Source: a virus (lineage: Duplodnaviria; Caudoviricetes). Taken from it: a stretch of DNA of 54,754 bases. The first letter of the stretch is position 1. Each line of letters starts with the position of its first letter. Under the pieces are notes generated by a model. The model was not told the DNA's origin. It saw only the letters and a list, made by a program, of their open reading frames with translations, and did not search any database. The stretch covers positions 1 through 54,754 of the IMG/VR virus record IMGVR_UViG_3300000234_000006. One strand, 5' to 3'. Position numbers and translations under genes: made by a program. This document shows positions 1-54,754 of this stretch, one piece after another.

Positions 1-1574
1 GACTGTCCTTTGGACTTTCCATAAGAGAATTCATCAATTTTTTCAAATTCAGAAATCGAAAAAGAAGTTTTTAGAGTAGTTAAAATAGGAAAGTTTTTCT
101 TATCCTGACCATGAACAGCTACATATCCTCCGGATTTAATAACACGAATAGAACCCATGACAAGAGGTTCAACAATATTTTCACGCCAAGATTGAATATC
201 ACCAAAACCAGGAGATCCATAATCTTCAGTTGACATGAAGGGAGGGCTGGTAACTAAAAAGTCGAATTTACGATCAGTAGAAAAAAGGTATTTTGAAAAT
301 TCTGAATGAATAAATTCTGACTCGATTGGGTTAAAAGGTTCTAAATCTTTTACAACGCGTTTACACCCAAAAACAGAGTCTTCTTGGAGGTCCGTGCCGC
401 AAATACTCTTTGCACCACCACAAATAGCACCGAGAGTTCTACCACCCCAACCAAGAAATGGATCTACAACATCACCCCCAAAAGCATATTTCTTGACTAA
501 AGAAGATGATGTAGAAGGGAAAAAATGTGAAGGAGTTTTATTCAAAAAGGCAGAATTTCTATAGACGAGTGATTTCGATATGGGACGCCCAGAAGATATT
601 ATATAAGAAATAATCTTTAATAAGAAAAAGTCATCATTATAAGCGGATTCCAATGAGTTTTTTCCGTTAGTTCGAGATTTAAAACGATGACGAAAAATAG
701 AATCAAGGTATCCAATACCATCTTTAGAATATGGGACGAAACTTGAGCATTCTTGAATTGAAGAAAGTTTATCGAAAACATCCTTTACTGATTCAAGTTC
801 AGAACCGGGACCCCATGAACGAATAAGAGAAACCAGTTCTTCCCAATCAGAACAACCACCAAATAAATGTTTTCTGTTTCCTTCTGAAAAATTTTGCGAA
901 GGAGGAAGGAGTCTCAGGTTATCTAAAGACCAGCAAAGACGGAACTGTTCATCTTTTAGAGATGTGTATTTGAACATTGACTGAGGAATAATATGATCAA
1001 CACTAAAACTTTTTCTATTTTCCCAAGACATTGGGGAAATGAACTGAGATTCAAGATGAAATTTAAGTTCCTCAATAGAATAGTCAAGAGCTTTTAAAAC
1101 AGACATATCTTTATGTCCGTTACTGGAATTGAGAGCCTCGCAAACACGAGTTCTAATATTACCTCTCAAGCGAAATTCAGGATCGGCGTGATAACGTTCT
1201 TTAAACGAAGCACGTCTTTCATCCCTTTCTAATGGATAACGTTCTCTCCATAAAAGATTACGACGAGCCTTTACTTCAGGTTGACTTTTATAAGCTTTGT
1301 TTTTTGATTTTATTATTTCTGAATTAGCAAGATAATGTTCACGGTTTCTATTTTTATCAAGAGCAATACGTTCAGGTTTAGACGAGTATGCTTTATTTTG
1401 TGCTTTAATAGCTATCTTAGTTTCAGGGTTATGATATCTTTCTTTACGCCTTTCTCTTGCTATTTTTCTTTCACATTCAATACAACGAGGTGCGGTATAT
1501 TTACCGCCACCCATTTTCCGAAATTTAGCTAAATCAGTTTCTGAGCACTCGGGAGTTAAACAAGTTTTTTCCAC
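1..1574 (-). CDS. HNH endonuclease fused to amino-DNA methyltransferase (N4-C/N6-A type); runs off window start
   Basis: Not in the ORF track; hand-translated from GTG 1574 (in-frame ATG at 1619 also possible). N-terminal CxxxxC..CxxC, HNH-like VDHIIPQS..CWSLDNLRLL..NFSEGNRK, then MTase motif I DPFLGWGGR and motif IV TSPPF. Open to base 1. Confidence 0.8.
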   Translation of the reverse strand, partial: MEKTCLTPECSETDLAKFRKMGGGKYTAPRCIECERKIARERRKERYHNPETKIAIKAQNKAYSSKPERIALDKNRNREHYLANSEIIKSKNKAYKSQPEVKARRNLLWRERYPLERDERRASFKERYHADPEFRLRGNIRTRVCEALNSSNGHKDMSVLKALDYSIEELKFHLESQFISPMSWENRKSFSVDHIIPQSMFKYTSLKDEQFRLCWSLDNLRLLPPSQNFSEGNRKHLFGGCSDWEELVSLIRSWGPGSELESVKDVFDKLSSIQECSSFVPYSKDGIGYLDSIFRHRFKSRTNGKNSLESAYNDDFFLLKIISYIISSGRPISKSLVYRNSAFLNKTPSHFFPSTSSSLVKKYAFGGDVVDPFLGWGGRTLGAICGGAKSICGTDLQEDSVFGCKRVVKDLEPFNPIESEFIHSEFSKYLFSTDRKFDFLVTSPPFMSTEDYGSPGFGDIQSWRENIVEPLVMGSIRVIKSGGYVAVHGQDKKNFPILTTLKTSFSISEFEKIDEFSYGKSKGQ

Positions 1575-1694
1575 ATAAAAACTACAATGGTAAAAATCTA
1601 ATTTACCAATTATATACATTGGAAAATGCTCTTTATATTGAAGAATTATTCTCCATATTGTCCGCTTTTTGTCTTTCTTTGGCGAGAAAAACAC

Positions 1695-1737
1695 TTTTGA
1701 GCCCCAGAGCCATTTCCACGGCGTCTGAGGCTCAAAA
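1695..1737 (-). terminator. Intrinsic terminator-like hairpin after major capsid gene
   Basis: Minus strand TTTTGAGCCTCAGA..TCTGGGGCTCAAAA stem followed by GTGTTTTT, just downstream of the MCP stop. Confidence 0.7.
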
Positions 1738-1758
1738 ATTCGGAAAAGTACGAGAAGA

Positions 1759-2652
1759 TCAGCGGGCGACGATCAAGCGAACAAGACCCTTGGGGTTGAA
1801 CGCTCCGATGCCGAGATTTTCGAACATTGAGAAGCCAATTGTACGCTCTTCAGTGTTATCAGCAGACAACACGGTGAGTTCGGTACGGACCGGGATTCTG
1901 CCGAAGTGCTCGGGCTCGCAGCAGATGTACACAACGCCCGGAGGAACAAGACGGGAAACGATGAACTGGGCGTTCCAGCCCGTTGCCATCATACCAGTCT
2001 TCCAGAGCGTGGCCTGCGACTCGATGTCGAGAACGTCGCGACCGAACTTGCGGATATCCGCGTAGTCGACAGCGTTCATGTAAACGCGGGCAACTCGAAG
2101 GTCGTGGCGCTCGATCTCGGCGAACGCGTCCGCGAGGTGCGCGGGCGAGATAGGGGCCGAAATCGGAATGTCCGGGTTCGTGCCACCAGGAACGTTATCA
2201 AAGCCGTTGACGGCAATGGCGTCCATGATGGAGAAAACGCGGTCGTCTTCCGCAGCCTGAATCTGGGCCTTACCAAGATCCTGCATACGCTTCAAGAGGT
2301 CGTAACGACGCTCTTTAACCTGCGTCATCGGAGCCTTGGGAAGCGCGCCGATCTCGAAGAGCGGGAACTGAACGCGGCGCGGCTTGGAGTAAGAGGTGAT
2401 GGTCTCACCCTCTTCACCAATCACGTACGCGACCACATCGGGATCCTTGTCGTAAAGCGCCGAAGCGCCGTCCGGGATCTGCTCAACCAAGAAGGTCTTA
2501 CGACCAACCGAGGTGTAATCTCTGCGATCGCGGAGGGGCTGGATCATGGACGCAGCAAGGCGTCTACGTCCGGCTTGAGTTTCGATAAGTTCCGAAACTA
2601 CTTTTTCCTTAACGGAATTGTCTACAACCTTAACTTCGTAGCTCATTTTCAA
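1759..2652 (-). CDS. Major capsid protein (HK97-fold, encapsulin-like type)
   Basis: 297 aa with RRLAASMIQPLR..DY..VGRK.FLVEQ.PDG, IQAAEDDRVF and terminal ENLGIGAFNPKGLVRL. Strongly GC3-biased codons; follows protease/scaffold/decoration genes. Start may be ATG 2646 (AAAGGA upstream). Confidence 0.8.
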   Translation of the reverse strand: MKMSYEVKVVDNSVKEKVVSELIETQAGRRRLAASMIQPLRDRRDYTSVGRKTFLVEQIPDGASALYDKDPDVVAYVIGEEGETITSYSKPRRVQFPLFEIGALPKAPMTQVKERRYDLLKRMQDLGKAQIQAAEDDRVFSIMDAIAVNGFDNVPGGTNPDIPISAPISPAHLADAFAEIERHDLRVARVYMNAVDYADIRKFGRDVLDIESQATLWKTGMMATGWNAQFIVSRLVPPGVVYICCEPEHFGRIPVRTELTVLSADNTEERTIGFSMFENLGIGAFNPKGLVRLIVAR

Positions 2653-2660
2653 ATCCTTTC

Positions 2661-3308
2661 TCAGAACTTAAGAGCCACGAAAAGCTCGGGGTTAGACGAG
2701 TCCGGGGGAGCGAGAACCGTTCCTAGGAGTGTCACGTCGGGCTCGATGGCCGCACCAGCGGCACCGCTGCCAGAAGCAGCCGTCGTAATCCACTGGGCCT
2801 CATACGAATCCTGCCAGCGGTTCGTTACGAAACCGTTAACAGAAGCGTAAACTCTGTCGCCAACGGCGTAGGTCAACGCGGTAGAACCACCGATCTGACG
2901 CTGGGTCTCGTAGAGCTTAACTCCAACCGAACCACCGCGAACGAACGGGCTCTTACCAGAACCAACAGCTGGTGTATTCTCAAACGGATTGCCGACGGCA
3001 TCGTTCAAGAAAAGGCCGAGGGGGCGGGTTCCAACAACGTAGTTGCCAGCAACGAGTACCGCACCACCGACAGTGTTCGATCCCACGTCCGGGCGAGTGA
3101 AAGCAACAGAACCACCAAGGGTGCCGCGCTTAACATTCACAGGGATCGTGGTCGATTTGTGAGCCGTAGTCGTAACTACGTTCGGGTTGTTCTGCGTGAA
3201 ACCGTCACTTGCAAGGACCGTTATGGTGTCCTTGATCACGGAGTATAGAACACGCAGAGCACCCTGGTTGAGACGGAAATCTCCGTTAGCTTGTCCACCA
3301 ATGCTCAT
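2661..3308 (-). CDS. Putative head decoration/cement protein
   Basis: Gly/Thr/Val-rich 215 aa directly upstream of MCP, RPLGLFLND..YAVGDRVYAS.NG motifs, AGGAG SD, high-expression codons. Confidence 0.6.
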   Translation of the reverse strand: MSIGGQANGDFRLNQGALRVLYSVIKDTITVLASDGFTQNNPNVVTTTAHKSTTIPVNVKRGTLGGSVAFTRPDVGSNTVGGAVLVAGNYVVGTRPLGLFLNDAVGNPFENTPAVGSGKSPFVRGGSVGVKLYETQRQIGGSTALTYAVGDRVYASVNGFVTNRWQDSYEAQWITTAASGSGAAGAAIEPDVTLLGTVLAPPDSSNPELFVALKF

Positions 3309-3443
3309 TTTTAGCTCCTATCCAGATCACTCCATATTCAGCTATCAAAAGATATGATTCAGTCCATTTCTGCGAATCAATTACCTAGAGAATCACTGTT
3401 TTCTGTGTGTCTGAATCAAATTAGACTGTATGGTATTTGTTTA

Positions 3444-4694
3444 TCACCAGAGTTTTTCAAGAGCTTTATCAGACTTGTCCGTAGAGACGAATCCAATTTT
3501 CTTGGCTCCACCAGAAGCTGTAGATACTCTATATCCCTGCCCCTGTGTCGAAGCGCGAATTTCTTTTTGAGCCTTTGAGAAGTCATCCTCGAAAAGAGCC
3601 GCAACGACGGGGGAAACCTTCACCTCAGGATCGGCTTCGCCCTCATCATCATCAAAAGAAATGCCGTTAGAGACCTCAGCAGCTGGCGTCACAAGGGCGT
3701 CGACATCGGGACCTTCAGAATCACCGTCAAGAAGATCCTGAAGAACCTTGCGATCCGCCTGGGAAAGGGCGGTATCACAAGCTTCTTCCGAATCCGACGA
3801 AACATGATCGTCGTCTTCATGCTTGATTATGAGGTCGCCACCGGTCGAATCTTTAGAAGCAGAGGTCTTATGGTTCTTATTGAACGCAGCAAGCTCATCC
3901 TTCGCGTCTTGTAATTGCTGCTCGGCAGCTTTGGACTTCTTCGTTTCGACTCTCTTCTGAGCCTCTTCAACTTTTCCCTCAAGACGACTTTTCATGTCGT
4001 CTTCGTTGGAAGCAGCAACAGTGTCGTCCTCTTCGTCAGAGTCGTCATTCTCATCAGCCGCAATGATGGAATCACCGAGGGTCTTGAGAATGCTGTCGCT
4101 GACCTGCATCAGGCTGCTGCCGACCTTGAAAACAAGGTGCTCAGTGGCGCCGTTTCCAAGAAGGCGAGCACCAATTTTGGCGCAGAAAAGAGAGCGCTTA
4201 TACTTCGCCTTCGGATCCAAAGAATCCGTGGAAGAAGCGCGAAGAGCTTTGATGGTAGCAACGACGGCTCTATCAGGAAGAGCCATAAAGTCAGTTGCAA
4301 CGGATTCGATCATCTTCTCATTGCTCGTCTTGAGCAAAGTTTTTGCTATGTCGTAAACGGCAGAAGCTTTCTTCTCAGCCGAGACTCTAGCATTATCATA
4401 GCGACCGGATCCGCCCCATTTATCGGAATCCTTGTGCTTCCAGGTATCACTACGAAACTCGGGCATCCCGATCTCGTTGCGCTTTACGGCGCCGCCTTCA
4501 TATTCTTCATTAACAGAGAGCTTGTCTCCGCTAACAGGGGTTTCTGCCCATGAATCAGGACTTCCGTTCTCATACTCCGTCGGGGACGGGTGATGACGTT
4601 CTTGATTCATTTGATAAATATCGGCGCGGCGCGACGTAGCCGCCTGACGCGGAGATTTATCAGTATTCTTGAGCCAGGTGGAACGCTCGCGCAT
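3444..4694 (-). CDS. Putative capsid scaffolding protein
   Basis: 416 aa with acidic low-complexity and coiled segments, between protease and decoration/MCP; AGGAG SD. Confidence 0.5.
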   Translation of the reverse strand: MRERSTWLKNTDKSPRQAATSRRADIYQMNQERHHPSPTEYENGSPDSWAETPVSGDKLSVNEEYEGGAVKRNEIGMPEFRSDTWKHKDSDKWGGSGRYDNARVSAEKKASAVYDIAKTLLKTSNEKMIESVATDFMALPDRAVVATIKALRASSTDSLDPKAKYKRSLFCAKIGARLLGNGATEHLVFKVGSSLMQVSDSILKTLGDSIIAADENDDSDEEDDTVAASNEDDMKSRLEGKVEEAQKRVETKKSKAAEQQLQDAKDELAAFNKNHKTSASKDSTGGDLIIKHEDDDHVSSDSEEACDTALSQADRKVLQDLLDGDSEGPDVDALVTPAAEVSNGISFDDDEGEADPEVKVSPVVAALFEDDFSKAQKEIRASTQGQGYRVSTASGGAKKIGFVSTDKSDKALEKLW

Positions 4695-4732
4695 TTAAAT
4701 TGTCTCCTATTGTAGCGAATTTCATCAGAAGT

Positions 4733-6265
4733 TTATGAACTTGGTAAAGAAGCAATTTTTCCTTTTTTGATGAAAAACTGTTTCTCTTTGAGGTCCATTC
4801 TGCGGCCCAAATTCAACTCGCAGAAAGCTAAAAAGACTTTTTGATTTGGAAAGTTCTCAATGGAACCAACCTTTATAGCAGTCTCATAGAGTTTAGTAGG
4901 ATAAATTTTTTGGTTTATACGATCTTTGATTAATGAAAAAACTATTAATTCTCTTGATGAGATTTTGCTGTTTTTAATTAAATCGATAGAATTGCTATGG
5001 ATTATATTACTAACTCTGACGGCCCATTTAGCTTTTTGGACGTCGTTTTTAAAATATTTTATTAATTTTTCGTTAAACGATCGAACGAGATTGTCGTTCT
5101 TATCAATGCTCGGTGTTACTGATAACACTTCATCAGCCTTAGGAGCTAACTCTTTATCAATTCCATCAAGTACAGATTCAAGAACTTTTTCCTGAATCTG
5201 ATCAACTAGAGACTCTAATTTATCAGAAATCCCAGATTCAGGTTCTTTATCTTCGTCGGATGAAGACTCTTTATCCTCAGCATCACCATCATCTTCATCC
5301 GAAGGATCAGCATCAGGTTCCGGATCGCTAGACTCTTCTTCAGGAGCTTCGTCCTCTTCACCTTCAGCAACTCTTATAGAACTTGCAGCTTTTCCTATCC
5401 CGTCAGGAACAGCAAGAGTGGATTTTATTTCGTAAATCAAGCTCGATTCATCAAGTGATGAAGCGATTGAAGCATTATCATTCAAGAAACTTCTACGTTG
5501 AGCACCAAAGAAAGCCGGATTCTTAACCCAGCTTGCTTCTATGAATTGATTGGAATTCGGAACAGTGACGTGGCCTATCAGCTCCGAAACCGTATGTTCA
5601 ACGCCTTCTTCATCAACGAATTTTGAACCTTTTCCATCATATAACAAACAAGGGCAAGACTGTGAATCATCATTAGAAACGTTTCCACATTTGGTGCATG
5701 TGGTGAACAAACTAATGCAACCCATCGAGAGTCCCGTCATCTCTTCAGACAGGATATCCGATATTAATTTCTCATGCTTCTTATCAGTGGCAACTAATAT
5801 GTCAACATAAACCGAATGACCGAGGTCTCTAGCTATGGCGTCTACTATGAAACCTTTTGATAACTCAGGGAGCTGAATGTGCTCCAAGTAATTGTGGGCG
5901 CCTATGAATGTTCTGTAAGTAGAAAGAAGTAAAGGTCTACTCCAGGCATCAAAATTGTTATTTATTATTTGATGACACTCAGGTTTGACTCTATAATCCG
6001 TCCACTTAACATCAATTTCAACTCCACGGTTAAGCTGTTTACCAATTTTGGCGCCACGTGGGGAATAAGTATCAACAGATGCAACTATCGTCGCATGCGA
6101 TAAAAGATATCTATTTGGATCGCATTTTCTTAAAACAGTCTTGGCTATTTTACTTACATAGCCTTCAGGTGTCCCTATAGAATTATGTTTGTGCCCTTCC
6201 ATCCAACGGTCGAATTCAATGGATGGATTTGAAACAAGGGCTTTAGCATAACGACGAGTAGCCAT
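4733..6265 (-). CDS. Putative prohead (capsid maturation) protease
   Basis: NNNFDAW..NYLEH..KGFIVDA..LSMGC..CTKC..FIEASWVKNPAF pattern typical of phage HK97/herpes-clan proteases with Zn insert; acidic linker; position in head module. Confidence 0.65.
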   Translation of the reverse strand: MATRRYAKALVSNPSIEFDRWMEGHKHNSIGTPEGYVSKIAKTVLRKCDPNRYLLSHATIVASVDTYSPRGAKIGKQLNRGVEIDVKWTDYRVKPECHQIINNNFDAWSRPLLLSTYRTFIGAHNYLEHIQLPELSKGFIVDAIARDLGHSVYVDILVATDKKHEKLISDILSEEMTGLSMGCISLFTTCTKCGNVSNDDSQSCPCLLYDGKGSKFVDEEGVEHTVSELIGHVTVPNSNQFIEASWVKNPAFFGAQRRSFLNDNASIASSLDESSLIYEIKSTLAVPDGIGKAASSIRVAEGEEDEAPEEESSDPEPDADPSDEDDGDAEDKESSSDEDKEPESGISDKLESLVDQIQEKVLESVLDGIDKELAPKADEVLSVTPSIDKNDNLVRSFNEKLIKYFKNDVQKAKWAVRVSNIIHSNSIDLIKNSKISSRELIVFSLIKDRINQKIYPTKLYETAIKVGSIENFPNQKVFLAFCELNLGRRMDLKEKQFFIKKGKIASLPSS

Positions 6266-6292
6266 ATTTCTATCTTAGAAACAATAAAAGAT

Positions 6293-7246
6293 TTACTTAG
6301 TGATTTTTAACTGTTTGCTCCATAAAGCAAGGGTGGGTTTTAGCTGAGCACGTAAATTTTCAGAACCTGAAGCCACTCGAATAAGCGGCTTCATAAGTTT
6401 AGTTTTTGCATGGCGAGAAGTTGAAGCGGTGTTTAAAACAGGAGAAGCGAACTCGAACATCTCTTTGAGATATTTCACGAGTTGCTTTTCATCATCTATA
6501 TTGTTCTTCAACAAATCGGCATAATGATCAATCATCGAATCGAAATTCAATGGTTTTTCTTTTTTCGCAGGAGATTTTTTGGCTTCTCCAGAATCTTCTT
6601 CAAGCTTGATATTTACAGGCTCTTCATAAGAATATTTATTATCAATAATGCGTTGGCCGTCTCTGATGAGCTTTTTGATAGACTTGATTATCGATTTAAC
6701 AGAATCGCGAGACGGATTCTTTTTGATAGCTTTCGCATCAGAAAGAAGTTTGTCCGATTCTTTTATGAATTCTTGATTTTCTTTTCTGTCCTTCTCAACG
6801 TACTGAGAAGAATCCATCCACTCTTTTTTGCCGTCAACGAAGTCGTCAACATCGTCGTCGCTAAGATTGTAAGAAGAAGGAACAGTCGGTTCCTCTTCTT
6901 TTTTTGGTTTTTTAAACCAATTCTTTATAAAATCAAGAGGAGCGGCAATTGAAGCCGATTTTATCTTATTAAGAGAATTTGAAAGTTCAAAGAATTCAGC
7001 TTCAGCGGTATCCGTGAACCAATCCGCAAATTCTTTAGCATCATCAGTGTCAATTTTATTGAGAGCAGTCTCAAAATCTTTTTGAAGTTCAGTAAGATTA
7101 TCAACAATTTCTTTTATTTGCTTCTTAAAAGAACGGGCGCTAGGATTTATGACAGCAACAACATTAAATAATATTTTCTTCGAAATTTCAGGATCCGATT
7201 TTCTTAAAGAATAAGCAATTCGAAGTATTTCTAAGCTTGGGTTCAT
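6293..7246 (-). CDS. Hypothetical protein (head module)
   Basis: 317-aa ORF, helical and charged, overlapping stop/start with neighbour. Confidence 0.6.
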   Translation of the reverse strand: MNPSLEILRIAYSLRKSDPEISKKILFNVVAVINPSARSFKKQIKEIVDNLTELQKDFETALNKIDTDDAKEFADWFTDTAEAEFFELSNSLNKIKSASIAAPLDFIKNWFKKPKKEEEPTVPSSYNLSDDDVDDFVDGKKEWMDSSQYVEKDRKENQEFIKESDKLLSDAKAIKKNPSRDSVKSIIKSIKKLIRDGQRIIDNKYSYEEPVNIKLEEDSGEAKKSPAKKEKPLNFDSMIDHYADLLKNNIDDEKQLVKYLKEMFEFASPVLNTASTSRHAKTKLMKPLIRVASGSENLRAQLKPTLALWSKQLKITK

Positions 7247-7731
7247 TTTTTGCTCGTCTTCTGATTGAAAATGTTGGAAACAGTTCTACGAACAACATCA
7301 GACCCGTATCTACTGCAATATTTTTCCATCCCCATAAAAGCATCTATTTGATTTAAACCATTATAATGAAGACGACTAGCTTCGACGTAAACAGGATAGG
7401 TTTTATCCTCGAAAGCTTTTACTATTTTAGAAGCTTTTCTTTTCTTGGGGGTAGTGATATAACGTTCCATCTCCCAAGTGCTATAAGAGTCGTTAATTTG
7501 AGGAGGAATAATATCACCAGAGGTATCAGGTATCAGTTCAGAGGCCCACTCCTGTTCAACTCCCCAAGGCCACTGAACTGATACCGTCCCGATGTCTGTG
7601 TTCGAATATATAACAGAACCGGAATAGGGACTCGCAAATTTCCCATCTGATCCAGGCTTGCGCACAACATCGCCAGTGCTGAACTGACGAGCTAGAGCCC
7701 TATCATCAATGAAGGAAAGTCTGCGCTTCAT
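7243..7731 (-). CDS. Hypothetical protein with N-terminal SH3-like beta segment
   Basis: FSTGDVVR..GSVI..GTVSVQWPWGVEQE pattern; GAGGA SD. Confidence 0.55.
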   Translation of the reverse strand: MKRRLSFIDDRALARQFSTGDVVRKPGSDGKFASPYSGSVIYSNTDIGTVSVQWPWGVEQEWASELIPDTSGDIIPPQINDSYSTWEMERYITTPKKRKASKIVKAFEDKTYPVYVEASRLHYNGLNQIDAFMGMEKYCSRYGSDVVRRTVSNIFNQKTSKK

Positions 7732-7737
7732 TTTTCC

Positions 7738-8220
7738 TCAGAACTTGTAAGTAGTTCCCTGACGAGTGCTCTTTCCACCAGACTTACCAGTCCAAGAGGG
7801 CTGGGGCTTGGTGGGCTCAGCCCACTCACTGAGATCACGAACCTTGTACTCAGTTCTATCAGTTACTCCAGAAGTCTGATCCTGATCGAAGTTATCAATC
7901 GCATCAGCGTTGAAACTTGCAGGAGTCTTGCTCAACCAACCTTCATCCGAATCGCGCTTGATGACCTTATTCGGGTTATCGAAGGTGTTCATGAAGGTCT
8001 CATCCGAATCGCGCTTAATGACGCGAGCCTGATGGTTCTTGAGAGAATTCTCACCGAAAGCAGCAACCTGATAATTGTCGGAAAATTTGTCGATCTCAAG
8101 AACAAGCTTTGAGCCTATATTCTTGCTGATCTTTCCGCTTTTCACCAACGACTCAATGTCGCCAGCAATCTTATCAAGTTTGGTGAGAACTTTTCCAGCT
8201 ATTTTCTTATCGATCGACAT
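7738..8220 (-). CDS. Hypothetical virion-associated protein with internal VIKRDSDE duplication
   Basis: ORF track gives 7738..8256; likely start ATG 8220 (AAGGGA upstream). GC-rich codons. Confidence 0.6.
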   Translation of the reverse strand: MSIDKKIAGKVLTKLDKIAGDIESLVKSGKISKNIGSKLVLEIDKFSDNYQVAAFGENSLKNHQARVIKRDSDETFMNTFDNPNKVIKRDSDEGWLSKTPASFNADAIDNFDQDQTSGVTDRTEYKVRDLSEWAEPTKPQPSWTGKSGGKSTRQGTTYKF

Positions 8221-8252
8221 CGTAATTTCCCTTTTGGATTGAAAATCTATGA

Positions 8253-9623
8253 TCACCAGTTCATGTCGCCAGACGATATCGACGCACGTTTCTTGGTTTT
8301 CTTATTCTTCAAATCTTTCTTCGACATCTTCTTCTTCGACATCTTCTTCTTCGTGATCTTTTTCTTGGCAGCGACTATCGCCGAGGCCAAGATTTCCTTA
8401 TTCTGATCACTAGCAGCAACTAGTCGAGCGAGAGTGTTAAGACTGATCTTAACAGAAGAAGTGCGGCCTGTCTTATCCGATTCGACAGTCGTTTGAATGG
8501 CTTCGAAGGCAGCGTCGAGAGCCCCAATGAACTTGGGAATATCAAGTTCCGTGATTTCATCTGGGCCGTCAATACCCTTGACAGCTTCCTCTATGAGGTC
8601 ATCCATCGTCTTATAATGAGCTTCGAGAGCCGGAAGAAGAACGTTTTTGATATCTTCATCCGTCATGTCTTCAATAATGGAAATATCAAAGGTGTCTTCA
8701 GCTATACGAGATCCAGCAGTTTTCGTGATCTTTAAAAGAGCTTCCATATTTTTGGCAAGCTCTTCAGAAGTCTTAGACTTACTGGCCTTTTCTATAAGAC
8801 TACGAATCTCAATGAGATTCGATTTCTTCGCGAATTCAGGCTCGTCGTCTTTCTCAGCCGATACCTGACCGCTCTCCGAACCCCAATTCGCAACCTTCAG
8901 GGCCGAGATGCTCTTTATCATGGATAAAGACTTATCGGGGTGCGAATGACGAATGTCACTCGCTATTTGATACAAAGCTTTGATGTTACTATCATTCATG
9001 ACTGAAGACTCCCGAGTTCGTTTTTTCCCTATGAAAGTGTCTACAAAAAGATTCTCACCTGAACCAATTAGTTCAGAAAGGATTCTGTTGTACATCTCTG
9101 TATCAATCTTGGACTGAAATTGAGATGCGTTTGAACTATAAATTGCTACGTCAAGAGCAGCTCTAAATCTAGAGTCACCTTTGTCCCAACCGTCTTTAAA
9201 ATAAGGTTCAGATAAAAGTTCCTTTGCGGATTTAAGAATCATTTTATAATGAGATTTATCGATATACCTCTTATCAATTGAATTATAACCGGTATTTGTT
9301 TTACCGGACGGATGACCTTGCTCCGTTAAACCGTGAGATTGAGCAGTCTTTAACATATCCTTGAAACTAAGAGAATCATTAGAAGCTGATTCAAATATCG
9401 AAAGAGCGACATCACATAATGAAGTTGAATAACCTTTATGATTCATCGAAAGGTCTTTGTCTTTCGATGATAAATCAGGATCGTCGACTTTCATACGACG
9501 TCTGCGGTTATCTTGTTTCGGCCCCCTTTTAGGACGGTTTTTTCTGCTGGGGGCCGGTTTTTTATCAATAAGACGGCCTACTTCTTTATCTTCTTTTTCA
9601 GAAGGAGACAAATCAGAGGGCAT
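8253..9623 (-). CDS. Hypothetical virion-associated protein with Lys-rich C-terminal tail
   Basis: 456 aa, basic N-terminus, C-terminal KKKITKKKMSKKKMSKK encoded by a 15-nt tandem repeat; immediately downstream of portal. Confidence 0.6.
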   Translation of the reverse strand: MPSDLSPSEKEDKEVGRLIDKKPAPSRKNRPKRGPKQDNRRRRMKVDDPDLSSKDKDLSMNHKGYSTSLCDVALSIFESASNDSLSFKDMLKTAQSHGLTEQGHPSGKTNTGYNSIDKRYIDKSHYKMILKSAKELLSEPYFKDGWDKGDSRFRAALDVAIYSSNASQFQSKIDTEMYNRILSELIGSGENLFVDTFIGKKRTRESSVMNDSNIKALYQIASDIRHSHPDKSLSMIKSISALKVANWGSESGQVSAEKDDEPEFAKKSNLIEIRSLIEKASKSKTSEELAKNMEALLKITKTAGSRIAEDTFDISIIEDMTDEDIKNVLLPALEAHYKTMDDLIEEAVKGIDGPDEITELDIPKFIGALDAAFEAIQTTVESDKTGRTSSVKISLNTLARLVAASDQNKEILASAIVAAKKKITKKKMSKKKMSKKDLKNKKTKKRASISSGDMNW

Positions 9624-9638
9624 ATAACAGGATTAACA

Positions 9639-9648
9639 ATCAAAAGAT
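9639..9648 (-). promoter_or_regulatory. ATCTTTTGAT-like motif upstream of structural genes (candidate late promoter; representative copy)
   Basis: Similar copies at 3344-3353, 4724-4733, 6283-6292, 47326-47335. Confidence 0.4.
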
Positions 9649-9650
9649 TA

Positions 9651-12545
9651 TTAATCCTTTTCGAAACGTCCATTCTCAGAAGTATTCTTCTTGAGATTCA
9701 GATTCTTCGTGAGAACTTCAAGAATATTCGTTTTATCAACAAGTTCATCACCAGCCTTAGTAAGCATTCCCCTTATAAGTTCATTGAAATTGGCATCATT
9801 GGGGGTGAACATATCTTTCTTAAGTTTTTCTAAAGTATCACTTGAATCTATATTCAGAAGATCCAAAATATGTTCAATTGGTAAAGAACCCTTCTGATAA
9901 AGATTAAACATGAAGTCTTGAAGTTCAGTGTTATCTCTCAATGCAAGTCTTGTGAATTGCAGTTTTGGATAAAGATAAACTTTATTACCGTATTCATCTA
10001 TTTCAAAAAATCCCTTCTTTTCAGCTACAGGAGCAAATAACATTTCTTCAACATATTCAGCTACAGTCTCTCGATATAAGAGATACATAGTATTCATGGT
10101 ATCAAGTCTTATTCTATCACCGGAGTATGAAGACTCTCCGGTAAGCATAGACTCGGTGATTCGAAGACCTATAAAAAGAAGTTTGTTCGTTATTTCATAT
10201 TCCGAGTTTAAATCGAGTAGTCTATCTTTAGCTCCTATTTCATCCCAATGAACTTCAAAGTTTGTAACTATAGCGTAGTCTGGATCTATGAGAGATTGTT
10301 CAACTTGAAGTCTGAGATTATCAACGTCAAGCTCGCTCATTTTGTCCGCCCAAACAACTCGTTTGGGAGTCATTGCTCTTGAAGCAATGAGAGTTTGAGC
10401 CTGACGAAGTTTATCTTGGAAAAGGAGCGTTCTGAGACAGCGTTCGAGTAAAGAAACTGAACGTGCTTCATAAGGCGATTTTTTGTGTGCTAAGCAATAA
10501 CAGAAAGAAGAACAAGAAAAATCATCATAAGGACTGGTATTGAGAGGTATTGGTAAACCACTTATTATATTTTCTCGGATTTCATCAGGGATGCTTTCCG
10601 CTATCTTCATGGAAGCCGGGTCATTCTCCTCCATGGCTTTCATAACAACTTGCCTATCCTTCTCAGAAGGTATAAGCTCCATTTGGGTTTTATTTGTATA
10701 TTGAAAAACCTCCATTTTCACTTGTTCTGGAGGAAGAATTTGTAAACCAACCCAACCTTTATAATTCTCTTCTACTTTTTTCTTGATGGCTTCGGTATCT
10801 ACCTCTTCAGATTCATTATCAGGAATTAAACTTTGTATGTCTTCCGACATATCATGATCTTCAGCAAAAATATAGCAAATACCATGCAACCAATACTGAT
10901 GAGTGGCATCATATAACCTTTGAAATAATTTAATTCTTTTACACATTTGTTCATAAAAATGAAGTATTTGTTTATTTCGTTTTAAATCGCTGCCTTTCGG
11001 TAATGATAAACGAATTTTAGACAGGGGGACATCAGTATTATGTGTTGAAAGACCATAAGCTATGTAGCTCTTGGTATTTTTTTCTTCAACACCTTCTACT
11101 TCAATGTTATATACTTTCCCTTCATAATGAATAGTTTCAATTTTTTCGATCCTTCTAAGAACGTTTCTTCCTATTTTTATTGTATAAACGCGAGTCGATT
11201 TAGCCTTATATCCATCATTCACAAAATTTGCATATTTAGAAAACTCAGAATAAAACCTAAATGGTATTATGATTTGATACCTTGGTCCGCTGTGTTGAAA
11301 ACCTTTCTTATTTTTATTGAGTTTTTCTAAAGGAATCTTATGCTTAGTAGGAATGTAGCCTACTTTCAAAGCTAACATAAATATTTGGTCAGCCAAATAT
11401 TCTGAAGATGTGGATGCTACATATCCATTTTTGGTTAAAGACCCATCACCATTCCAATAAGCACCTAAAAACTCCAATATCATTTCTCTAGGTAAATTCA
11501 TTAATTCAGAACTAAGTTTTTTAGTTTTGGAACCACTACCTACATGTTTATAACAAAATTCAGCAAGTTCTCTCTTGTAACATTTAACATTGCAAGCTTC
11601 GCAGTTCTTTACTTCTTTTACTCTCGATTCTCCATCATACTGATTTTTAAACAACTCTGATATTTCAATTGCTATAGTGTTTATTTCAGCTTTGTCTAAA
11701 GTAAAAACGACTCTATCTAAGTGGCCGTTCTTTGTACGAGACAAAGAACCCTCAGCTGCATAATAACCTAAAATTCTAAGTTTTTCTTTATTGAATTCAT
11801 CGTTATCTTCAGATTTGGAGATTGAAGTGGAACATATATAATCACCAATTCTTAAATCTTTGGAAAAAACAAATTCAGGTTCACCAAAATCAACACCAGA
11901 ACAATTTTTAGCTTTACATATTGATTTAGTTCCACTCTTACAAGCTCCAGTTCCACTATTTTCATATTTACAATCAATTTGCTTAGCACGATATACCAAA
12001 AATGGGTGATTTTCAGTACAAGTTATATCCTCTTGTATCCCACGAACTTTAAATTTAACAGCGGGACCGTTAATATCATGTTCAAAAGTCCTAAGAACAG
12101 TGGTTGACTCACCGATACCATTCAAAACACCGTCACCAATAACAAGTGACTCAATAGGTTTCGTGGTTCCATCTGTTAATGTAACAGGGGCGCCAGGAGG
12201 GAAACAATGGAAATCTATGGCGGCGCCAATTATGGGGTGGCTATTGTACCAAAATCTAAAAAGTTCCCTTTTTTCTCTTTCCGATTGTGGTAATTCTAAA
12301 AAGTCAGTTGATAATTGAGGGCTGTAGAAAGCTGAATCGGCATCTTTAAAAGAGCCATTCATCCCTCCTCCACCATAACCCCCGCCACCCATCCCCATAC
12401 CGGAAACACTTGATATTCTTACAGATTGACCATATTCTTTTCTAGCAAGCCTCTCAAGCTTGGTTAAAGGAGTTCTTTTAACTTCCTGGTCATCTTTCTT
12501 GATTACAGGAATTGCGTTAGTCTTTTTAACTGTTTTCTTTGACAT
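9651..12545 (-). CDS. Portal protein containing an intein
   Basis: Exteins with RFWYNSHPIIGAAIDFH/TDVPLSKI, SLLERCLRTL, GESSYSG, LYPKLQF; lies after terminase genes. Confidence 0.75.
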   Translation of the reverse strand: MSKKTVKKTNAIPVIKKDDQEVKRTPLTKLERLARKEYGQSVRISSVSGMGMGGGGYGGGGMNGSFKDADSAFYSPQLSTDFLELPQSEREKRELFRFWYNSHPIIGAAIDFHCFPPGAPVTLTDGTTKPIESLVIGDGVLNGIGESTTVLRTFEHDINGPAVKFKVRGIQEDITCTENHPFLVYRAKQIDCKYENSGTGACKSGTKSICKAKNCSGVDFGEPEFVFSKDLRIGDYICSTSISKSEDNDEFNKEKLRILGYYAAEGSLSRTKNGHLDRVVFTLDKAEINTIAIEISELFKNQYDGESRVKEVKNCEACNVKCYKRELAEFCYKHVGSGSKTKKLSSELMNLPREMILEFLGAYWNGDGSLTKNGYVASTSSEYLADQIFMLALKVGYIPTKHKIPLEKLNKNKKGFQHSGPRYQIIIPFRFYSEFSKYANFVNDGYKAKSTRVYTIKIGRNVLRRIEKIETIHYEGKVYNIEVEGVEEKNTKSYIAYGLSTHNTDVPLSKIRLSLPKGSDLKRNKQILHFYEQMCKRIKLFQRLYDATHQYWLHGICYIFAEDHDMSEDIQSLIPDNESEEVDTEAIKKKVEENYKGWVGLQILPPEQVKMEVFQYTNKTQMELIPSEKDRQVVMKAMEENDPASMKIAESIPDEIRENIISGLPIPLNTSPYDDFSCSSFCYCLAHKKSPYEARSVSLLERCLRTLLFQDKLRQAQTLIASRAMTPKRVVWADKMSELDVDNLRLQVEQSLIDPDYAIVTNFEVHWDEIGAKDRLLDLNSEYEITNKLLFIGLRITESMLTGESSYSGDRIRLDTMNTMYLLYRETVAEYVEEMLFAPVAEKKGFFEIDEYGNKVYLYPKLQFTRLALRDNTELQDFMFNLYQKGSLPIEHILDLLNIDSSDTLEKLKKDMFTPNDANFNELIRGMLTKAGDELVDKTNILEVLTKNLNLKKNTSENGRFEKD
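11037..12206 (-). mobile_element. Intein with LAGLIDADG homing endonuclease (390 aa) in portal
   Basis: Starts CFPPGAPV, block B TENHPF, LGYYAAEGS and FLGAYWNGDGS blocks, block F KVYNIEVEG, ends STHN before +1 Thr. Confidence 0.9.
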
Positions 12546-12548
12546 ATT

Positions 12549-12866
12549 TTATTCCGAATCTAAAATCGATTGCTTCATAGATTCTCTATTCAAAGAAAAT
12601 CTATGTAAATAATAAAGAATTTTATCAGATTCAGCTAACGAAAAATGGATAAATCCTTCAATCTCGTGCATTTTTGCAAGAGATTTGAACGATGTTATTG
12701 TGAAAATTGGCAATAACTTGGTTTTAACACTTTCCAAAAGCTTCATATTTTCAACGTGAAGACCTTTTATTTTAAGTATATTATCATTCACTTTAACAAA
12801 AATTTCGGATATACTTTGTATATTACTTATGGCTTCTTCTTTATTTGTTTCCCTAGAAAGTGCCAT
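12549..12866 (-). CDS. Hypothetical protein
   Basis: 105-aa ORF tightly packed between neighbours on the same strand. Confidence 0.5.
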   Translation of the reverse strand: MALSRETNKEEAISNIQSISEIFVKVNDNILKIKGLHVENMKLLESVKTKLLPIFTITSFKSLAKMHEIEGFIHFSLAESDKILYYLHRFSLNRESMKQSILDSE

Positions 12867-13086
12867 GTGTAACTTTACTTTTTTCGGAATAAACCATTTT
12901 AATAAGTTCTTCTAAGAGAGTGAAATTTTCAATATCTCCATCTATCAATTGAACCCAAGATCCACCTTTTTTATTGAAAAGACGGTATATGAATAAAAAC
13001 AGTTCATCCGAAAGTTCAACTTCCGAAGAATAAAGATGGTTTATGATTTGTCGGACTATTTTATAAGATATCGTTTCCTCAATCAT
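12853..13086 (-). CDS. Hypothetical protein
   Basis: 77-aa ORF between terL and portal. Confidence 0.5.
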   Translation of the reverse strand: MIEETISYKIVRQIINHLYSSEVELSDELFLFIYRLFNKKGGSWVQLIDGDIENFTLLEELIKMVYSEKSKVTHGTF

Positions 13087-13108
13087 AATAAGACAAAAAT
13101 TTAAAAAT

Positions 13109-15040
13109 TTATCGAGGTCTTCCTCCTTTACTTAGTGGTTTGACTCCTCCATGATATTGCATTTTCATTCTCTGGTATATTTTATAATTCATGTTAGCCA
13201 TTGAACTTTGAGTTTGGGTGTTCATTATCGTTTCATTAAGAGACTTCGGGTTCAACCTTAAATATTCAGAAGCTAAAAGTATGGAACGAGCTACAGCGTC
13301 AGACTGATCGTCATGTTTTCCGGGAACTTTAGGGGCTTCAACTACTATAAGATTTTTTCCAGCTGAAGTTGCTTGAAGCTCCAAGAGTTCTTGGATGAGA
13401 GGGGAGTGTTTAGTTGTTTTTCCATCAACTTCAGTTCTAGGATAGTCATAGAAACGAATCTGACGATTCAACATGAACATCATAAAAGTCTGGTACATGT
13501 TCGAAGAGTCTGAAGTAAAAAAGTTCCTCATTTCAAATTGAGTGAGACCTCTGTTGTGAAGTATTTGTTCAAAAACAGTTCCGGCCCATTGGTCGAATAT
13601 TCCTTTGTGGATAAAAAATCTTTTAGAAAGGATAACTATCCATTTTGCTATTTCCTCAATATCAAGTCTTTGGACGTTGTGGAGATTCAAACAATAATCA
13701 ACAAGAGGAGAGTCTAAATGTGGGTTCGCTTCTTTCCAAGAAATCTTAGGATACCAAACTTCATGATAAGCGAGTTCAATCTTCCCAGCGTTGAATCTAG
13801 TAAGAGCTATGGAAGTTCCGTCGTTTGAAAGGCCAAAGTCGAGACCACAGAAGTGGACTTCCTTGGGTGAACCTTTCAAAACCGGCTTATGGCGATCATC
13901 TATACAATCTCGAAGATCTTTATATGATTCTATCCAACCGCGAACACGGTCTGAGAACTGAGCACCATGCTCAGTCATGAAAGACTTCGGGTCTTTAAAA
14001 TACTCTTTTTCGTAATATTCAGTAGATAATGTCGGATTGACTTCCCAAGTGGGGGCTTGTATTACTAGTATATCAGAAGAGCCTTTATCCTTAGACATTG
14101 CAAGCTGATATTGCTTGAAAAAGAAACCTTCTCTAGCGTCAGGAGAAGATATAAGTATCATTCGACCATCAGAAGGACCAAGAGGTATATGACGATTATT
14201 TTTATCCTTAGGGGAAAACTGAGCTAAGGCAGGATTTATTGCACGATAAATTTGTTCAGCTGAAGACCTTCCAGTATCAACAAAGAACCCGATCTCGTCA
14301 AGTATTGAACATATAACACCACGTCCACGAAGACCCTTAGCAATAGAACTTTTGAAAGAAGAAACTATGGTACTCTTGCCGTTTTGCCCGAATTTCTTCC
14401 TATCATTTTCTGTACGAAACCTCATGAAGGTCTGTGTGCTGTTTGCAACAGACGATTTAAAATAATCAACAGCTTCTACGTGGGCTTGAACGTCTCCGTA
14501 AACAATTGAAGCCTGGTCTTTATCATTTGCAACACATAAAATTCGGATCTCAGAACCGGGAGGCATACCATAATACGCTTGAGGATGACCTCTATTGAGA
14601 AGTTTATATATCTCGTAAGCCGCAAAGAGGGCACTTAGAGCGCTCTTTCCTGAACGACGGCCTATAACAAGGATTAACTCATGTCTGGTTTTTCCGTCTT
14701 GTTCACGAATATTGCAACGACCATTATCGTAAAGGTATTTTAGATACTCAGATTCGGTAAAAGTATTTTCGATTTCGTTATTAAGAAAGTTCCTTATGGT
14801 GATAGTTTTTTCTTTATCGTCCAAAGGAATGTTGTAATACAGTTTAACTATGAATTTTTGAACCGGATAAAGACCAAACGGTAAAAGTTTAAATCTTTCA
14901 ATAAATTCAATAATATCTATACAATCGGTATCACCTTCACCTCTACCAGAAAGTTCAAAACTTTTCCGACGTTTTTGTTGAAGAAAACCATCAACAAAAC
15001 CGTTAAGTTGACTTTTATAAACGGGTTCTTTGGAGGACAT
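13109..15040 (-). CDS. terL: Terminase large subunit
   Basis: LYPVQ adenine-binding motif, Walker A GRRSGKS, Walker B ILDE, ISSP coupling motif, nuclease GLDFG..D and C-terminal HDDQSDA. Confidence 0.9.
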   Translation of the reverse strand: MSSKEPVYKSQLNGFVDGFLQQKRRKSFELSGRGEGDTDCIDIIEFIERFKLLPFGLYPVQKFIVKLYYNIPLDDKEKTITIRNFLNNEIENTFTESEYLKYLYDNGRCNIREQDGKTRHELILVIGRRSGKSALSALFAAYEIYKLLNRGHPQAYYGMPPGSEIRILCVANDKDQASIVYGDVQAHVEAVDYFKSSVANSTQTFMRFRTENDRKKFGQNGKSTIVSSFKSSIAKGLRGRGVICSILDEIGFFVDTGRSSAEQIYRAINPALAQFSPKDKNNRHIPLGPSDGRMILISSPDAREGFFFKQYQLAMSKDKGSSDILVIQAPTWEVNPTLSTEYYEKEYFKDPKSFMTEHGAQFSDRVRGWIESYKDLRDCIDDRHKPVLKGSPKEVHFCGLDFGLSNDGTSIALTRFNAGKIELAYHEVWYPKISWKEANPHLDSPLVDYCLNLHNVQRLDIEEIAKWIVILSKRFFIHKGIFDQWAGTVFEQILHNRGLTQFEMRNFFTSDSSNMYQTFMMFMLNRQIRFYDYPRTEVDGKTTKHSPLIQELLELQATSAGKNLIVVEAPKVPGKHDDQSDAVARSILLASEYLRLNPKSLNETIMNTQTQSSMANMNYKIYQRMKMQYHGGVKPLSKGGRPR

Positions 15041-15621
15041 TATGTGTTATCCAAAAGTTTCTTTTCCCATCCAGCCATATCGGCTTTCATGGTGTTGAAA
15101 ACTAAGTCAATGTCATCTTGACCCATCCCAGCCTTACTCATCGAGTCATATACAAATTCCATCCATAAATTCAGAATATTTTGGAATCTGGGTGAGGAGA
15201 GGTCTAGTTTCTCCGCCCTCATAGTATCCTGTCTTTTTATTATTACTTCCGATAATTGTTTAAGAGCGGCTATTCTGTTTATAGTGTAATTGGCGGTATT
15301 TTTGCCGTCTTTTGCCGCTTTTTGTCTTTCCCATTTCAAATGAGATAATTCGAGTGCAATTTCTTTTAAAACAGAATCTAATAATTCATTTGAGCTTGAT
15401 TTATTATTTGCTAAGATCGTAAGTTCTTGAGAATTTACATACTGCTCTCTTTTGCTGTTTTCTATAACAAGACTTTTAGGGTCTATTATTTCTGGGGTGG
15501 GGACATTATTACTGGAAGAAACTACGTAGTCAGCACCAATTTCTTCAGAAGACACAGTTCTTCCGTCAGGAAATTTTATAATTTTCCCATTTTTGGGATC
15601 TTCTGTATGGTCATCACCCAT
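15040..15621 (-). CDS. Putative terminase small subunit
   Basis: 193-aa helical protein directly upstream of and coupled to terL; assignment positional only. Confidence 0.45.
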   Translation of the reverse strand: MGDDHTEDPKNGKIIKFPDGRTVSSEEIGADYVVSSSNNVPTPEIIDPKSLVIENSKREQYVNSQELTILANNKSSSNELLDSVLKEIALELSHLKWERQKAAKDGKNTANYTINRIAALKQLSEVIIKRQDTMRAEKLDLSSPRFQNILNLWMEFVYDSMSKAGMGQDDIDLVFNTMKADMAGWEKKLLDNT

Positions 15622-15641
15622 AAATGACCATACAGAAGATC
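15597..15641. repeat. Perfect 18-bp inverted repeat enclosing the start codon of the gene upstream of terL
   Basis: GATCTTCTGTATGGTCAT (15597-15614) / ATGACCATACAGAAGATC (15624-15641); the 9-nt loop contains the ATG. Confidence 0.9.
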
Positions 15642-15647
15642 AAATAT

Positions 15648-17510
15648 TTACTTAAATTTGATGTTAACAGTTGAACGTGTAGGTGCTTTTTCAACAATCA
15701 GTTCAGTTGTCTTGATTTCATATTTTTCAACTGTGTTATCGATAGGAGGATTTTGAAGAACAGGAAGGGACCGCTTAGTGTAGGCAGTTCTGATTTCTTG
15801 AGGAACAAAACTTATCATGCACTTTGAATATTTAGAACACCATCCAGGATGAGTTTGGTAACTGCAGCCGGTGCATTTTGAACCAGAAAGAACGTTTTTG
15901 GCTACTTTTTTCTTTAAAAGTTTTGAACCTGCGTTACATCCAGACCCATAGTCGTCATATACAGTGGGATCTATGTAATAAGAACCCTGTAATCCTTCAT
16001 TATCAGATTTGAATTCGATATCACCAAATTTGGAAGAAATTTTTTCTCTGAGGTCATTTCCCTTTGACCCCATATTCATCAAATGAGATGCATACTTGTT
16101 GACAACAGCCGAGTTTATTACGACTTCAGAAACACTTCCAGAATAATGGGTATGTTTGGGGCCGGAGTAAACTCTCTGTTCTTTTATTTCTTCAACTGTT
16201 GTGTTTATTTTTGATACAGCATTTCTTATATCAATTCCGTTAAAGTCATGTCTTAAAAGTTCGTTATAAGTTTTCTCCGATATTCTTCCAGAGTCATAAG
16301 CTCTAGAAGAAGCTTTTCTTATGTCTGACTTTGTTAAAGAAGGATAATCATCAACGACCTTTGAGATTTTACTCAATATATCACAAGTTTTGATTTCAGA
16401 GCATTCGCAATGATTACAACTGCTTCTTCTTATTATATAATCAGGTTTTATCTTGATGATGTCACTTGAAAGTGAAATTCCCTTATTCATTGAAATGATG
16501 AATTTCAATGTTTCTTTGCATCCACCTAAGGCATCCATATCAAGTATGGTATGTCCGAGCACACCATATTGAGTGGAAAGGAAACTTAAGTTTCTGTTTT
16601 CAGAAGCTGCGAGATGTGAACGGTCATCTTTGCCGATCATCATTCTCTTGGCATACTTAAGATATTCCAGATCTAAACTGGTCGATACAACTTCTCTGTT
16701 AAAAAATTCTTTTACTTGATTATCAGAAACGCTTACAAAGTTGTTATCTTTTACGATTTGAGCTTTTTGGAAAGGTACTTTGTTTTCAGGATTTGAATTA
16801 AAAGCTATTCTGAAACTTTCTTTCCAATCCTGATTTTTTGGTGCAGGGAAGCTTCTTCCCTCAGAAGACAAGACACCCTTGTACTTCTCTAAAAGTTTTT
16901 CATCGTATTGAACAGAAGAAACTAACTTCTTGCTACCAAAGGATGAACAATGACCATTCGTGTTATGAACGCATCCAGAACACTCTTTTTTCTGAATTAC
17001 GTTTAGAGACTTCTTGCAAGCAAGTTTTACGAACTTCTGCTCTTTAGGGTCGTTATGGCAATTCGGAAAGTCAGAAGCGTTAAAATAAATATTGCCCATA
17101 AGACCACGTTCACTAAGAACGCTGGCCACTATTTGTTTGTTACTGTCCACTTCTCTCGAACCGAATTCGAGAGATAAAGACTCGTAGACTTCAGAGTCTG
17201 ATTTCCCAGCCATCATAAGTCTGGCTGCTTTTCTCTTTATTTTGCTCGAATGGTCTACGAAAATATCTGTTGGCCTGGAATTGACCATCAAATGTTCTTT
17301 AACAGGCAAAGCATGAGGAATCCCATCTTCCTCAGAAAGGAATTTCTGAACATCGGGGATTATATCAATATTCTGCTTGGGGAGAGCTTGGGACTTTCGA
17401 TACTCTTCCTCATTAACGTCAAGCCATGAATAGTCAGATTCAACACGACTTCTAAAAAAGTTAGTTAGATCTCCAGCTCCGGAATTTGAAATATCTAAGT
17501 TCTTAGCCAC
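15648..17510 (-). CDS. Hypothetical protein with three Cys-rich repeated modules
   Basis: Likely GTG start at 17510 with GGAGG SD (track start 17579). Repeats GLMGNIY..C, GVLGHTI..C, GLQGSYY..C, each followed by a CxxC..C cluster. Confidence 0.6.
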   Translation of the reverse strand: MAKNLDISNSGAGDLTNFFRSRVESDYSWLDVNEEEYRKSQALPKQNIDIIPDVQKFLSEEDGIPHALPVKEHLMVNSRPTDIFVDHSSKIKRKAARLMMAGKSDSEVYESLSLEFGSREVDSNKQIVASVLSERGLMGNIYFNASDFPNCHNDPKEQKFVKLACKKSLNVIQKKECSGCVHNTNGHCSSFGSKKLVSSVQYDEKLLEKYKGVLSSEGRSFPAPKNQDWKESFRIAFNSNPENKVPFQKAQIVKDNNFVSVSDNQVKEFFNREVVSTSLDLEYLKYAKRMMIGKDDRSHLAASENRNLSFLSTQYGVLGHTILDMDALGGCKETLKFIISMNKGISLSSDIIKIKPDYIIRRSSCNHCECSEIKTCDILSKISKVVDDYPSLTKSDIRKASSRAYDSGRISEKTYNELLRHDFNGIDIRNAVSKINTTVEEIKEQRVYSGPKHTHYSGSVSEVVINSAVVNKYASHLMNMGSKGNDLREKISSKFGDIEFKSDNEGLQGSYYIDPTVYDDYGSGCNAGSKLLKKKVAKNVLSGSKCTGCSYQTHPGWCSKYSKCMISFVPQEIRTAYTKRSLPVLQNPPIDNTVEKYEIKTTELIVEKAPTRSTVNIKFK

Positions 17511-18465
17511 GATTCCTCCGGGATTTTTCGACCAAACCAAAAGTATACGACACGTTTTTAAGAATCTGTGAAAGATCAAAAGAAACTTTGTCGTGCTTAT
17601 ACAGCATTATGGTATCAATTAAATTTTTTTCTATGTTGTTCATTTCAGGAACTTTTGACGACTGTTTAGAAACAGGAAATTCATCAAGAACATCCTTTAT
17701 ATAAACATCATTCAAAAGTCGGATGCACCTAATCATATCAGATGCAAAATACTGACTCTCTTTAGAATCGGTCAAAAATTTCATAATATGCCTTCTAGTT
17801 AAATTTTTACGACCATATTTTTTACCATAAACACTCAAAAACTTCTTTGACAAAGAAGTAATGAGTTCTATATTTGTAGCTACTTTTTTCATTTTAGAAC
17901 TCTTTGCTACAACAGATCCATCATTGTTAGATGATGGATAGTCAACATTTTCCATCAGGTTTGTAGAGGGGAAACCCTTAGTATCAGTAATATCCTCAAC
18001 AACATAACCAGACCAAGCGTTCCCTATGCCACGAGTTCCGTTATCAAATTTTACTTCATTTTTATTTTCTTTATTTTCAGCGTAAACACCAGAGTCATCA
18101 TCGGCCCAATAAGTGTCAAATCCTTTACTGCTTATACTAGTTTTATCATAATAGTCTGATCTTGCAGAAGCTTCTTCATCGTCATTAGGGAGTTTAGAAT
18201 TTGATATTGAAGGAAGAACACGTGGATTTGTTGGATGGGGCTTTTTACCAGGGAGTTCTCTATCGGTATCACCCGGAAGAGCAGAACTAGCGTAGCTAGA
18301 AAGTAACTCAGGATCAGGTCTGGGATCCGAATCTATAGAAGAGGGCCTATCAAGTTCGTTCTTATTTTCACCATGAAATTCATAAATCAAAGAGTCATAA
18401 TTACCAAGGCCGAAATCCAGAACAGCCATATCCAAAGCTTGCTCTTCTGGAAGTGAGTTCTTCAT
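17503..18465 (-). CDS. Hypothetical protein
   Basis: 320 aa, disordered acidic N-half, helical C-half. Confidence 0.55.
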   Translation of the reverse strand: MKNSLPEEQALDMAVLDFGLGNYDSLIYEFHGENKNELDRPSSIDSDPRPDPELLSSYASSALPGDTDRELPGKKPHPTNPRVLPSISNSKLPNDDEEASARSDYYDKTSISSKGFDTYWADDDSGVYAENKENKNEVKFDNGTRGIGNAWSGYVVEDITDTKGFPSTNLMENVDYPSSNNDGSVVAKSSKMKKVATNIELITSLSKKFLSVYGKKYGRKNLTRRHIMKFLTDSKESQYFASDMIRCIRLLNDVYIKDVLDEFPVSKQSSKVPEMNNIEKNLIDTIMLYKHDKVSFDLSQILKNVSYTFGLVEKSRRNRG

Positions 18466-19358
18466 TTGAGAGACCTTAATGACCTTTTGTTTTTAACATG
18501 GTCGCCGTCAGTCGGATTCGAATAAGGAGAAACACCATCTACAATGAAATCTTCGTAAAGATGTTTAGATTCATTCACTCCAGAACTGAGGCCCTCTCCG
18601 GTCAAGTCATCCGAAGGCCAAACGTCTTCGTTATTATAATGACCAGCTTCATTACCTTCACCAGGTCCTATGTGGTCAACACGCGGGCCGGGAAGTGTGC
18701 TCGTAGGGAGAGAAGATGACGCTTTTTTATAATTTTTGATTATTTTGTCTATGGATGAAGAAGTCGTGAAGATTCCATCGTCATCTTCTTCCTCATCATC
18801 ATTGTTGTCTTCGAAATCAGGATTCAAATCGTCTGGCTCAGGATTTGTTATCGGTTCCGAATCGCTAAAGTTCTCTTCGTCTGAAAGTTCGGAGTATTCA
18901 GACTCAATAAATTCGTCAGGGTTTTGTCTAACGTTTTTGGCGTCCTCAATCATATTCTCTGAATTTTTATCAGGGCCGGACTTCCAATGGTCGGCGTTAA
19001 CTTCATCCTGAACAGTATCACAAAAAGCCGACAAAAATTCACTAACATTAGCAAGGCCAGATCTCATATCCTTTATGGACTGTATATACCCTCTTCCACC
19101 CAAAAGACCATCTGGGCTAAAATTCGAAGAATTCATCTTCGAAAATATTCTATAAGCAGCCATTGAATAGCTGTGCGATCTCTGTATGGACCACAAGATC
19201 TTAGCTAAATCTCTATAAGATTCATCAGACCACTTAAAACCGGGGGTACGTATATCACGTCGTAAAGGACCTTGATCCTTTACGAATTCAATCTTTCCCG
19301 CAGTTCTGGACTTACCGGAAATCCTGGAGGCTATCTTGTCTAGGTCAATCTTTGACAT
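18462..19358 (-). CDS. Hypothetical acidic protein
   Basis: 298 aa, N-terminal KIASRI..RTAG, acidic central tract. Confidence 0.55.
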   Translation of the reverse strand: MSKIDLDKIASRISGKSRTAGKIEFVKDQGPLRRDIRTPGFKWSDESYRDLAKILWSIQRSHSYSMAAYRIFSKMNSSNFSPDGLLGGRGYIQSIKDMRSGLANVSEFLSAFCDTVQDEVNADHWKSGPDKNSENMIEDAKNVRQNPDEFIESEYSELSDEENFSDSEPITNPEPDDLNPDFEDNNDDEEEDDDGIFTTSSSIDKIIKNYKKASSSLPTSTLPGPRVDHIGPGEGNEAGHYNNEDVWPSDDLTGEGLSSGVNESKHLYEDFIVDGVSPYSNPTDGDHVKNKRSLRSLK

Positions 19359-19359
19359 T

Positions 19360-19635
19360 TCATGCCTTTACCGGTGAGTCGGAGTCATCGACCAAACGCT
19401 CAATAAAATAACCTTCGTCATCCGTACCTAGCTTCCAAAAATCTTGTTTTGAATAATGGACAAGATGCTCTTTGGAAGAGACATGAAAACCGTAAAGGTC
19501 ATTAACACTTGAAACTCTTACTCTATAGACTGGCTTACCAGCAGTACCTGCTACAACAATAGACTTAGGTCTGAAGTTATGAACAAGTTCAAATTCGTCA
19601 ACAGAGCTAAAACATGATCTATGAGAAGATGACAT
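19360..19635 (-). CDS. Hypothetical protein
   Basis: 91 aa with LVHYSKQDFWKL..IERLVDD; operonic spacing. Confidence 0.55.
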   Translation of the reverse strand: MSSSHRSCFSSVDEFELVHNFRPKSIVVAGTAGKPVYRVRVSSVNDLYGFHVSSKEHLVHYSKQDFWKLGTDDEGYFIERLVDDSDSPVKA

Positions 19636-19659
19636 TTAATTTTAATTTTTAATGAAAGT

Positions 19660-20559
19660 TTAAGGAACAACATTAAGGGTATAAGGTATATCAATAGGTC
19701 CGTTTGTTGAATTCGTAGACTGAATTCTTATGGTTTCAGGGAAAACACCAGTTATAAACGGGGCGTTGGCTGGGTTAACGGTAAATAATATGTTAACATT
19801 TCCGGAAGAAGGAACACCAGAACCGTTAGTCGGATTATAAACCAACCATGGGCTTATATCTTGAGTTTTAGAAACTTCAAAATTGAGGATAGAAGTTGCA
19901 GGACCAGAGTTCGTAACTGTGAGGGATACCGGAGTTGAAGTTCTTGAACTCAAATAAAAAGTCATGCTCAAAGTAGGAGAAGACACAGTTATTGTTGGTC
20001 TGGGGAGAACTGTTATGGTAAATACAACGGGTATTACATTTGATGGGGAATCGTTGTCTTGATAATTTATGACTCCCGTATAAGGAGAAGAAGTGTAGAC
20101 CATCAAAAATGGTTTTATGGATGTATCAAAAGAAACCTGTTGGTTCTTGTCAATACCATTTATGAATGAGGGAGTAGAAACCAACCAGGAAGAATTCGGA
20201 GTTGCGTTTATGTTCATATAAGAACCCAACGCGCCGACATTCGAAAAGATTAAACTAGCAACGTCCGTTATAGGATCGTTTTCGGTTACGGTTAAAGAAT
20301 AATTTAGGGAGCTTAGTATACTAATTTCAGGAGAAAGTTGAGTCATAAATTGATTTAAAGATTCGTGCATAGATATTAGAACATCACCAGGAATAGGAAT
20401 CATATTCCTGTAAAGAGGGCCGAAAGGAGTTTCTATATTTGAAATATAATATTTTTGACCCAAATTTGGAATGTTGTTATTAACTACGTCCCATTTCCAG
20501 TATCCGCCAGTGGAGCATACAGAAAATTTAAAACCGCCTCCTTGGATAATTGACATCAA
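19660..20559 (-). CDS. Ig-like/BACON-type beta-sandwich virion protein
   Basis: Two modules with ..TVTNSG..LNF..WL.Y.P..G.. patterns, Ser/Thr/Pro-rich. Confidence 0.55.
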   Translation of the reverse strand: MMSIIQGGGFKFSVCSTGGYWKWDVVNNNIPNLGQKYYISNIETPFGPLYRNMIPIPGDVLISMHESLNQFMTQLSPEISILSSLNYSLTVTENDPITDVASLIFSNVGALGSYMNINATPNSSWLVSTPSFINGIDKNQQVSFDTSIKPFLMVYTSSPYTGVINYQDNDSPSNVIPVVFTITVLPRPTITVSSPTLSMTFYLSSRTSTPVSLTVTNSGPATSILNFEVSKTQDISPWLVYNPTNGSGVPSSGNVNILFTVNPANAPFITGVFPETIRIQSTNSTNGPIDIPYTLNVVP

Positions 20560-20582
20560 TAAAATATGAAAATAGAAAGCTA

Positions 20583-22184
20583 TTATGGATAAATATATTT
20601 TATCTTTTCCTTACCAAAAACTTTTTCATAACCAAATTTTGAAGCATACTCGGATTCGGTCATCTTCATAGACATTGCATGATTATAAAGAGTCTTTTTG
20701 TGAACAGCAAACTTATCGACCGAAATATAATGATAATCGGGTCTTACTCTGGATACTTCTTTCCAATTTGTGGCTTTGTATATTGTACCTATATGACCAT
20801 ATGTTGTATCAGCAAAAGATATTAAACATTTTGGTTTAAACGATTTCATTACGATTTTGCAAATTCTGGAAAGGAACCAGGAAGCAAAATGCTTCTTTTG
20901 ATAATTTGGATGTATGCAAAATCTGTCGAGTTCGAGAATATCTTTATGAGAAAAACCTAAAGAAGTTGCAGATTCTTTTCTTACAGGAGGTGAAAATTTA
21001 GATATCGCAATGAGCTTACCATCGAGATAAGAGCCATAAACAACTTTCGCGGATCTACCATAACCAGCATAGTGGTAAGACCTCAAAAAACTTTCGGAAA
21101 CTGAATAATAACCAACTTTTATGGAGTTATCGATGACTTTTATTTCAATATCTTTGAATGAAAAATCAAAAATTTCAATATCTGTTTTTTCATTAGAAAT
21201 AAAATTTCTGATTTTATTTGTTATTATCTCAGGATTAAGATAGTCCCTCTCATAAAGATATAGAATTTTATAATCAGGAAAATATTCATCAGCATAAGTG
21301 AATTTAGAAGAATCTTTCCTTTTAGATTTTGGAAGTGAATGCCAATATTCACCCTGACATTCAATTAGAATTTTTTCATCAGAAAGAAACAAATCAAAAA
21401 GGTAAGGTCCAACAGGGAATTGTTTCTCATATTTAACATTCAAAACATCAAGTATATTTTGAGTTACTAATTCAATAATAGTGTCTTTAGTGACAGTTTT
21501 ACTTAAGGTAATAACGAATTTGGACCTGAATTCCGGGTCTTCCCAAAGTTTCTTCTGAGATTCTATGACTTTATTCCTGTATGATTCATCATTCCATTTT
21601 GAACTTATGGAAGAAGACATTTTTGACTTATAAAGTGAGGAGTTTACGGCAAGAAATAATTTTTCTTTGTAAGAATTATCTGTCCACTTGTTTTTTATTG
21701 CAAAAGAAAGATTTGCCCTGTACTCAGGACTGGCTATTCTTTCTTTGTAAGAATCCGTAGAAACGGATTTAAGCCCATATTCTTTGGATTTTTCAACGAA
21801 GTCAAGATCATTTATGAGATTTTTGCTTAAATCAGTGATGTTTTTTCTAAAATTTTCGTTTTCCCAAAGACTTTTGCTAATAGTTGATTGCTTTTCTTTT
21901 CTTGAAGAATCCCAAGACTTTTTGACCCCGGAGGATATATTGTCTCTAGCTTTTTGACTTTTAAGAGCAAATGATATTGAACAAGAAATACAGGAATAGA
22001 ATTTATTTCTACTAAAATTCCGAACTAAAGAAGATAATTTTATGGGAAAATCTTTCAAACATCGAATGCAAATGCAATTGAACTCATCATTTCTATTGAA
22101 TGAGTCCAAATCTTTCAGAGATTCAAAATCTTTTATTGTAGTAAAAGGTATTCCATATTTAATTAAATATTCAGAAAAAGTCAT
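20583..22184 (-). CDS. DUF559/Vsr-like endonuclease fused to Mom-like (GNAT) domain
   Basis: N-terminal CxxC pairs, helical W-x-D/N repeats, KQFPVGPYLFDLF..IECQGEYWH nuclease, then FLRSYHY..LELDRF..ASWFLSR..ISFAD..GHIGTIYKATNW. Confidence 0.7.
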   Translation of the reverse strand: MTFSEYLIKYGIPFTTIKDFESLKDLDSFNRNDEFNCICIRCLKDFPIKLSSLVRNFSRNKFYSCISCSISFALKSQKARDNISSGVKKSWDSSRKEKQSTISKSLWENENFRKNITDLSKNLINDLDFVEKSKEYGLKSVSTDSYKERIASPEYRANLSFAIKNKWTDNSYKEKLFLAVNSSLYKSKMSSSISSKWNDESYRNKVIESQKKLWEDPEFRSKFVITLSKTVTKDTIIELVTQNILDVLNVKYEKQFPVGPYLFDLFLSDEKILIECQGEYWHSLPKSKRKDSSKFTYADEYFPDYKILYLYERDYLNPEIITNKIRNFISNEKTDIEIFDFSFKDIEIKVIDNSIKVGYYSVSESFLRSYHYAGYGRSAKVVYGSYLDGKLIAISKFSPPVRKESATSLGFSHKDILELDRFCIHPNYQKKHFASWFLSRICKIVMKSFKPKCLISFADTTYGHIGTIYKATNWKEVSRVRPDYHYISVDKFAVHKKTLYNHAMSMKMTESEYASKFGYEKVFGKEKIKYIYP

Positions 22185-22186
22185 TA

Positions 22187-22966
22187 TTATTTTACAGTTA
22201 TGATTTGGAAGTCTCCTCTATTCTTGAATTGCGGAAGACTAACCTCGTGGAGAATGTTGAACCTCTTGTCACTTATTGAAGAAAATACCTTATGGTATTT
22301 TGAATATTTCGAATCGTCGATGACTTTATACATTTCGTCCATGGCTTCTTTGATATCTTCTTCATCACTATCCATATTTTTCAAAAGTTGAACTTTAAAA
22401 TATTTTTCTTTTGCCTCTTCAGCTATAAGATTGCTGATCTGCGAAAGAGATCTAAAAAACCTATGACGAACTCGACCTTGGGTAAGACCTAATTGTTTGG
22501 CGACTTCAGACTGGCATGTGGTCTCATACATGAGCCACATTATTTCCATGTCTTGCTTTGGGAAAACTTCGTATAAGTCGTCTTCAAACGATTCTTTATC
22601 TAAAACGGGGATAGTAGTGAGGAATTGTATTCTTCGGCGCCCTCTAGCTAATCTATAACTAACGGCTGCTTGAGTAATACCAAATAATTTTGCGATCTGC
22701 TCTTGTTTCATTTCATCTTTATAATAAAGACGAATAAGATCAGCTTCTCTATGTGGGATTCTGTCGAGATGAACTTCTATTGAGTCGAAGTTGGTCTTTT
22801 TAAAATCTATCTCTTCATCCTGATTCGAATGAAGAGCTTCATTTATCATTTTTTGGAGGTCGTCTATCTCTTCTTCATCAAGCTCGCCAGAATAGCCGAG
22901 TTTGTCGTTATCGCTGAATCTAGAAGAAATAGAGTTCGGATCAGAGACAAGTATGTGTGAAGACAT
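22187..22966 (-). CDS. Protein with two tandem sigma-70 region-4-like HTH domains
   Basis: IPHREADLIRLYY..MKQEQIAKLFGITQAAVSYRL and FPKQDMEIM..CQSEVAKQLGLTQGRVRHRF; GGAGG SD. Confidence 0.7.
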   Translation of the reverse strand: MSSHILVSDPNSISSRFSDNDKLGYSGELDEEEIDDLQKMINEALHSNQDEEIDFKKTNFDSIEVHLDRIPHREADLIRLYYKDEMKQEQIAKLFGITQAAVSYRLARGRRRIQFLTTIPVLDKESFEDDLYEVFPKQDMEIMWLMYETTCQSEVAKQLGLTQGRVRHRFFRSLSQISNLIAEEAKEKYFKVQLLKNMDSDEEDIKEAMDEMYKVIDDSKYSKYHKVFSSISDKRFNILHEVSLPQFKNRGDFQIITVK

Positions 22967-23033
22967 TTTTCCTCCAAATAAAATATGGTATGGAAATGTA
23001 TATGGGTATCAGTAAAAGTATAAAAGAACTTTA

Positions 23034-23990
23034 CTAGACATAAAACTCATCAGAACTACTAGAAAACGAATTTGAAGAATTTGGTGTGAAAGATGACATA
23101 TCTAGTGATAATCCGAGGTTTTTGAAAGTTTCATGGACATCGAATACTAAAAATTCTAAAGGAACTAGAGGAATATCTTTTATCGATTTAAGAAGCTTTT
23201 CGTTTAAAAATAAAAGGTCTTTATTTGTGATTATTAGGTCTTTTTCTTTTTCAGAAATTCCGGGAAAAGAAGACTCTATTAATGAACTCAGCTCTCTTTT
23301 GTAAGAGAGAGAAGCGGCCGTTCGTTTTTTGAAACGGTAAATACCTTTAATACCATCTGAAGGATCGCCAGTCATACATTTATATAAAACAACTTCATTT
23401 GGATAAACGCCATGACCTATTTCTTTTTCAAAATAAGAAAAAACAGCTTCAACATCATAAAAAACATTAGTATCGGGCCTATAAAGAACAGTTTTATTAT
23501 TAACAAGCTGGAAAAAATCTTTGTCTGAAGAACAGATAACGTTTATTTGTTCGTTATTCAAGTGCGTAAAAGAAGCAATTAAATCGTCAGCTTCTTCGTT
23601 TTTATCATAATAGACTTTAAAATTCAAATTGTAAAGAGCTGCCTTTATGAATTCTATTTGGTTTCCAAAATCAATGCCCTCAACTGAAAAAGGATTACCT
23701 ATTTCTAAAGGCTTCCGTTTTTCTCCGTTTATCTCTTTATAAGAAGGAAGTAAGTTTTTCCTTCTAGTAGGAAAACCATCAAAAAAACAATGTAAACTAG
23801 TAAAATCATGAATTTTATCTAAAATATTAGAGAGTATTTTAAAAAACCCTTTTATTAAGTTAATATTTACACCTTCGTGAAGTGTAACTTCACCTTCTTT
23901 TTCAAGAAAAGCATATTGTGCTCTTCTCAGTATGTTATTTCCATCAATTAATACATTACGAACAATTTCTTTCCCACCTACTCTGCGCAT
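23034..23990 (-). CDS. 5'-3' exonuclease / flap endonuclease (Pol I N-terminal / T4 RNase H-like)
   Basis: LIDGNN, FFDG, YK, EADDLIA, SSDKDFFQL, GDPSDGIKG motifs. Confidence 0.9.
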   Translation of the reverse strand: MRRVGGKEIVRNVLIDGNNILRRAQYAFLEKEGEVTLHEGVNINLIKGFFKILSNILDKIHDFTSLHCFFDGFPTRRKNLLPSYKEINGEKRKPLEIGNPFSVEGIDFGNQIEFIKAALYNLNFKVYYDKNEEADDLIASFTHLNNEQINVICSSDKDFFQLVNNKTVLYRPDTNVFYDVEAVFSYFEKEIGHGVYPNEVVLYKCMTGDPSDGIKGIYRFKKRTAASLSYKRELSSLIESSFPGISEKEKDLIITNKDLLFLNEKLLKSIKDIPLVPLEFLVFDVHETFKNLGLSLDMSSFTPNSSNSFSSSSDEFYV

Positions 23991-24004
23991 ATATATATAT
24001 TACA

Positions 24005-24538
24005 TCAAATTTCTGATACTTTCTTCAAATAAGAAGAAGGAAAATCTATAAGAAGCTTTTTGGAACTCATGTTTATAAAAATCTGGATAGTCTCGGAGTC
24101 GTCAGACACCAAAGAAACTTCACCTTCTAAACGCTTATAATCACCTTTCATGACCTTAACTCTGTCACCAACAGTAAATGGGGACTTTTTCATATTATCA
24201 AGACCATCTTTCATAGGATTTATATTTTTATCATCTATTAATGAATATGGTATAGATCCAGAAGGATTTTTTAAAACTAATTTGAAATAAGGAGCGGATT
24301 CCAAAGAAAAATAATTTATTCCTTCCTGATATCTTATGAAAATATATCCTTCCATAAAGCAAAAAGTCTGAGATTCATCTTGTCTCTTCAAGGAAACAGA
24401 AGGTATGAAAACCTCTACGTTGTTTTTTAACGTTTTAAAAATAAACCTTTTGATAAGGTCAAGGTTTTTTTCTTTCTCACCTGTATTCGATAACTGTACA
24501 GCGACCCACTTATTTGTTAAATCTTTCGGAGATTTCAT
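24005..24538 (-). CDS. nusG: NusG/RfaH-family transcription factor
   Basis: NGN domain (WVAV..GEKE..VFIP..EGYIFI) and KOW domain (FTVGDRVKVMKGDYKRLEGEV). Confidence 0.8.
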   Translation of the reverse strand: MKSPKDLTNKWVAVQLSNTGEKEKNLDLIKRFIFKTLKNNVEVFIPSVSLKRQDESQTFCFMEGYIFIRYQEGINYFSLESAPYFKLVLKNPSGSIPYSLIDDKNINPMKDGLDNMKKSPFTVGDRVKVMKGDYKRLEGEVSLVSDDSETIQIFINMSSKKLLIDFPSSYLKKVSEI

Positions 24539-26000
24539 TGGAAAGTTCCTTGTTTGTTATTGGAATATGAGATTTATCCAACTTTACTGTTGATAATTCA
24601 ACTTCAGGTTTACTGACTTTTACAATAGTTTTCTTGACTTTATGATCAAAAGAAGTAAGGGATTCACCAGGAGTGAAGTTTATACCATCAATTGATATCC
24701 CTCTAAAAAAGTCGGATTCTAAGAAATTCTCGCCCTCTATTAAAGAGGATGGGGGTTCTTCTTTCTTTGGCACTTTTATATTTGATTCTATGACCGAAAA
24801 ATCTGAATCATCACAAAAGTGATTTTTCTCTAAACGGTCAACCATCTCCCTAACTTCAGAAGTCAATTTTTCAAACTTCTCAAAATTACTGAGATCTGGG
24901 ACTGAATTAATAACAGGAGTCGGAATGGGATCTCGTAATTGAATAGGGGCAGGTGGCGTTTGAATCTGAACTGGAGGTACGAATATCGGTAAAGACTCAG
25001 TGCTGTTTATTATTACTGATATGATAGACGAAGGTTCAGGTTTATCGAGAAGAGCCAAATTGCTGGACAACTGAGCCCAAGATCGGCCTCTCTTACCATA
25101 AAAGCTGACTTTAGAAGGGTAAGAAGACTTCACTCCTATAGCTTCCTTTATTGAGTTAGATATTGCATTTACTATATTATCTCTGACCCAAAGAGAGCCA
25201 TTTGTTGACATAAGTTTTTCTAAAGTAGAAATGGAATATCTAATATCAGAGTCAAGTTTATCTAAAGATTCAGATATTTGGTCATAATCATCAAGTTTAA
25301 AATAAACGTCAAGATTTTGTTTATTCACACCACCAAGTTCATCCAAGTTGAACAATGATATGAGAGAAGTTCTCGGATTCCCGTGATTTAGCTTAATAAG
25401 AACGTCCAATAATTCATCATTAAATTCAATGTTTTCTTTTCTACAAACCTCTTTCAAATGCAACAAAGTGTCATCATGGGAAGGTATGCTTACCGAAAAT
25501 TCATCAACTCTATCACGTATGGCACTTCTTATGGAATGAGGCTCGGTGGTACAAAGTATCACCACCATCTTCCGTTCTTCCATAGGCTTCAAGAGTGCAT
25601 CTTGAGATTGTTTAGAAAGACGGTGTGCCTCGTCCAAAACTATAACTCTTGGTTTATTGTTTACAGTTCCATACTCCAAATCTTGAATAAGTTCACGCAT
25701 CTTCTCAACAGAACCCTGTGAAGAAGCATCAAATTCATCAAAATTTATTGAGTTACCATCTTTTATAGATATACAAGAGTCACATTTATCACAACTGATG
25801 CCGTCAACTGGATTGTCACATGATATTAACTTTGCACTTATACGAGCTAAAGTGGTCTTCCCACAACCTTTCGGTCCACCAAACATAAGGGAACGGCCCC
25901 CGAGGGAGCCATTCTTGGATTTCACCTTTAAAATTATCTTTATTGAATCGTTACCTATAATTTCATTAAGTTGAGAAGGTCTGTACTTCAAATCAAACAT
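24510..26000 (-). CDS. dnaX: DNA polymerase III gamma/tau clamp-loader subunit
   Basis: KYRP, Walker A GPKGCGKT, C..CxxCxxC Zn module, DASS, LDEAHRLS..QDALLK..EE, Pro-rich linker. Confidence 0.9.
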   Translation of the reverse strand: MFDLKYRPSQLNEIIGNDSIKIILKVKSKNGSLGGRSLMFGGPKGCGKTTLARISAKLISCDNPVDGISCDKCDSCISIKDGNSINFDEFDASSQGSVEKMRELIQDLEYGTVNNKPRVIVLDEAHRLSKQSQDALLKPMEERKMVVILCTTEPHSIRSAIRDRVDEFSVSIPSHDDTLLHLKEVCRKENIEFNDELLDVLIKLNHGNPRTSLISLFNLDELGGVNKQNLDVYFKLDDYDQISESLDKLDSDIRYSISTLEKLMSTNGSLWVRDNIVNAISNSIKEAIGVKSSYPSKVSFYGKRGRSWAQLSSNLALLDKPEPSSIISVIINSTESLPIFVPPVQIQTPPAPIQLRDPIPTPVINSVPDLSNFEKFEKLTSEVREMVDRLEKNHFCDDSDFSVIESNIKVPKKEEPPSSLIEGENFLESDFFRGISIDGINFTPGESLTSFDHKVKKTIVKVSKPEVELSTVKLDKSHIPITNKELSNEISERFNK

Positions 26001-26013
26001 AAAAATATTACAT

Positions 26014-26514
26014 TCATTTACATGCGTGAATCATTTCTTCAACGCTTTCATTCCAAGAACCGTGTCTAGTAACTATCTCCGGGAACTCTTGAACATTAGG
26101 AGGTCTTGTCCCGTAAGAAACGTTTCCAGTAACAGGATTCTCTTCAGCCACACATCTCATGAGAAGGTGGTCAAGAAGAGCTTTCCTTTTATTTGGAGGA
26201 TATTCATTCCAAACTTCCAAAGCGATTATCATGATAAAATCCGGCTCTTCACCAGAGTTCAAGAAAGAACCAGCATAACGCTCTAGAGGAGAAGCTTTTT
26301 TGACTGACCCCGGAACTTTTTGACCTGAAGATTTGGCAGCAGTATTCCTACAAAGAAATAGGAACTTTGCGTTTGCCAAATGAGGATGGTAATTCGGGAT
26401 CAAATCATTAAAAACAATTTCAGAAGCAGAGTCAAAGCCTCCATAAAGAAGAGGCATCTTTTCTTCTTTTTCTGGTTTACTGTTTTTTGGCTTTCTTACT
26501 TTTTCTTTTTCCAT
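26014..26514 (-). CDS. Phage putative metallopeptidase family protein with degenerate motif
   Basis: HPHL..DFIMII..W...ALLDHLLMRC..PPNVQEFPEIVTRHG.W; family pattern has HELxH..HDxEEF. Confidence 0.6.
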   Translation of the reverse strand: MEKEKVRKPKNSKPEKEEKMPLLYGGFDSASEIVFNDLIPNYHPHLANAKFLFLCRNTAAKSSGQKVPGSVKKASPLERYAGSFLNSGEEPDFIMIIALEVWNEYPPNKRKALLDHLLMRCVAEENPVTGNVSYGTRPPNVQEFPEIVTRHGSWNESVEEMIHACK

Positions 26515-27281
26515 ATGTACTCCTGAAATTCTCTCAAGAATTTTACACTACCAAATTCCTCGTAATATTCTCCAATATCTTTATGATAAACACGAGGATA
26601 TTTAATTTTTTCTACAAGTATTCTCTCATTTGACAATATTCCAGAAAGACTTTCAAATCCGGCATTACCAGCTTTATCCCTATCAAACGATATAACCATT
26701 TTATTCAGGAATCTACGCAGGAAAGAAAGCTGAGTTGGATTTGGCTCGTTAGTCATTAAGGATATAACTCTGTTATCGAGAAGATTGTCTATTACCAACT
26801 GGTCAAATGGACCTTCAACCAATATAGCGAATTTAGTATCCCAGATATCCTGAATGTTAGCCGCTATTCCGAAGAAAATGGCTTCAGGTTTATGACGAAA
26901 AGTAAAAGTATTATATACTTTCTCTTTCAAATTTCTACACTGGATGCCATATAATGTTCCAGAATAACTTGTTATAGGTAAAACTATAGAATTTAATATT
27001 CTGCCTGATACTTCGAATCCAAGGTCGTCATGACTTGATGACCATCTGTTGAATCTACAGGAGTCACATAATAATGACGAGTGTGTGCCTTTTTCAAAAC
27101 ACTTATCCGAGTGATATCTATCATCCCAATATGGGGCTTTGAATGGAGAAGAAACAAAACCAATCCTATGCTTCTTCCACTGATTTAAAGTAGAACCGCG
27201 TTTTAATAGATACTTTGTAGCAACATCTGAATCTAAAAGAGATTCATGACATTGATTAACAAAGTCATCAAGAAATTTCAT
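26496..27281 (-). CDS. dnaG: DnaG-type primase catalytic core (TOPRIM) lacking N-terminal zinc-binding domain
   Basis: YLLKRG, IGF, IVLPI..G, LVEGPFD, FDRDKAG, KDIGE. Confidence 0.75.
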   Translation of the reverse strand: MKFLDDFVNQCHESLLDSDVATKYLLKRGSTLNQWKKHRIGFVSSPFKAPYWDDRYHSDKCFEKGTHSSLLCDSCRFNRWSSSHDDLGFEVSGRILNSIVLPITSYSGTLYGIQCRNLKEKVYNTFTFRHKPEAIFFGIAANIQDIWDTKFAILVEGPFDQLVIDNLLDNRVISLMTNEPNPTQLSFLRRFLNKMVISFDRDKAGNAGFESLSGILSNERILVEKIKYPRVYHKDIGEYYEEFGSVKFLREFQEYIWKKKK

Positions 27282-27885
27282 CTACAAATGATACACCTAA
27301 TTCAACGTTGTGCATCAGTAAACTATAAGATCTGCCCATAAAACTTGTGAGAAGACCAACATAGTCTGGCTTCGAAAGAAAAACTGGTCTATCAACAGAA
27401 CAATGAACTATTTTGCAATTATCTGAATAAATGGGAAGAGATGACAAATTCTTCTCTTCTGAAGTATAACTAGGGATAGTGACGTTCTCAATTTTTGAAA
27501 CATCAAAACCATCTGGAACTAAACAATAAGCGGGATACCCTTTTACAGAAGAATATTTCTTGATATAGTCGTGGGCTTCACTGAAAGTTTTATGGATATT
27601 ACTAAAATTTTCGGATAAACTGAGTTCATAAGCGTGTTTGAAAAGAGGAGAAAGAATCTCGTCCAATCTATCAGAGTCATATTCAAAGATACCGGACCTT
27701 ATAAAATTACCGGGATGCAAACGGCGAATCGTAAGAAATTTATTTGGGGCTATAGAACTTACTATTGATGGGAGAAACTCATTATTTGCTGGAGACTCAA
27801 GCATGAATAATTTTTTGTTTTCGACTCTATGAAGATCGACATCAAATATCTTATGAGATATCATCCCAAAAGTCTCTCCTATCAA
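27268..27885 (-). CDS. Hypothetical protein
   Basis: 205-aa ORF in operon context. Confidence 0.5.
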   Translation of the reverse strand: MIGETFGMISHKIFDVDLHRVENKKLFMLESPANNEFLPSIVSSIAPNKFLTIRRLHPGNFIRSGIFEYDSDRLDEILSPLFKHAYELSLSENFSNIHKTFSEAHDYIKKYSSVKGYPAYCLVPDGFDVSKIENVTIPSYTSEEKNLSSLPIYSDNCKIVHCSVDRPVFLSKPDYVGLLTSFMGRSYSLLMHNVELGVSFVDEIS

Positions 27886-28447
27886 TGATGTGTTTTCTGG
27901 AAAAATTAAACATGAATTTGATTTTTTCTATAAATTTTATTCTCAGGTATGAAAACAAAAATATTAGGTTGTGAATAAAACCAAACTTAGAATGAAGTCT
28001 AACATCCAAAACCCACTGCAAAATTGCTATTTCTTTCATATGTTTCGCAACAAATAAGTCATCTTTTAAAAGTTCTTCAAAATCATTTTTAACAGTGTTA
28101 ATATCATGCTTGTTTTTAAAATAAGGACAAGACTTTGGAGTATCACCTAAACAAAGGTCACCTTTCCATTTATTTGGATTTTCAGAATTATACATACATA
28201 ATGGAATTGGGTCTTGTTTATCGGGAATGACTAACAAGGTGACAGTATGGGAGGGATACATCTCCTCTTTATTTTTGTGAGACGGCTTTTGAGGTATTGG
28301 ACTTGGAGTATGCCAGTACGAATGATCACAGTTATCAAATTTCCTAGAAATTCTTTCTTCGATATACTGGTTCAGATAAATATTTTTTACCTTAACAAGT
28401 CTTTTAAGAATGGAACCTTTTGATTTCATTTCACACCATTCTTTCAA
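27851..28447 (-). CDS. Hypothetical Cys-containing protein
   Basis: 198 aa with NCDH..LCMY..LC..SCPYF. Confidence 0.5.
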   Translation of the reverse strand: MKEWCEMKSKGSILKRLVKVKNIYLNQYIEERISRKFDNCDHSYWHTPSPIPQKPSHKNKEEMYPSHTVTLLVIPDKQDPIPLCMYNSENPNKWKGDLCLGDTPKSCPYFKNKHDINTVKNDFEELLKDDLFVAKHMKEIAILQWVLDVRLHSKFGFIHNLIFLFSYLRIKFIEKIKFMFNFSRKHIIDRRDFWDDIS

Positions 28448-28806
28448 GATATATCTGTGAGTATTTCTTTTGCGATCTCGCGTATCGTGTTAGAATACTC
28501 ACCTGCTAAGACGTTACGAAGTGTTTGTTTAATTAATTCATCTTCGGAACTTACTGAGTGTTTCTCTAATACATTTAAAGCAGCTTCTTGAATTACGGGA
28601 TTTTCTTCATGTGAAAGAAACGATATTGCAACTTGTATTGCTAAAGGACTGTTACCACAAATCGTCATAGCCTCAAGGGAACGAGCGAAATCACCGATAC
28701 TGCTAATACTTCGCTCGTTATGAAGACGATCACGCAATTTTTCAGGATTTTCTATCGCTAAAACCCGAGAAATTTCCTCAGTGAGGGTTTGAGGGTGATT
28801 AATCAC
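28444..28806 (-). CDS. HEAT-repeat-like hypothetical protein
   Basis: LSHEENPVIQEAALNVL and EYSNTIREIAKEIL resemble HEAT repeats. Confidence 0.45.
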   Translation of the reverse strand: MINHPQTLTEEISRVLAIENPEKLRDRLHNERSISSIGDFARSLEAMTICGNSPLAIQVAISFLSHEENPVIQEAALNVLEKHSVSSEDELIKQTLRNVLAGEYSNTIREIAKEILTDIS

Positions 28807-29441
28807 GTATTAACTCTACGAAGTTTTAGACTTTTTTCTTTATATCCTTCGTAAGAGGTGTGTGCATTTGATATAAATTCTTCATTATGTGTAACCATCA
28901 GTATATTAATACCTGTTTGTTCAGAAAGTTGTCTCATAAAAGACCCCATTCCGGGAACGTAAAAATTGGAAACGGATGACATAGATTCATCTAAAAGAAG
29001 AAGTTTATTCATACCAAGTTTGTTCATGATAGTTATTCTTAAAACAAATGATATTATGGCGGCTGCAGTACCACCAAAAGAATAAAGTGGGTCGCCCTCC
29101 ACAGTATCTTTACCAAGTGGTTCTTCTAAGACAAAAGACATATGTATTTTGTTGAATTTCTGTTCGTGTTCAATCTTGAAAGTTAAATCTTGGTCATGCA
29201 TGACATGTTTTAAACCAAGAGTTATGAGATTTGACACGGGCTTAGTTCCGTCTTCCAAAGCCAAATCAAGCCAAGTTTTAAAAACTTCTGAACTCTTTTG
29301 ATATAGGTCAACTTTATATTTTAGGGATTGTTCTTCAGAAGTAAGCCTAGTAATCTGCTGGTTCAGTATCTTTTTATAAGAGTTTACGGAGTTTTGTTTT
29401 TCTTTAAGAGCCGAGAAACGCGAAAAAAGCTCTTGGTTCAT
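28803..29441 (-). CDS. sbcC: SbcC/Rad50-like ATPase, C-terminal half only
   Basis: Coiled coil, signature-like SFGG, Walker B LLLLDE, H-loop VTHN; no Walker A. Confidence 0.7.
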   Translation of the reverse strand: MNQELFSRFSALKEKQNSVNSYKKILNQQITRLTSEEQSLKYKVDLYQKSSEVFKTWLDLALEDGTKPVSNLITLGLKHVMHDQDLTFKIEHEQKFNKIHMSFVLEEPLGKDTVEGDPLYSFGGTAAAIISFVLRITIMNKLGMNKLLLLDESMSSVSNFYVPGMGSFMRQLSEQTGINILMVTHNEEFISNAHTSYEGYKEKSLKLRRVNT

Positions 29442-30547
29442 TTCGACTTCATGCTCCTAACGTAGTGCTTCGATATTATATTTGAATCATCATCAGAAGT
29501 AAACTCAAGTAAACTTGGTTCGGACTTATGACAGTATTTCATAAGAAGAGTTTTTCCGGTTGTATAAGTTGAAAAATTTGAAATTATTTTAATAGGAAAG
29601 TCGGCTTTGAATTCTTTACCCTTACGAAGGGTACATGGGAAACTAGATAAAACACTACCATTGGCACTAAAAATAAGGTTTCCGTCATCATAAAGCATAC
29701 TAAGACGGCCAGTTGCGTCTATGGCGACGTTTGACCAATTCATAGATTCATTGAAAATTTCTTTGGAAATGGAGATTTCAACTTCAAACTCATCGGAAAT
29801 TTTCTGTATAGGGAGCTTTTTACCAGTTATTTGAGTAAAAGAAAGGTATACTTTATTTTCCTGGCTAGTGAAATATAAATGCTTATTATCAAAACCGATT
29901 TTTACAGGTTTATCCTTATGCTGAGAACAAAAAGACCTGATAATGGGAATATCCGACGAAATTATTGAGATATCGAGGTCTATTGAATCCGAGAAAACAA
30001 GAGAGGAGTAAGTCCTGGCGTTGGAATAAACACATTTTAAATCAGAATAAAAATGGACTTGGTTTATCTTCATATCCTCATCAGTCTTGGTATCTTTGAC
30101 CAAAGCTGAACAGGAAACCAACCTCATACATTCTTCAAAAACTTTCGGATTTATCGAATGGAGGTCAGAAGGTATCGTCTTGTCCAAGAAAGATGGTCTT
30201 CCCGCGTTTTTTGTACGAGAAGCTATATTAGCCTGACGAGTTTGAGAACCGCTTGAGTGCTTTATTGAAAGCCCTTTACTGTTTATTATAAAATCGGTTT
30301 CTTCTAATTTTGACTCTAAAACTGATTGTTTTTCGAATGGAAGATAAAAATCGTCAGAAACGAAATCATCTTCAACATCTGAGTATGAAGATTCAATAGT
30401 TGCTGAGGCAACTTTCCTCTTGTCATAAGAGGAAAGTTTCATGCTCTTACCTGAAAAAGATAGTATATAATCGTTCGTTACAGGTCTTACAAGTTTTACC
30501 AAAGAAAAAGCAGAGCTTAATTCTTTGGTATTGAAAGTAAACTTCAT
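29438..30547 (-). CDS. dnaN: DNA polymerase III beta sliding clamp-like protein
   Basis: 369 aa, MKFTFNTKELSSAF start, three-domain beta-alpha pattern; co-occurs with dnaX/holA/holB. Confidence 0.65.
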   Translation of the reverse strand: MKFTFNTKELSSAFSLVKLVRPVTNDYILSFSGKSMKLSSYDKRKVASATIESSYSDVEDDFVSDDFYLPFEKQSVLESKLEETDFIINSKGLSIKHSSGSQTRQANIASRTKNAGRPSFLDKTIPSDLHSINPKVFEECMRLVSCSALVKDTKTDEDMKINQVHFYSDLKCVYSNARTYSSLVFSDSIDLDISIISSDIPIIRSFCSQHKDKPVKIGFDNKHLYFTSQENKVYLSFTQITGKKLPIQKISDEFEVEISISKEIFNESMNWSNVAIDATGRLSMLYDDGNLIFSANGSVLSSFPCTLRKGKEFKADFPIKIISNFSTYTTGKTLLMKYCHKSEPSLLEFTSDDDSNIISKHYVRSMKSK

Positions 30548-30825
30548 TTAGAAATCTCCTGGAACATGGGACCTATAATTCTTTCAGCCTCGGAGATTTC
30601 AGTTTCGAAGTTTACTATTTTTATCCTTATGACTTCTTCAAGCTTTTTAATGTCGTCTTCAAGTTCGTCTGGATCAAAACCAAGCTTCTTGATTTCATCA
30701 GTGACAAGAGAAAGGTCACTTTTCTTGGACTGATATACGGCTTTTACGGCTTCGTGCTTTTTTGAAAGTTCAGTATATCTCTCGTTCAGATCGTTCAGCT
30801 TGACTTCCAGGTCGATGCTTGACAT
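30544..30825 (-). CDS. Small coiled-coil protein
   Basis: 93 aa with heptad pattern and central GFDPDEL turn. Confidence 0.55.
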   Translation of the reverse strand: MSSIDLEVKLNDLNERYTELSKKHEAVKAVYQSKKSDLSLVTDEIKKLGFDPDELEDDIKKLEEVIRIKIVNFETEISEAERIIGPMFQEISK

Positions 30826-30828
30826 GGA

Positions 30829-31710
30829 TTATAGTACATCTAAACCACCCATTTCTTCTTCGGACAAAATCGTTTTCTTTTGAAGATTGAGTTTAAAATA
30901 TTCATTTCCCTCAGGACAAACAGGTCTATAATCACAAAGTTTGCATTCAGAAGAAGGTTTTGTAGGGAAAGAAGACTCACGAATTTTATTTGCGACATTA
31001 AAAATATCATTAAGTAACCTTTTGACGTCATCTTTAGAGTATGAAATATAAGAAATAGGATCTTCAGGAAAAGACCAGTAAATGAAACCAATTTGATTTG
31101 GATATACTCCATTTCGGGAGTAATAAAGAAAAGAATACCATATCACCTGAACTGGATCAGTATATTTGTCTCTATATATAGAAGACTTCCCATCAAAAAG
31201 AGAAACGTTTATTTTATCATTCGAATGACAAAAGTCCGCTTTTCCTCCTATTTTTAATTCAAAATCATACGACTTATGTTTGAAAGTTGAAGAAAGATCG
31301 ACTTCAGCCCAAGAATGTCTGGATATTAGTTTATTGCTTCTGATTATTTCAATACAAGTCGGAACAGAATCATGGAGTTTCCTATTGAGTTCATTTATAT
31401 AAGAATGATTGTTATAATCAGGAAACCTAGAAAGAGATTCTTTTATGGCATCTTTTATTGAATTTTTGGAAACTTCAACTGGGTTATCGCTGTTCCAAAA
31501 GCTTCTATTATAAAACCACTCCATGACTTTTCCTAGAGCTGATCCATATAAACTGGTGGTGGGGTCAATAACGACGTCCGGTTTAATGATATAAGAAAGT
31601 TGATATTTTCTGGGGCATATTGAATATGTTTTATATCCAGAATAACTAAGATAATCAGTTCCAGACCCAGAGTAACTAGAATAATCAACCATCTTCAACT
31701 CCTCCTTCAT
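30829..31710 (-). CDS. PD-(D/E)XK (RecB/Cas4-like) nuclease with Fe-S staple
   Basis: LSYS..CPRK, GKADF..FDGK..Q..Y, C-terminal CKLCDYRPVC. Confidence 0.8.
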   Translation of the reverse strand: MKEELKMVDYSSYSGSGTDYLSYSGYKTYSICPRKYQLSYIIKPDVVIDPTTSLYGSALGKVMEWFYNRSFWNSDNPVEVSKNSIKDAIKESLSRFPDYNNHSYINELNRKLHDSVPTCIEIIRSNKLISRHSWAEVDLSSTFKHKSYDFELKIGGKADFCHSNDKINVSLFDGKSSIYRDKYTDPVQVIWYSFLYYSRNGVYPNQIGFIYWSFPEDPISYISYSKDDVKRLLNDIFNVANKIRESSFPTKPSSECKLCDYRPVCPEGNEYFKLNLQKKTILSEEEMGGLDVL

Positions 31711-32665
31711 CTATAGATTCCATGATATTAATAATCATATTTTTTAGATCATCCGGATAGTCATTGAGTTTTTTCATTTTTTCTTCTTTTGTTTGTGAAG
31801 ATCCTGCTTGTTCCTTAAGATGCTTGATAAAATCATCGAGATTTTTCTTCTCCGACTCTATCCTTTTCTTCTTCTCAAAATCAAATACTTCCGATGCATC
31901 TTTATGAGGTATGACGATTTCTTCAACTGATATCCCAGAACTTGATATATTAATCATAGACATTTTAGGTTTTCTTTCTATATTCTCAAGAGTTAAAGCG
32001 CCTCTCGATACAGCACCTAAGTTTATGAACTTTACTCCCATATGATCAACTATCCCTTGATCTTTATGATAATGCCCAAAAACGTAAACATCAGGACAAC
32101 CCTCGAAAACAAGGTCTCTATAATCAAATATTTTTTCATTAAAAAATGTCTGAATCTTTTCCTCCGGAGCCATAGCAGCTAAAGCGTGAACAATGGCAAT
32201 GGTGTAGTTTTCATCTTTCTTTTTAACTTTGTCTTGTAAATATCCGTCATCCATGTCAGTTGTGTAATCGACACCGACAACTCTTATTTTCGTACTACCT
32301 TGTTCAAATGTCTTTTCAGAAAGATGATTGAAAAGACCAGAATTATATAAAACACCAAGTGGCTGTCTGTCGATGGTGTCAGGGTTATTCATCGACATAT
32401 CATGATTTCCGCTTATGGAATAAACTTCCCCATGATAATTCTTATGAAGATTAAATACAGATGAAAGAGTGGACATTGAAGTCCTGCTTGACTTCTTCAA
32501 ATGAAAGAAGTCACCTCCTCTTATAAAAACATCAGATAAACTGGAGCGGGAAAGTTGACCCTGCCATTCAAGAATTGATAAAATATCGGATCTATAGTCA
32601 TCTTTTCGAGATGATGGGTTTACGTCTGAAAGATGTTCATCTGAAGATGTCAAAATACGAAACAT
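31685..32665 (-). CDS. sbcD: SbcD/Mre11-like metallophosphoesterase nuclease
   Basis: SDEH, GGDFFH, GNHD, VH, GHYH, NLG motifs. Confidence 0.85.
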   Translation of the reverse strand: MFRILTSSDEHLSDVNPSSRKDDYRSDILSILEWQGQLSRSSLSDVFIRGGDFFHLKKSSRTSMSTLSSVFNLHKNYHGEVYSISGNHDMSMNNPDTIDRQPLGVLYNSGLFNHLSEKTFEQGSTKIRVVGVDYTTDMDDGYLQDKVKKKDENYTIAIVHALAAMAPEEKIQTFFNEKIFDYRDLVFEGCPDVYVFGHYHKDQGIVDHMGVKFINLGAVSRGALTLENIERKPKMSMINISSSGISVEEIVIPHKDASEVFDFEKKKRIESEKKNLDDFIKHLKEQAGSSQTKEEKMKKLNDYPDDLKNMIINIMESIDEGGVEDG

Positions 32666-32687
32666 TATTCATATTACATCATGAATT

Positions 32688-33239
32688 TTATATTTTTGTC
32701 TCCCCGAAACTCGCCACATAATTATGGTAAGCAAATTCTTGTTTTTCACACTTATGGGGCTTCCCACGTTTATCAAGAAATAAAGAAGATTTTTTACTAA
32801 AAGAGTATATAAATGTCCAGTCGAATAATGAAAACTCGATATCTGCTTCTCCACTACTGATAACAAATTCACCTCTTAAAAGTATTTGACAATGATCTAT
32901 ACTTTTATTGAAAGCTTCTATTTTTTCAATATCTTTAACAACAGTCCCTAAGTTAGAAAGTCCTTGTAAACTATCAATGTTATAGGAAAGTTCTTCCGAT
33001 TTTGTCTCGTGAACCGAGTCCACAATAGAAAGTAAAGAATACTCTTGAAATATCATTCCTCTAACAAAAGGATCTAAATCCTTAAAAGAACCAGAAAAAA
33101 CCGCACCATTCTTTGGCCTTTCGAATTTTAAAACCATGGATTCACCACTTGGACTCCAAATGTATATACCCTTTTTTCTTAAATAAGAAATAATTTTATA
33201 CATGGTTAAATAAACCTGAATACTATGGTTTTCGGACAT
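32688..33239 (-). CDS. Hypothetical protein
   Basis: 183-aa ORF in operon context. Confidence 0.5.
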   Translation of the reverse strand: MSENHSIQVYLTMYKIISYLRKKGIYIWSPSGESMVLKFERPKNGAVFSGSFKDLDPFVRGMIFQEYSLLSIVDSVHETKSEELSYNIDSLQGLSNLGTVVKDIEKIEAFNKSIDHCQILLRGEFVISSGEADIEFSLFDWTFIYSFSKKSSLFLDKRGKPHKCEKQEFAYHNYVASFGETKI

Positions 33240-33253
33240 GTTTTATCTCAAAT

Positions 33254-33286
33254 ATGGATGAGGCCACACTATGTGGCCTCATCCAT
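33254..33286. terminator. Perfect 15-bp hairpin (terminator or processing site) after vWA gene
   Basis: ATGGATGAGGCCACA-CTA-TGTGGCCTCATCCAT in the intergenic gap. Confidence 0.7.
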
Positions 33287-33294
33287 GAAAGAAA

Positions 33295-35571
33295 TTACAG
33301 TTTAATTTCTATTTCTTTCATATCTATCTTTAATTCAAGGTCTTCGCCTGCAAAATTGAATTTAAGTGTGTTTTCATCCAAAGAAGAAAACTCGGTAAAC
33401 CACGTTTGACCCAAAACCAAAGAAAATATGATTTTTGCCTTGTTTTGAATAAGACTACGGACATTTTCCGTACATATCTTCTGTTGCAACTCAATCCACG
33501 ACTTCAAGGTTTCGGGCTTTGAGGATGCAGAGTAGGTATTATACCCATCAAGCGCTTCCTTCATCAAGCGCCCAGGTCCATTCAGTTTGTTTTTCTTGAT
33601 TTGTTCCTCAAGTTCCTTCATCGAAGGAAGCTTTGAATAACCCTTCAGAGAAACTGAAACCTGTTTTCCAAGGTAAAAATCAGAAGAAGGAGCATAGACA
33701 GTTTTCGGGGCGTATCCGTTTTTGGTGATACCAATGCTGCTCAGGAATTCCAGTTCAGGTTCGCCAAAATTATATCCCTGAATTTGGTTTGACTTAGTGT
33801 CCTTTACTTCAGAAGAGAAATGATTATAAATCTTCTGATGAGCTCTCATTTTCGTTAGATTGTATTCAAGAACTCCAAGGTCATGCGCCGAAACATTTCT
33901 TACCATAGAACGGTTTATAACCGGCAAAGAAGTTAAATCTATTTCCATTGTGTTATCTTCAGTGATAGTGAAGCTTACCGAATTATTATTAAAATGATGT
34001 ACGAAGTCAGAAGGCTTCTTGGTATAAATAGGAAGTTTCTTTATATTAACTATCCCATCCGTGATTATAGAGTAATCTCTGAAAACAAAACTATTTACCT
34101 CTTTGTTGTTTTTGAGATCCAAGTCAGGAGGAGTTGTCCCGAGGTTAACAACACAATCTCTTATTACAGAGAAAGAAATGTTTGGCCTCTCCTCATTATA
34201 TTTGATAGCACGAATAGGATACCCAACATCTGAAGTCTTAAACTTCATGCTTGGAGGATAAGGTCTGTTCACAATAATAGCGTTGATTTTTTCCTGTATA
34301 CTCCTCACATCATCTAGGTTAGACGAATTTGAAAGTTCTGAAGCAAGTGATTTGATTTCTTCTTTTTCAGAATCACTGATAGAAGATGAAGACTCAACTC
34401 TTGCTCGACTTATCCGGTTATACTTGAAACTCTCGTGATCGAGTTGGACGCCAGCGTTGTTTTCAACAAGAAATTCCAAAAGGTCAAGAATCGTGTAAGC
34501 ATCCTCTTTTGGAAGGAAGTTTACATCAGTTCCCTCTTCGAAACGACCTTTACCAAAGGCAGCTTCCTTTGCAAGGTCGCAGAAGTTTTTATACTTCTGC
34601 TTACCGAAGCACGAAGAAAAGAGTTTGATGAATTTGACATCTCCCATAGATGATAATATCTTATATATCATATTTGAATCCATCCTCATACCATAAACAT
34701 TGAGGGAAGCATAAAAACAAGAAATGACGAAATTAGTGTTTATCTCCCATTTAATACTATTTTTGAAGTTAGGACGTGAATTGCTATAATAGGAGAACTC
34801 CGTTCCATCCGGAACAGACACAAAATTTTCTCCATCTTTTTCATATACTTCGTAAACAAATATTGAGTTATCGGAAAGAGAAAAAGCCAAAGTGGCGTCA
34901 GAAGTTACTTTGACTTCAACTCTGGGAGTGGAGTTCACGTTTTTCGAAAAGACATTTTCCAGAGCGGGAGCGTAAGAATCGAAGTTCTCACTCAAAATAA
35001 GTTCACCGCCTACCATAGAAGCCATTTTTGACATCAAAGGTCGGTTGCAATAATATCCATATTCAACAAACGTTGCGGAATTTATAACAGATTTTAACGA
35101 ATTTATGGTGTCAAGAATTTTATCTTGAGAAGATTGATTATCATGACCATCGCTCATAAAGAAAAGAGAAAAAGATCCAGGATTCTTTTTCTTCAGAGAT
35201 TCAACTAAAATAAAAGCATCTTTCAAAGGACCAACAAAACCGGTGAGGCCAACAGGCTTCAACCAGCGATCTACTGCGTTATTTACATCATTCAAGTCTT
35301 TCAAACTTGAAAGTTTTTCACCAGATAGAAGGACCCCGTGTTCAGAAGAACCTGAGAACCAAATAATACTTAGAGTATCATCCTCATGGATGATCTTCGG
35401 GACTTTTTTCTTTATTTGCTCCCTGATAAGAGGGAGTTCATAAGACATACTTCCAGAACAGTCGATGACCAGTATATGATTTACCGGGTCTCTTTTCTTG
35501 AGAGGTTCGGAAGAAGTTTTGACCAAATTCAGGAAAAGACTATTTGAAATTTCATGTGTATGAATTAGCAT
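33295..35571 (-). CDS. von Willebrand factor A domain protein
   Basis: MIDAS DCSGSM, T, FMSDG; likely start ATG 35571 (track start 35577). Confidence 0.75.
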   Translation of the reverse strand: MLIHTHEISNSLFLNLVKTSSEPLKKRDPVNHILVIDCSGSMSYELPLIREQIKKKVPKIIHEDDTLSIIWFSGSSEHGVLLSGEKLSSLKDLNDVNNAVDRWLKPVGLTGFVGPLKDAFILVESLKKKNPGSFSLFFMSDGHDNQSSQDKILDTINSLKSVINSATFVEYGYYCNRPLMSKMASMVGGELILSENFDSYAPALENVFSKNVNSTPRVEVKVTSDATLAFSLSDNSIFVYEVYEKDGENFVSVPDGTEFSYYSNSRPNFKNSIKWEINTNFVISCFYASLNVYGMRMDSNMIYKILSSMGDVKFIKLFSSCFGKQKYKNFCDLAKEAAFGKGRFEEGTDVNFLPKEDAYTILDLLEFLVENNAGVQLDHESFKYNRISRARVESSSSISDSEKEEIKSLASELSNSSNLDDVRSIQEKINAIIVNRPYPPSMKFKTSDVGYPIRAIKYNEERPNISFSVIRDCVVNLGTTPPDLDLKNNKEVNSFVFRDYSIITDGIVNIKKLPIYTKKPSDFVHHFNNNSVSFTITEDNTMEIDLTSLPVINRSMVRNVSAHDLGVLEYNLTKMRAHQKIYNHFSSEVKDTKSNQIQGYNFGEPELEFLSSIGITKNGYAPKTVYAPSSDFYLGKQVSVSLKGYSKLPSMKELEEQIKKNKLNGPGRLMKEALDGYNTYSASSKPETLKSWIELQQKICTENVRSLIQNKAKIIFSLVLGQTWFTEFSSLDENTLKFNFAGEDLELKIDMKEIEIKL

Positions 35572-35583
35572 ACACAATTTACA

Positions 35584-37845
35584 CTAAGATTCGTTTACCT
35601 TTTTGGTTATGGAAACCTTCGTGAGTTCACAAAGATTAGTATTTCTTCTTGAATCTTTATCAATACTGGCGGCTACTCGAAATGCATCAAGTTCGCCAAT
35701 CATGAATACTTTTTTCTTAGCTCTTGTTAAAGCTGTGTAAACCAAGTTCTTATAAAGCATAACACCATACGAGTATGTCATTGGCATAACAACATAGTCA
35801 TACTCCTGGCCTTGAACTTTATGGACTGTTACAGCATACGCGACTTTCAATTTATCTCTAGATTCAGCAATGTTAAATTCTATCGTTTTATCGTGATATG
35901 AATTGTTTTCAGAGTCATACCAATTGAAAACCTTTATTGTTATTTTATCATCTTTCAAAGAAATATTGGTAACTTTGCCAACGTCTCCATTATAAACACC
36001 ATTTTGATAGTCATTTTTGACGATCATAACTCTATCGCCAATATAAATGTCAACTTCACCAATTTTAACCTTTGGGGATTCATATTCAAAATCTGTGTTC
36101 AGAATTTCTCTCAAATTCTCGTTTAAATTATTAACTCCGTTTATACCGTTGTACATCGGAGCTATCACCTGAAAATTTCTTTTCTTCTCGAAAAGAACAG
36201 AAGCCAAGTTTGTTATGTGTCCAAGTATCGATTCTTTATTACATGGTATATAAGTTATTTCAGATTGAGAGTCTATTTTTATGTCTATAGGTTCATTTTT
36301 CAAAATGGAATGGGCAGTTGTTATGATAGAGCTAAGTTTTTGCTGCCTATAAATATCTGTGAGTTTTACATGCCCGATTATATTATCTTTCCCAAGTTCA
36401 ATAAGCTGAGATAAAACGCTCCCAGATCCAACAGAAGGAAGCTGGGCATCATCACCAACCATAACGAGAGTCGTGTTTTCAGAAAGTGACTTTAAAAGTG
36501 TATGGAATAAGCGAGCGTCAATCATCGACATTTCGTCGATAATAACAACACTAGATTGAAACCTATTGTCCTGATTAAACATCCAGGTATCGGAAATAGG
36601 ATTATAACCAAGACCTCTGTGGATAGTTGTTGCTGGGACGCCGGTTACCTGAGAGATTCTCTTTGCAGCTATACCAGTGGGGGACATTAGGGAGAAATCT
36701 ATACTATTATATTTCAGCATTTTCACTATAGCAGAAATGAGAAGGGTTTTTCCGGTTCCAGGATATCCGGTAATAACACAAACTTTATGCTCCGAAAGCA
36801 TGTGGAAAGCTGATTTTTGCTGATCAGAAAGTATTATATCATTTTCAGCCTCATATTTATTTATGGAAGATTCAACCTGTTCTTTTGAAAAATTCGGGCT
36901 ACCAATAAGTTTGGCTAGAAATGAAGAAGCACCATTTTCATATTCAAAATCAGAAGATATATATAAACATCTTCGACCGTCAGAAGTGTTATAATACTTT
37001 ATCTTGTCATCAACCTCCAGCGCTTTCAAGGCATCATAAAAAACAGTTGATGGGAGATTTGAATCTGTGAAAAATTTACTATTTATATAATTCTTTATAG
37101 TATCTGAATCTGTGAACATATTTCCATTTTGGAAGTTCACTTCATTTATAGAATGAAGTATCATGCACTTAATACGAGATTCATTTAAAACATCAAAACC
37201 TAAATTTAGGGCTATTCTGTCGATAGAACCAAACCCTATACCATTAACGTCAAAAAGTATATAAGGATTTTTCTTAATAAGTTCTAACGTACCAGAATCT
37301 ATGCGGAATGAACTGAGAAAGGATTTTACCTGTTTAGTATTTAACCCATTATCAGTTAAAAATATTACAACACTTCTGTTGCAATTTGAATTCGACCACT
37401 CTGCTATAATGGAACTTATCTGACTTTTATTTAAAAATCCGGCTTCCGAAATTCGTTCAGGACTGTCATTGAGTACATTGATGAGGTCTTCACCGAAAAA
37501 ATCATATAATTTTTCGGCTGTTATAGGTCCTATTGATTTAACATTGCTTACAAGATATTTTACTACGCCAATTTTCCCACTGTCTGGGATGATGTTACAA
37601 GACAAAGCGTGGATTTGATATCCATACTTTGGATGTTTATCGACAGAACCTTTTATTGATACCTTAACTCCAGGTTCTATCTTCACCCCAAAAAATTGAC
37701 CTCGAACAGAAATGTTATCGTTTTTATCTAAAAGATCTGGATAGTCATCAAATTCAGATGTGTCATTGAATTTTGCTTTGAATATATAAAAACCATTAGA
37801 ATGATTACTATATATTACCGAAGTGACTTTCGCTATAAGTTCCAT
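35584..37845 (-). CDS. recD2: RecD2-like SF1B helicase
   Basis: HPKYG.Q, HhH IGPITAEK, GYPGTGKT, SPTGIAAK, TIHR, DEMSM, GDDAQLPSV, YRQ, AYAVTVHKVQGQE, YTALTRAK. Confidence 0.92.
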   Translation of the reverse strand: MELIAKVTSVIYSNHSNGFYIFKAKFNDTSEFDDYPDLLDKNDNISVRGQFFGVKIEPGVKVSIKGSVDKHPKYGYQIHALSCNIIPDSGKIGVVKYLVSNVKSIGPITAEKLYDFFGEDLINVLNDSPERISEAGFLNKSQISSIIAEWSNSNCNRSVVIFLTDNGLNTKQVKSFLSSFRIDSGTLELIKKNPYILFDVNGIGFGSIDRIALNLGFDVLNESRIKCMILHSINEVNFQNGNMFTDSDTIKNYINSKFFTDSNLPSTVFYDALKALEVDDKIKYYNTSDGRRCLYISSDFEYENGASSFLAKLIGSPNFSKEQVESSINKYEAENDIILSDQQKSAFHMLSEHKVCVITGYPGTGKTLLISAIVKMLKYNSIDFSLMSPTGIAAKRISQVTGVPATTIHRGLGYNPISDTWMFNQDNRFQSSVVIIDEMSMIDARLFHTLLKSLSENTTLVMVGDDAQLPSVGSGSVLSQLIELGKDNIIGHVKLTDIYRQQKLSSIITTAHSILKNEPIDIKIDSQSEITYIPCNKESILGHITNLASVLFEKKRNFQVIAPMYNGINGVNNLNENLREILNTDFEYESPKVKIGEVDIYIGDRVMIVKNDYQNGVYNGDVGKVTNISLKDDKITIKVFNWYDSENNSYHDKTIEFNIAESRDKLKVAYAVTVHKVQGQEYDYVVMPMTYSYGVMLYKNLVYTALTRAKKKVFMIGELDAFRVAASIDKDSRRNTNLCELTKVSITKKVNES

Positions 37846-37847
37846 TT

Positions 37848-38651
37848 TTAACTTCCACTAAGCAAAGACTGAAAACCAGCCTCATCAATTATTGTAACAT
37901 TATACTTCTTAGCTTTTTGCATTTTTGAAGTATTGGAATTAGTTTCATTGGTAATAAGATAATCAGTGGAGGAACCTACTGAATCTTTAACAATCCCTCC
38001 GTTTTCTTCTATTATGGATTCAAGTTTATTTCTCGGGACACTAGTTGCCCCAGTTATACAAAAAGTCTTACCAATAAGAGGACCAGAAACCTCCTTAAAA
38101 GTCAACTTCGAAGCTAATGAAAGAATGGACTCTTTACGATAAGACAAAGAATCAAAAATATCGTTGGCCGTTATAGGGCCAACATTTGGGACTTTTAAAA
38201 GGTCTTCCAAACTCATAGAAAAGAAATAATCCAAGAAATCAATATTCAAATTCTGGCTTTGGAAATGATGATATACATCGTGGGATGTTGAAGTGGAAAG
38301 ATTCCTTATATTCAAAGAGCCTAAAAATGAATCATATGTCATATTCTTTTTACTATGGAGTTCATTATATAACTTGGTGGCCATTTTCATACCAGAGCAA
38401 TGGATCGATAAATCGTGGGCGGATAAATCATAAATTTCATGTAAATCATTAACATACGTCATGTTCGACGAATTAACTAAAGAATTTAGTACAGCGTCAC
38501 CCCAATTTAGGATGTTGAGTTTTTTAATCCAAGTTTTTAAAGTTCCAAGTAGCTGACTTGGACAACTTTTGTTGGTGCAGTATAAAAACTGACCAATTAT
38601 TTTAGTTTCTTCTGAACAAGAAGGACATTTATTTGGGTATTCAAATTTCAC
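37848..38651 (-). CDS. ligA: NAD-dependent DNA ligase C-terminal half (Zn finger-HhH-BRCT)
   Basis: PNKCPSC..YCTNKSC Zn finger, HhH VPNVGPITA, BRCT GKTFCITG..GG..SV..TDYLI..SK..KA. Confidence 0.85.
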   Translation of the reverse strand: MKFEYPNKCPSCSEETKIIGQFLYCTNKSCPSQLLGTLKTWIKKLNILNWGDAVLNSLVNSSNMTYVNDLHEIYDLSAHDLSIHCSGMKMATKLYNELHSKKNMTYDSFLGSLNIRNLSTSTSHDVYHHFQSQNLNIDFLDYFFSMSLEDLLKVPNVGPITANDIFDSLSYRKESILSLASKLTFKEVSGPLIGKTFCITGATSVPRNKLESIIEENGGIVKDSVGSSTDYLITNETNSNTSKMQKAKKYNVTIIDEAGFQSLLSGS

Positions 38652-38664
38652 ATTTGATTATACA

Positions 38665-39150
38665 TCAATCGTCATCATCTTCTTCGTCGTCGGAGTCATC
38701 ATCAGAATCGTCGTCATCTTCTTCCGACTCATCTTCTTCGTCAGATTCGTCAGAATCATCGTCTTCCGAGTCATCATTCTCCAGGGCGGGGGGCGTTGAC
38801 CCTGGTTCTGCACCACCGAATGGTACAAAGTTTTCTGATTCTTCAGGGGTAACATTTCCATAACTGAATTCATTATCAGCCATGGTGAGTTTACCTTCAT
38901 AAAAAGCCTTCGAAAAAGCAGAAAGCTCTGTTCCTATCGAAAGAACAGATTCAGATATTTTCATTAAACGGTCGAGTTCCTCACCAACGAAATCGCTCTG
39001 AAGTCTGGCGAGCTTAGCATATAAAACATGGGAATCTTTTAAAACGTCAGCGACGTAAGAATTCACTCTCTGCCATTCTGAGTCACGGTCTGAATTAGAG
39101 GCAACCTTAAAATTCTTTAATACCTGATCTGCAGCTTTTTTTATCCTCAT
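38665..39150 (-). CDS. Hypothetical protein with long poly-acidic C-terminal tail
   Basis: Likely start ATG 39150 (MRIKKAADQVLKNFKVAS); the final ~37 residues are all D/E/S. Confidence 0.65.
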   Translation of the reverse strand: MRIKKAADQVLKNFKVASNSDRDSEWQRVNSYVADVLKDSHVLYAKLARLQSDFVGEELDRLMKISESVLSIGTELSAFSKAFYEGKLTMADNEFSYGNVTPEESENFVPFGGAEPGSTPPALENDDSEDDDSDESDEEDESEEDDDDSDDDSDDEEDDDD

Positions 39151-39196
39151 GATAAAAATTAGAAAGAAAAAAAAGTTCAAATAATGTAAATTTGAT

Positions 39197-40297
39197 ATGA
39201 ACAAAGAAGAACTGGATAAAATAATTCAAAAAGTCAAAGAGGCAAGAGAAGATTATTATAATCTAAATCCAAAAATAAGTGATGAAGAGTATGACTTATT
39301 GGTTGAAATTATCAAAAAAGAAAAACCAGACGAAAAAGAAGTATTGAAAGTCGGGGCGGAAGTACCAAAGAACTCCGTTTGGAATAAAATCAAACATGAT
39401 ATGGTGATGGGGTCACTAAATAAAGTAGTGACTTTCGAAGAGCTGAATGAATGGAGAGATAAATATCATATAAAAGAAATGTTCATGACCCATAAAATAG
39501 ACGGGTCTTCTCTCGAAATAGTATATGAGGATGGAGTTCTTAAAAGTGGAATTACAAGAGGGGATGGTGTTGTAGGAGAGGATATAACTGAAAATATTGT
39601 TAATATTCCAAATATCCCAAAAACCATCAAAGTAATGGGAAAGGTGAACATAAGAGGTGAAGTTGTTATGACAAAGAAGGTGTTCAAAGATCATTATTCT
39701 GATGAATATGCAAATCCAAGAAATACTGCAAATGGAAAGGTCAGAGAAAAGAAAAACGGAGGGAAAGATTGCTTGAATCTAAGATTCATAGCGTATAACA
39801 TGCTGATCGACGGAATGTTTTATGAAGGGACAATGAGTGGTTTGATATTGAATCTTAAAGGATTGGGGTTTGAAATACCACATTTCTTCATTATTGCAAA
39901 TAACACTGAAGACCTCAAGAAAAAATATGATAATTATTTGAAGGGTGAAGATATTGAGTATGAAATTGATGGATTAGTTGTTTCTTGTGAAGATTTGAAG
40001 TTATTGAATGAACTCGGCGATGAAAATATGAGGCCGTTAGGTCAAATCGCTTGGAAGTTCCCTTCAACTATGAAAAGTTCCAAAATAACTGGTATTCAAT
40101 GGCAAATAGGTCCGTCTGGAAGAATAACACCAGTGGCGAAAATTGAACCTGTTGAAATTGAAGGAGTTAAAATAACGTCAGTTTCACTCCATAACATGAA
40201 TATTTTTAATGAACTCAACTTGCACTTAAACGATGAGGTTTTGATTTCAAGAAGAAATCAAGTCATTCCATACGTTGAAAAGAATTTATCAAGATAA
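39197..40297 (+). CDS. ligA: NAD-dependent DNA ligase N-terminal half (Ia, adenylation, OB domains)
   Basis: YY..ISDEEYD, KIDG, TRGDG, RGEV, NPRN, EIDGLVV, IAWKF, GRITPVA, SLHN; ends just after motif VI-like RRNQVIP. Confidence 0.92.
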   Translation: MNKEELDKIIQKVKEAREDYYNLNPKISDEEYDLLVEIIKKEKPDEKEVLKVGAEVPKNSVWNKIKHDMVMGSLNKVVTFEELNEWRDKYHIKEMFMTHKIDGSSLEIVYEDGVLKSGITRGDGVVGEDITENIVNIPNIPKTIKVMGKVNIRGEVVMTKKVFKDHYSDEYANPRNTANGKVREKKNGGKDCLNLRFIAYNMLIDGMFYEGTMSGLILNLKGLGFEIPHFFIIANNTEDLKKKYDNYLKGEDIEYEIDGLVVSCEDLKLLNELGDENMRPLGQIAWKFPSTMKSSKITGIQWQIGPSGRITPVAKIEPVEIEGVKITSVSLHNMNIFNELNLHLNDEVLISRRNQVIPYVEKNLSR

Positions 40298-40495
40298 ATT
40301 CTTTATTAAATTTTCAAGAATTTCTATAGATCCAAGAGACACACATGTAAACCTTATTTCTTGTTTATCATATTTACCAATAATGTCCTGTAAGAAAACC
40401 GGTCCTTCATCAGTGTGAAGGACCGGACCCTTATCTGTAACCTCTAAAACTGCATCTAATATTATTCCGGTATCGATCTCATGATCAGTCATCAA
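40289..40495 (-). CDS. Hypothetical protein
   Basis: 68-aa ORF coupled to thioredoxin. Confidence 0.5.
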   Translation of the reverse strand: MMTDHEIDTGIILDAVLEVTDKGPVLHTDEGPVFLQDIIGKYDKQEIRFTCVSLGSIEILENLIKNLS

Positions 40496-40823
40496 GAACG
40501 ATACCGGCTTCTTCCAGCATACTGGAAACGCCGTTTTTATTCATAGTTCCAGCTCTGGTTTTAGCGTTGGAACCGTCAACGAATATTGCAACAGTTGGTA
40601 AGCTTCTAACATATTTGGAAGATTCTGAGAAAGAATCTATGTCTATAACAACACATTTTATGGCATTCTTATGATTTTCGTTGAATTTCTCAAGAATCGG
40701 AAGCATGATTTTGCAAGCAGAACACCATTTGGCTGTGAAAAGAGCCAAAACAGGTATTTTAGAGTCCAAAACTTCGTTTTGGAAATTTGGGCTTCCGACT
40801 TTGGTTAATTTTTGCATGAGCAT
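40485..40823 (-). CDS. trxA: Thioredoxin
   Basis: FTAKWCSACK active site, cis-Pro VRSLPT; adjacent to RNR. Confidence 0.85.
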   Translation of the reverse strand: MLMQKLTKVGSPNFQNEVLDSKIPVLALFTAKWCSACKIMLPILEKFNENHKNAIKCVVIDIDSFSESSKYVRSLPTVAIFVDGSNAKTRAGTMNKNGVSSMLEEAGIVLDD

Positions 40824-40884
40824 TTTTAGAACCTATCAACGGATGAACGAGACTGAATTTTGTGACATTTTTAAATAAAATTTA

Positions 40885-43686
40885 TCAAGAGCATCCTGTT
40901 GTGGTTCCGCAGTTCGTGCAAAGATAACAAGAACCGTTTCTGAAAGTCACCGAACTACAATTCGAACAAAGGGGTGCATCAAGTGACTTCGACGGTTTGA
41001 AATTATGGTCATGATCACTCAAATCCTCAGGGAATGCATTATCATCGGATTCATCCCGAGACATGCTTTCACCGTCCGGTGGGGCTTTTGAAGCCCGGAT
41101 TTTATCGACGGTGTTTTTTATTTCGGAATATTCACCGCCATAATATTTCAGGTCCAAAACCTTGAATATGTAGTCATATAAACTACTGGAGAAAGGAATG
41201 TCAGGGTTGTTTGTCATCCCGGCAGGATCAAACTTTGTATTCGTGAAACTTGGAACAAACCTGTTCAGAGGAATGCCATATTGTAAAGCAATACTGAGAA
41301 GCTGGGTGAAACCGTCCAAAAGGCCGGATACGGTGCTCCCAGGTTTACCGAGCTTCAGAAAAACTTCACCAGGACGACCATCGGGGTATTCATTTACGAT
41401 CAAATATCCTTTATATCCATCAATACTGAATTTATGCCTCCAACCAGTTATATCATCAGGAAGTCTTTGTCTGGTTGCTTTTGTTGACTTAAGTATCTTC
41501 TTATCAAAAGACTTTGAAGGCTCTTTAACTTCCTTTACATCCTCAGTTTTTGTTACGGACAGAGGCTGAGAAGCCTTACAACCATCTCGATAAAGAGCAA
41601 CACATTTTATCCCCATCATCCAAGCAGACATGTAAATATTTGCTATTTCTTCAACCGTGGAACTGTTGGGGAGGTTCACAGTTTTGCTTTGAGCACATGT
41701 GATGTTGGGCTGTATGGCTGCCATCATTTTAAGATGGGCCATTGGCGTTAAACATCTTCCATTTGGACCAACTGGAAGGGCACAATCAAATACTGGCCTA
41801 TGAGCGTTAAGAAGGTATTCACAACCATCAACGTGGCCATGTACGTCTATATACTTCAGTATTTCCTCTATTGATTCGTCTGTATAATAGAGATTTTTAA
41901 GAGCAATCGGAACATCCTTATTAACAATCTTAGCGTAGCCACCACCAACCATGCTCTTATATGAAACAAGACCTATGGCTGGCTCGATACCAGTGGTGTT
42001 CATCCCCATAAGAAAGCTTATGGTTCCGAGAGGAGCCTGGAGAGTGGCTTGAGAAATATTATACCCATAAGTTTCTCCATAAGAGATGACCTTTTCCCAA
42101 AGGTTTTTTGAAAAATTATAAATTTCTTCAGTAGGGCCACTGACTAAGTGATCCCTGTGCATTTTCATGACATCAAGCATTTCCTCTTTGTTATTTTCGA
42201 ATTCAGGGAATGGGAAAGTCTTTAAGGCAATACCAGAAGAACAAAGATAAACAATTCCAGTCATCATGCTTGCTAAAGCAGCAGCATACTGTCTTCCAAT
42301 ATCCGAGTCATAAGAATGACCCATGCGCATCAAAAGAGAACCCAAATCACCATAATTAGTTCCGATGGGACGGAGCTTATGGGAGTTTATCTTGATAGCT
42401 TCTGTAGGGTATTCTGCCTTACCAACAATTGCCATTTGGCTTACAGAAAAGACACGAATCGCGTTACAATAATCAAAGATGTTGAGTTTATTTTCTGAAT
42501 TGAAATACTTTGTGAGATTTATAGCACAAAGATTACAGGCAGTATCATCTACGTGGAGAAATTCGGAACAGGGGTTTGAAGCTCTAATTCGTCCGGCATT
42601 CGGAGTCGTGTGCCATTTATTGATTACAGTTGTGAATTGTATGCCGGGGTCTCCGCAAATCCAAGCAGCATTTGCGATTTCTTTCCAAAGGTCCTTGGCT
42701 TTATAAGTATTTATTGGTTCGCCATTAACACGAGAAGTCGTACACCATTCGCCGTCGTTCAAAACAGCATTCATGAACTCGTCAGATATACTGACCGAGT
42801 TATTCGCGTTTTGGAATTTAACACGTTTATATGCCCCATTAGGGTCGTCGTAATTTACACTATACCCAATTTTAACCAAATCATGAGCAAGCTTCTCTTC
42901 GACAGCTTTGCAGGTTATGAAGCCCGGTCGACCATCACGAGTTTGAAGAATGTCTGGATGATCAATATCCAGAACATTCATTTTGGCAGCGTTTCTCGTC
43001 GCACCACCAGATTTCATAGCTCCAGCATAAGAGTCAAGACCGTTCATCCAAGACATGGGTCCTGAAGTATAAGAACCGGCTGAGATCTTTTCCCAAGAAG
43101 ACCTGAGATTCGATAAGTTAGCACCAGATCCAGAACCGCCACGGAAAATGGCAATTTCTGATTTCTGATAATCCATGATATCGTCGAGAGAATCCTCGAT
43201 ACCAGAGATAAAGCAAGCAGAAGCAGCTTGTTTTCTCCCAGGAACACCAAGATTGAACCAAACAGGAGAGTTGAAAGCTCCGTATTGATGGACTAAACAA
43301 TAAAGAAGTTCATCTTCATAGACGTTAGCATCTTCGCTGGAGTCAAAATAATTTTGTTCAGTAGCCCAATGCTTGAGTGCAGCGACAACTCGTGAAAACA
43401 TTTCTTTAGCAGAAGATTCTTTATATTTTGAAGAACCGTTTCCTATCCAACGAAAATATTTCTCAGCAACGATGTTGATGGTGTTTTGGTCCCAAAAATC
43501 TGGGACTTCAACGGAAAGCTGCTCGAAAACAACTTTTCCAGTAGAATTCATGATCCGTGCGTCAGCACGAACCCATTTAACAGTATCAAACGGGTGAACA
43601 GATTGACTAGTGAAATGTCTTTTCCATTTTCCAGGATTCTCAACAAACTTAGAAAGAATGTTTGCGTACACGGAATTGTCAGACAT
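40885..43686 (-). CDS. nrdJ: Class II (adenosylcobalamin-dependent) ribonucleotide reductase
   Basis: AFNSPVWFN, SACFI, GSGSG.NLS, SNPCSEF..ACNL, APLGTISF, SKTVN, YRDGCK, C-terminal domain ending CSNC..CYLCTNCGTTTGCS. Confidence 0.93.
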   Translation of the reverse strand: MSDNSVYANILSKFVENPGKWKRHFTSQSVHPFDTVKWVRADARIMNSTGKVVFEQLSVEVPDFWDQNTINIVAEKYFRWIGNGSSKYKESSAKEMFSRVVAALKHWATEQNYFDSSEDANVYEDELLYCLVHQYGAFNSPVWFNLGVPGRKQAASACFISGIEDSLDDIMDYQKSEIAIFRGGSGSGANLSNLRSSWEKISAGSYTSGPMSWMNGLDSYAGAMKSGGATRNAAKMNVLDIDHPDILQTRDGRPGFITCKAVEEKLAHDLVKIGYSVNYDDPNGAYKRVKFQNANNSVSISDEFMNAVLNDGEWCTTSRVNGEPINTYKAKDLWKEIANAAWICGDPGIQFTTVINKWHTTPNAGRIRASNPCSEFLHVDDTACNLCAINLTKYFNSENKLNIFDYCNAIRVFSVSQMAIVGKAEYPTEAIKINSHKLRPIGTNYGDLGSLLMRMGHSYDSDIGRQYAAALASMMTGIVYLCSSGIALKTFPFPEFENNKEEMLDVMKMHRDHLVSGPTEEIYNFSKNLWEKVISYGETYGYNISQATLQAPLGTISFLMGMNTTGIEPAIGLVSYKSMVGGGYAKIVNKDVPIALKNLYYTDESIEEILKYIDVHGHVDGCEYLLNAHRPVFDCALPVGPNGRCLTPMAHLKMMAAIQPNITCAQSKTVNLPNSSTVEEIANIYMSAWMMGIKCVALYRDGCKASQPLSVTKTEDVKEVKEPSKSFDKKILKSTKATRQRLPDDITGWRHKFSIDGYKGYLIVNEYPDGRPGEVFLKLGKPGSTVSGLLDGFTQLLSIALQYGIPLNRFVPSFTNTKFDPAGMTNNPDIPFSSSLYDYIFKVLDLKYYGGEYSEIKNTVDKIRASKAPPDGESMSRDESDDNAFPEDLSDHDHNFKPSKSLDAPLCSNCSSVTFRNGSCYLCTNCGTTTGCS

Positions 43687-44557
43687 TTTTCTTCGGCTCC
43701 TCAGAGATCTGGATTATTTGGATTTCTAAGTCAGGTTTCACGTTTTTTCCTGACTTATGGGAGAAATCCAAAAAAGAAAGCTTCTTTAGGGTTTGAGACA
43801 GAAATTCGTTCGACCAAGAATCTATAAAATCGATATACTGTTTCCTGATGACAAAAGAATGTACACCAAGAAGGCTTGACATCTCATTTTCACTCTTCCC
43901 GGAATGACACAATTTGTTAACCAAAAACTGATTCGAAACTGATCGCATCAAATAAGCTAATATCCAACCTGTCTCATCATTACGACTTTGAAGAACGTCA
44001 TAATAGGTCATCGCTTTTTTTGAGTTAAATTCATAGATTGAGTCTATGATGTTTTTAGGAGTTATCTCTACCGAAAATATTAAAGAACCTTTGATTATGT
44101 CGGGAGTGGGTTTTTTTATGGAATGGTGTTGGCATATTATGGATATTTTTTCTATCTCAGAATTTATCTTTCGGAGACTATTTCCCAAGTTAACAAAAAG
44201 GTAAAAAGCTACTCGTGATAAATCGATTTTGAATCTTTCGCCCTCTTCTATAATCCAGTTTATTATTTTTTCTTTTTCATACGGTTTAAACTTTGAGAAT
44301 TTTTGCTTTTGTGATTTAAAAGGTAAATCCTTTTTCGGATTGACCACAAATACGAGGTCACTTTCCTCAAAGTGAAGACTTGAAAAGTCAACATCCCCTT
44401 CTATTATATAGGTTCTTGTTTTATTATCGAGCCAGTTATTTATGCGATTTTTGGTTATAAAAATGGTTTCTTCTGACAAAAAACTAGAAGATTCAGATTT
44501 TATGAATCTTTCTATCAAAAAGTCTTCATCACCGGATATTTGATAGAACCTCGCCAT
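43679..44557 (-). CDS. holA: DNA polymerase III delta subunit-like
   Basis: GDEDFLIE start, GNSLRKINSEIEKI, LGVHSFVIRK, LSFLDFSHKSG. Confidence 0.75.
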   Translation of the reverse strand: MARFYQISGDEDFLIERFIKSESSSFLSEETIFITKNRINNWLDNKTRTYIIEGDVDFSSLHFEESDLVFVVNPKKDLPFKSQKQKFSKFKPYEKEKIINWIIEEGERFKIDLSRVAFYLFVNLGNSLRKINSEIEKISIICQHHSIKKPTPDIIKGSLIFSVEITPKNIIDSIYEFNSKKAMTYYDVLQSRNDETGWILAYLMRSVSNQFLVNKLCHSGKSENEMSSLLGVHSFVIRKQYIDFIDSWSNEFLSQTLKKLSFLDFSHKSGKNVKPDLEIQIIQISEEPKKNV

Positions 44558-44567
44558 GAGAGGTAGA

Positions 44568-45341
44568 TTACATCACAGAAGATATTATGAAATTTTTCCA
44601 GTGAAGTTCAAAATCGCAGCTTGGGACCTTTTTAACTCTGGAGCTGAATTCAAGATAAAGCTTGTGGTATTTAGTGAAAGAAAAAATTTTGTTTAAAATA
44701 TGCATTAAAACAAATTTTAATTCGGGAGTTAACTCAGAGATTTTAAAGGGAAAGAAACAGTCCATAACATCAATACTTTTATATTTGAATTTAAGAGCGA
44801 ATTCTAAAATCTTCGAGTTATAATTCAAATGATAATAAATTCCAGGCTTTCCCGAAGAAAGTTCAACTGCGATTTCATTAACGTCCCCATACTGAGAAGC
44901 AAAATTTCGCATCTCTTCGTTATTTAAAATATTAAATCTTATGGAATGACGCATTCTTGAAAGAAATGTTTTATTGAAATAATATCCATTATCGTAGACC
45001 ACTATGATTTTTGAAGAATTTGGTGGTTCTTCAAGAATTTTCAAAAACGCATCTTGAGCAGTGTAATTCGAATAATCATCAAAATATATCATATATCGTC
45101 TAAAATCACTAAGCGGATAAGTTGATAAAACGCTCTGTATGCTTCTTATTCCGTCTAAAGAAGCATCTAAAATATGAGTGTCTTCCTTATGAAAGGAAGA
45201 CAACAAATCCGATATAATAGTTTTCTTCCCTAAAAATTCAGGACCACCAACAAAACAAACGCCATGTTCTTTATTATTTAAGAAGTTTTTTATTTCCAGA
45301 ATCTGATTCTGGTGTCCGAAATATTGAATAGTCAATTTCAC
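44568..45341 (-). CDS. holB: DNA polymerase III delta-prime subunit-like
   Basis: FGHQ, degenerate Walker A GPEFLGKK, AQDAFLKILEEPP, TFLSR, GKPG. Confidence 0.7.
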   Translation of the reverse strand: MKLTIQYFGHQNQILEIKNFLNNKEHGVCFVGGPEFLGKKTIISDLLSSFHKEDTHILDASLDGIRSIQSVLSTYPLSDFRRYMIYFDDYSNYTAQDAFLKILEEPPNSSKIIVVYDNGYYFNKTFLSRMRHSIRFNILNNEEMRNFASQYGDVNEIAVELSSGKPGIYYHLNYNSKILEFALKFKYKSIDVMDCFFPFKISELTPELKFVLMHILNKIFSFTKYHKLYLEFSSRVKKVPSCDFELHWKNFIISSVM

Positions 45342-45486
45342 TCTCCGAGAGGTGTACCAAGTTATACTTTACTTCAGTATCGCTTGACACACTGAACTTA
45401 TAAGGAATATTACATCCAACACAATAAAGAATGTTAAACATCCCTGATTGATCCAAAGATGAAGAACAATGAATGCAGTAGAACAT
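45274..45486 (-). CDS. Small zinc-ribbon protein
   Basis: CIHC..CVGC. Confidence 0.45.
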   Translation of the reverse strand: MFYCIHCSSSLDQSGMFNILYCVGCNIPYKFSVSSDTEVKYNLVHLSESEIDYSIFRTPESDSGNKKLLK

Positions 45487-45686
45487 TAAATATTAATAAA
45501 TCCGCCAGTTTGAATAGTCCAAACATAATTACATTTTTTGCATTTAAAAGTCACCGAACTAGAAACGTTTGTGAGTTTCTCAGCTTGAAGAGAATCGCAA
45601 GACTGACCCCCGGTAGAAGGGTCTGAACCTCTTCTGCATTTGACGAGAACTGTGGGGTTGGCTTCAGCTTTAGGAGTATTGGACAT
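45486..45686 (-). CDS. Small zinc-ribbon protein
   Basis: KC..SCDS..FKCKKCNYVW. Confidence 0.5.
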   Translation of the reverse strand: MSNTPKAEANPTVLVKCRRGSDPSTGGQSCDSLQAEKLTNVSSSVTFKCKKCNYVWTIQTGGFINI

Positions 45687-46024
45687 TAGAATTCGTTCCT
45701 ATCACTGAACTCTACCATAATATAAGCTTTTATCTTTTTATCAACGTCAAAAGGAGTTAGATATCCATCATTCCCAATAAGTTTATTTGCTATTAAATAA
45801 CACTTTTGATAATCATCATAGTTCACTCTAAAAATTTTAGCATCTGGTTTTTTAAGAGATACAACAACATAGCCAGTTCCATTGGCGGACATTTGGTTTG
45901 ATATTGAGAGGTTATTTGATATAAGATATTTAATAAGAAGGGGATAATTATCCAGAGCTTCACTCTGGGAAGCTAACCTAAATAACTTCCCATCAGAAAA
46001 TCTGTCTTTATGAGTTCCATCCAT
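45686..46024 (-). CDS. Hypothetical protein
   Basis: 112-aa ORF, coupled stop/start. Confidence 0.5.
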   Translation of the reverse strand: MDGTHKDRFSDGKLFRLASQSEALDNYPLLIKYLISNNLSISNQMSANGTGYVVVSLKKPDAKIFRVNYDDYQKCYLIANKLIGNDGYLTPFDVDKKIKAYIMVEFSDRNEF

Positions 46025-47311
46025 TTAAACCATCGAAGCAATTCTTGCCGCAATCATGAAAATTGACTTCGAAGCCACCATTTTGGAAGATTTAGGATCT
46101 TCAGCTTCAATAGAATCAGGGTCGAGGCCCATTTTCTGAAGTTTCTTAATCAAAGCGTCGTGCTTCTTAATTTCTCCTGGAGTGGGAGTCCCATTCTGAA
46201 GCTTCCACTTCAATTTAGCCAAAAGCTTTTCATCCGCATTCTGCTTTAGATCTTCAGCGGGCTCAATCGCGTTGACGTCAATTCCAAGTCCCTTGAGTTT
46301 CTTTTCAAGATTCTTGAAAGTCGTCATGTCCGGACTAGATATAACATTATTCTGAAGTCTCCACTTGAGACGCGCATATTTTCTCTTATCTTTGTCCGTT
46401 TGAACGGAATCTTTAGACTCGAGCTTCTCTCTTTCCTTCTTTCTGATGTCGGAAGGATTGGCGTCTGAGAAGAATCTTTCTTTCAAAATGTTATATTCAT
46501 AATCCTCCATATTATTCTCGATAAAATCCCACATCTGCTTTATAAGGTTATTACGAGTGTCACCGACGAAGCCGGACCAACGCTTGGCGTTCGCTTCATA
46601 AAGCTCAGGATAGGTTTCCTGCATCGCTCTAGCTTGATTCATGTTTTCTTTGATATCGGAGGTAAAACCTCCAATGTTCTCAAAGAAAACCAAGTCAAAG
46701 AGCTTCCTCTCATTTTCACCGAGAGAAGCGCGAAGGTCGGGAATCATGTCGTCCATGATTTCCACGAACCTCTTTATATCGGTGAGATCATCCAAACCGC
46801 GAGAAAGAGGGTTAGAAACCGGAGTCGGCATACGACCTTCTCCGCCTTCGGGATTTCCCCCACCCTCTCCTCTTTGTCCGTAAGCGTCATCTACCGACTG
46901 TTCGTTCTTCTTGCGCCTGGAATGACCTTTAGAATGTGACATGGCGCGAAGCGAAATATTACGAATAATAGCGTTAAGGGCTTCTTCCCATTTATCGAAA
47001 TCTTTAGCGAAGTCCCAGTCCTTGGATACGATGTAAGTAAGGAAGTCCTGGACGCTATCCATGGCGCGCTGATCATTGTTCTGATTTTGCTTCAGAGCAG
47101 CACGCATCATGCGATTTCCGATATCGCGAGCGGTTACCTTTATGTCCTGGTCGGGGTATTGCTCATTGAGAATATCGAGAATTGCTTTCCCGAAGTTATC
47201 CTCAATTGCAGCGTAGAGCTTGAACATGGATATAATTAATCTAGTTGCTGCAGATATTTTAAAAGTTGATAATTTATTAGCTAAATGCGCTCGCGCCGAT
47301 GTAGATTTCAT
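46025..47311 (-). CDS. ECF-sigma-like protein with duplicated C-terminal domain
   Basis: Region-2-like AMDSVQDFLTYI..WDF..AIIRNISLRAMSHSK, region-4-like LRASLGENERKLFDLVFFE; two repeats D.K..A.LKW.LQN..L.KKL..G.D..IE. Likely start ATG 47311. Confidence 0.55.
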   Translation of the reverse strand: MKSTSARAHLANKLSTFKISAATRLIISMFKLYAAIEDNFGKAILDILNEQYPDQDIKVTARDIGNRMMRAALKQNQNNDQRAMDSVQDFLTYIVSKDWDFAKDFDKWEEALNAIIRNISLRAMSHSKGHSRRKKNEQSVDDAYGQRGEGGGNPEGGEGRMPTPVSNPLSRGLDDLTDIKRFVEIMDDMIPDLRASLGENERKLFDLVFFENIGGFTSDIKENMNQARAMQETYPELYEANAKRWSGFVGDTRNNLIKQMWDFIENNMEDYEYNILKERFFSDANPSDIRKKEREKLESKDSVQTDKDKRKYARLKWRLQNNVISSPDMTTFKNLEKKLKGLGIDVNAIEPAEDLKQNADEKLLAKLKWKLQNGTPTPGEIKKHDALIKKLQKMGLDPDSIEAEDPKSSKMVASKSIFMIAARIASMV

Positions 47312-47334
47312 CAATCTACTTCGGTAACAAAAGT

Positions 47335-48801
47335 TTAGAACCAATGGTTGAGATATGACCGGTCTACGCCGTAAAGTTCAGAAATTTTGCTTCTTGAAAC
47401 GCCAATTCTGAACAAGAACTTGAAGAATTCTCGGCGAGCTAAAACTGGCTTACCATATTTTACATCACTGAAAAGTTCATAAATTGTTATTCCATATTGT
47501 TCACTTATCATAAGTTCAATTTCTTTAAAATCTTGAACAGAAAGACTCTTTTCTCTATATTTCTTGAGAATGGAATTCCGAAGCCTATGAATGCTTTGGA
47601 CATCACTCCCAACAGACTCCGAATACTCAGAGATCGACATTTCCCCTAAATCAACGTTTCGAATGAGATGGTGCTCGGATTCATCGAGTTCAACTTGACT
47701 TGTGATTTTTCTAAGATCCAAAAGTGAATCTTGGAGTTCAAAAGAACGCTGGGAATCCGGATCCTTGAAATCCAAGTCATAATTCATCGAGTCTTCATTA
47801 TAATCTTTAACAACTTCCCCGACTTCATCACCTGAAAGACCATCATTGAGAGTCGCAAAGTTAATGTCGTCCGTTCTCGCCATCTTTTTGAATTCGTTAA
47901 TGACTTCATTGGTGATAATCATCTCCGCATACTTCAAAAGACCAGCAGTAACGGAAAGTTCACGGGCAACAGGAAGGTTACGATGGTTTAGGGCACGAAT
48001 ACCAACATGGTGGGGCTTACCATCAACAATCCCAGTCCTGTCAAACTCCACCGGACCAACAGTTTCTGAAGCGGGAGAACGCATGATATAAGAAGGTGCG
48101 CAGAAAACACGGTTTGAACCCCTATAATTCCTCAAAAATGGCTTTAACTGGGAGTCGTTCCACCGGAGGCTTTGAATATTCTTAACGTTTAGAGGATTAT
48201 CCCAGTCATGGGCCAAAGAAGCCTTCATATTTCGAAGTTCAAGGCGACCGGCCTCACACATCGCACAATGGCTACCTAAGCAATTATGCTCGGTAAACTG
48301 TTTAGGTTTCAGTTTACCAATCCTATACATGGACTGAAGATAACTATATTTACCAGGCTTCCCCAAAATTTGAAGAACCTTGTCTGAATTTATGGTATGG
48401 CCTTGGGGGCTGTAAAAATATCTTTCAAAGTCGAAGTTAGCATAAAATAAGATATCTGATATCTTCCAAAGAGAAGTGTCCTTCTCAAGGTCTTTATTCT
48501 TAACACCAGAAAAAGGCTTGAGTTCAGAAGAACTCAAGATATTGAGGCCCCCCAAAATTTTTTGGGCTTCAGATCGGTCGACGAGTTCATCCGTTAAATG
48601 CTTATAAAACCATCGAGTGGTGAATTCTTTAGACAAGAGTCTGCACTTTGCAGACTGTGCGCTGTCCATAACGCGCTCTTTATTTCGCTTGAAGGTCTTG
48701 GAAACCTTTCCTACGATCCAATCATTGTACTGGACACAAAAATCCGCAGATGAATAGATCGGAATACAGTAGTATTTCACTTGAGAAACTCCATGCAGCA
48801 C
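47335..48801 (-). CDS. Sigma-like protein with large insertion and C-terminal DnaA domain IV-like HTH
   Basis: QYNDWIVGKVSK..MDSAQ (region 2.1-2.2-like), KYAEMIITNEVINEFKK (2.3-2.4-like), LDESEHHLI..MSISEYSESVG (region 4-like), ISEQYGITIYELFS..VLARR..SRSKISELYG.DRS. Confidence 0.5.
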   Translation of the reverse strand: MLHGVSQVKYYCIPIYSSADFCVQYNDWIVGKVSKTFKRNKERVMDSAQSAKCRLLSKEFTTRWFYKHLTDELVDRSEAQKILGGLNILSSSELKPFSGVKNKDLEKDTSLWKISDILFYANFDFERYFYSPQGHTINSDKVLQILGKPGKYSYLQSMYRIGKLKPKQFTEHNCLGSHCAMCEAGRLELRNMKASLAHDWDNPLNVKNIQSLRWNDSQLKPFLRNYRGSNRVFCAPSYIMRSPASETVGPVEFDRTGIVDGKPHHVGIRALNHRNLPVARELSVTAGLLKYAEMIITNEVINEFKKMARTDDINFATLNDGLSGDEVGEVVKDYNEDSMNYDLDFKDPDSQRSFELQDSLLDLRKITSQVELDESEHHLIRNVDLGEMSISEYSESVGSDVQSIHRLRNSILKKYREKSLSVQDFKEIELMISEQYGITIYELFSDVKYGKPVLARREFFKFLFRIGVSRSKISELYGVDRSYLNHWF

Positions 48802-48887
48802 AAAGTGCTGACTTACGGGTTTTTGCGAATCCGTTCAATCAAGAACGAGATGTAAGAAAAAAGCATAAAAGGTTTAAAATCGCAAGA

Positions 48888-49118
48888 TTAAGATTTACGA
48901 CTCCATTCTATGTATTGAACCAAACCTTCAGGAACATACTTTAACTTACAGTGTGTGATTTGATATAATCCCTTGATTTTATGTCTTTCACTTTTAGGAT
49001 CTGAAAAATCAGGGACCTCAAAATCAAATTCCACTTCGGTTCCATTCTCCAATTTTGGGAGTTCCATGGAAAATTCTATATGTCTTTTGATGCTTTTGAA
49101 AACGCTGTAGGTCTTCAT
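48888..49118 (-). CDS. Hypothetical protein
   Basis: 76 aa, AAAGGA SD upstream. Confidence 0.5.
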   Translation of the reverse strand: MKTYSVFKSIKRHIEFSMELPKLENGTEVEFDFEVPDFSDPKSERHKIKGLYQITHCKLKYVPEGLVQYIEWSRKS

Positions 49119-49818
49119 GATGGTCCTTTGAGGGGATAAAAACGTTTTTGCTTTTCAATCATTCCCGTGAGGGAAACATTTCTTTTTCTTTTAAGCCGCT
49201 CCCCTGAATCAGGGGTTCAAAATGCTTTTTCTTTTTAAGTCACCTTTTCAGGTGAAACACCTTTTTATTCACTTTTGGATTTGATTTACTACTTTTGAAT
49301 TTACTGATGATGCTTTTGGTTCTGAATTTACTATTTCTACTGGGTTTACTACTGTGACTTCTGATTCTACTACTTGAAACGTTGATTCTGAAACTTCTAC
49401 TACCTTAAATTCTAAATCTTCTACTAAATACTCTGTATTTACTTGAAGCTTTGTATGATGAAAAATCAGTAGGGGAGTTAGGGGGAGGAAAGGGGGAGGA
49501 AGTGTTTGTTTTTTTGAAAAAAGAACAAGATCAGGATCGAAAATCTTTTGAAAATTTAGGATCTAAAGATCCTCAATTTTTTGATCTAAAAAGTGGATCT
49601 TAAAAAGATCCTTTAGATCCGTCCAAAGAAGAGAAAGAACTTTGTGGAAAGTTCTGATCTTTCTCTCTTTTCAAAAGAAGGTCTTCCAAGTTCAAAGACT
49701 GCCGTCCCAAATGGGAAAAAGATCTTTAAGAGTATCCACTTTCTTAAGAGATCTTTCGAAGGATTAACCTTCCGTTCCTGGTTCTTGCAATAACACTATA
49801 CAACGAAAAAAGAAGACC
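49119..49818. other. Large non-coding region at strand switch; candidate replication origin
   Basis: No ATG-started ORF; hairpin array, TACT-rich strand-biased tract, G-run tract 49472-49499, 11 GATC sites in 49529-49753. Confidence 0.45.
49124..49255. repeat. Array of four short hairpins at ~39-bp period separated by T-rich spacers
   Basis: Stems start at 49124 (TCCTT-TGA-GGGGA, wobble), 49162 (TTCCC-GTGA-GGGAA), 49201 (CCCCTGA-A-TCAGGGG), 49240 (TCACCT-TTTC-AGGTGA). Confidence 0.65.
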
Positions 49819-50547
49819 GTGATCATGAATGATGAAAGAAATGAACTGATAAAAGAAGCGATTAAACGAATTTGTAGCAAAAGTGATAAAGATTATTGGG
49901 AAAAGTTCCTTAAAGAAATAGTTAATAATAATGTGATACCTGAAGAATTATTACAACATGTTCCCATAAAGTCTGCATTGATCAAGAAAACAAGATTTGA
50001 TCAACTTTATGATGCATGTATGGAGTTAGCTTTCCCAGATTATGACCCTGAAAACATTAAAAAATTGGTGTCTGATGTAAGTAATAGTAAGATAAAAATA
50101 TGGAGGGTTGTTTTTCCTGAAAAGTTTGGAATAACAAATGTTCTCATAAGAGCGGAGTCATATCAACAGGCCTTTGCACTTGCATGTGATTATGGATGCC
50201 GTGTGTCACTTAGAATGTTCAAGAAAATTCCTAGTGATCTGACCATAAGAGTGATGTTTTTAAGTGACCAAGCCATACGTCGTTACCTTAAAATCAGATG
50301 GTCCAACAGAACCAATAAGAGAAAGAAAATGCAAATGGAGGCACGCACATTCACAGATAAACAAATTTATGGCGCAAGATTGGCGGCCATGGGCCATCCA
50401 CAATCTGACATGTATTCAATAGTGAAGTATTCAGAAATGAAAGATCTTAGAAGGATAAGAGAGAACTTTTCATCCCAAAGAGATACGAAGGTGGAATCCG
50501 AAACATATAAGAAAGACTCACCTCCTTTGACAAAGGAAGACCTTTAA
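49819..50547 (+). CDS. Hypothetical protein
   Basis: 242-aa basic ORF, first gene of the plus-strand block. Confidence 0.6.
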   Translation: MIMNDERNELIKEAIKRICSKSDKDYWEKFLKEIVNNNVIPEELLQHVPIKSALIKKTRFDQLYDACMELAFPDYDPENIKKLVSDVSNSKIKIWRVVFPEKFGITNVLIRAESYQQAFALACDYGCRVSLRMFKKIPSDLTIRVMFLSDQAIRRYLKIRWSNRTNKRKKMQMEARTFTDKQIYGARLAAMGHPQSDMYSIVKYSEMKDLRRIRENFSSQRDTKVESETYKKDSPPLTKEDL

Positions 50548-50689
50548 AGTTTTTCAAGCTATATAAGTAGCCATTTGAGTCTTAAAAAACGAAGAAAACC
50601 CAAAGAAAGCCAAGAAAGACACTATGGTTTTTACCTTTCTTTAAAATTCAAGAAGCCCCAACAGGTATACTCAGATAAACATTCTTCGA

Positions 50690-50697
50690 TGTAAAGT
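50690..50697 (+). promoter_or_regulatory. TGTANNNT promoter-like motif (representative copy; 14 copies listed in findings)
   Basis: TGTAAAGT begins 13 nt before the ATG of the purZ-like gene; the same motif lies 12-15 nt before 13 other starts. Confidence 0.7.
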
Positions 50698-50702
50698 ATC
50701 GC

Positions 50703-51890
50703 ATGAATAGTGGTAAAATGAGTTTCGTAATAGATGCAATGCATGGTTCTTCCGGTAAGGGGAAAATTTCCACTTATCTTGCTGATAAGCATAGTTTTAA
50801 TGTTGTTTCTAGCGCAAACTTCCCAAACGCCGGTCATAGCGCGATTTTTGATATAGGAATTAAATTCGTTTCTAAGGCCATTCCGACTTCAGCAATTTTG
50901 AAAAAGGCGAATCATGTAAATATGACTTGCCTCATTTCGCCGGGGTCTGGTTTTAAATGGGAACAACTCATTAAAGAGTGGGTTGAGTGTGGATTTCCAA
51001 AAATCATAATTCACTCGCGCGCGTCAGTTGTTACCGACCTCCATACCCAAAGAGAGCGTGAGGGGTCAGATAGCACAAAGCATATCGCATCCACCATGCA
51101 AGGAAGTGCAACAGCTCTTTCGGATAAAATCCTGCGCCGTAAGGGACTTAAACTTGCCGGTGATTACGACCTTTTTGAAGTTTTCGATGAAATCAAGAGC
51201 CCGGACCTTGAGAATTTGAAGCTCATGTTCATGGAGCAGGTCACGGTGGTTGACGCCATGGAATTCAGGAATATAACTCATTCTTATTTGGAATCTGGAA
51301 ATAATATTCTTCACGAGGGTTCTCAGGGATATGCACTTTCCATTGATCACGGATCCCACTACCCGGCCTCAACTTCAAGAAATTGTTCGACCCAAGCTGC
51401 CATGGACTATATGGCAGTCCCCGCCTCAAAAGTCGGGGATGTTATTCTGAACCTCAGAACGTATCCAATTCGAGTAGGCAATGTTGTGGAAAATGGAGTT
51501 GTTGAAGGCTACTCCGGTGATTTTTATCCGGATTCAAAAGAACTGACTTGGGATGAGGTCGCGAAGCTTTCTGGGATGCCGGATGAGGAAGCGCAGCTTC
51601 TAACCCAAAGAGAACTCACGACGGTTACGAAGAGGCTAAGAAGAGTATCTACTTTTTCTTATGTGGGACTTGCTGACGCCGTACGAACAAATGGTGCCAC
51701 TTCTTTGTCTGTGAATTTCATTCAGTATATCAATTGGCAGGACAATAAACTTCGAGGCGGAGTTGAAGCGTTCAATAAACTTTCAAAGGAAAGCCGGAAG
51801 TTTTTGGATTCTGTTGAAAATGCTTCGGGCATTCCTGTCGTGTTGATAGGGACTGGTCCGAATCATGAAGATATTATTGATTTGACTTAA
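50703..51890 (+). CDS. purZ: PurZ-like adenylosuccinate-synthetase-family enzyme (candidate 2-aminodeoxyadenylosuccinate synthase)
   Basis: GSSGKG in place of PurA GDEGKG; PNAGH, ST..G, EGSQG..LS..HG.YP..TSR, RTYPIRV, SG..YPDS.E, TTVTK..RR, NFIQY in place of TKLD, GTGP. Confidence 0.75.
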   Translation: MNSGKMSFVIDAMHGSSGKGKISTYLADKHSFNVVSSANFPNAGHSAIFDIGIKFVSKAIPTSAILKKANHVNMTCLISPGSGFKWEQLIKEWVECGFPKIIIHSRASVVTDLHTQREREGSDSTKHIASTMQGSATALSDKILRRKGLKLAGDYDLFEVFDEIKSPDLENLKLMFMEQVTVVDAMEFRNITHSYLESGNNILHEGSQGYALSIDHGSHYPASTSRNCSTQAAMDYMAVPASKVGDVILNLRTYPIRVGNVVENGVVEGYSGDFYPDSKELTWDEVAKLSGMPDEEAQLLTQRELTTVTKRLRRVSTFSYVGLADAVRTNGATSLSVNFIQYINWQDNKLRGGVEAFNKLSKESRKFLDSVENASGIPVVLIGTGPNHEDIIDLT

Positions 51891-51915
51891 TTAACATTTT
51901 TCAATAGTTTATGAG

Positions 51916-51947
51916 TTTGCCGCGACGTGATATCTTGTCGCGGCAAA
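51916..51947 (+). terminator. GC-rich hairpin downstream of purZ-like gene
   Basis: TTTGCCGCGAC-N10-GTCGCGGCAAA. Confidence 0.6.
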
Positions 51948-51961
51948 TGTATCCTTGAAAG

Positions 51962-52279
51962 ATGAAAGATCTACCTACCGATAAACTGTTCGTTCAAATA
52001 CTTATTGAAAATAATAGACTGGTTGTTTCGAGACATCTTTTATCAATATCCAGGTCCATTAAAAATGTTAGAATTCGGGAGCTTGAACTAAATCAAAATG
52101 ATAAAAACAAAAAGCTTCAAGATATCGGTTCAATTAATAAAGATTGTAAAAAACTTTCAAATAAAGTTGGACTCCTTCTAAGGAGAATAACTACTCTTTG
52201 TGACGAAAGAGATATCATTTTGGGTAAAGAAAATGGATACTCGATAGAAGAATTAGAAGAAGTCATACAGGATGACTGA
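51962..52279 (+). CDS. Hypothetical protein
   Basis: 105-aa helical ORF preceded by TGTATCCT motif. Confidence 0.55.
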   Translation: MKDLPTDKLFVQILIENNRLVVSRHLLSISRSIKNVRIRELELNQNDKNKKLQDIGSINKDCKKLSNKVGLLLRRITTLCDERDIILGKENGYSIEELEEVIQDD

Positions 52280-52312
52280 GTTTTAAAAGTGTAAGTTCGG
52301 ATTCAAAGATAG

Positions 52313-53371
52313 TTGAAGCAAAAAATGGCAAAATACTTCCAAGAGCATAACAAAATTTTCGTTGCACCAGAAGGCGCGAAAGAAATTCACGATCATCTAC
52401 CTCCGGCACAGTATACCCTTCGGAAGGATGCTATGCAGGGTTTTTATTTAGAAAAATCTGTTGAATTTGAATTACCAAAAAAAGTTTTTGGTGACTCTGA
52501 GTTAAAAGCAAAAAGAGTTCTTAAGACTTATAATGCCGTTTCTTCTAATCTTGGTGTTCTCCTGACAGGAGAAAAAGGCTCCGGGAAGACAATGTTCTCC
52601 AAGCTCTTGTCGAAGTTTGCACTTGAACAGGGGATTGCAACCGTTATAATAAATGAGAATTTCGATAATGATCCTTCGATGGGTAAATATCTGACTGATA
52701 TTACTGATCGTTGTGTTGTTTTTTTCGATGAGTTCGAAAAAATTTTTAAATCAGACGATCAAGAACAAATCTTGACTTTGCTCGATGGTACTTATCAGTC
52801 CAACAAGCTGTTCCTTCTTACAGCTAATAATGTTTACAATATCAGTGATTATATCATGAATCGTCCGGGGCGTGCACATTATCATTTCCGTTATGGAAGT
52901 TTAGAAGAATCTTTCATTCGTGAATACTGCGAGTATCAACTTTCTGAAAAATCTTATACTGATGTTGTTGTTAGATTAGCAGGAGCAGTCGGGAAATTCA
53001 ATTTTGATATGTTACAATCAGTTGTGAGAGAATGCAACATTCACAATGAATCTCCGGAAGTTTTCCATCATTTTATGAATATTGACATGAACAAAGATCT
53101 CAAAGAGTATTCATATAAGATAACTAGAAAAGATAATAATATGAGTTTCGTGGGAGAAACAAGTATTAGTCTTGAATCTTCTTTCATTGTCACCTGGGAG
53201 TCAGGTTTGCCAAGAAATGATGAAGGATATCTACCAGTTGAATATGCAGAGTTCAAACCTTTCAATTATGTTAAATTTGATCATATTAAGGGTAGTGTTA
53301 TGTTTGAAAACAGTGGGTATTTTCTTGAGCTAAAACCGGAAAAAGAAAGACATGTTATCATGTCTTTCTGA
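52313..53371 (+). CDS. AAA+ ATPase
   Basis: Walker A GEKGSGKT, Walker B VFFDEFEK, LLDG, TAN sensor, NRPGR arginine finger. Start may be ATG 52325. Confidence 0.85.
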   Translation: MKQKMAKYFQEHNKIFVAPEGAKEIHDHLPPAQYTLRKDAMQGFYLEKSVEFELPKKVFGDSELKAKRVLKTYNAVSSNLGVLLTGEKGSGKTMFSKLLSKFALEQGIATVIINENFDNDPSMGKYLTDITDRCVVFFDEFEKIFKSDDQEQILTLLDGTYQSNKLFLLTANNVYNISDYIMNRPGRAHYHFRYGSLEESFIREYCEYQLSEKSYTDVVVRLAGAVGKFNFDMLQSVVRECNIHNESPEVFHHFMNIDMNKDLKEYSYKITRKDNNMSFVGETSISLESSFIVTWESGLPRNDEGYLPVEYAEFKPFNYVKFDHIKGSVMFENSGYFLELKPEKERHVIMSF

Positions 53372-53421
53372 GTATAAAATCTAAAATTTCCCGGTTGATT
53401 TCTAATCAAAAATGATTTCAA

Positions 53422-53889
53422 ATGACAAAATTCCAGAAAAAACACCGTCAAGCATGGGATATTTTCTGGAATTCAATATCCAATAAATCTAGTTTACCTA
53501 AAATCAGAAAAACATGGTCTTTACTTGAATCGTTCGGGACTATAGTTTGTTATGAAAATTCAGACGATAACCACATTGTAAATGTTATGAACAACTCTAT
53601 AGTTTATTCTCTAAATAATAATACTTTCGAAAGTCAAAAAGATTTAAAGAAAAAAGTTTCTAACATGTTAAGTCAGGTTTTACATTCAATAGGATACTCC
53701 ATTCCAAATATGGTCATAGAAAAATGTTTAATAGTAGAAAAACTTGATGATGATAAAAATTACATAAGTTCAGAAAATATTTTACCTCTAATTAAGCAGA
53801 TAAAATCTTCTAAAGCTGATGAACTGAAATTGAACTTAGACAAGCTGGGGGTCGATTATGTTTCTAAGTTCGATATCAACAGAAAATAA
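53422..53889 (+). CDS. Hypothetical protein
   Basis: 155-aa ORF overlapping the 3' end of the convergent gene. Confidence 0.5.
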   Translation: MTKFQKKHRQAWDIFWNSISNKSSLPKIRKTWSLLESFGTIVCYENSDDNHIVNVMNNSIVYSLNNNTFESQKDLKKKVSNMLSQVLHSIGYSIPNMVIEKCLIVEKLDDDKNYISSENILPLIKQIKSSKADELKLNLDKLGVDYVSKFDINRK

Positions 53890-54159
53890 CCTAGCGATAT
53901 CCATTTCACGATTCATTCCACTAGATATACCTAAGTCTTGATAAACCGCGATTCTGTCGCATCTCTTTAAAAATTCATGTCCTATTTTCATTCCAATTTC
54001 TCTTTCATGGGCGTTTGAATCATCAAGCACGTCAACTAAATAAGCATGGGGTGCATAAGGACATTCACCCCTTTTTATTGAGTCCTTCAAAGCAAGTTTG
54101 AGATATCTTTTGTTTTTCTCAATGTCGCCTTTGAAAGGCGAAGCAACGAATACTAACAT
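53836..54159 (-). CDS. DUF4406 / nucleoside 2-deoxyribosyltransferase-like fold protein
   Basis: VFVASPF.G..N..A..PYAPH..ER..G..LKRCD..GISSGM..E...A pattern. Confidence 0.6.
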   Translation of the reverse strand: MLVFVASPFKGDIEKNKRYLKLALKDSIKRGECPYAPHAYLVDVLDDSNAHEREIGMKIGHEFLKRCDRIAVYQDLGISSGMNREMDIARLFSVDIELRNIIDPQLV

Positions 54160-54188
54160 TCTTTACACTACTAAGTGTAAAATGTCAT

Positions 54189-54754
54189 ATGATTACAAAA
54201 AAGAGAAAAGTTTATTTCCATAAAAATTGTTCAGATGGAACAGTTTCTGCACTAGTTGCAAAATGGATGTTTGATTATATGGTGCCATATTTTTACAATA
54301 TCCACAGAATAACCCATGAAATTTCTTTCCATGAAGTTCAGTACGGAGAAAAAGATTTTGAAGAACTCGTTCCTGAAGACGGGCAAATATTCCTTGATAT
54401 AACGCCGCCAAGGGCGAGATGGGAAGAGTGGAAATCATATAAAGATATATTGTGTCTTGATCATCATATCTCCGCAAAGGATATTATAGAATATTTTAAT
54501 GATGGTGAATTCTCAGCAAATTTTTCGGGTGCGGCTTTAACCTTTCAAAAACTTATGGGGTTACTATATGAGAATAAAGATTATGAAGTTTTTAATCCAG
54601 AGTATGAATATTTGAAAGAACTTTCAAGGTTAGTCTCAATCAGAGACACTTGGAAAAAAGATTCTGAAGACTGGGAAGAAGCGGTAAAAATTTCGGAAGC
54701 CGTTCAATTTTTTGGATGGGATAATCTGAAAGATCTTGAAATTTTTGAACTTAA
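54189..54754 (+). CDS. DHH-family phosphoesterase (runs off window end)
   Basis: Not in the track; hand translation MITKKRKVYFHKNCSDG..SA..QYG..FLDI..CLDHH..SGA.L..RDTW. Confidence 0.8.
   Translation, partial: MITKKRKVYFHKNCSDGTVSALVAKWMFDYMVPYFYNIHRITHEISFHEVQYGEKDFEELVPEDGQIFLDITPPRARWEEWKSYKDILCLDHHISAKDIIEYFNDGEFSANFSGAALTFQKLMGLLYENKDYEVFNPEYEYLKELSRLVSIRDTWKKDSEDWEEAVKISEAVQFFGWDNLKDLEIFEL

Follow-up and report, generated by a model that had tools for sequence, protein, structure and literature searches.

We describe an NAD+-dependent DNA ligase (LigA) of uncultured huge phages that is encoded in two parts on opposite DNA strands, and that is very probably a genuine, evolutionarily fixed two-gene enzyme of the phage replication module. 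The DNA analyzed (the window, 54.7 kb in length) is a piece of a huge-phage genome, a metagenome contig with an estimated completeness of 13%. The same layout is found in 23 of the 24 IMG/VR contigs with an N-terminal half at least 44% identical, which is more than chance would produce, and in 24/24 loci of the clade the LigA modules lie on two open reading frames (ORFs) of opposite strands and not in one polypeptide. The original prediction had called the split natural, ascribed it to an old inversion and asked for a survey of relatives; judging from the sequences that this survey returned, the split is indeed natural and old, it is conserved, and both halves are intact.

The contigs that share the layout are 44–52% identical to the window at the protein level and include DTR-complete genomes of 436, 427 and 393 kb, the clade consisting of uncultured phages with genomes of ~300–440 kb. 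The conserved gene order is recD2(−), ligC(−), mid(−), ligN(+) and, farther on, rnr(−), where ligN and ligC denote the N-terminal and C-terminal halves of the ligase and mid the gene between them.

Organization of the locus

The features of the locus are listed below in order of position.

35584–37845, − strand: RecD2-like helicase gene, directly downstream of ligC; synteny conserved
37848–38651, − strand: ligC, 267 aa; GTG start, then KFEYPNKCPSC; zinc finger, HhH region and BRCT domain
38652–38664, − strand: spacer of 13 nt from the mid stop to the ligC start, containing TGTATAAT
38665–39150 (from the ATG), − strand: mid, 161 aa, an orphan located between the ligase halves, with an acidic tail
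39151–39196, no strand assigned: divergent spacer of 46 bp between the starts of mid and ligN, containing TGTAAATT
39197–40297, + strand: ligN, 366 aa; domain Ia, adenylation domain (KxDG) and OB fold; ends in ...VIPYVEKNLSR
40289–40495, − strand: ORF of 68 aa, convergent with ligN and overlapping its 3' end by 9 nt, at the far end of the inverted segment
40485–40823, − strand: thioredoxin gene, conserved upstream neighbor
40885–43686, − strand: class II ribonucleotide reductase gene, conserved upstream neighbor

The ORFs, the Pfam matches and the alignments to LigA all agree with the earlier description of two divergent halves broken at the linker between the OB fold and the zinc finger, and the acidic gene that had been placed between them is mid. 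Nearly all ORFs at positions 1–48800 are on the − strand, which identifies ligN, with no other + strand gene in a 48-kb run, as the one gene that was turned. The segment ends had been said to have no matching repeats, and our search of positions 37700–40700 likewise found no inverted repeats there (the 25 longest of 96 pairs were scattered AT-rich matches of 70–89%); inverted repeats were consequently rejected as the cause of the inversion. The ORF list contains no recognizable recombinase gene inside the inverted segment. Weak relatives of the 68-aa ORF occur near the ligase in two other loci (L014 and L017).

Domain content of the two halves and the break point

In Pfam, ligN matches the adenylation domain (PF01653, E 5.5e-47) and the OB domain (PF03120, E 8.7e-22, residues 295–364), and ligC matches the BRCT domain (PF00533, E 1.4e-15, residues 189–261). 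The HhH region of ligC gives a single weak HHH match below the Pfam cut-off (E 4e-4, 20.5 bits vs 24) and, over its full length, an alignment with the HhH portions of 1dgs and 2owo. Among solved LigA chains, residues 23–390 of 1v9p, including its KxDG, align with ligN, and residues 401–657 of 1dgs and 403–669 of 2owo align with ligC. The end of ligN is 4 residues past the OB domain and the start of ligC is 8 residues before its first Cys, and the alignments to the three structures place the break in the OB/Zn-finger linker with nothing missing or added. Neither intein halves nor extra zipper-like segments were found at the cut by Pfam, PHROG or a junction alignment that included the T5-like phage DU_PP_V, fused relatives and L025.

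Domain Ia confers NAD+ specificity in LigA. Residues 19–60 of ligN align with the N-terminal part of 1v9p/1dgs, starting at residue 23; Y20, D29 and D33 do not vary in 27 relatives, Y21 hardly varies, and these four residues are expected to contact the NMN moiety. Invariant in the 27 relatives are also K100, D102, G103, R121–G124, R153–E155, N173–N176, D258, G259 and K287. Among 23 relatives of ligC, invariance extends to the zinc-finger residues C9, C12, C25 and C30, which align with the Cys of 1dgs/2owo, and to T200, P206, R207, G218 and G219 of the BRCT domain. The claim that both halves are intact is thus borne out by their catalytic and zinc residues. The length of the N-terminal half is 343–402 aa in 119 of the best 120 homologues.

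A signal shared by the starts of both halves

Each half has its own upstream motif, as had been claimed: TGTANNNT is found both at −12 of the ligN ATG (39185–39192) and at −13 of the ligC GTG (38657–38664), the first copy (TGTAAATT) lying in the divergent spacer and the second (TGTATAAT) directly adjoining the mid stop codon. The core [CT]GTA occurs at −18 to −10 of 18/22 ligN, 22/22 ligC and 1/22 mid genes, compared with a baseline of 56/205 among all ATG ORFs of at least 150 aa. A Shine-Dalgarno-like site precedes mid in 11/22 loci; having such a site and lacking [CT]GTA, mid seems to be expressed unlike the halves. In a relative with tandem halves (L025, discussed below) ligC has GGAGG in place of [CT]GTA. 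The common [CT]GTA signal ~13 nt upstream of both halves is new, and one copy per half could keep the opposite-strand halves co-expressed.

The gene between the halves

The gene mid adjoins the ligase halves in 24/24 divergent loci and is, in two complete genomes, single-copy and located at the ligase locus. Its predicted architecture is a conserved core of ~80 aa followed by a disordered acidic tail, and its predicted fold is a two-helix hairpin (H2-51 and H56-84; pLDDT 87–98 for residues 21–90). The core is better conserved than the ligase halves (53–78% vs 36–53% identity to the window). The family comprises 70 representative clusters at E<=1e-10, beyond which there is a gap in E-values, and a profile search of 1.84 billion representatives returned only mid's own family and three weak matches to repeat proteins. 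There is no Pfam family for mid and no PHROG family in more than 1/22 members, no tblastn match in GenBank phages, nothing at E<=1e-3 in a Foldseek search of the PDB and only generic helical hairpins in the ESM Atlas; when the locus was compared with GenBank phages by blastn, the low-complexity acidic tail of mid was the sole match. This orphan gene with a helical hairpin and an acidic tail, which always accompanies the halves, is new.

The two-gene reading could be extended by making mid a clade-specific third partner of the split ligase, a tether or regulator whose hairpin would bind to either of the halves and whose acidic tail would cover the DNA-binding face of ligC until a nick is met; we regard this addition as rather unlikely. 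Similarly doubtful is its most specific form, a three-protein NAD+ ligase of this clade only, with a mid hairpin dimer and a DNA-mimicking acidic tail on ligC; if this were true, the divergent layout would persist by virtue of the 46-bp control region common to mid and ligN. The position of mid beside the halves in every divergent locus, its single copy there and the conservation of its core above that of the ligase are in line with partnership, as are the mid-like ORF beside ligN in L025, which suggests that mid moved with ligN in the inversion, and the lack of a match to mid in the fused-LigA records G007 (76% complete), G008 and G009. There is also a natural protein of 453 aa (P0274; 3 contigs, the longest of 342,457 bp) in which mid reads straight into ligC in one ORF. 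However, P0274 is a single cluster that may reflect an inconsequential lost stop codon, the ORFs being separate in its nearest retrievable relative (L071, 60%); its gene context was not found in IMG/VR, and a metagenome scan gave only L071. Moreover, the co-distribution concerns one clade and hence one event, and a mid protein (P0203) is on a contig of 398,656 bp, exactly as long as the contig of the fused LigA P0097, so that a fused-LigA genome seems to carry mid as well. The differing start signals of mid and the halves and the generic hairpin fold, with no informative match, also speak against a third partner. A complex prediction for ligN, ligC and mid, with mid as the partner, gave 0.00 and 0.00, which speaks neither for nor against such a complex.

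Proposed division of labor between the two halves

On the two-gene reading, domain Ia, the KxDG-containing nucleotidyltransferase domain and the OB fold would equip ligN for the whole of step 1, in which the enzyme adenylylates itself from NAD+, and ligC would contribute the zinc finger, the HhH region and the BRCT domain, on which a LigA depends for its hold on nicked DNA in the later steps. With neither intein halves nor zipper-like segments at the cut, the two proteins are expected to stay separate, and they would reassemble non-covalently, probably on the nick, in the manner of T5-type LigA/LigB. We infer the ligN–ligC heterodimer from the T5 precedent and from the co-conservation of the halves. 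The N-terminal fragment alone is unlikely to suffice: according to passages of PMC1684257, Haloferax LigN 1-417 is capable of self-adenylation and not of ligation.

A still less likely possibility is that the halves have been sub-functionalized, with ligN working with another partner or as an adenylyltransferase only and ligC serving as a free BRCT/HhH scaffold of the replisome. Opposite strands, separate expression signals and a cut without added interaction segments would all suit such independence, and in another jumbo-phage lineage (G002) the parts are ~9.6 kb apart. In addition, a complete relative (G001) has ATP-dependent-ligase-like ORFs of 422 aa (PF01068+PF14743) and 214 aa (PF01068), which means that the phage may possess ligases besides the split LigA. 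Against this, both ligase ORFs are kept at full length and close together in all 24 loci, none of the ligase motifs and none of the four Cys varies, and the same upstream signal precedes both halves; the fragment described in those passages of PMC1684257 was inert in ligation, and a T5-like two-subunit ligase cut at the same point is present with both chains in single PDB entries (9hu3/9i5i).

Assembly and conservation

The layout of the window is no misassembly. The original prediction had proposed long reads as a check for misassembly; independent assemblies upheld the layout: contigs of run X2 (another sample) bridge the ligC/mid junction, the mid/ligN junction and the 3' end of ligN, and contigs of run X4 (a relative ~94% alike, from another study) bridge the same three junctions, with no joints reported in either case. 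The sampled words were next to absent from run X5. An assembly artefact, or an on/off inversion switch whose true or alternative form is collinear or fused, is in our assessment largely refuted and highly improbable: the metagenomic, incomplete nature of the contig would permit it, and a rare minor orientation may vanish from contigs, but the 23 other contigs at 44–52% identity are arranged alike, each junction is bridged in other assemblies, the segment has neither inverted repeats at its ends nor a recombinase, and every gene has its own start, stop and signal. Least probable of all are decaying remnants of a rearrangement-broken ligase gene, which the non-collinear rearrangement and the other ligase-like genes of a relative might suggest and which the conservation refutes, the ORFs being full-length in 24 loci with catalytic and zinc residues invariant despite ~50% divergence.

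Origin of the split and of the inversion

The L025 contig has the order rnr(+), mid-like(−), ligN(+), ligC(+), recD2(+), with the ligase halves head-to-tail and separated by a stop codon, one base and an ATG. By hhalign, the mid profile finds a match in its upstream, divergent mid-like ORF (70%, E 4e-5), and the layout of the contig is that of the window with the segment of mid and ligN flipped; it had been proposed that inverting ~38655–40295 would place the halves head-to-tail, and this is exactly what L025 presents. Both the N-half tree (SH-aLRT 97) and the N+C tree (99) place the contig as the sister of the clade, a placement to be read with its completeness of only 10%, its long branch and the unusual amino-acid composition that it has in common with the window. 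The outgroup L029 has a single LigA ORF of 629 aa in the order rnr-LigA-recD2.

The further claim that the inversion produced the split does not hold, since L025 already has two ORFs without the inversion and the T5-like tandem is cut at the same linker. For the same reasons the inversion probably followed the split, an order based on one tandem contig. The history might then consist of two steps: 1) a fused ligase located between the ribonucleotide reductase and RecD2 genes was cut at the OB/Zn linker, giving tandem genes, and 2) the segment of mid and ligN was inverted once, without repeats, after which the layout became fixed in a large clade. Each of the three trees nests the fused protein P0097 (630 aa) within the split clade. 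This would require a re-fusion, or a split or inversion that happened more than once, unless P0097 is in truth basal, a position that AU tests allow (p 0.116 and 0.281). As to its gene context, P0097 has no match in IMG/VR, and a GTDB scan returned bacterial LigAs only, at 30–35% identity.

Comparison with known systems

The split of this clade, once made, shows that the two genes can come to lie in opposite orientations and remain in them throughout a clade while the ligase proteins diverge to ~50% identity. The OB/Zn hinge is a natural site for engineering two-piece ligases, and the clade provides a large natural set of pairs in which to ask how the halves meet without added interaction segments. 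Likewise, mid and the [CT]GTA signal are handles on gene regulation in uncultured huge phages.

Single-chain LigAs, represented by E. coli (2owo), Thermus filiformis (1dgs/1v9p), PhiPA3 gp257 and Clostridium phage c-st, can be aligned end to end over all six modules, the difference being one polypeptide there and two in the window. The closest matches among cultured phages are such fused LigAs, at 32–34% identity. In passages of an overview of jumbo phages (PMC7824862), NAD+ ligases are mentioned and no split is described. Fractured genes (PMC2677866) are similar in that two genes at a single locus encode the pieces of an essential replication enzyme; in the model given in passages of that article, the invader is lost and the parts are later dislocated. 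Fractured genes, however, keep their original orientation and have intein halves and a homing endonuclease, whereas here one part is inverted and the clade has no intein halves at the cut and no nuclease gene between the ligase halves, mid being a predicted helical hairpin. In another relative (L036), a LAGLIDADG gene located on the other strand interrupts LigA within the zinc finger.

The split NAD+ ligase of phage T5 is already in print (passages of PMC1684257; PMC3632103). Our literature search found no paper on 9hu3 and, by title or abstract, no split phage ligase beyond the T5 papers. The T5-type LigA/LigB has the same cut in the OB/Zn-finger linker, the same domain content in each part and no inteins, with subunits of 325+249 aa in DU_PP_V and 339+248 aa in 9hu3 compared with 366+267 aa here. 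The T5-like genes (DU_PP_V) are tandem, co-directional and 190 bp apart, whereas those of the window are on opposite strands with mid between them, and protein identity between the two types is just ~28–29%. In the N-half tree, the T5-like row is far off, on a long branch pairing with PhiPA3, and fused forms are nearer to the clade, which may point to an independent split. The LigA clamp of phages would thus have come apart at the OB/Zn hinge more than once and in separate events (the T5-like tandem, this clade, L036 and G002). The type of enzyme is known; the flipped, non-collinear layout, the [CT]GTA signal and the middle gene are new.

The two ligase genes

The NAD+-dependent DNA ligase (LigA) of this phage is encoded by two ORFs in opposite orientation with a third gene between them. 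The two ligase ORFs lie where the original prediction had placed them:

37848-38651, minus strand: ligC, C-terminal half of LigA, 267 aa; BRCT PF00533 (E 1.4e-15) and a weak HhH match
38665-39150, minus strand: mid, the gene between the halves, 161 aa from the first ATG
39197-40297, plus strand: ligN, N-terminal half of LigA, 366 aa; LigA adenylation PF01653 (E 5.5e-47) and OB fold PF03120 (E 8.7e-22)

Aligned with solved LigA chains, ligN corresponds to residues 23-390 of 1v9p and ligC to residues 401-657 of 1dgs and 403-669 of 2owo; jointly they span LigA from domain Ia to BRCT, and the cut falls where a short linker joins the OB fold to the zinc finger, as predicted. The junction alignment with fused relatives has no extra residues on either side of the cut, and therefore there are neither intein halves nor added tails. 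The motifs that had been described as intact are invariant among relatives. In 27 N-halves of ~50% overall identity these are the KxDG lysine and its neighbours (K100, D102, G103), R121-G124, R153-E155, N173-N176, D258/G259 and K287; in 23 C-halves they are the zinc-finger cysteines C9, C12, C25 and C30 and the BRCT positions T200, P206, R207, G218 and G219.

Conservation of the divergent layout

Scanning IMG/VR with the N-half alignment yielded 43 loci, in which the ligase parts and their neighbours were placed by tblastn. Among the 24 loci with an N-half 44-52% identical to that of the window, 23 (including near-duplicates from different records, L007/L008 and L026/L028) have the same order as the window, i.e., recD2 (-), ligC (-), mid (-), ligN (+) ... 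rnr (-), where recD2 encodes a RecD2-like helicase and rnr a class II ribonucleotide reductase; direct-terminal-repeat, 100%-complete records of 436,316, 426,960 and 393,220 bp are among them. In the remaining locus, L025, the halves are in tandem instead of divergent. The other 19 loci have N-halves 28-35% identical and comprise 12 with one fused ORF of 611-641 aa, five with an ORF of N-half length and no C-half within 5 kb, one (L036) interrupted by another gene and one cut off at a contig end. At E<=1e-20 the N-half has 754 matching proteins in the protein collection, from 201 to 641 aa in length, and the best 120 of these consist of 119 proteins of 343-402 aa and a single one of 630 aa.

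Contigs from public sequencing runs were aligned to window positions 38300-40600. All of this segment is covered by an 89,390-nt contig, which is possibly from the source sample and so not independent. Contigs of X2, a run from another sample, cover 38300-39303 and 39282-40498/40505 with zero differences, as do those of X3, a run that shares its study with the possible source, and a ~94% alike relative in X4, from another study, covers 38300-39195 and 39411-40521. The contigs, which are blind to a rare second orientation, bridge the ligC-mid junction, the mid-ligN junction and the 3' end of ligN, and no joints were reported. Misassembly had been named as one way in which the original prediction could fail; the layout is upheld by the 23 loci and by the public-run contigs over all three junctions. 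The divergent two-gene ligase is real and old.

Origin of the divergent layout

The order in L025, whose N-half is 45% identical, is rnr (+), a 157-aa ORF with an acidic tail (-), ligN (+), ligC (+) and recD2 (+); its ligN of 362 aa is followed by the stop codon, one base, and then ligC of 254 aa. The 157-aa minus-strand ORF is collinear with the mid profile over 77 columns (hhalign probability 70%, E 4e-5), and flipping the segment composed of this mid-like ORF and ligN reproduces the window order exactly. The ends of the inverted segment are without inverted repeats, consistent with the lack of matching repeats noted originally. Its far boundary is the 9-nt overlap (40289-40297) between the 3' end of ligN and that of a convergent 68-aa ORF.

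L025 is sister to the clade containing all 24 divergent rows both in the N-half maximum-likelihood tree (SH-aLRT 97; 41 rows, after removal of the copies L001, L003 and L009, the truncated L048 and five identical duplicates) and in the tree of N+C columns (SH-aLRT 99; 30 rows, long-branched L004 and L005 omitted), all trees being built at the 'quick' setting. In L029, which is more distant, LigA is one 629-aa ORF; the locus runs rnr, small ORF, LigA, recD2 and lacks mid. Because L025 is tandem and sister in the trees and L029 is fused, the simplest path would lead from a fused gene to a tandem split and then to inversion of mid plus ligN, with the reservation that L025 is one 10%-complete contig with a long branch and an unusual amino-acid make-up in common with the window. 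The inversion originally proposed as the source of the two genes stands as the relation between the layouts, L025 being the natural head-to-tail state; the split itself is most simply taken to predate it.

A second reservation on this path concerns P0097, a fused protein of 630 aa (48% identical; contig of 398,656 bp), which all three trees place within the divergent clade, although a single clade of the 24 divergent rows that leaves P0097 out survives the AU test (p 0.116; p 0.281). P0097 may therefore be a re-fusion of a split gene; otherwise it is a basal lineage that has been misplaced.

The start-proximal signal

As the original prediction held, each half has its own copy of an upstream motif: TGTANNNT occurs at -12 of ligN (39185-39192, plus strand) and at -13 of ligC (38657-38664, minus strand). 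The window has 61 ORFs of at least 100 aa, of which 46 were counted, with mid taken from its ATG, after 15 that overlap ORFs of the opposite strand or lie near the two ends of the window were dropped. In 11/46 the start codon is preceded by TGTANNNT (often ATGTAAT) at -12 to -15, and in 14/46 a copy lies no more than 40 nt upstream; the entire window has only 65 copies on both strands. Other ORFs with upstream copies include:

minus strand, ORFs starting at 15621, 22184, 23990, 26000, 27281, 32665 and 44557
plus strand, ORFs starting at 50703 and 51962

Signals in the 22 non-duplicate divergent loci (L008, L028 and L009 omitted)
[CT]GTA at -18..-10: ligN 18/22; ligC 22/22; mid 1/22; all ATG ORFs of at least 150 aa in the same loci 56/205
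Shine-Dalgarno-like 4-mer at -16..-7: ligN 2/22; ligC 0/22; mid 11/22

The [CT]GTA signal is retained despite wide G+C differences among the relatives. The tandem ligC of L025 has GGAGG, without the [CT]GTA motif. We infer from these counts that ligN and ligC probably fall into a single expression class, and that ligC may have acquired its own copy of the signal upon losing co-transcription with ligN. Overall, TGTANNNT or [CT]GTA looks like a start-proximal signal used by one class of genes in this huge-phage clade, the candidates being a promoter for near-leaderless mRNAs and a translation signal. The window also encodes a sigma-70 region 4 protein (PF04545, E 2.7e-14; 22187-22966, minus strand), which is a candidate for recognizing the clade's own promoters.

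The middle gene

An alternative mid ORF of 179 aa starting from TTG would overlap ligN. The conserved part of mid in the divergent loci is a core of ~80 aa, which has 53-78% identity to that of the window and is confidently predicted as two long helices, H2-51 and H56-84 (pLDDT 87-98 for residues 21-90), followed by a variable, disordered, acidic tail. Neither Pfam nor PHROG has a family for it, and structural searches gave no informative match. Among 1.84 billion representatives the mid profile found 70 at E<=1e-10 and then, after a gap in E-values, three weak matches to very long proteins; a word-based search found 192 mid clusters, none of which bears a functional name, on contigs up to 444,958 bp. 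Two complete genomes each have one copy of the gene, located at the ligase locus. It has no match in three records with fused LigA, but a mid homologue, P0203, is on a contig equal in size to the one holding the fused P0097.

In the 453-aa protein P0274, found on three contigs (the longest 342,457 bp), mid runs directly into ligC via 11 extra codons; in its nearest retrievable relative, L071 (1134-2564), the two are separate ORFs 30 nt apart. This fusion would be weak evidence of the Rosetta-stone type linking mid and ligC, and we consider it unlikely that mid acts directly in the ligase.

Genomic surroundings

The window is an entire IMG/VR virus record of 54,754 bp, rated 13% complete, which puts the genome at an estimated ~400 kb; a 322,391-bp contig also carries the window's own N-half protein. 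From 1 to ~48,800 nearly all ORFs of at least 100 aa are on the minus strand, and Pfam identifies this region as a replication and nucleotide module:

23034-23990: 5'-3' exonuclease
24510-26000, 43679-44557 and 44568-45341: clamp-loader subunits
26496-27281: Toprim protein
30829-32665: PD-(D/E)XK nuclease + metallophosphoesterase
35584-37845, minus strand: RecD2-like helicase
40485-40823, minus strand: thioredoxin
40885-43686, minus strand: class II ribonucleotide reductase

Several other features were observed. The tblastn match is in two pieces for rnr in L011, L018, L022 and L027 and for recD2 in L010, L014 and L015, with the pieces ~1.1-1.3 kb apart (~240 nt in L015); the ligase-flanking genes may thus have been interrupted by inteins, introns or inserted endonuclease genes. 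A 964-aa ORF (9651-12545, minus strand) with matches to LAGLIDADG_3 (E 3.8e-8) and to intein splicing (E 1.5e-6, below cut-off) probably contains an intein within a large gene of a family not named by Pfam. PurZ proteins, short homologues of adenylosuccinate synthetase, are tied to 2-aminoadenine DNA; a short (395-aa) adenylosuccinate-synthetase-like protein (PF00709, E 2.7e-34; 50703-51890, plus strand) and a Mom-family domain (PF25680, E 9.4e-21; 20583-22184, minus strand) hint at modified bases in the phage DNA. A G+C-rich patch at 1759-2850 (0.57 at 2001-3000 versus ~0.35 elsewhere) contains two long ORFs that overlap on opposite strands, 1759-2652 (-) and 1906-2850 (+), and has no Pfam family.

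Proposed mechanism

The mechanism proposed here draws on the domain make-up of the two halves, their conserved catalytic and zinc residues, the absence of an intein, the co-retention of the halves and their common upstream signal. A Haloferax LigN fragment, 1-417, with only Ia, adenylation and OB domains, is described in PMC1684257 as self-adenylating equally to the full enzyme with no ligation. In the proposed scheme, ligN would take AMP from NAD+ and charge itself and ligC would supply the grip on DNA; the two proteins would associate without a covalent bond, probably at the nick, in the manner of the T5-type enzyme. The complete 436-kb relative G001 has, alongside the split NAD+ ligase, two ATP-dependent-ligase-like ORFs (45512-46009 and 287505-288005), one of 422 aa with PF01068 + PF14743 and one of 214 aa with PF01068, and therefore the split LigA is not necessarily the phage's sole ligase.

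Comparison with known two-piece and broken ligases

Other phage ligases are broken in different ways. L036, from another phage lineage, has a LigA (4992-7856) whose zinc finger is interrupted, just past its first CxxC, by an opposite-strand gene for a LAGLIDADG_2 endonuclease (PF03161, E 5.6e-29). In G002, a 243,336-bp complete DTR record of another jumbo-phage lineage, a C-half-like 295-aa ORF and a 366-aa N-half ORF (parts at ~142,955-143,788 and ~153,415-154,512) share a strand but are separated by ~9.6 kb, and G003 and G004 resemble it in this arrangement. The 'fractured genes' paper (PMC2677866) discusses phage genes broken by endonucleases or inteins, one DNA ligase included, under a model that predicts later dislocation of the parts.

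The closest parallel is found in T5-like phages: PMC1684257 mentions a split NAD+ ligase of T5, and the T5 ligase genes ligA and ligB are named in PMC3632103. Pectobacterium phage DU_PP_V has ligase subunits of 325 and 249 aa encoded by genes 190 bp apart, and PDB entries 9hu3 and 9i5i, for which the literature search found no publication, combine a 339-aa 'DNA ligase (NAD(+))' chain with a 248-aa 'DNA ligase subunit B' chain that matches subunit B of DU_PP_V (E 1.2e-71). By the junction alignment the T5-like break is at the same OB/zinc-finger linker as in the window clade. In the N-half tree the T5-like row is on a long branch remote from that clade and fused forms are nearer; the two splits are likely, though not proven, to be independent. 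A two-piece LigA cut at this hinge is an enzyme type already known from T5-like phages; what is new here is the fixed divergent layout, the start-proximal signal common to both halves and the orphan gene between them.
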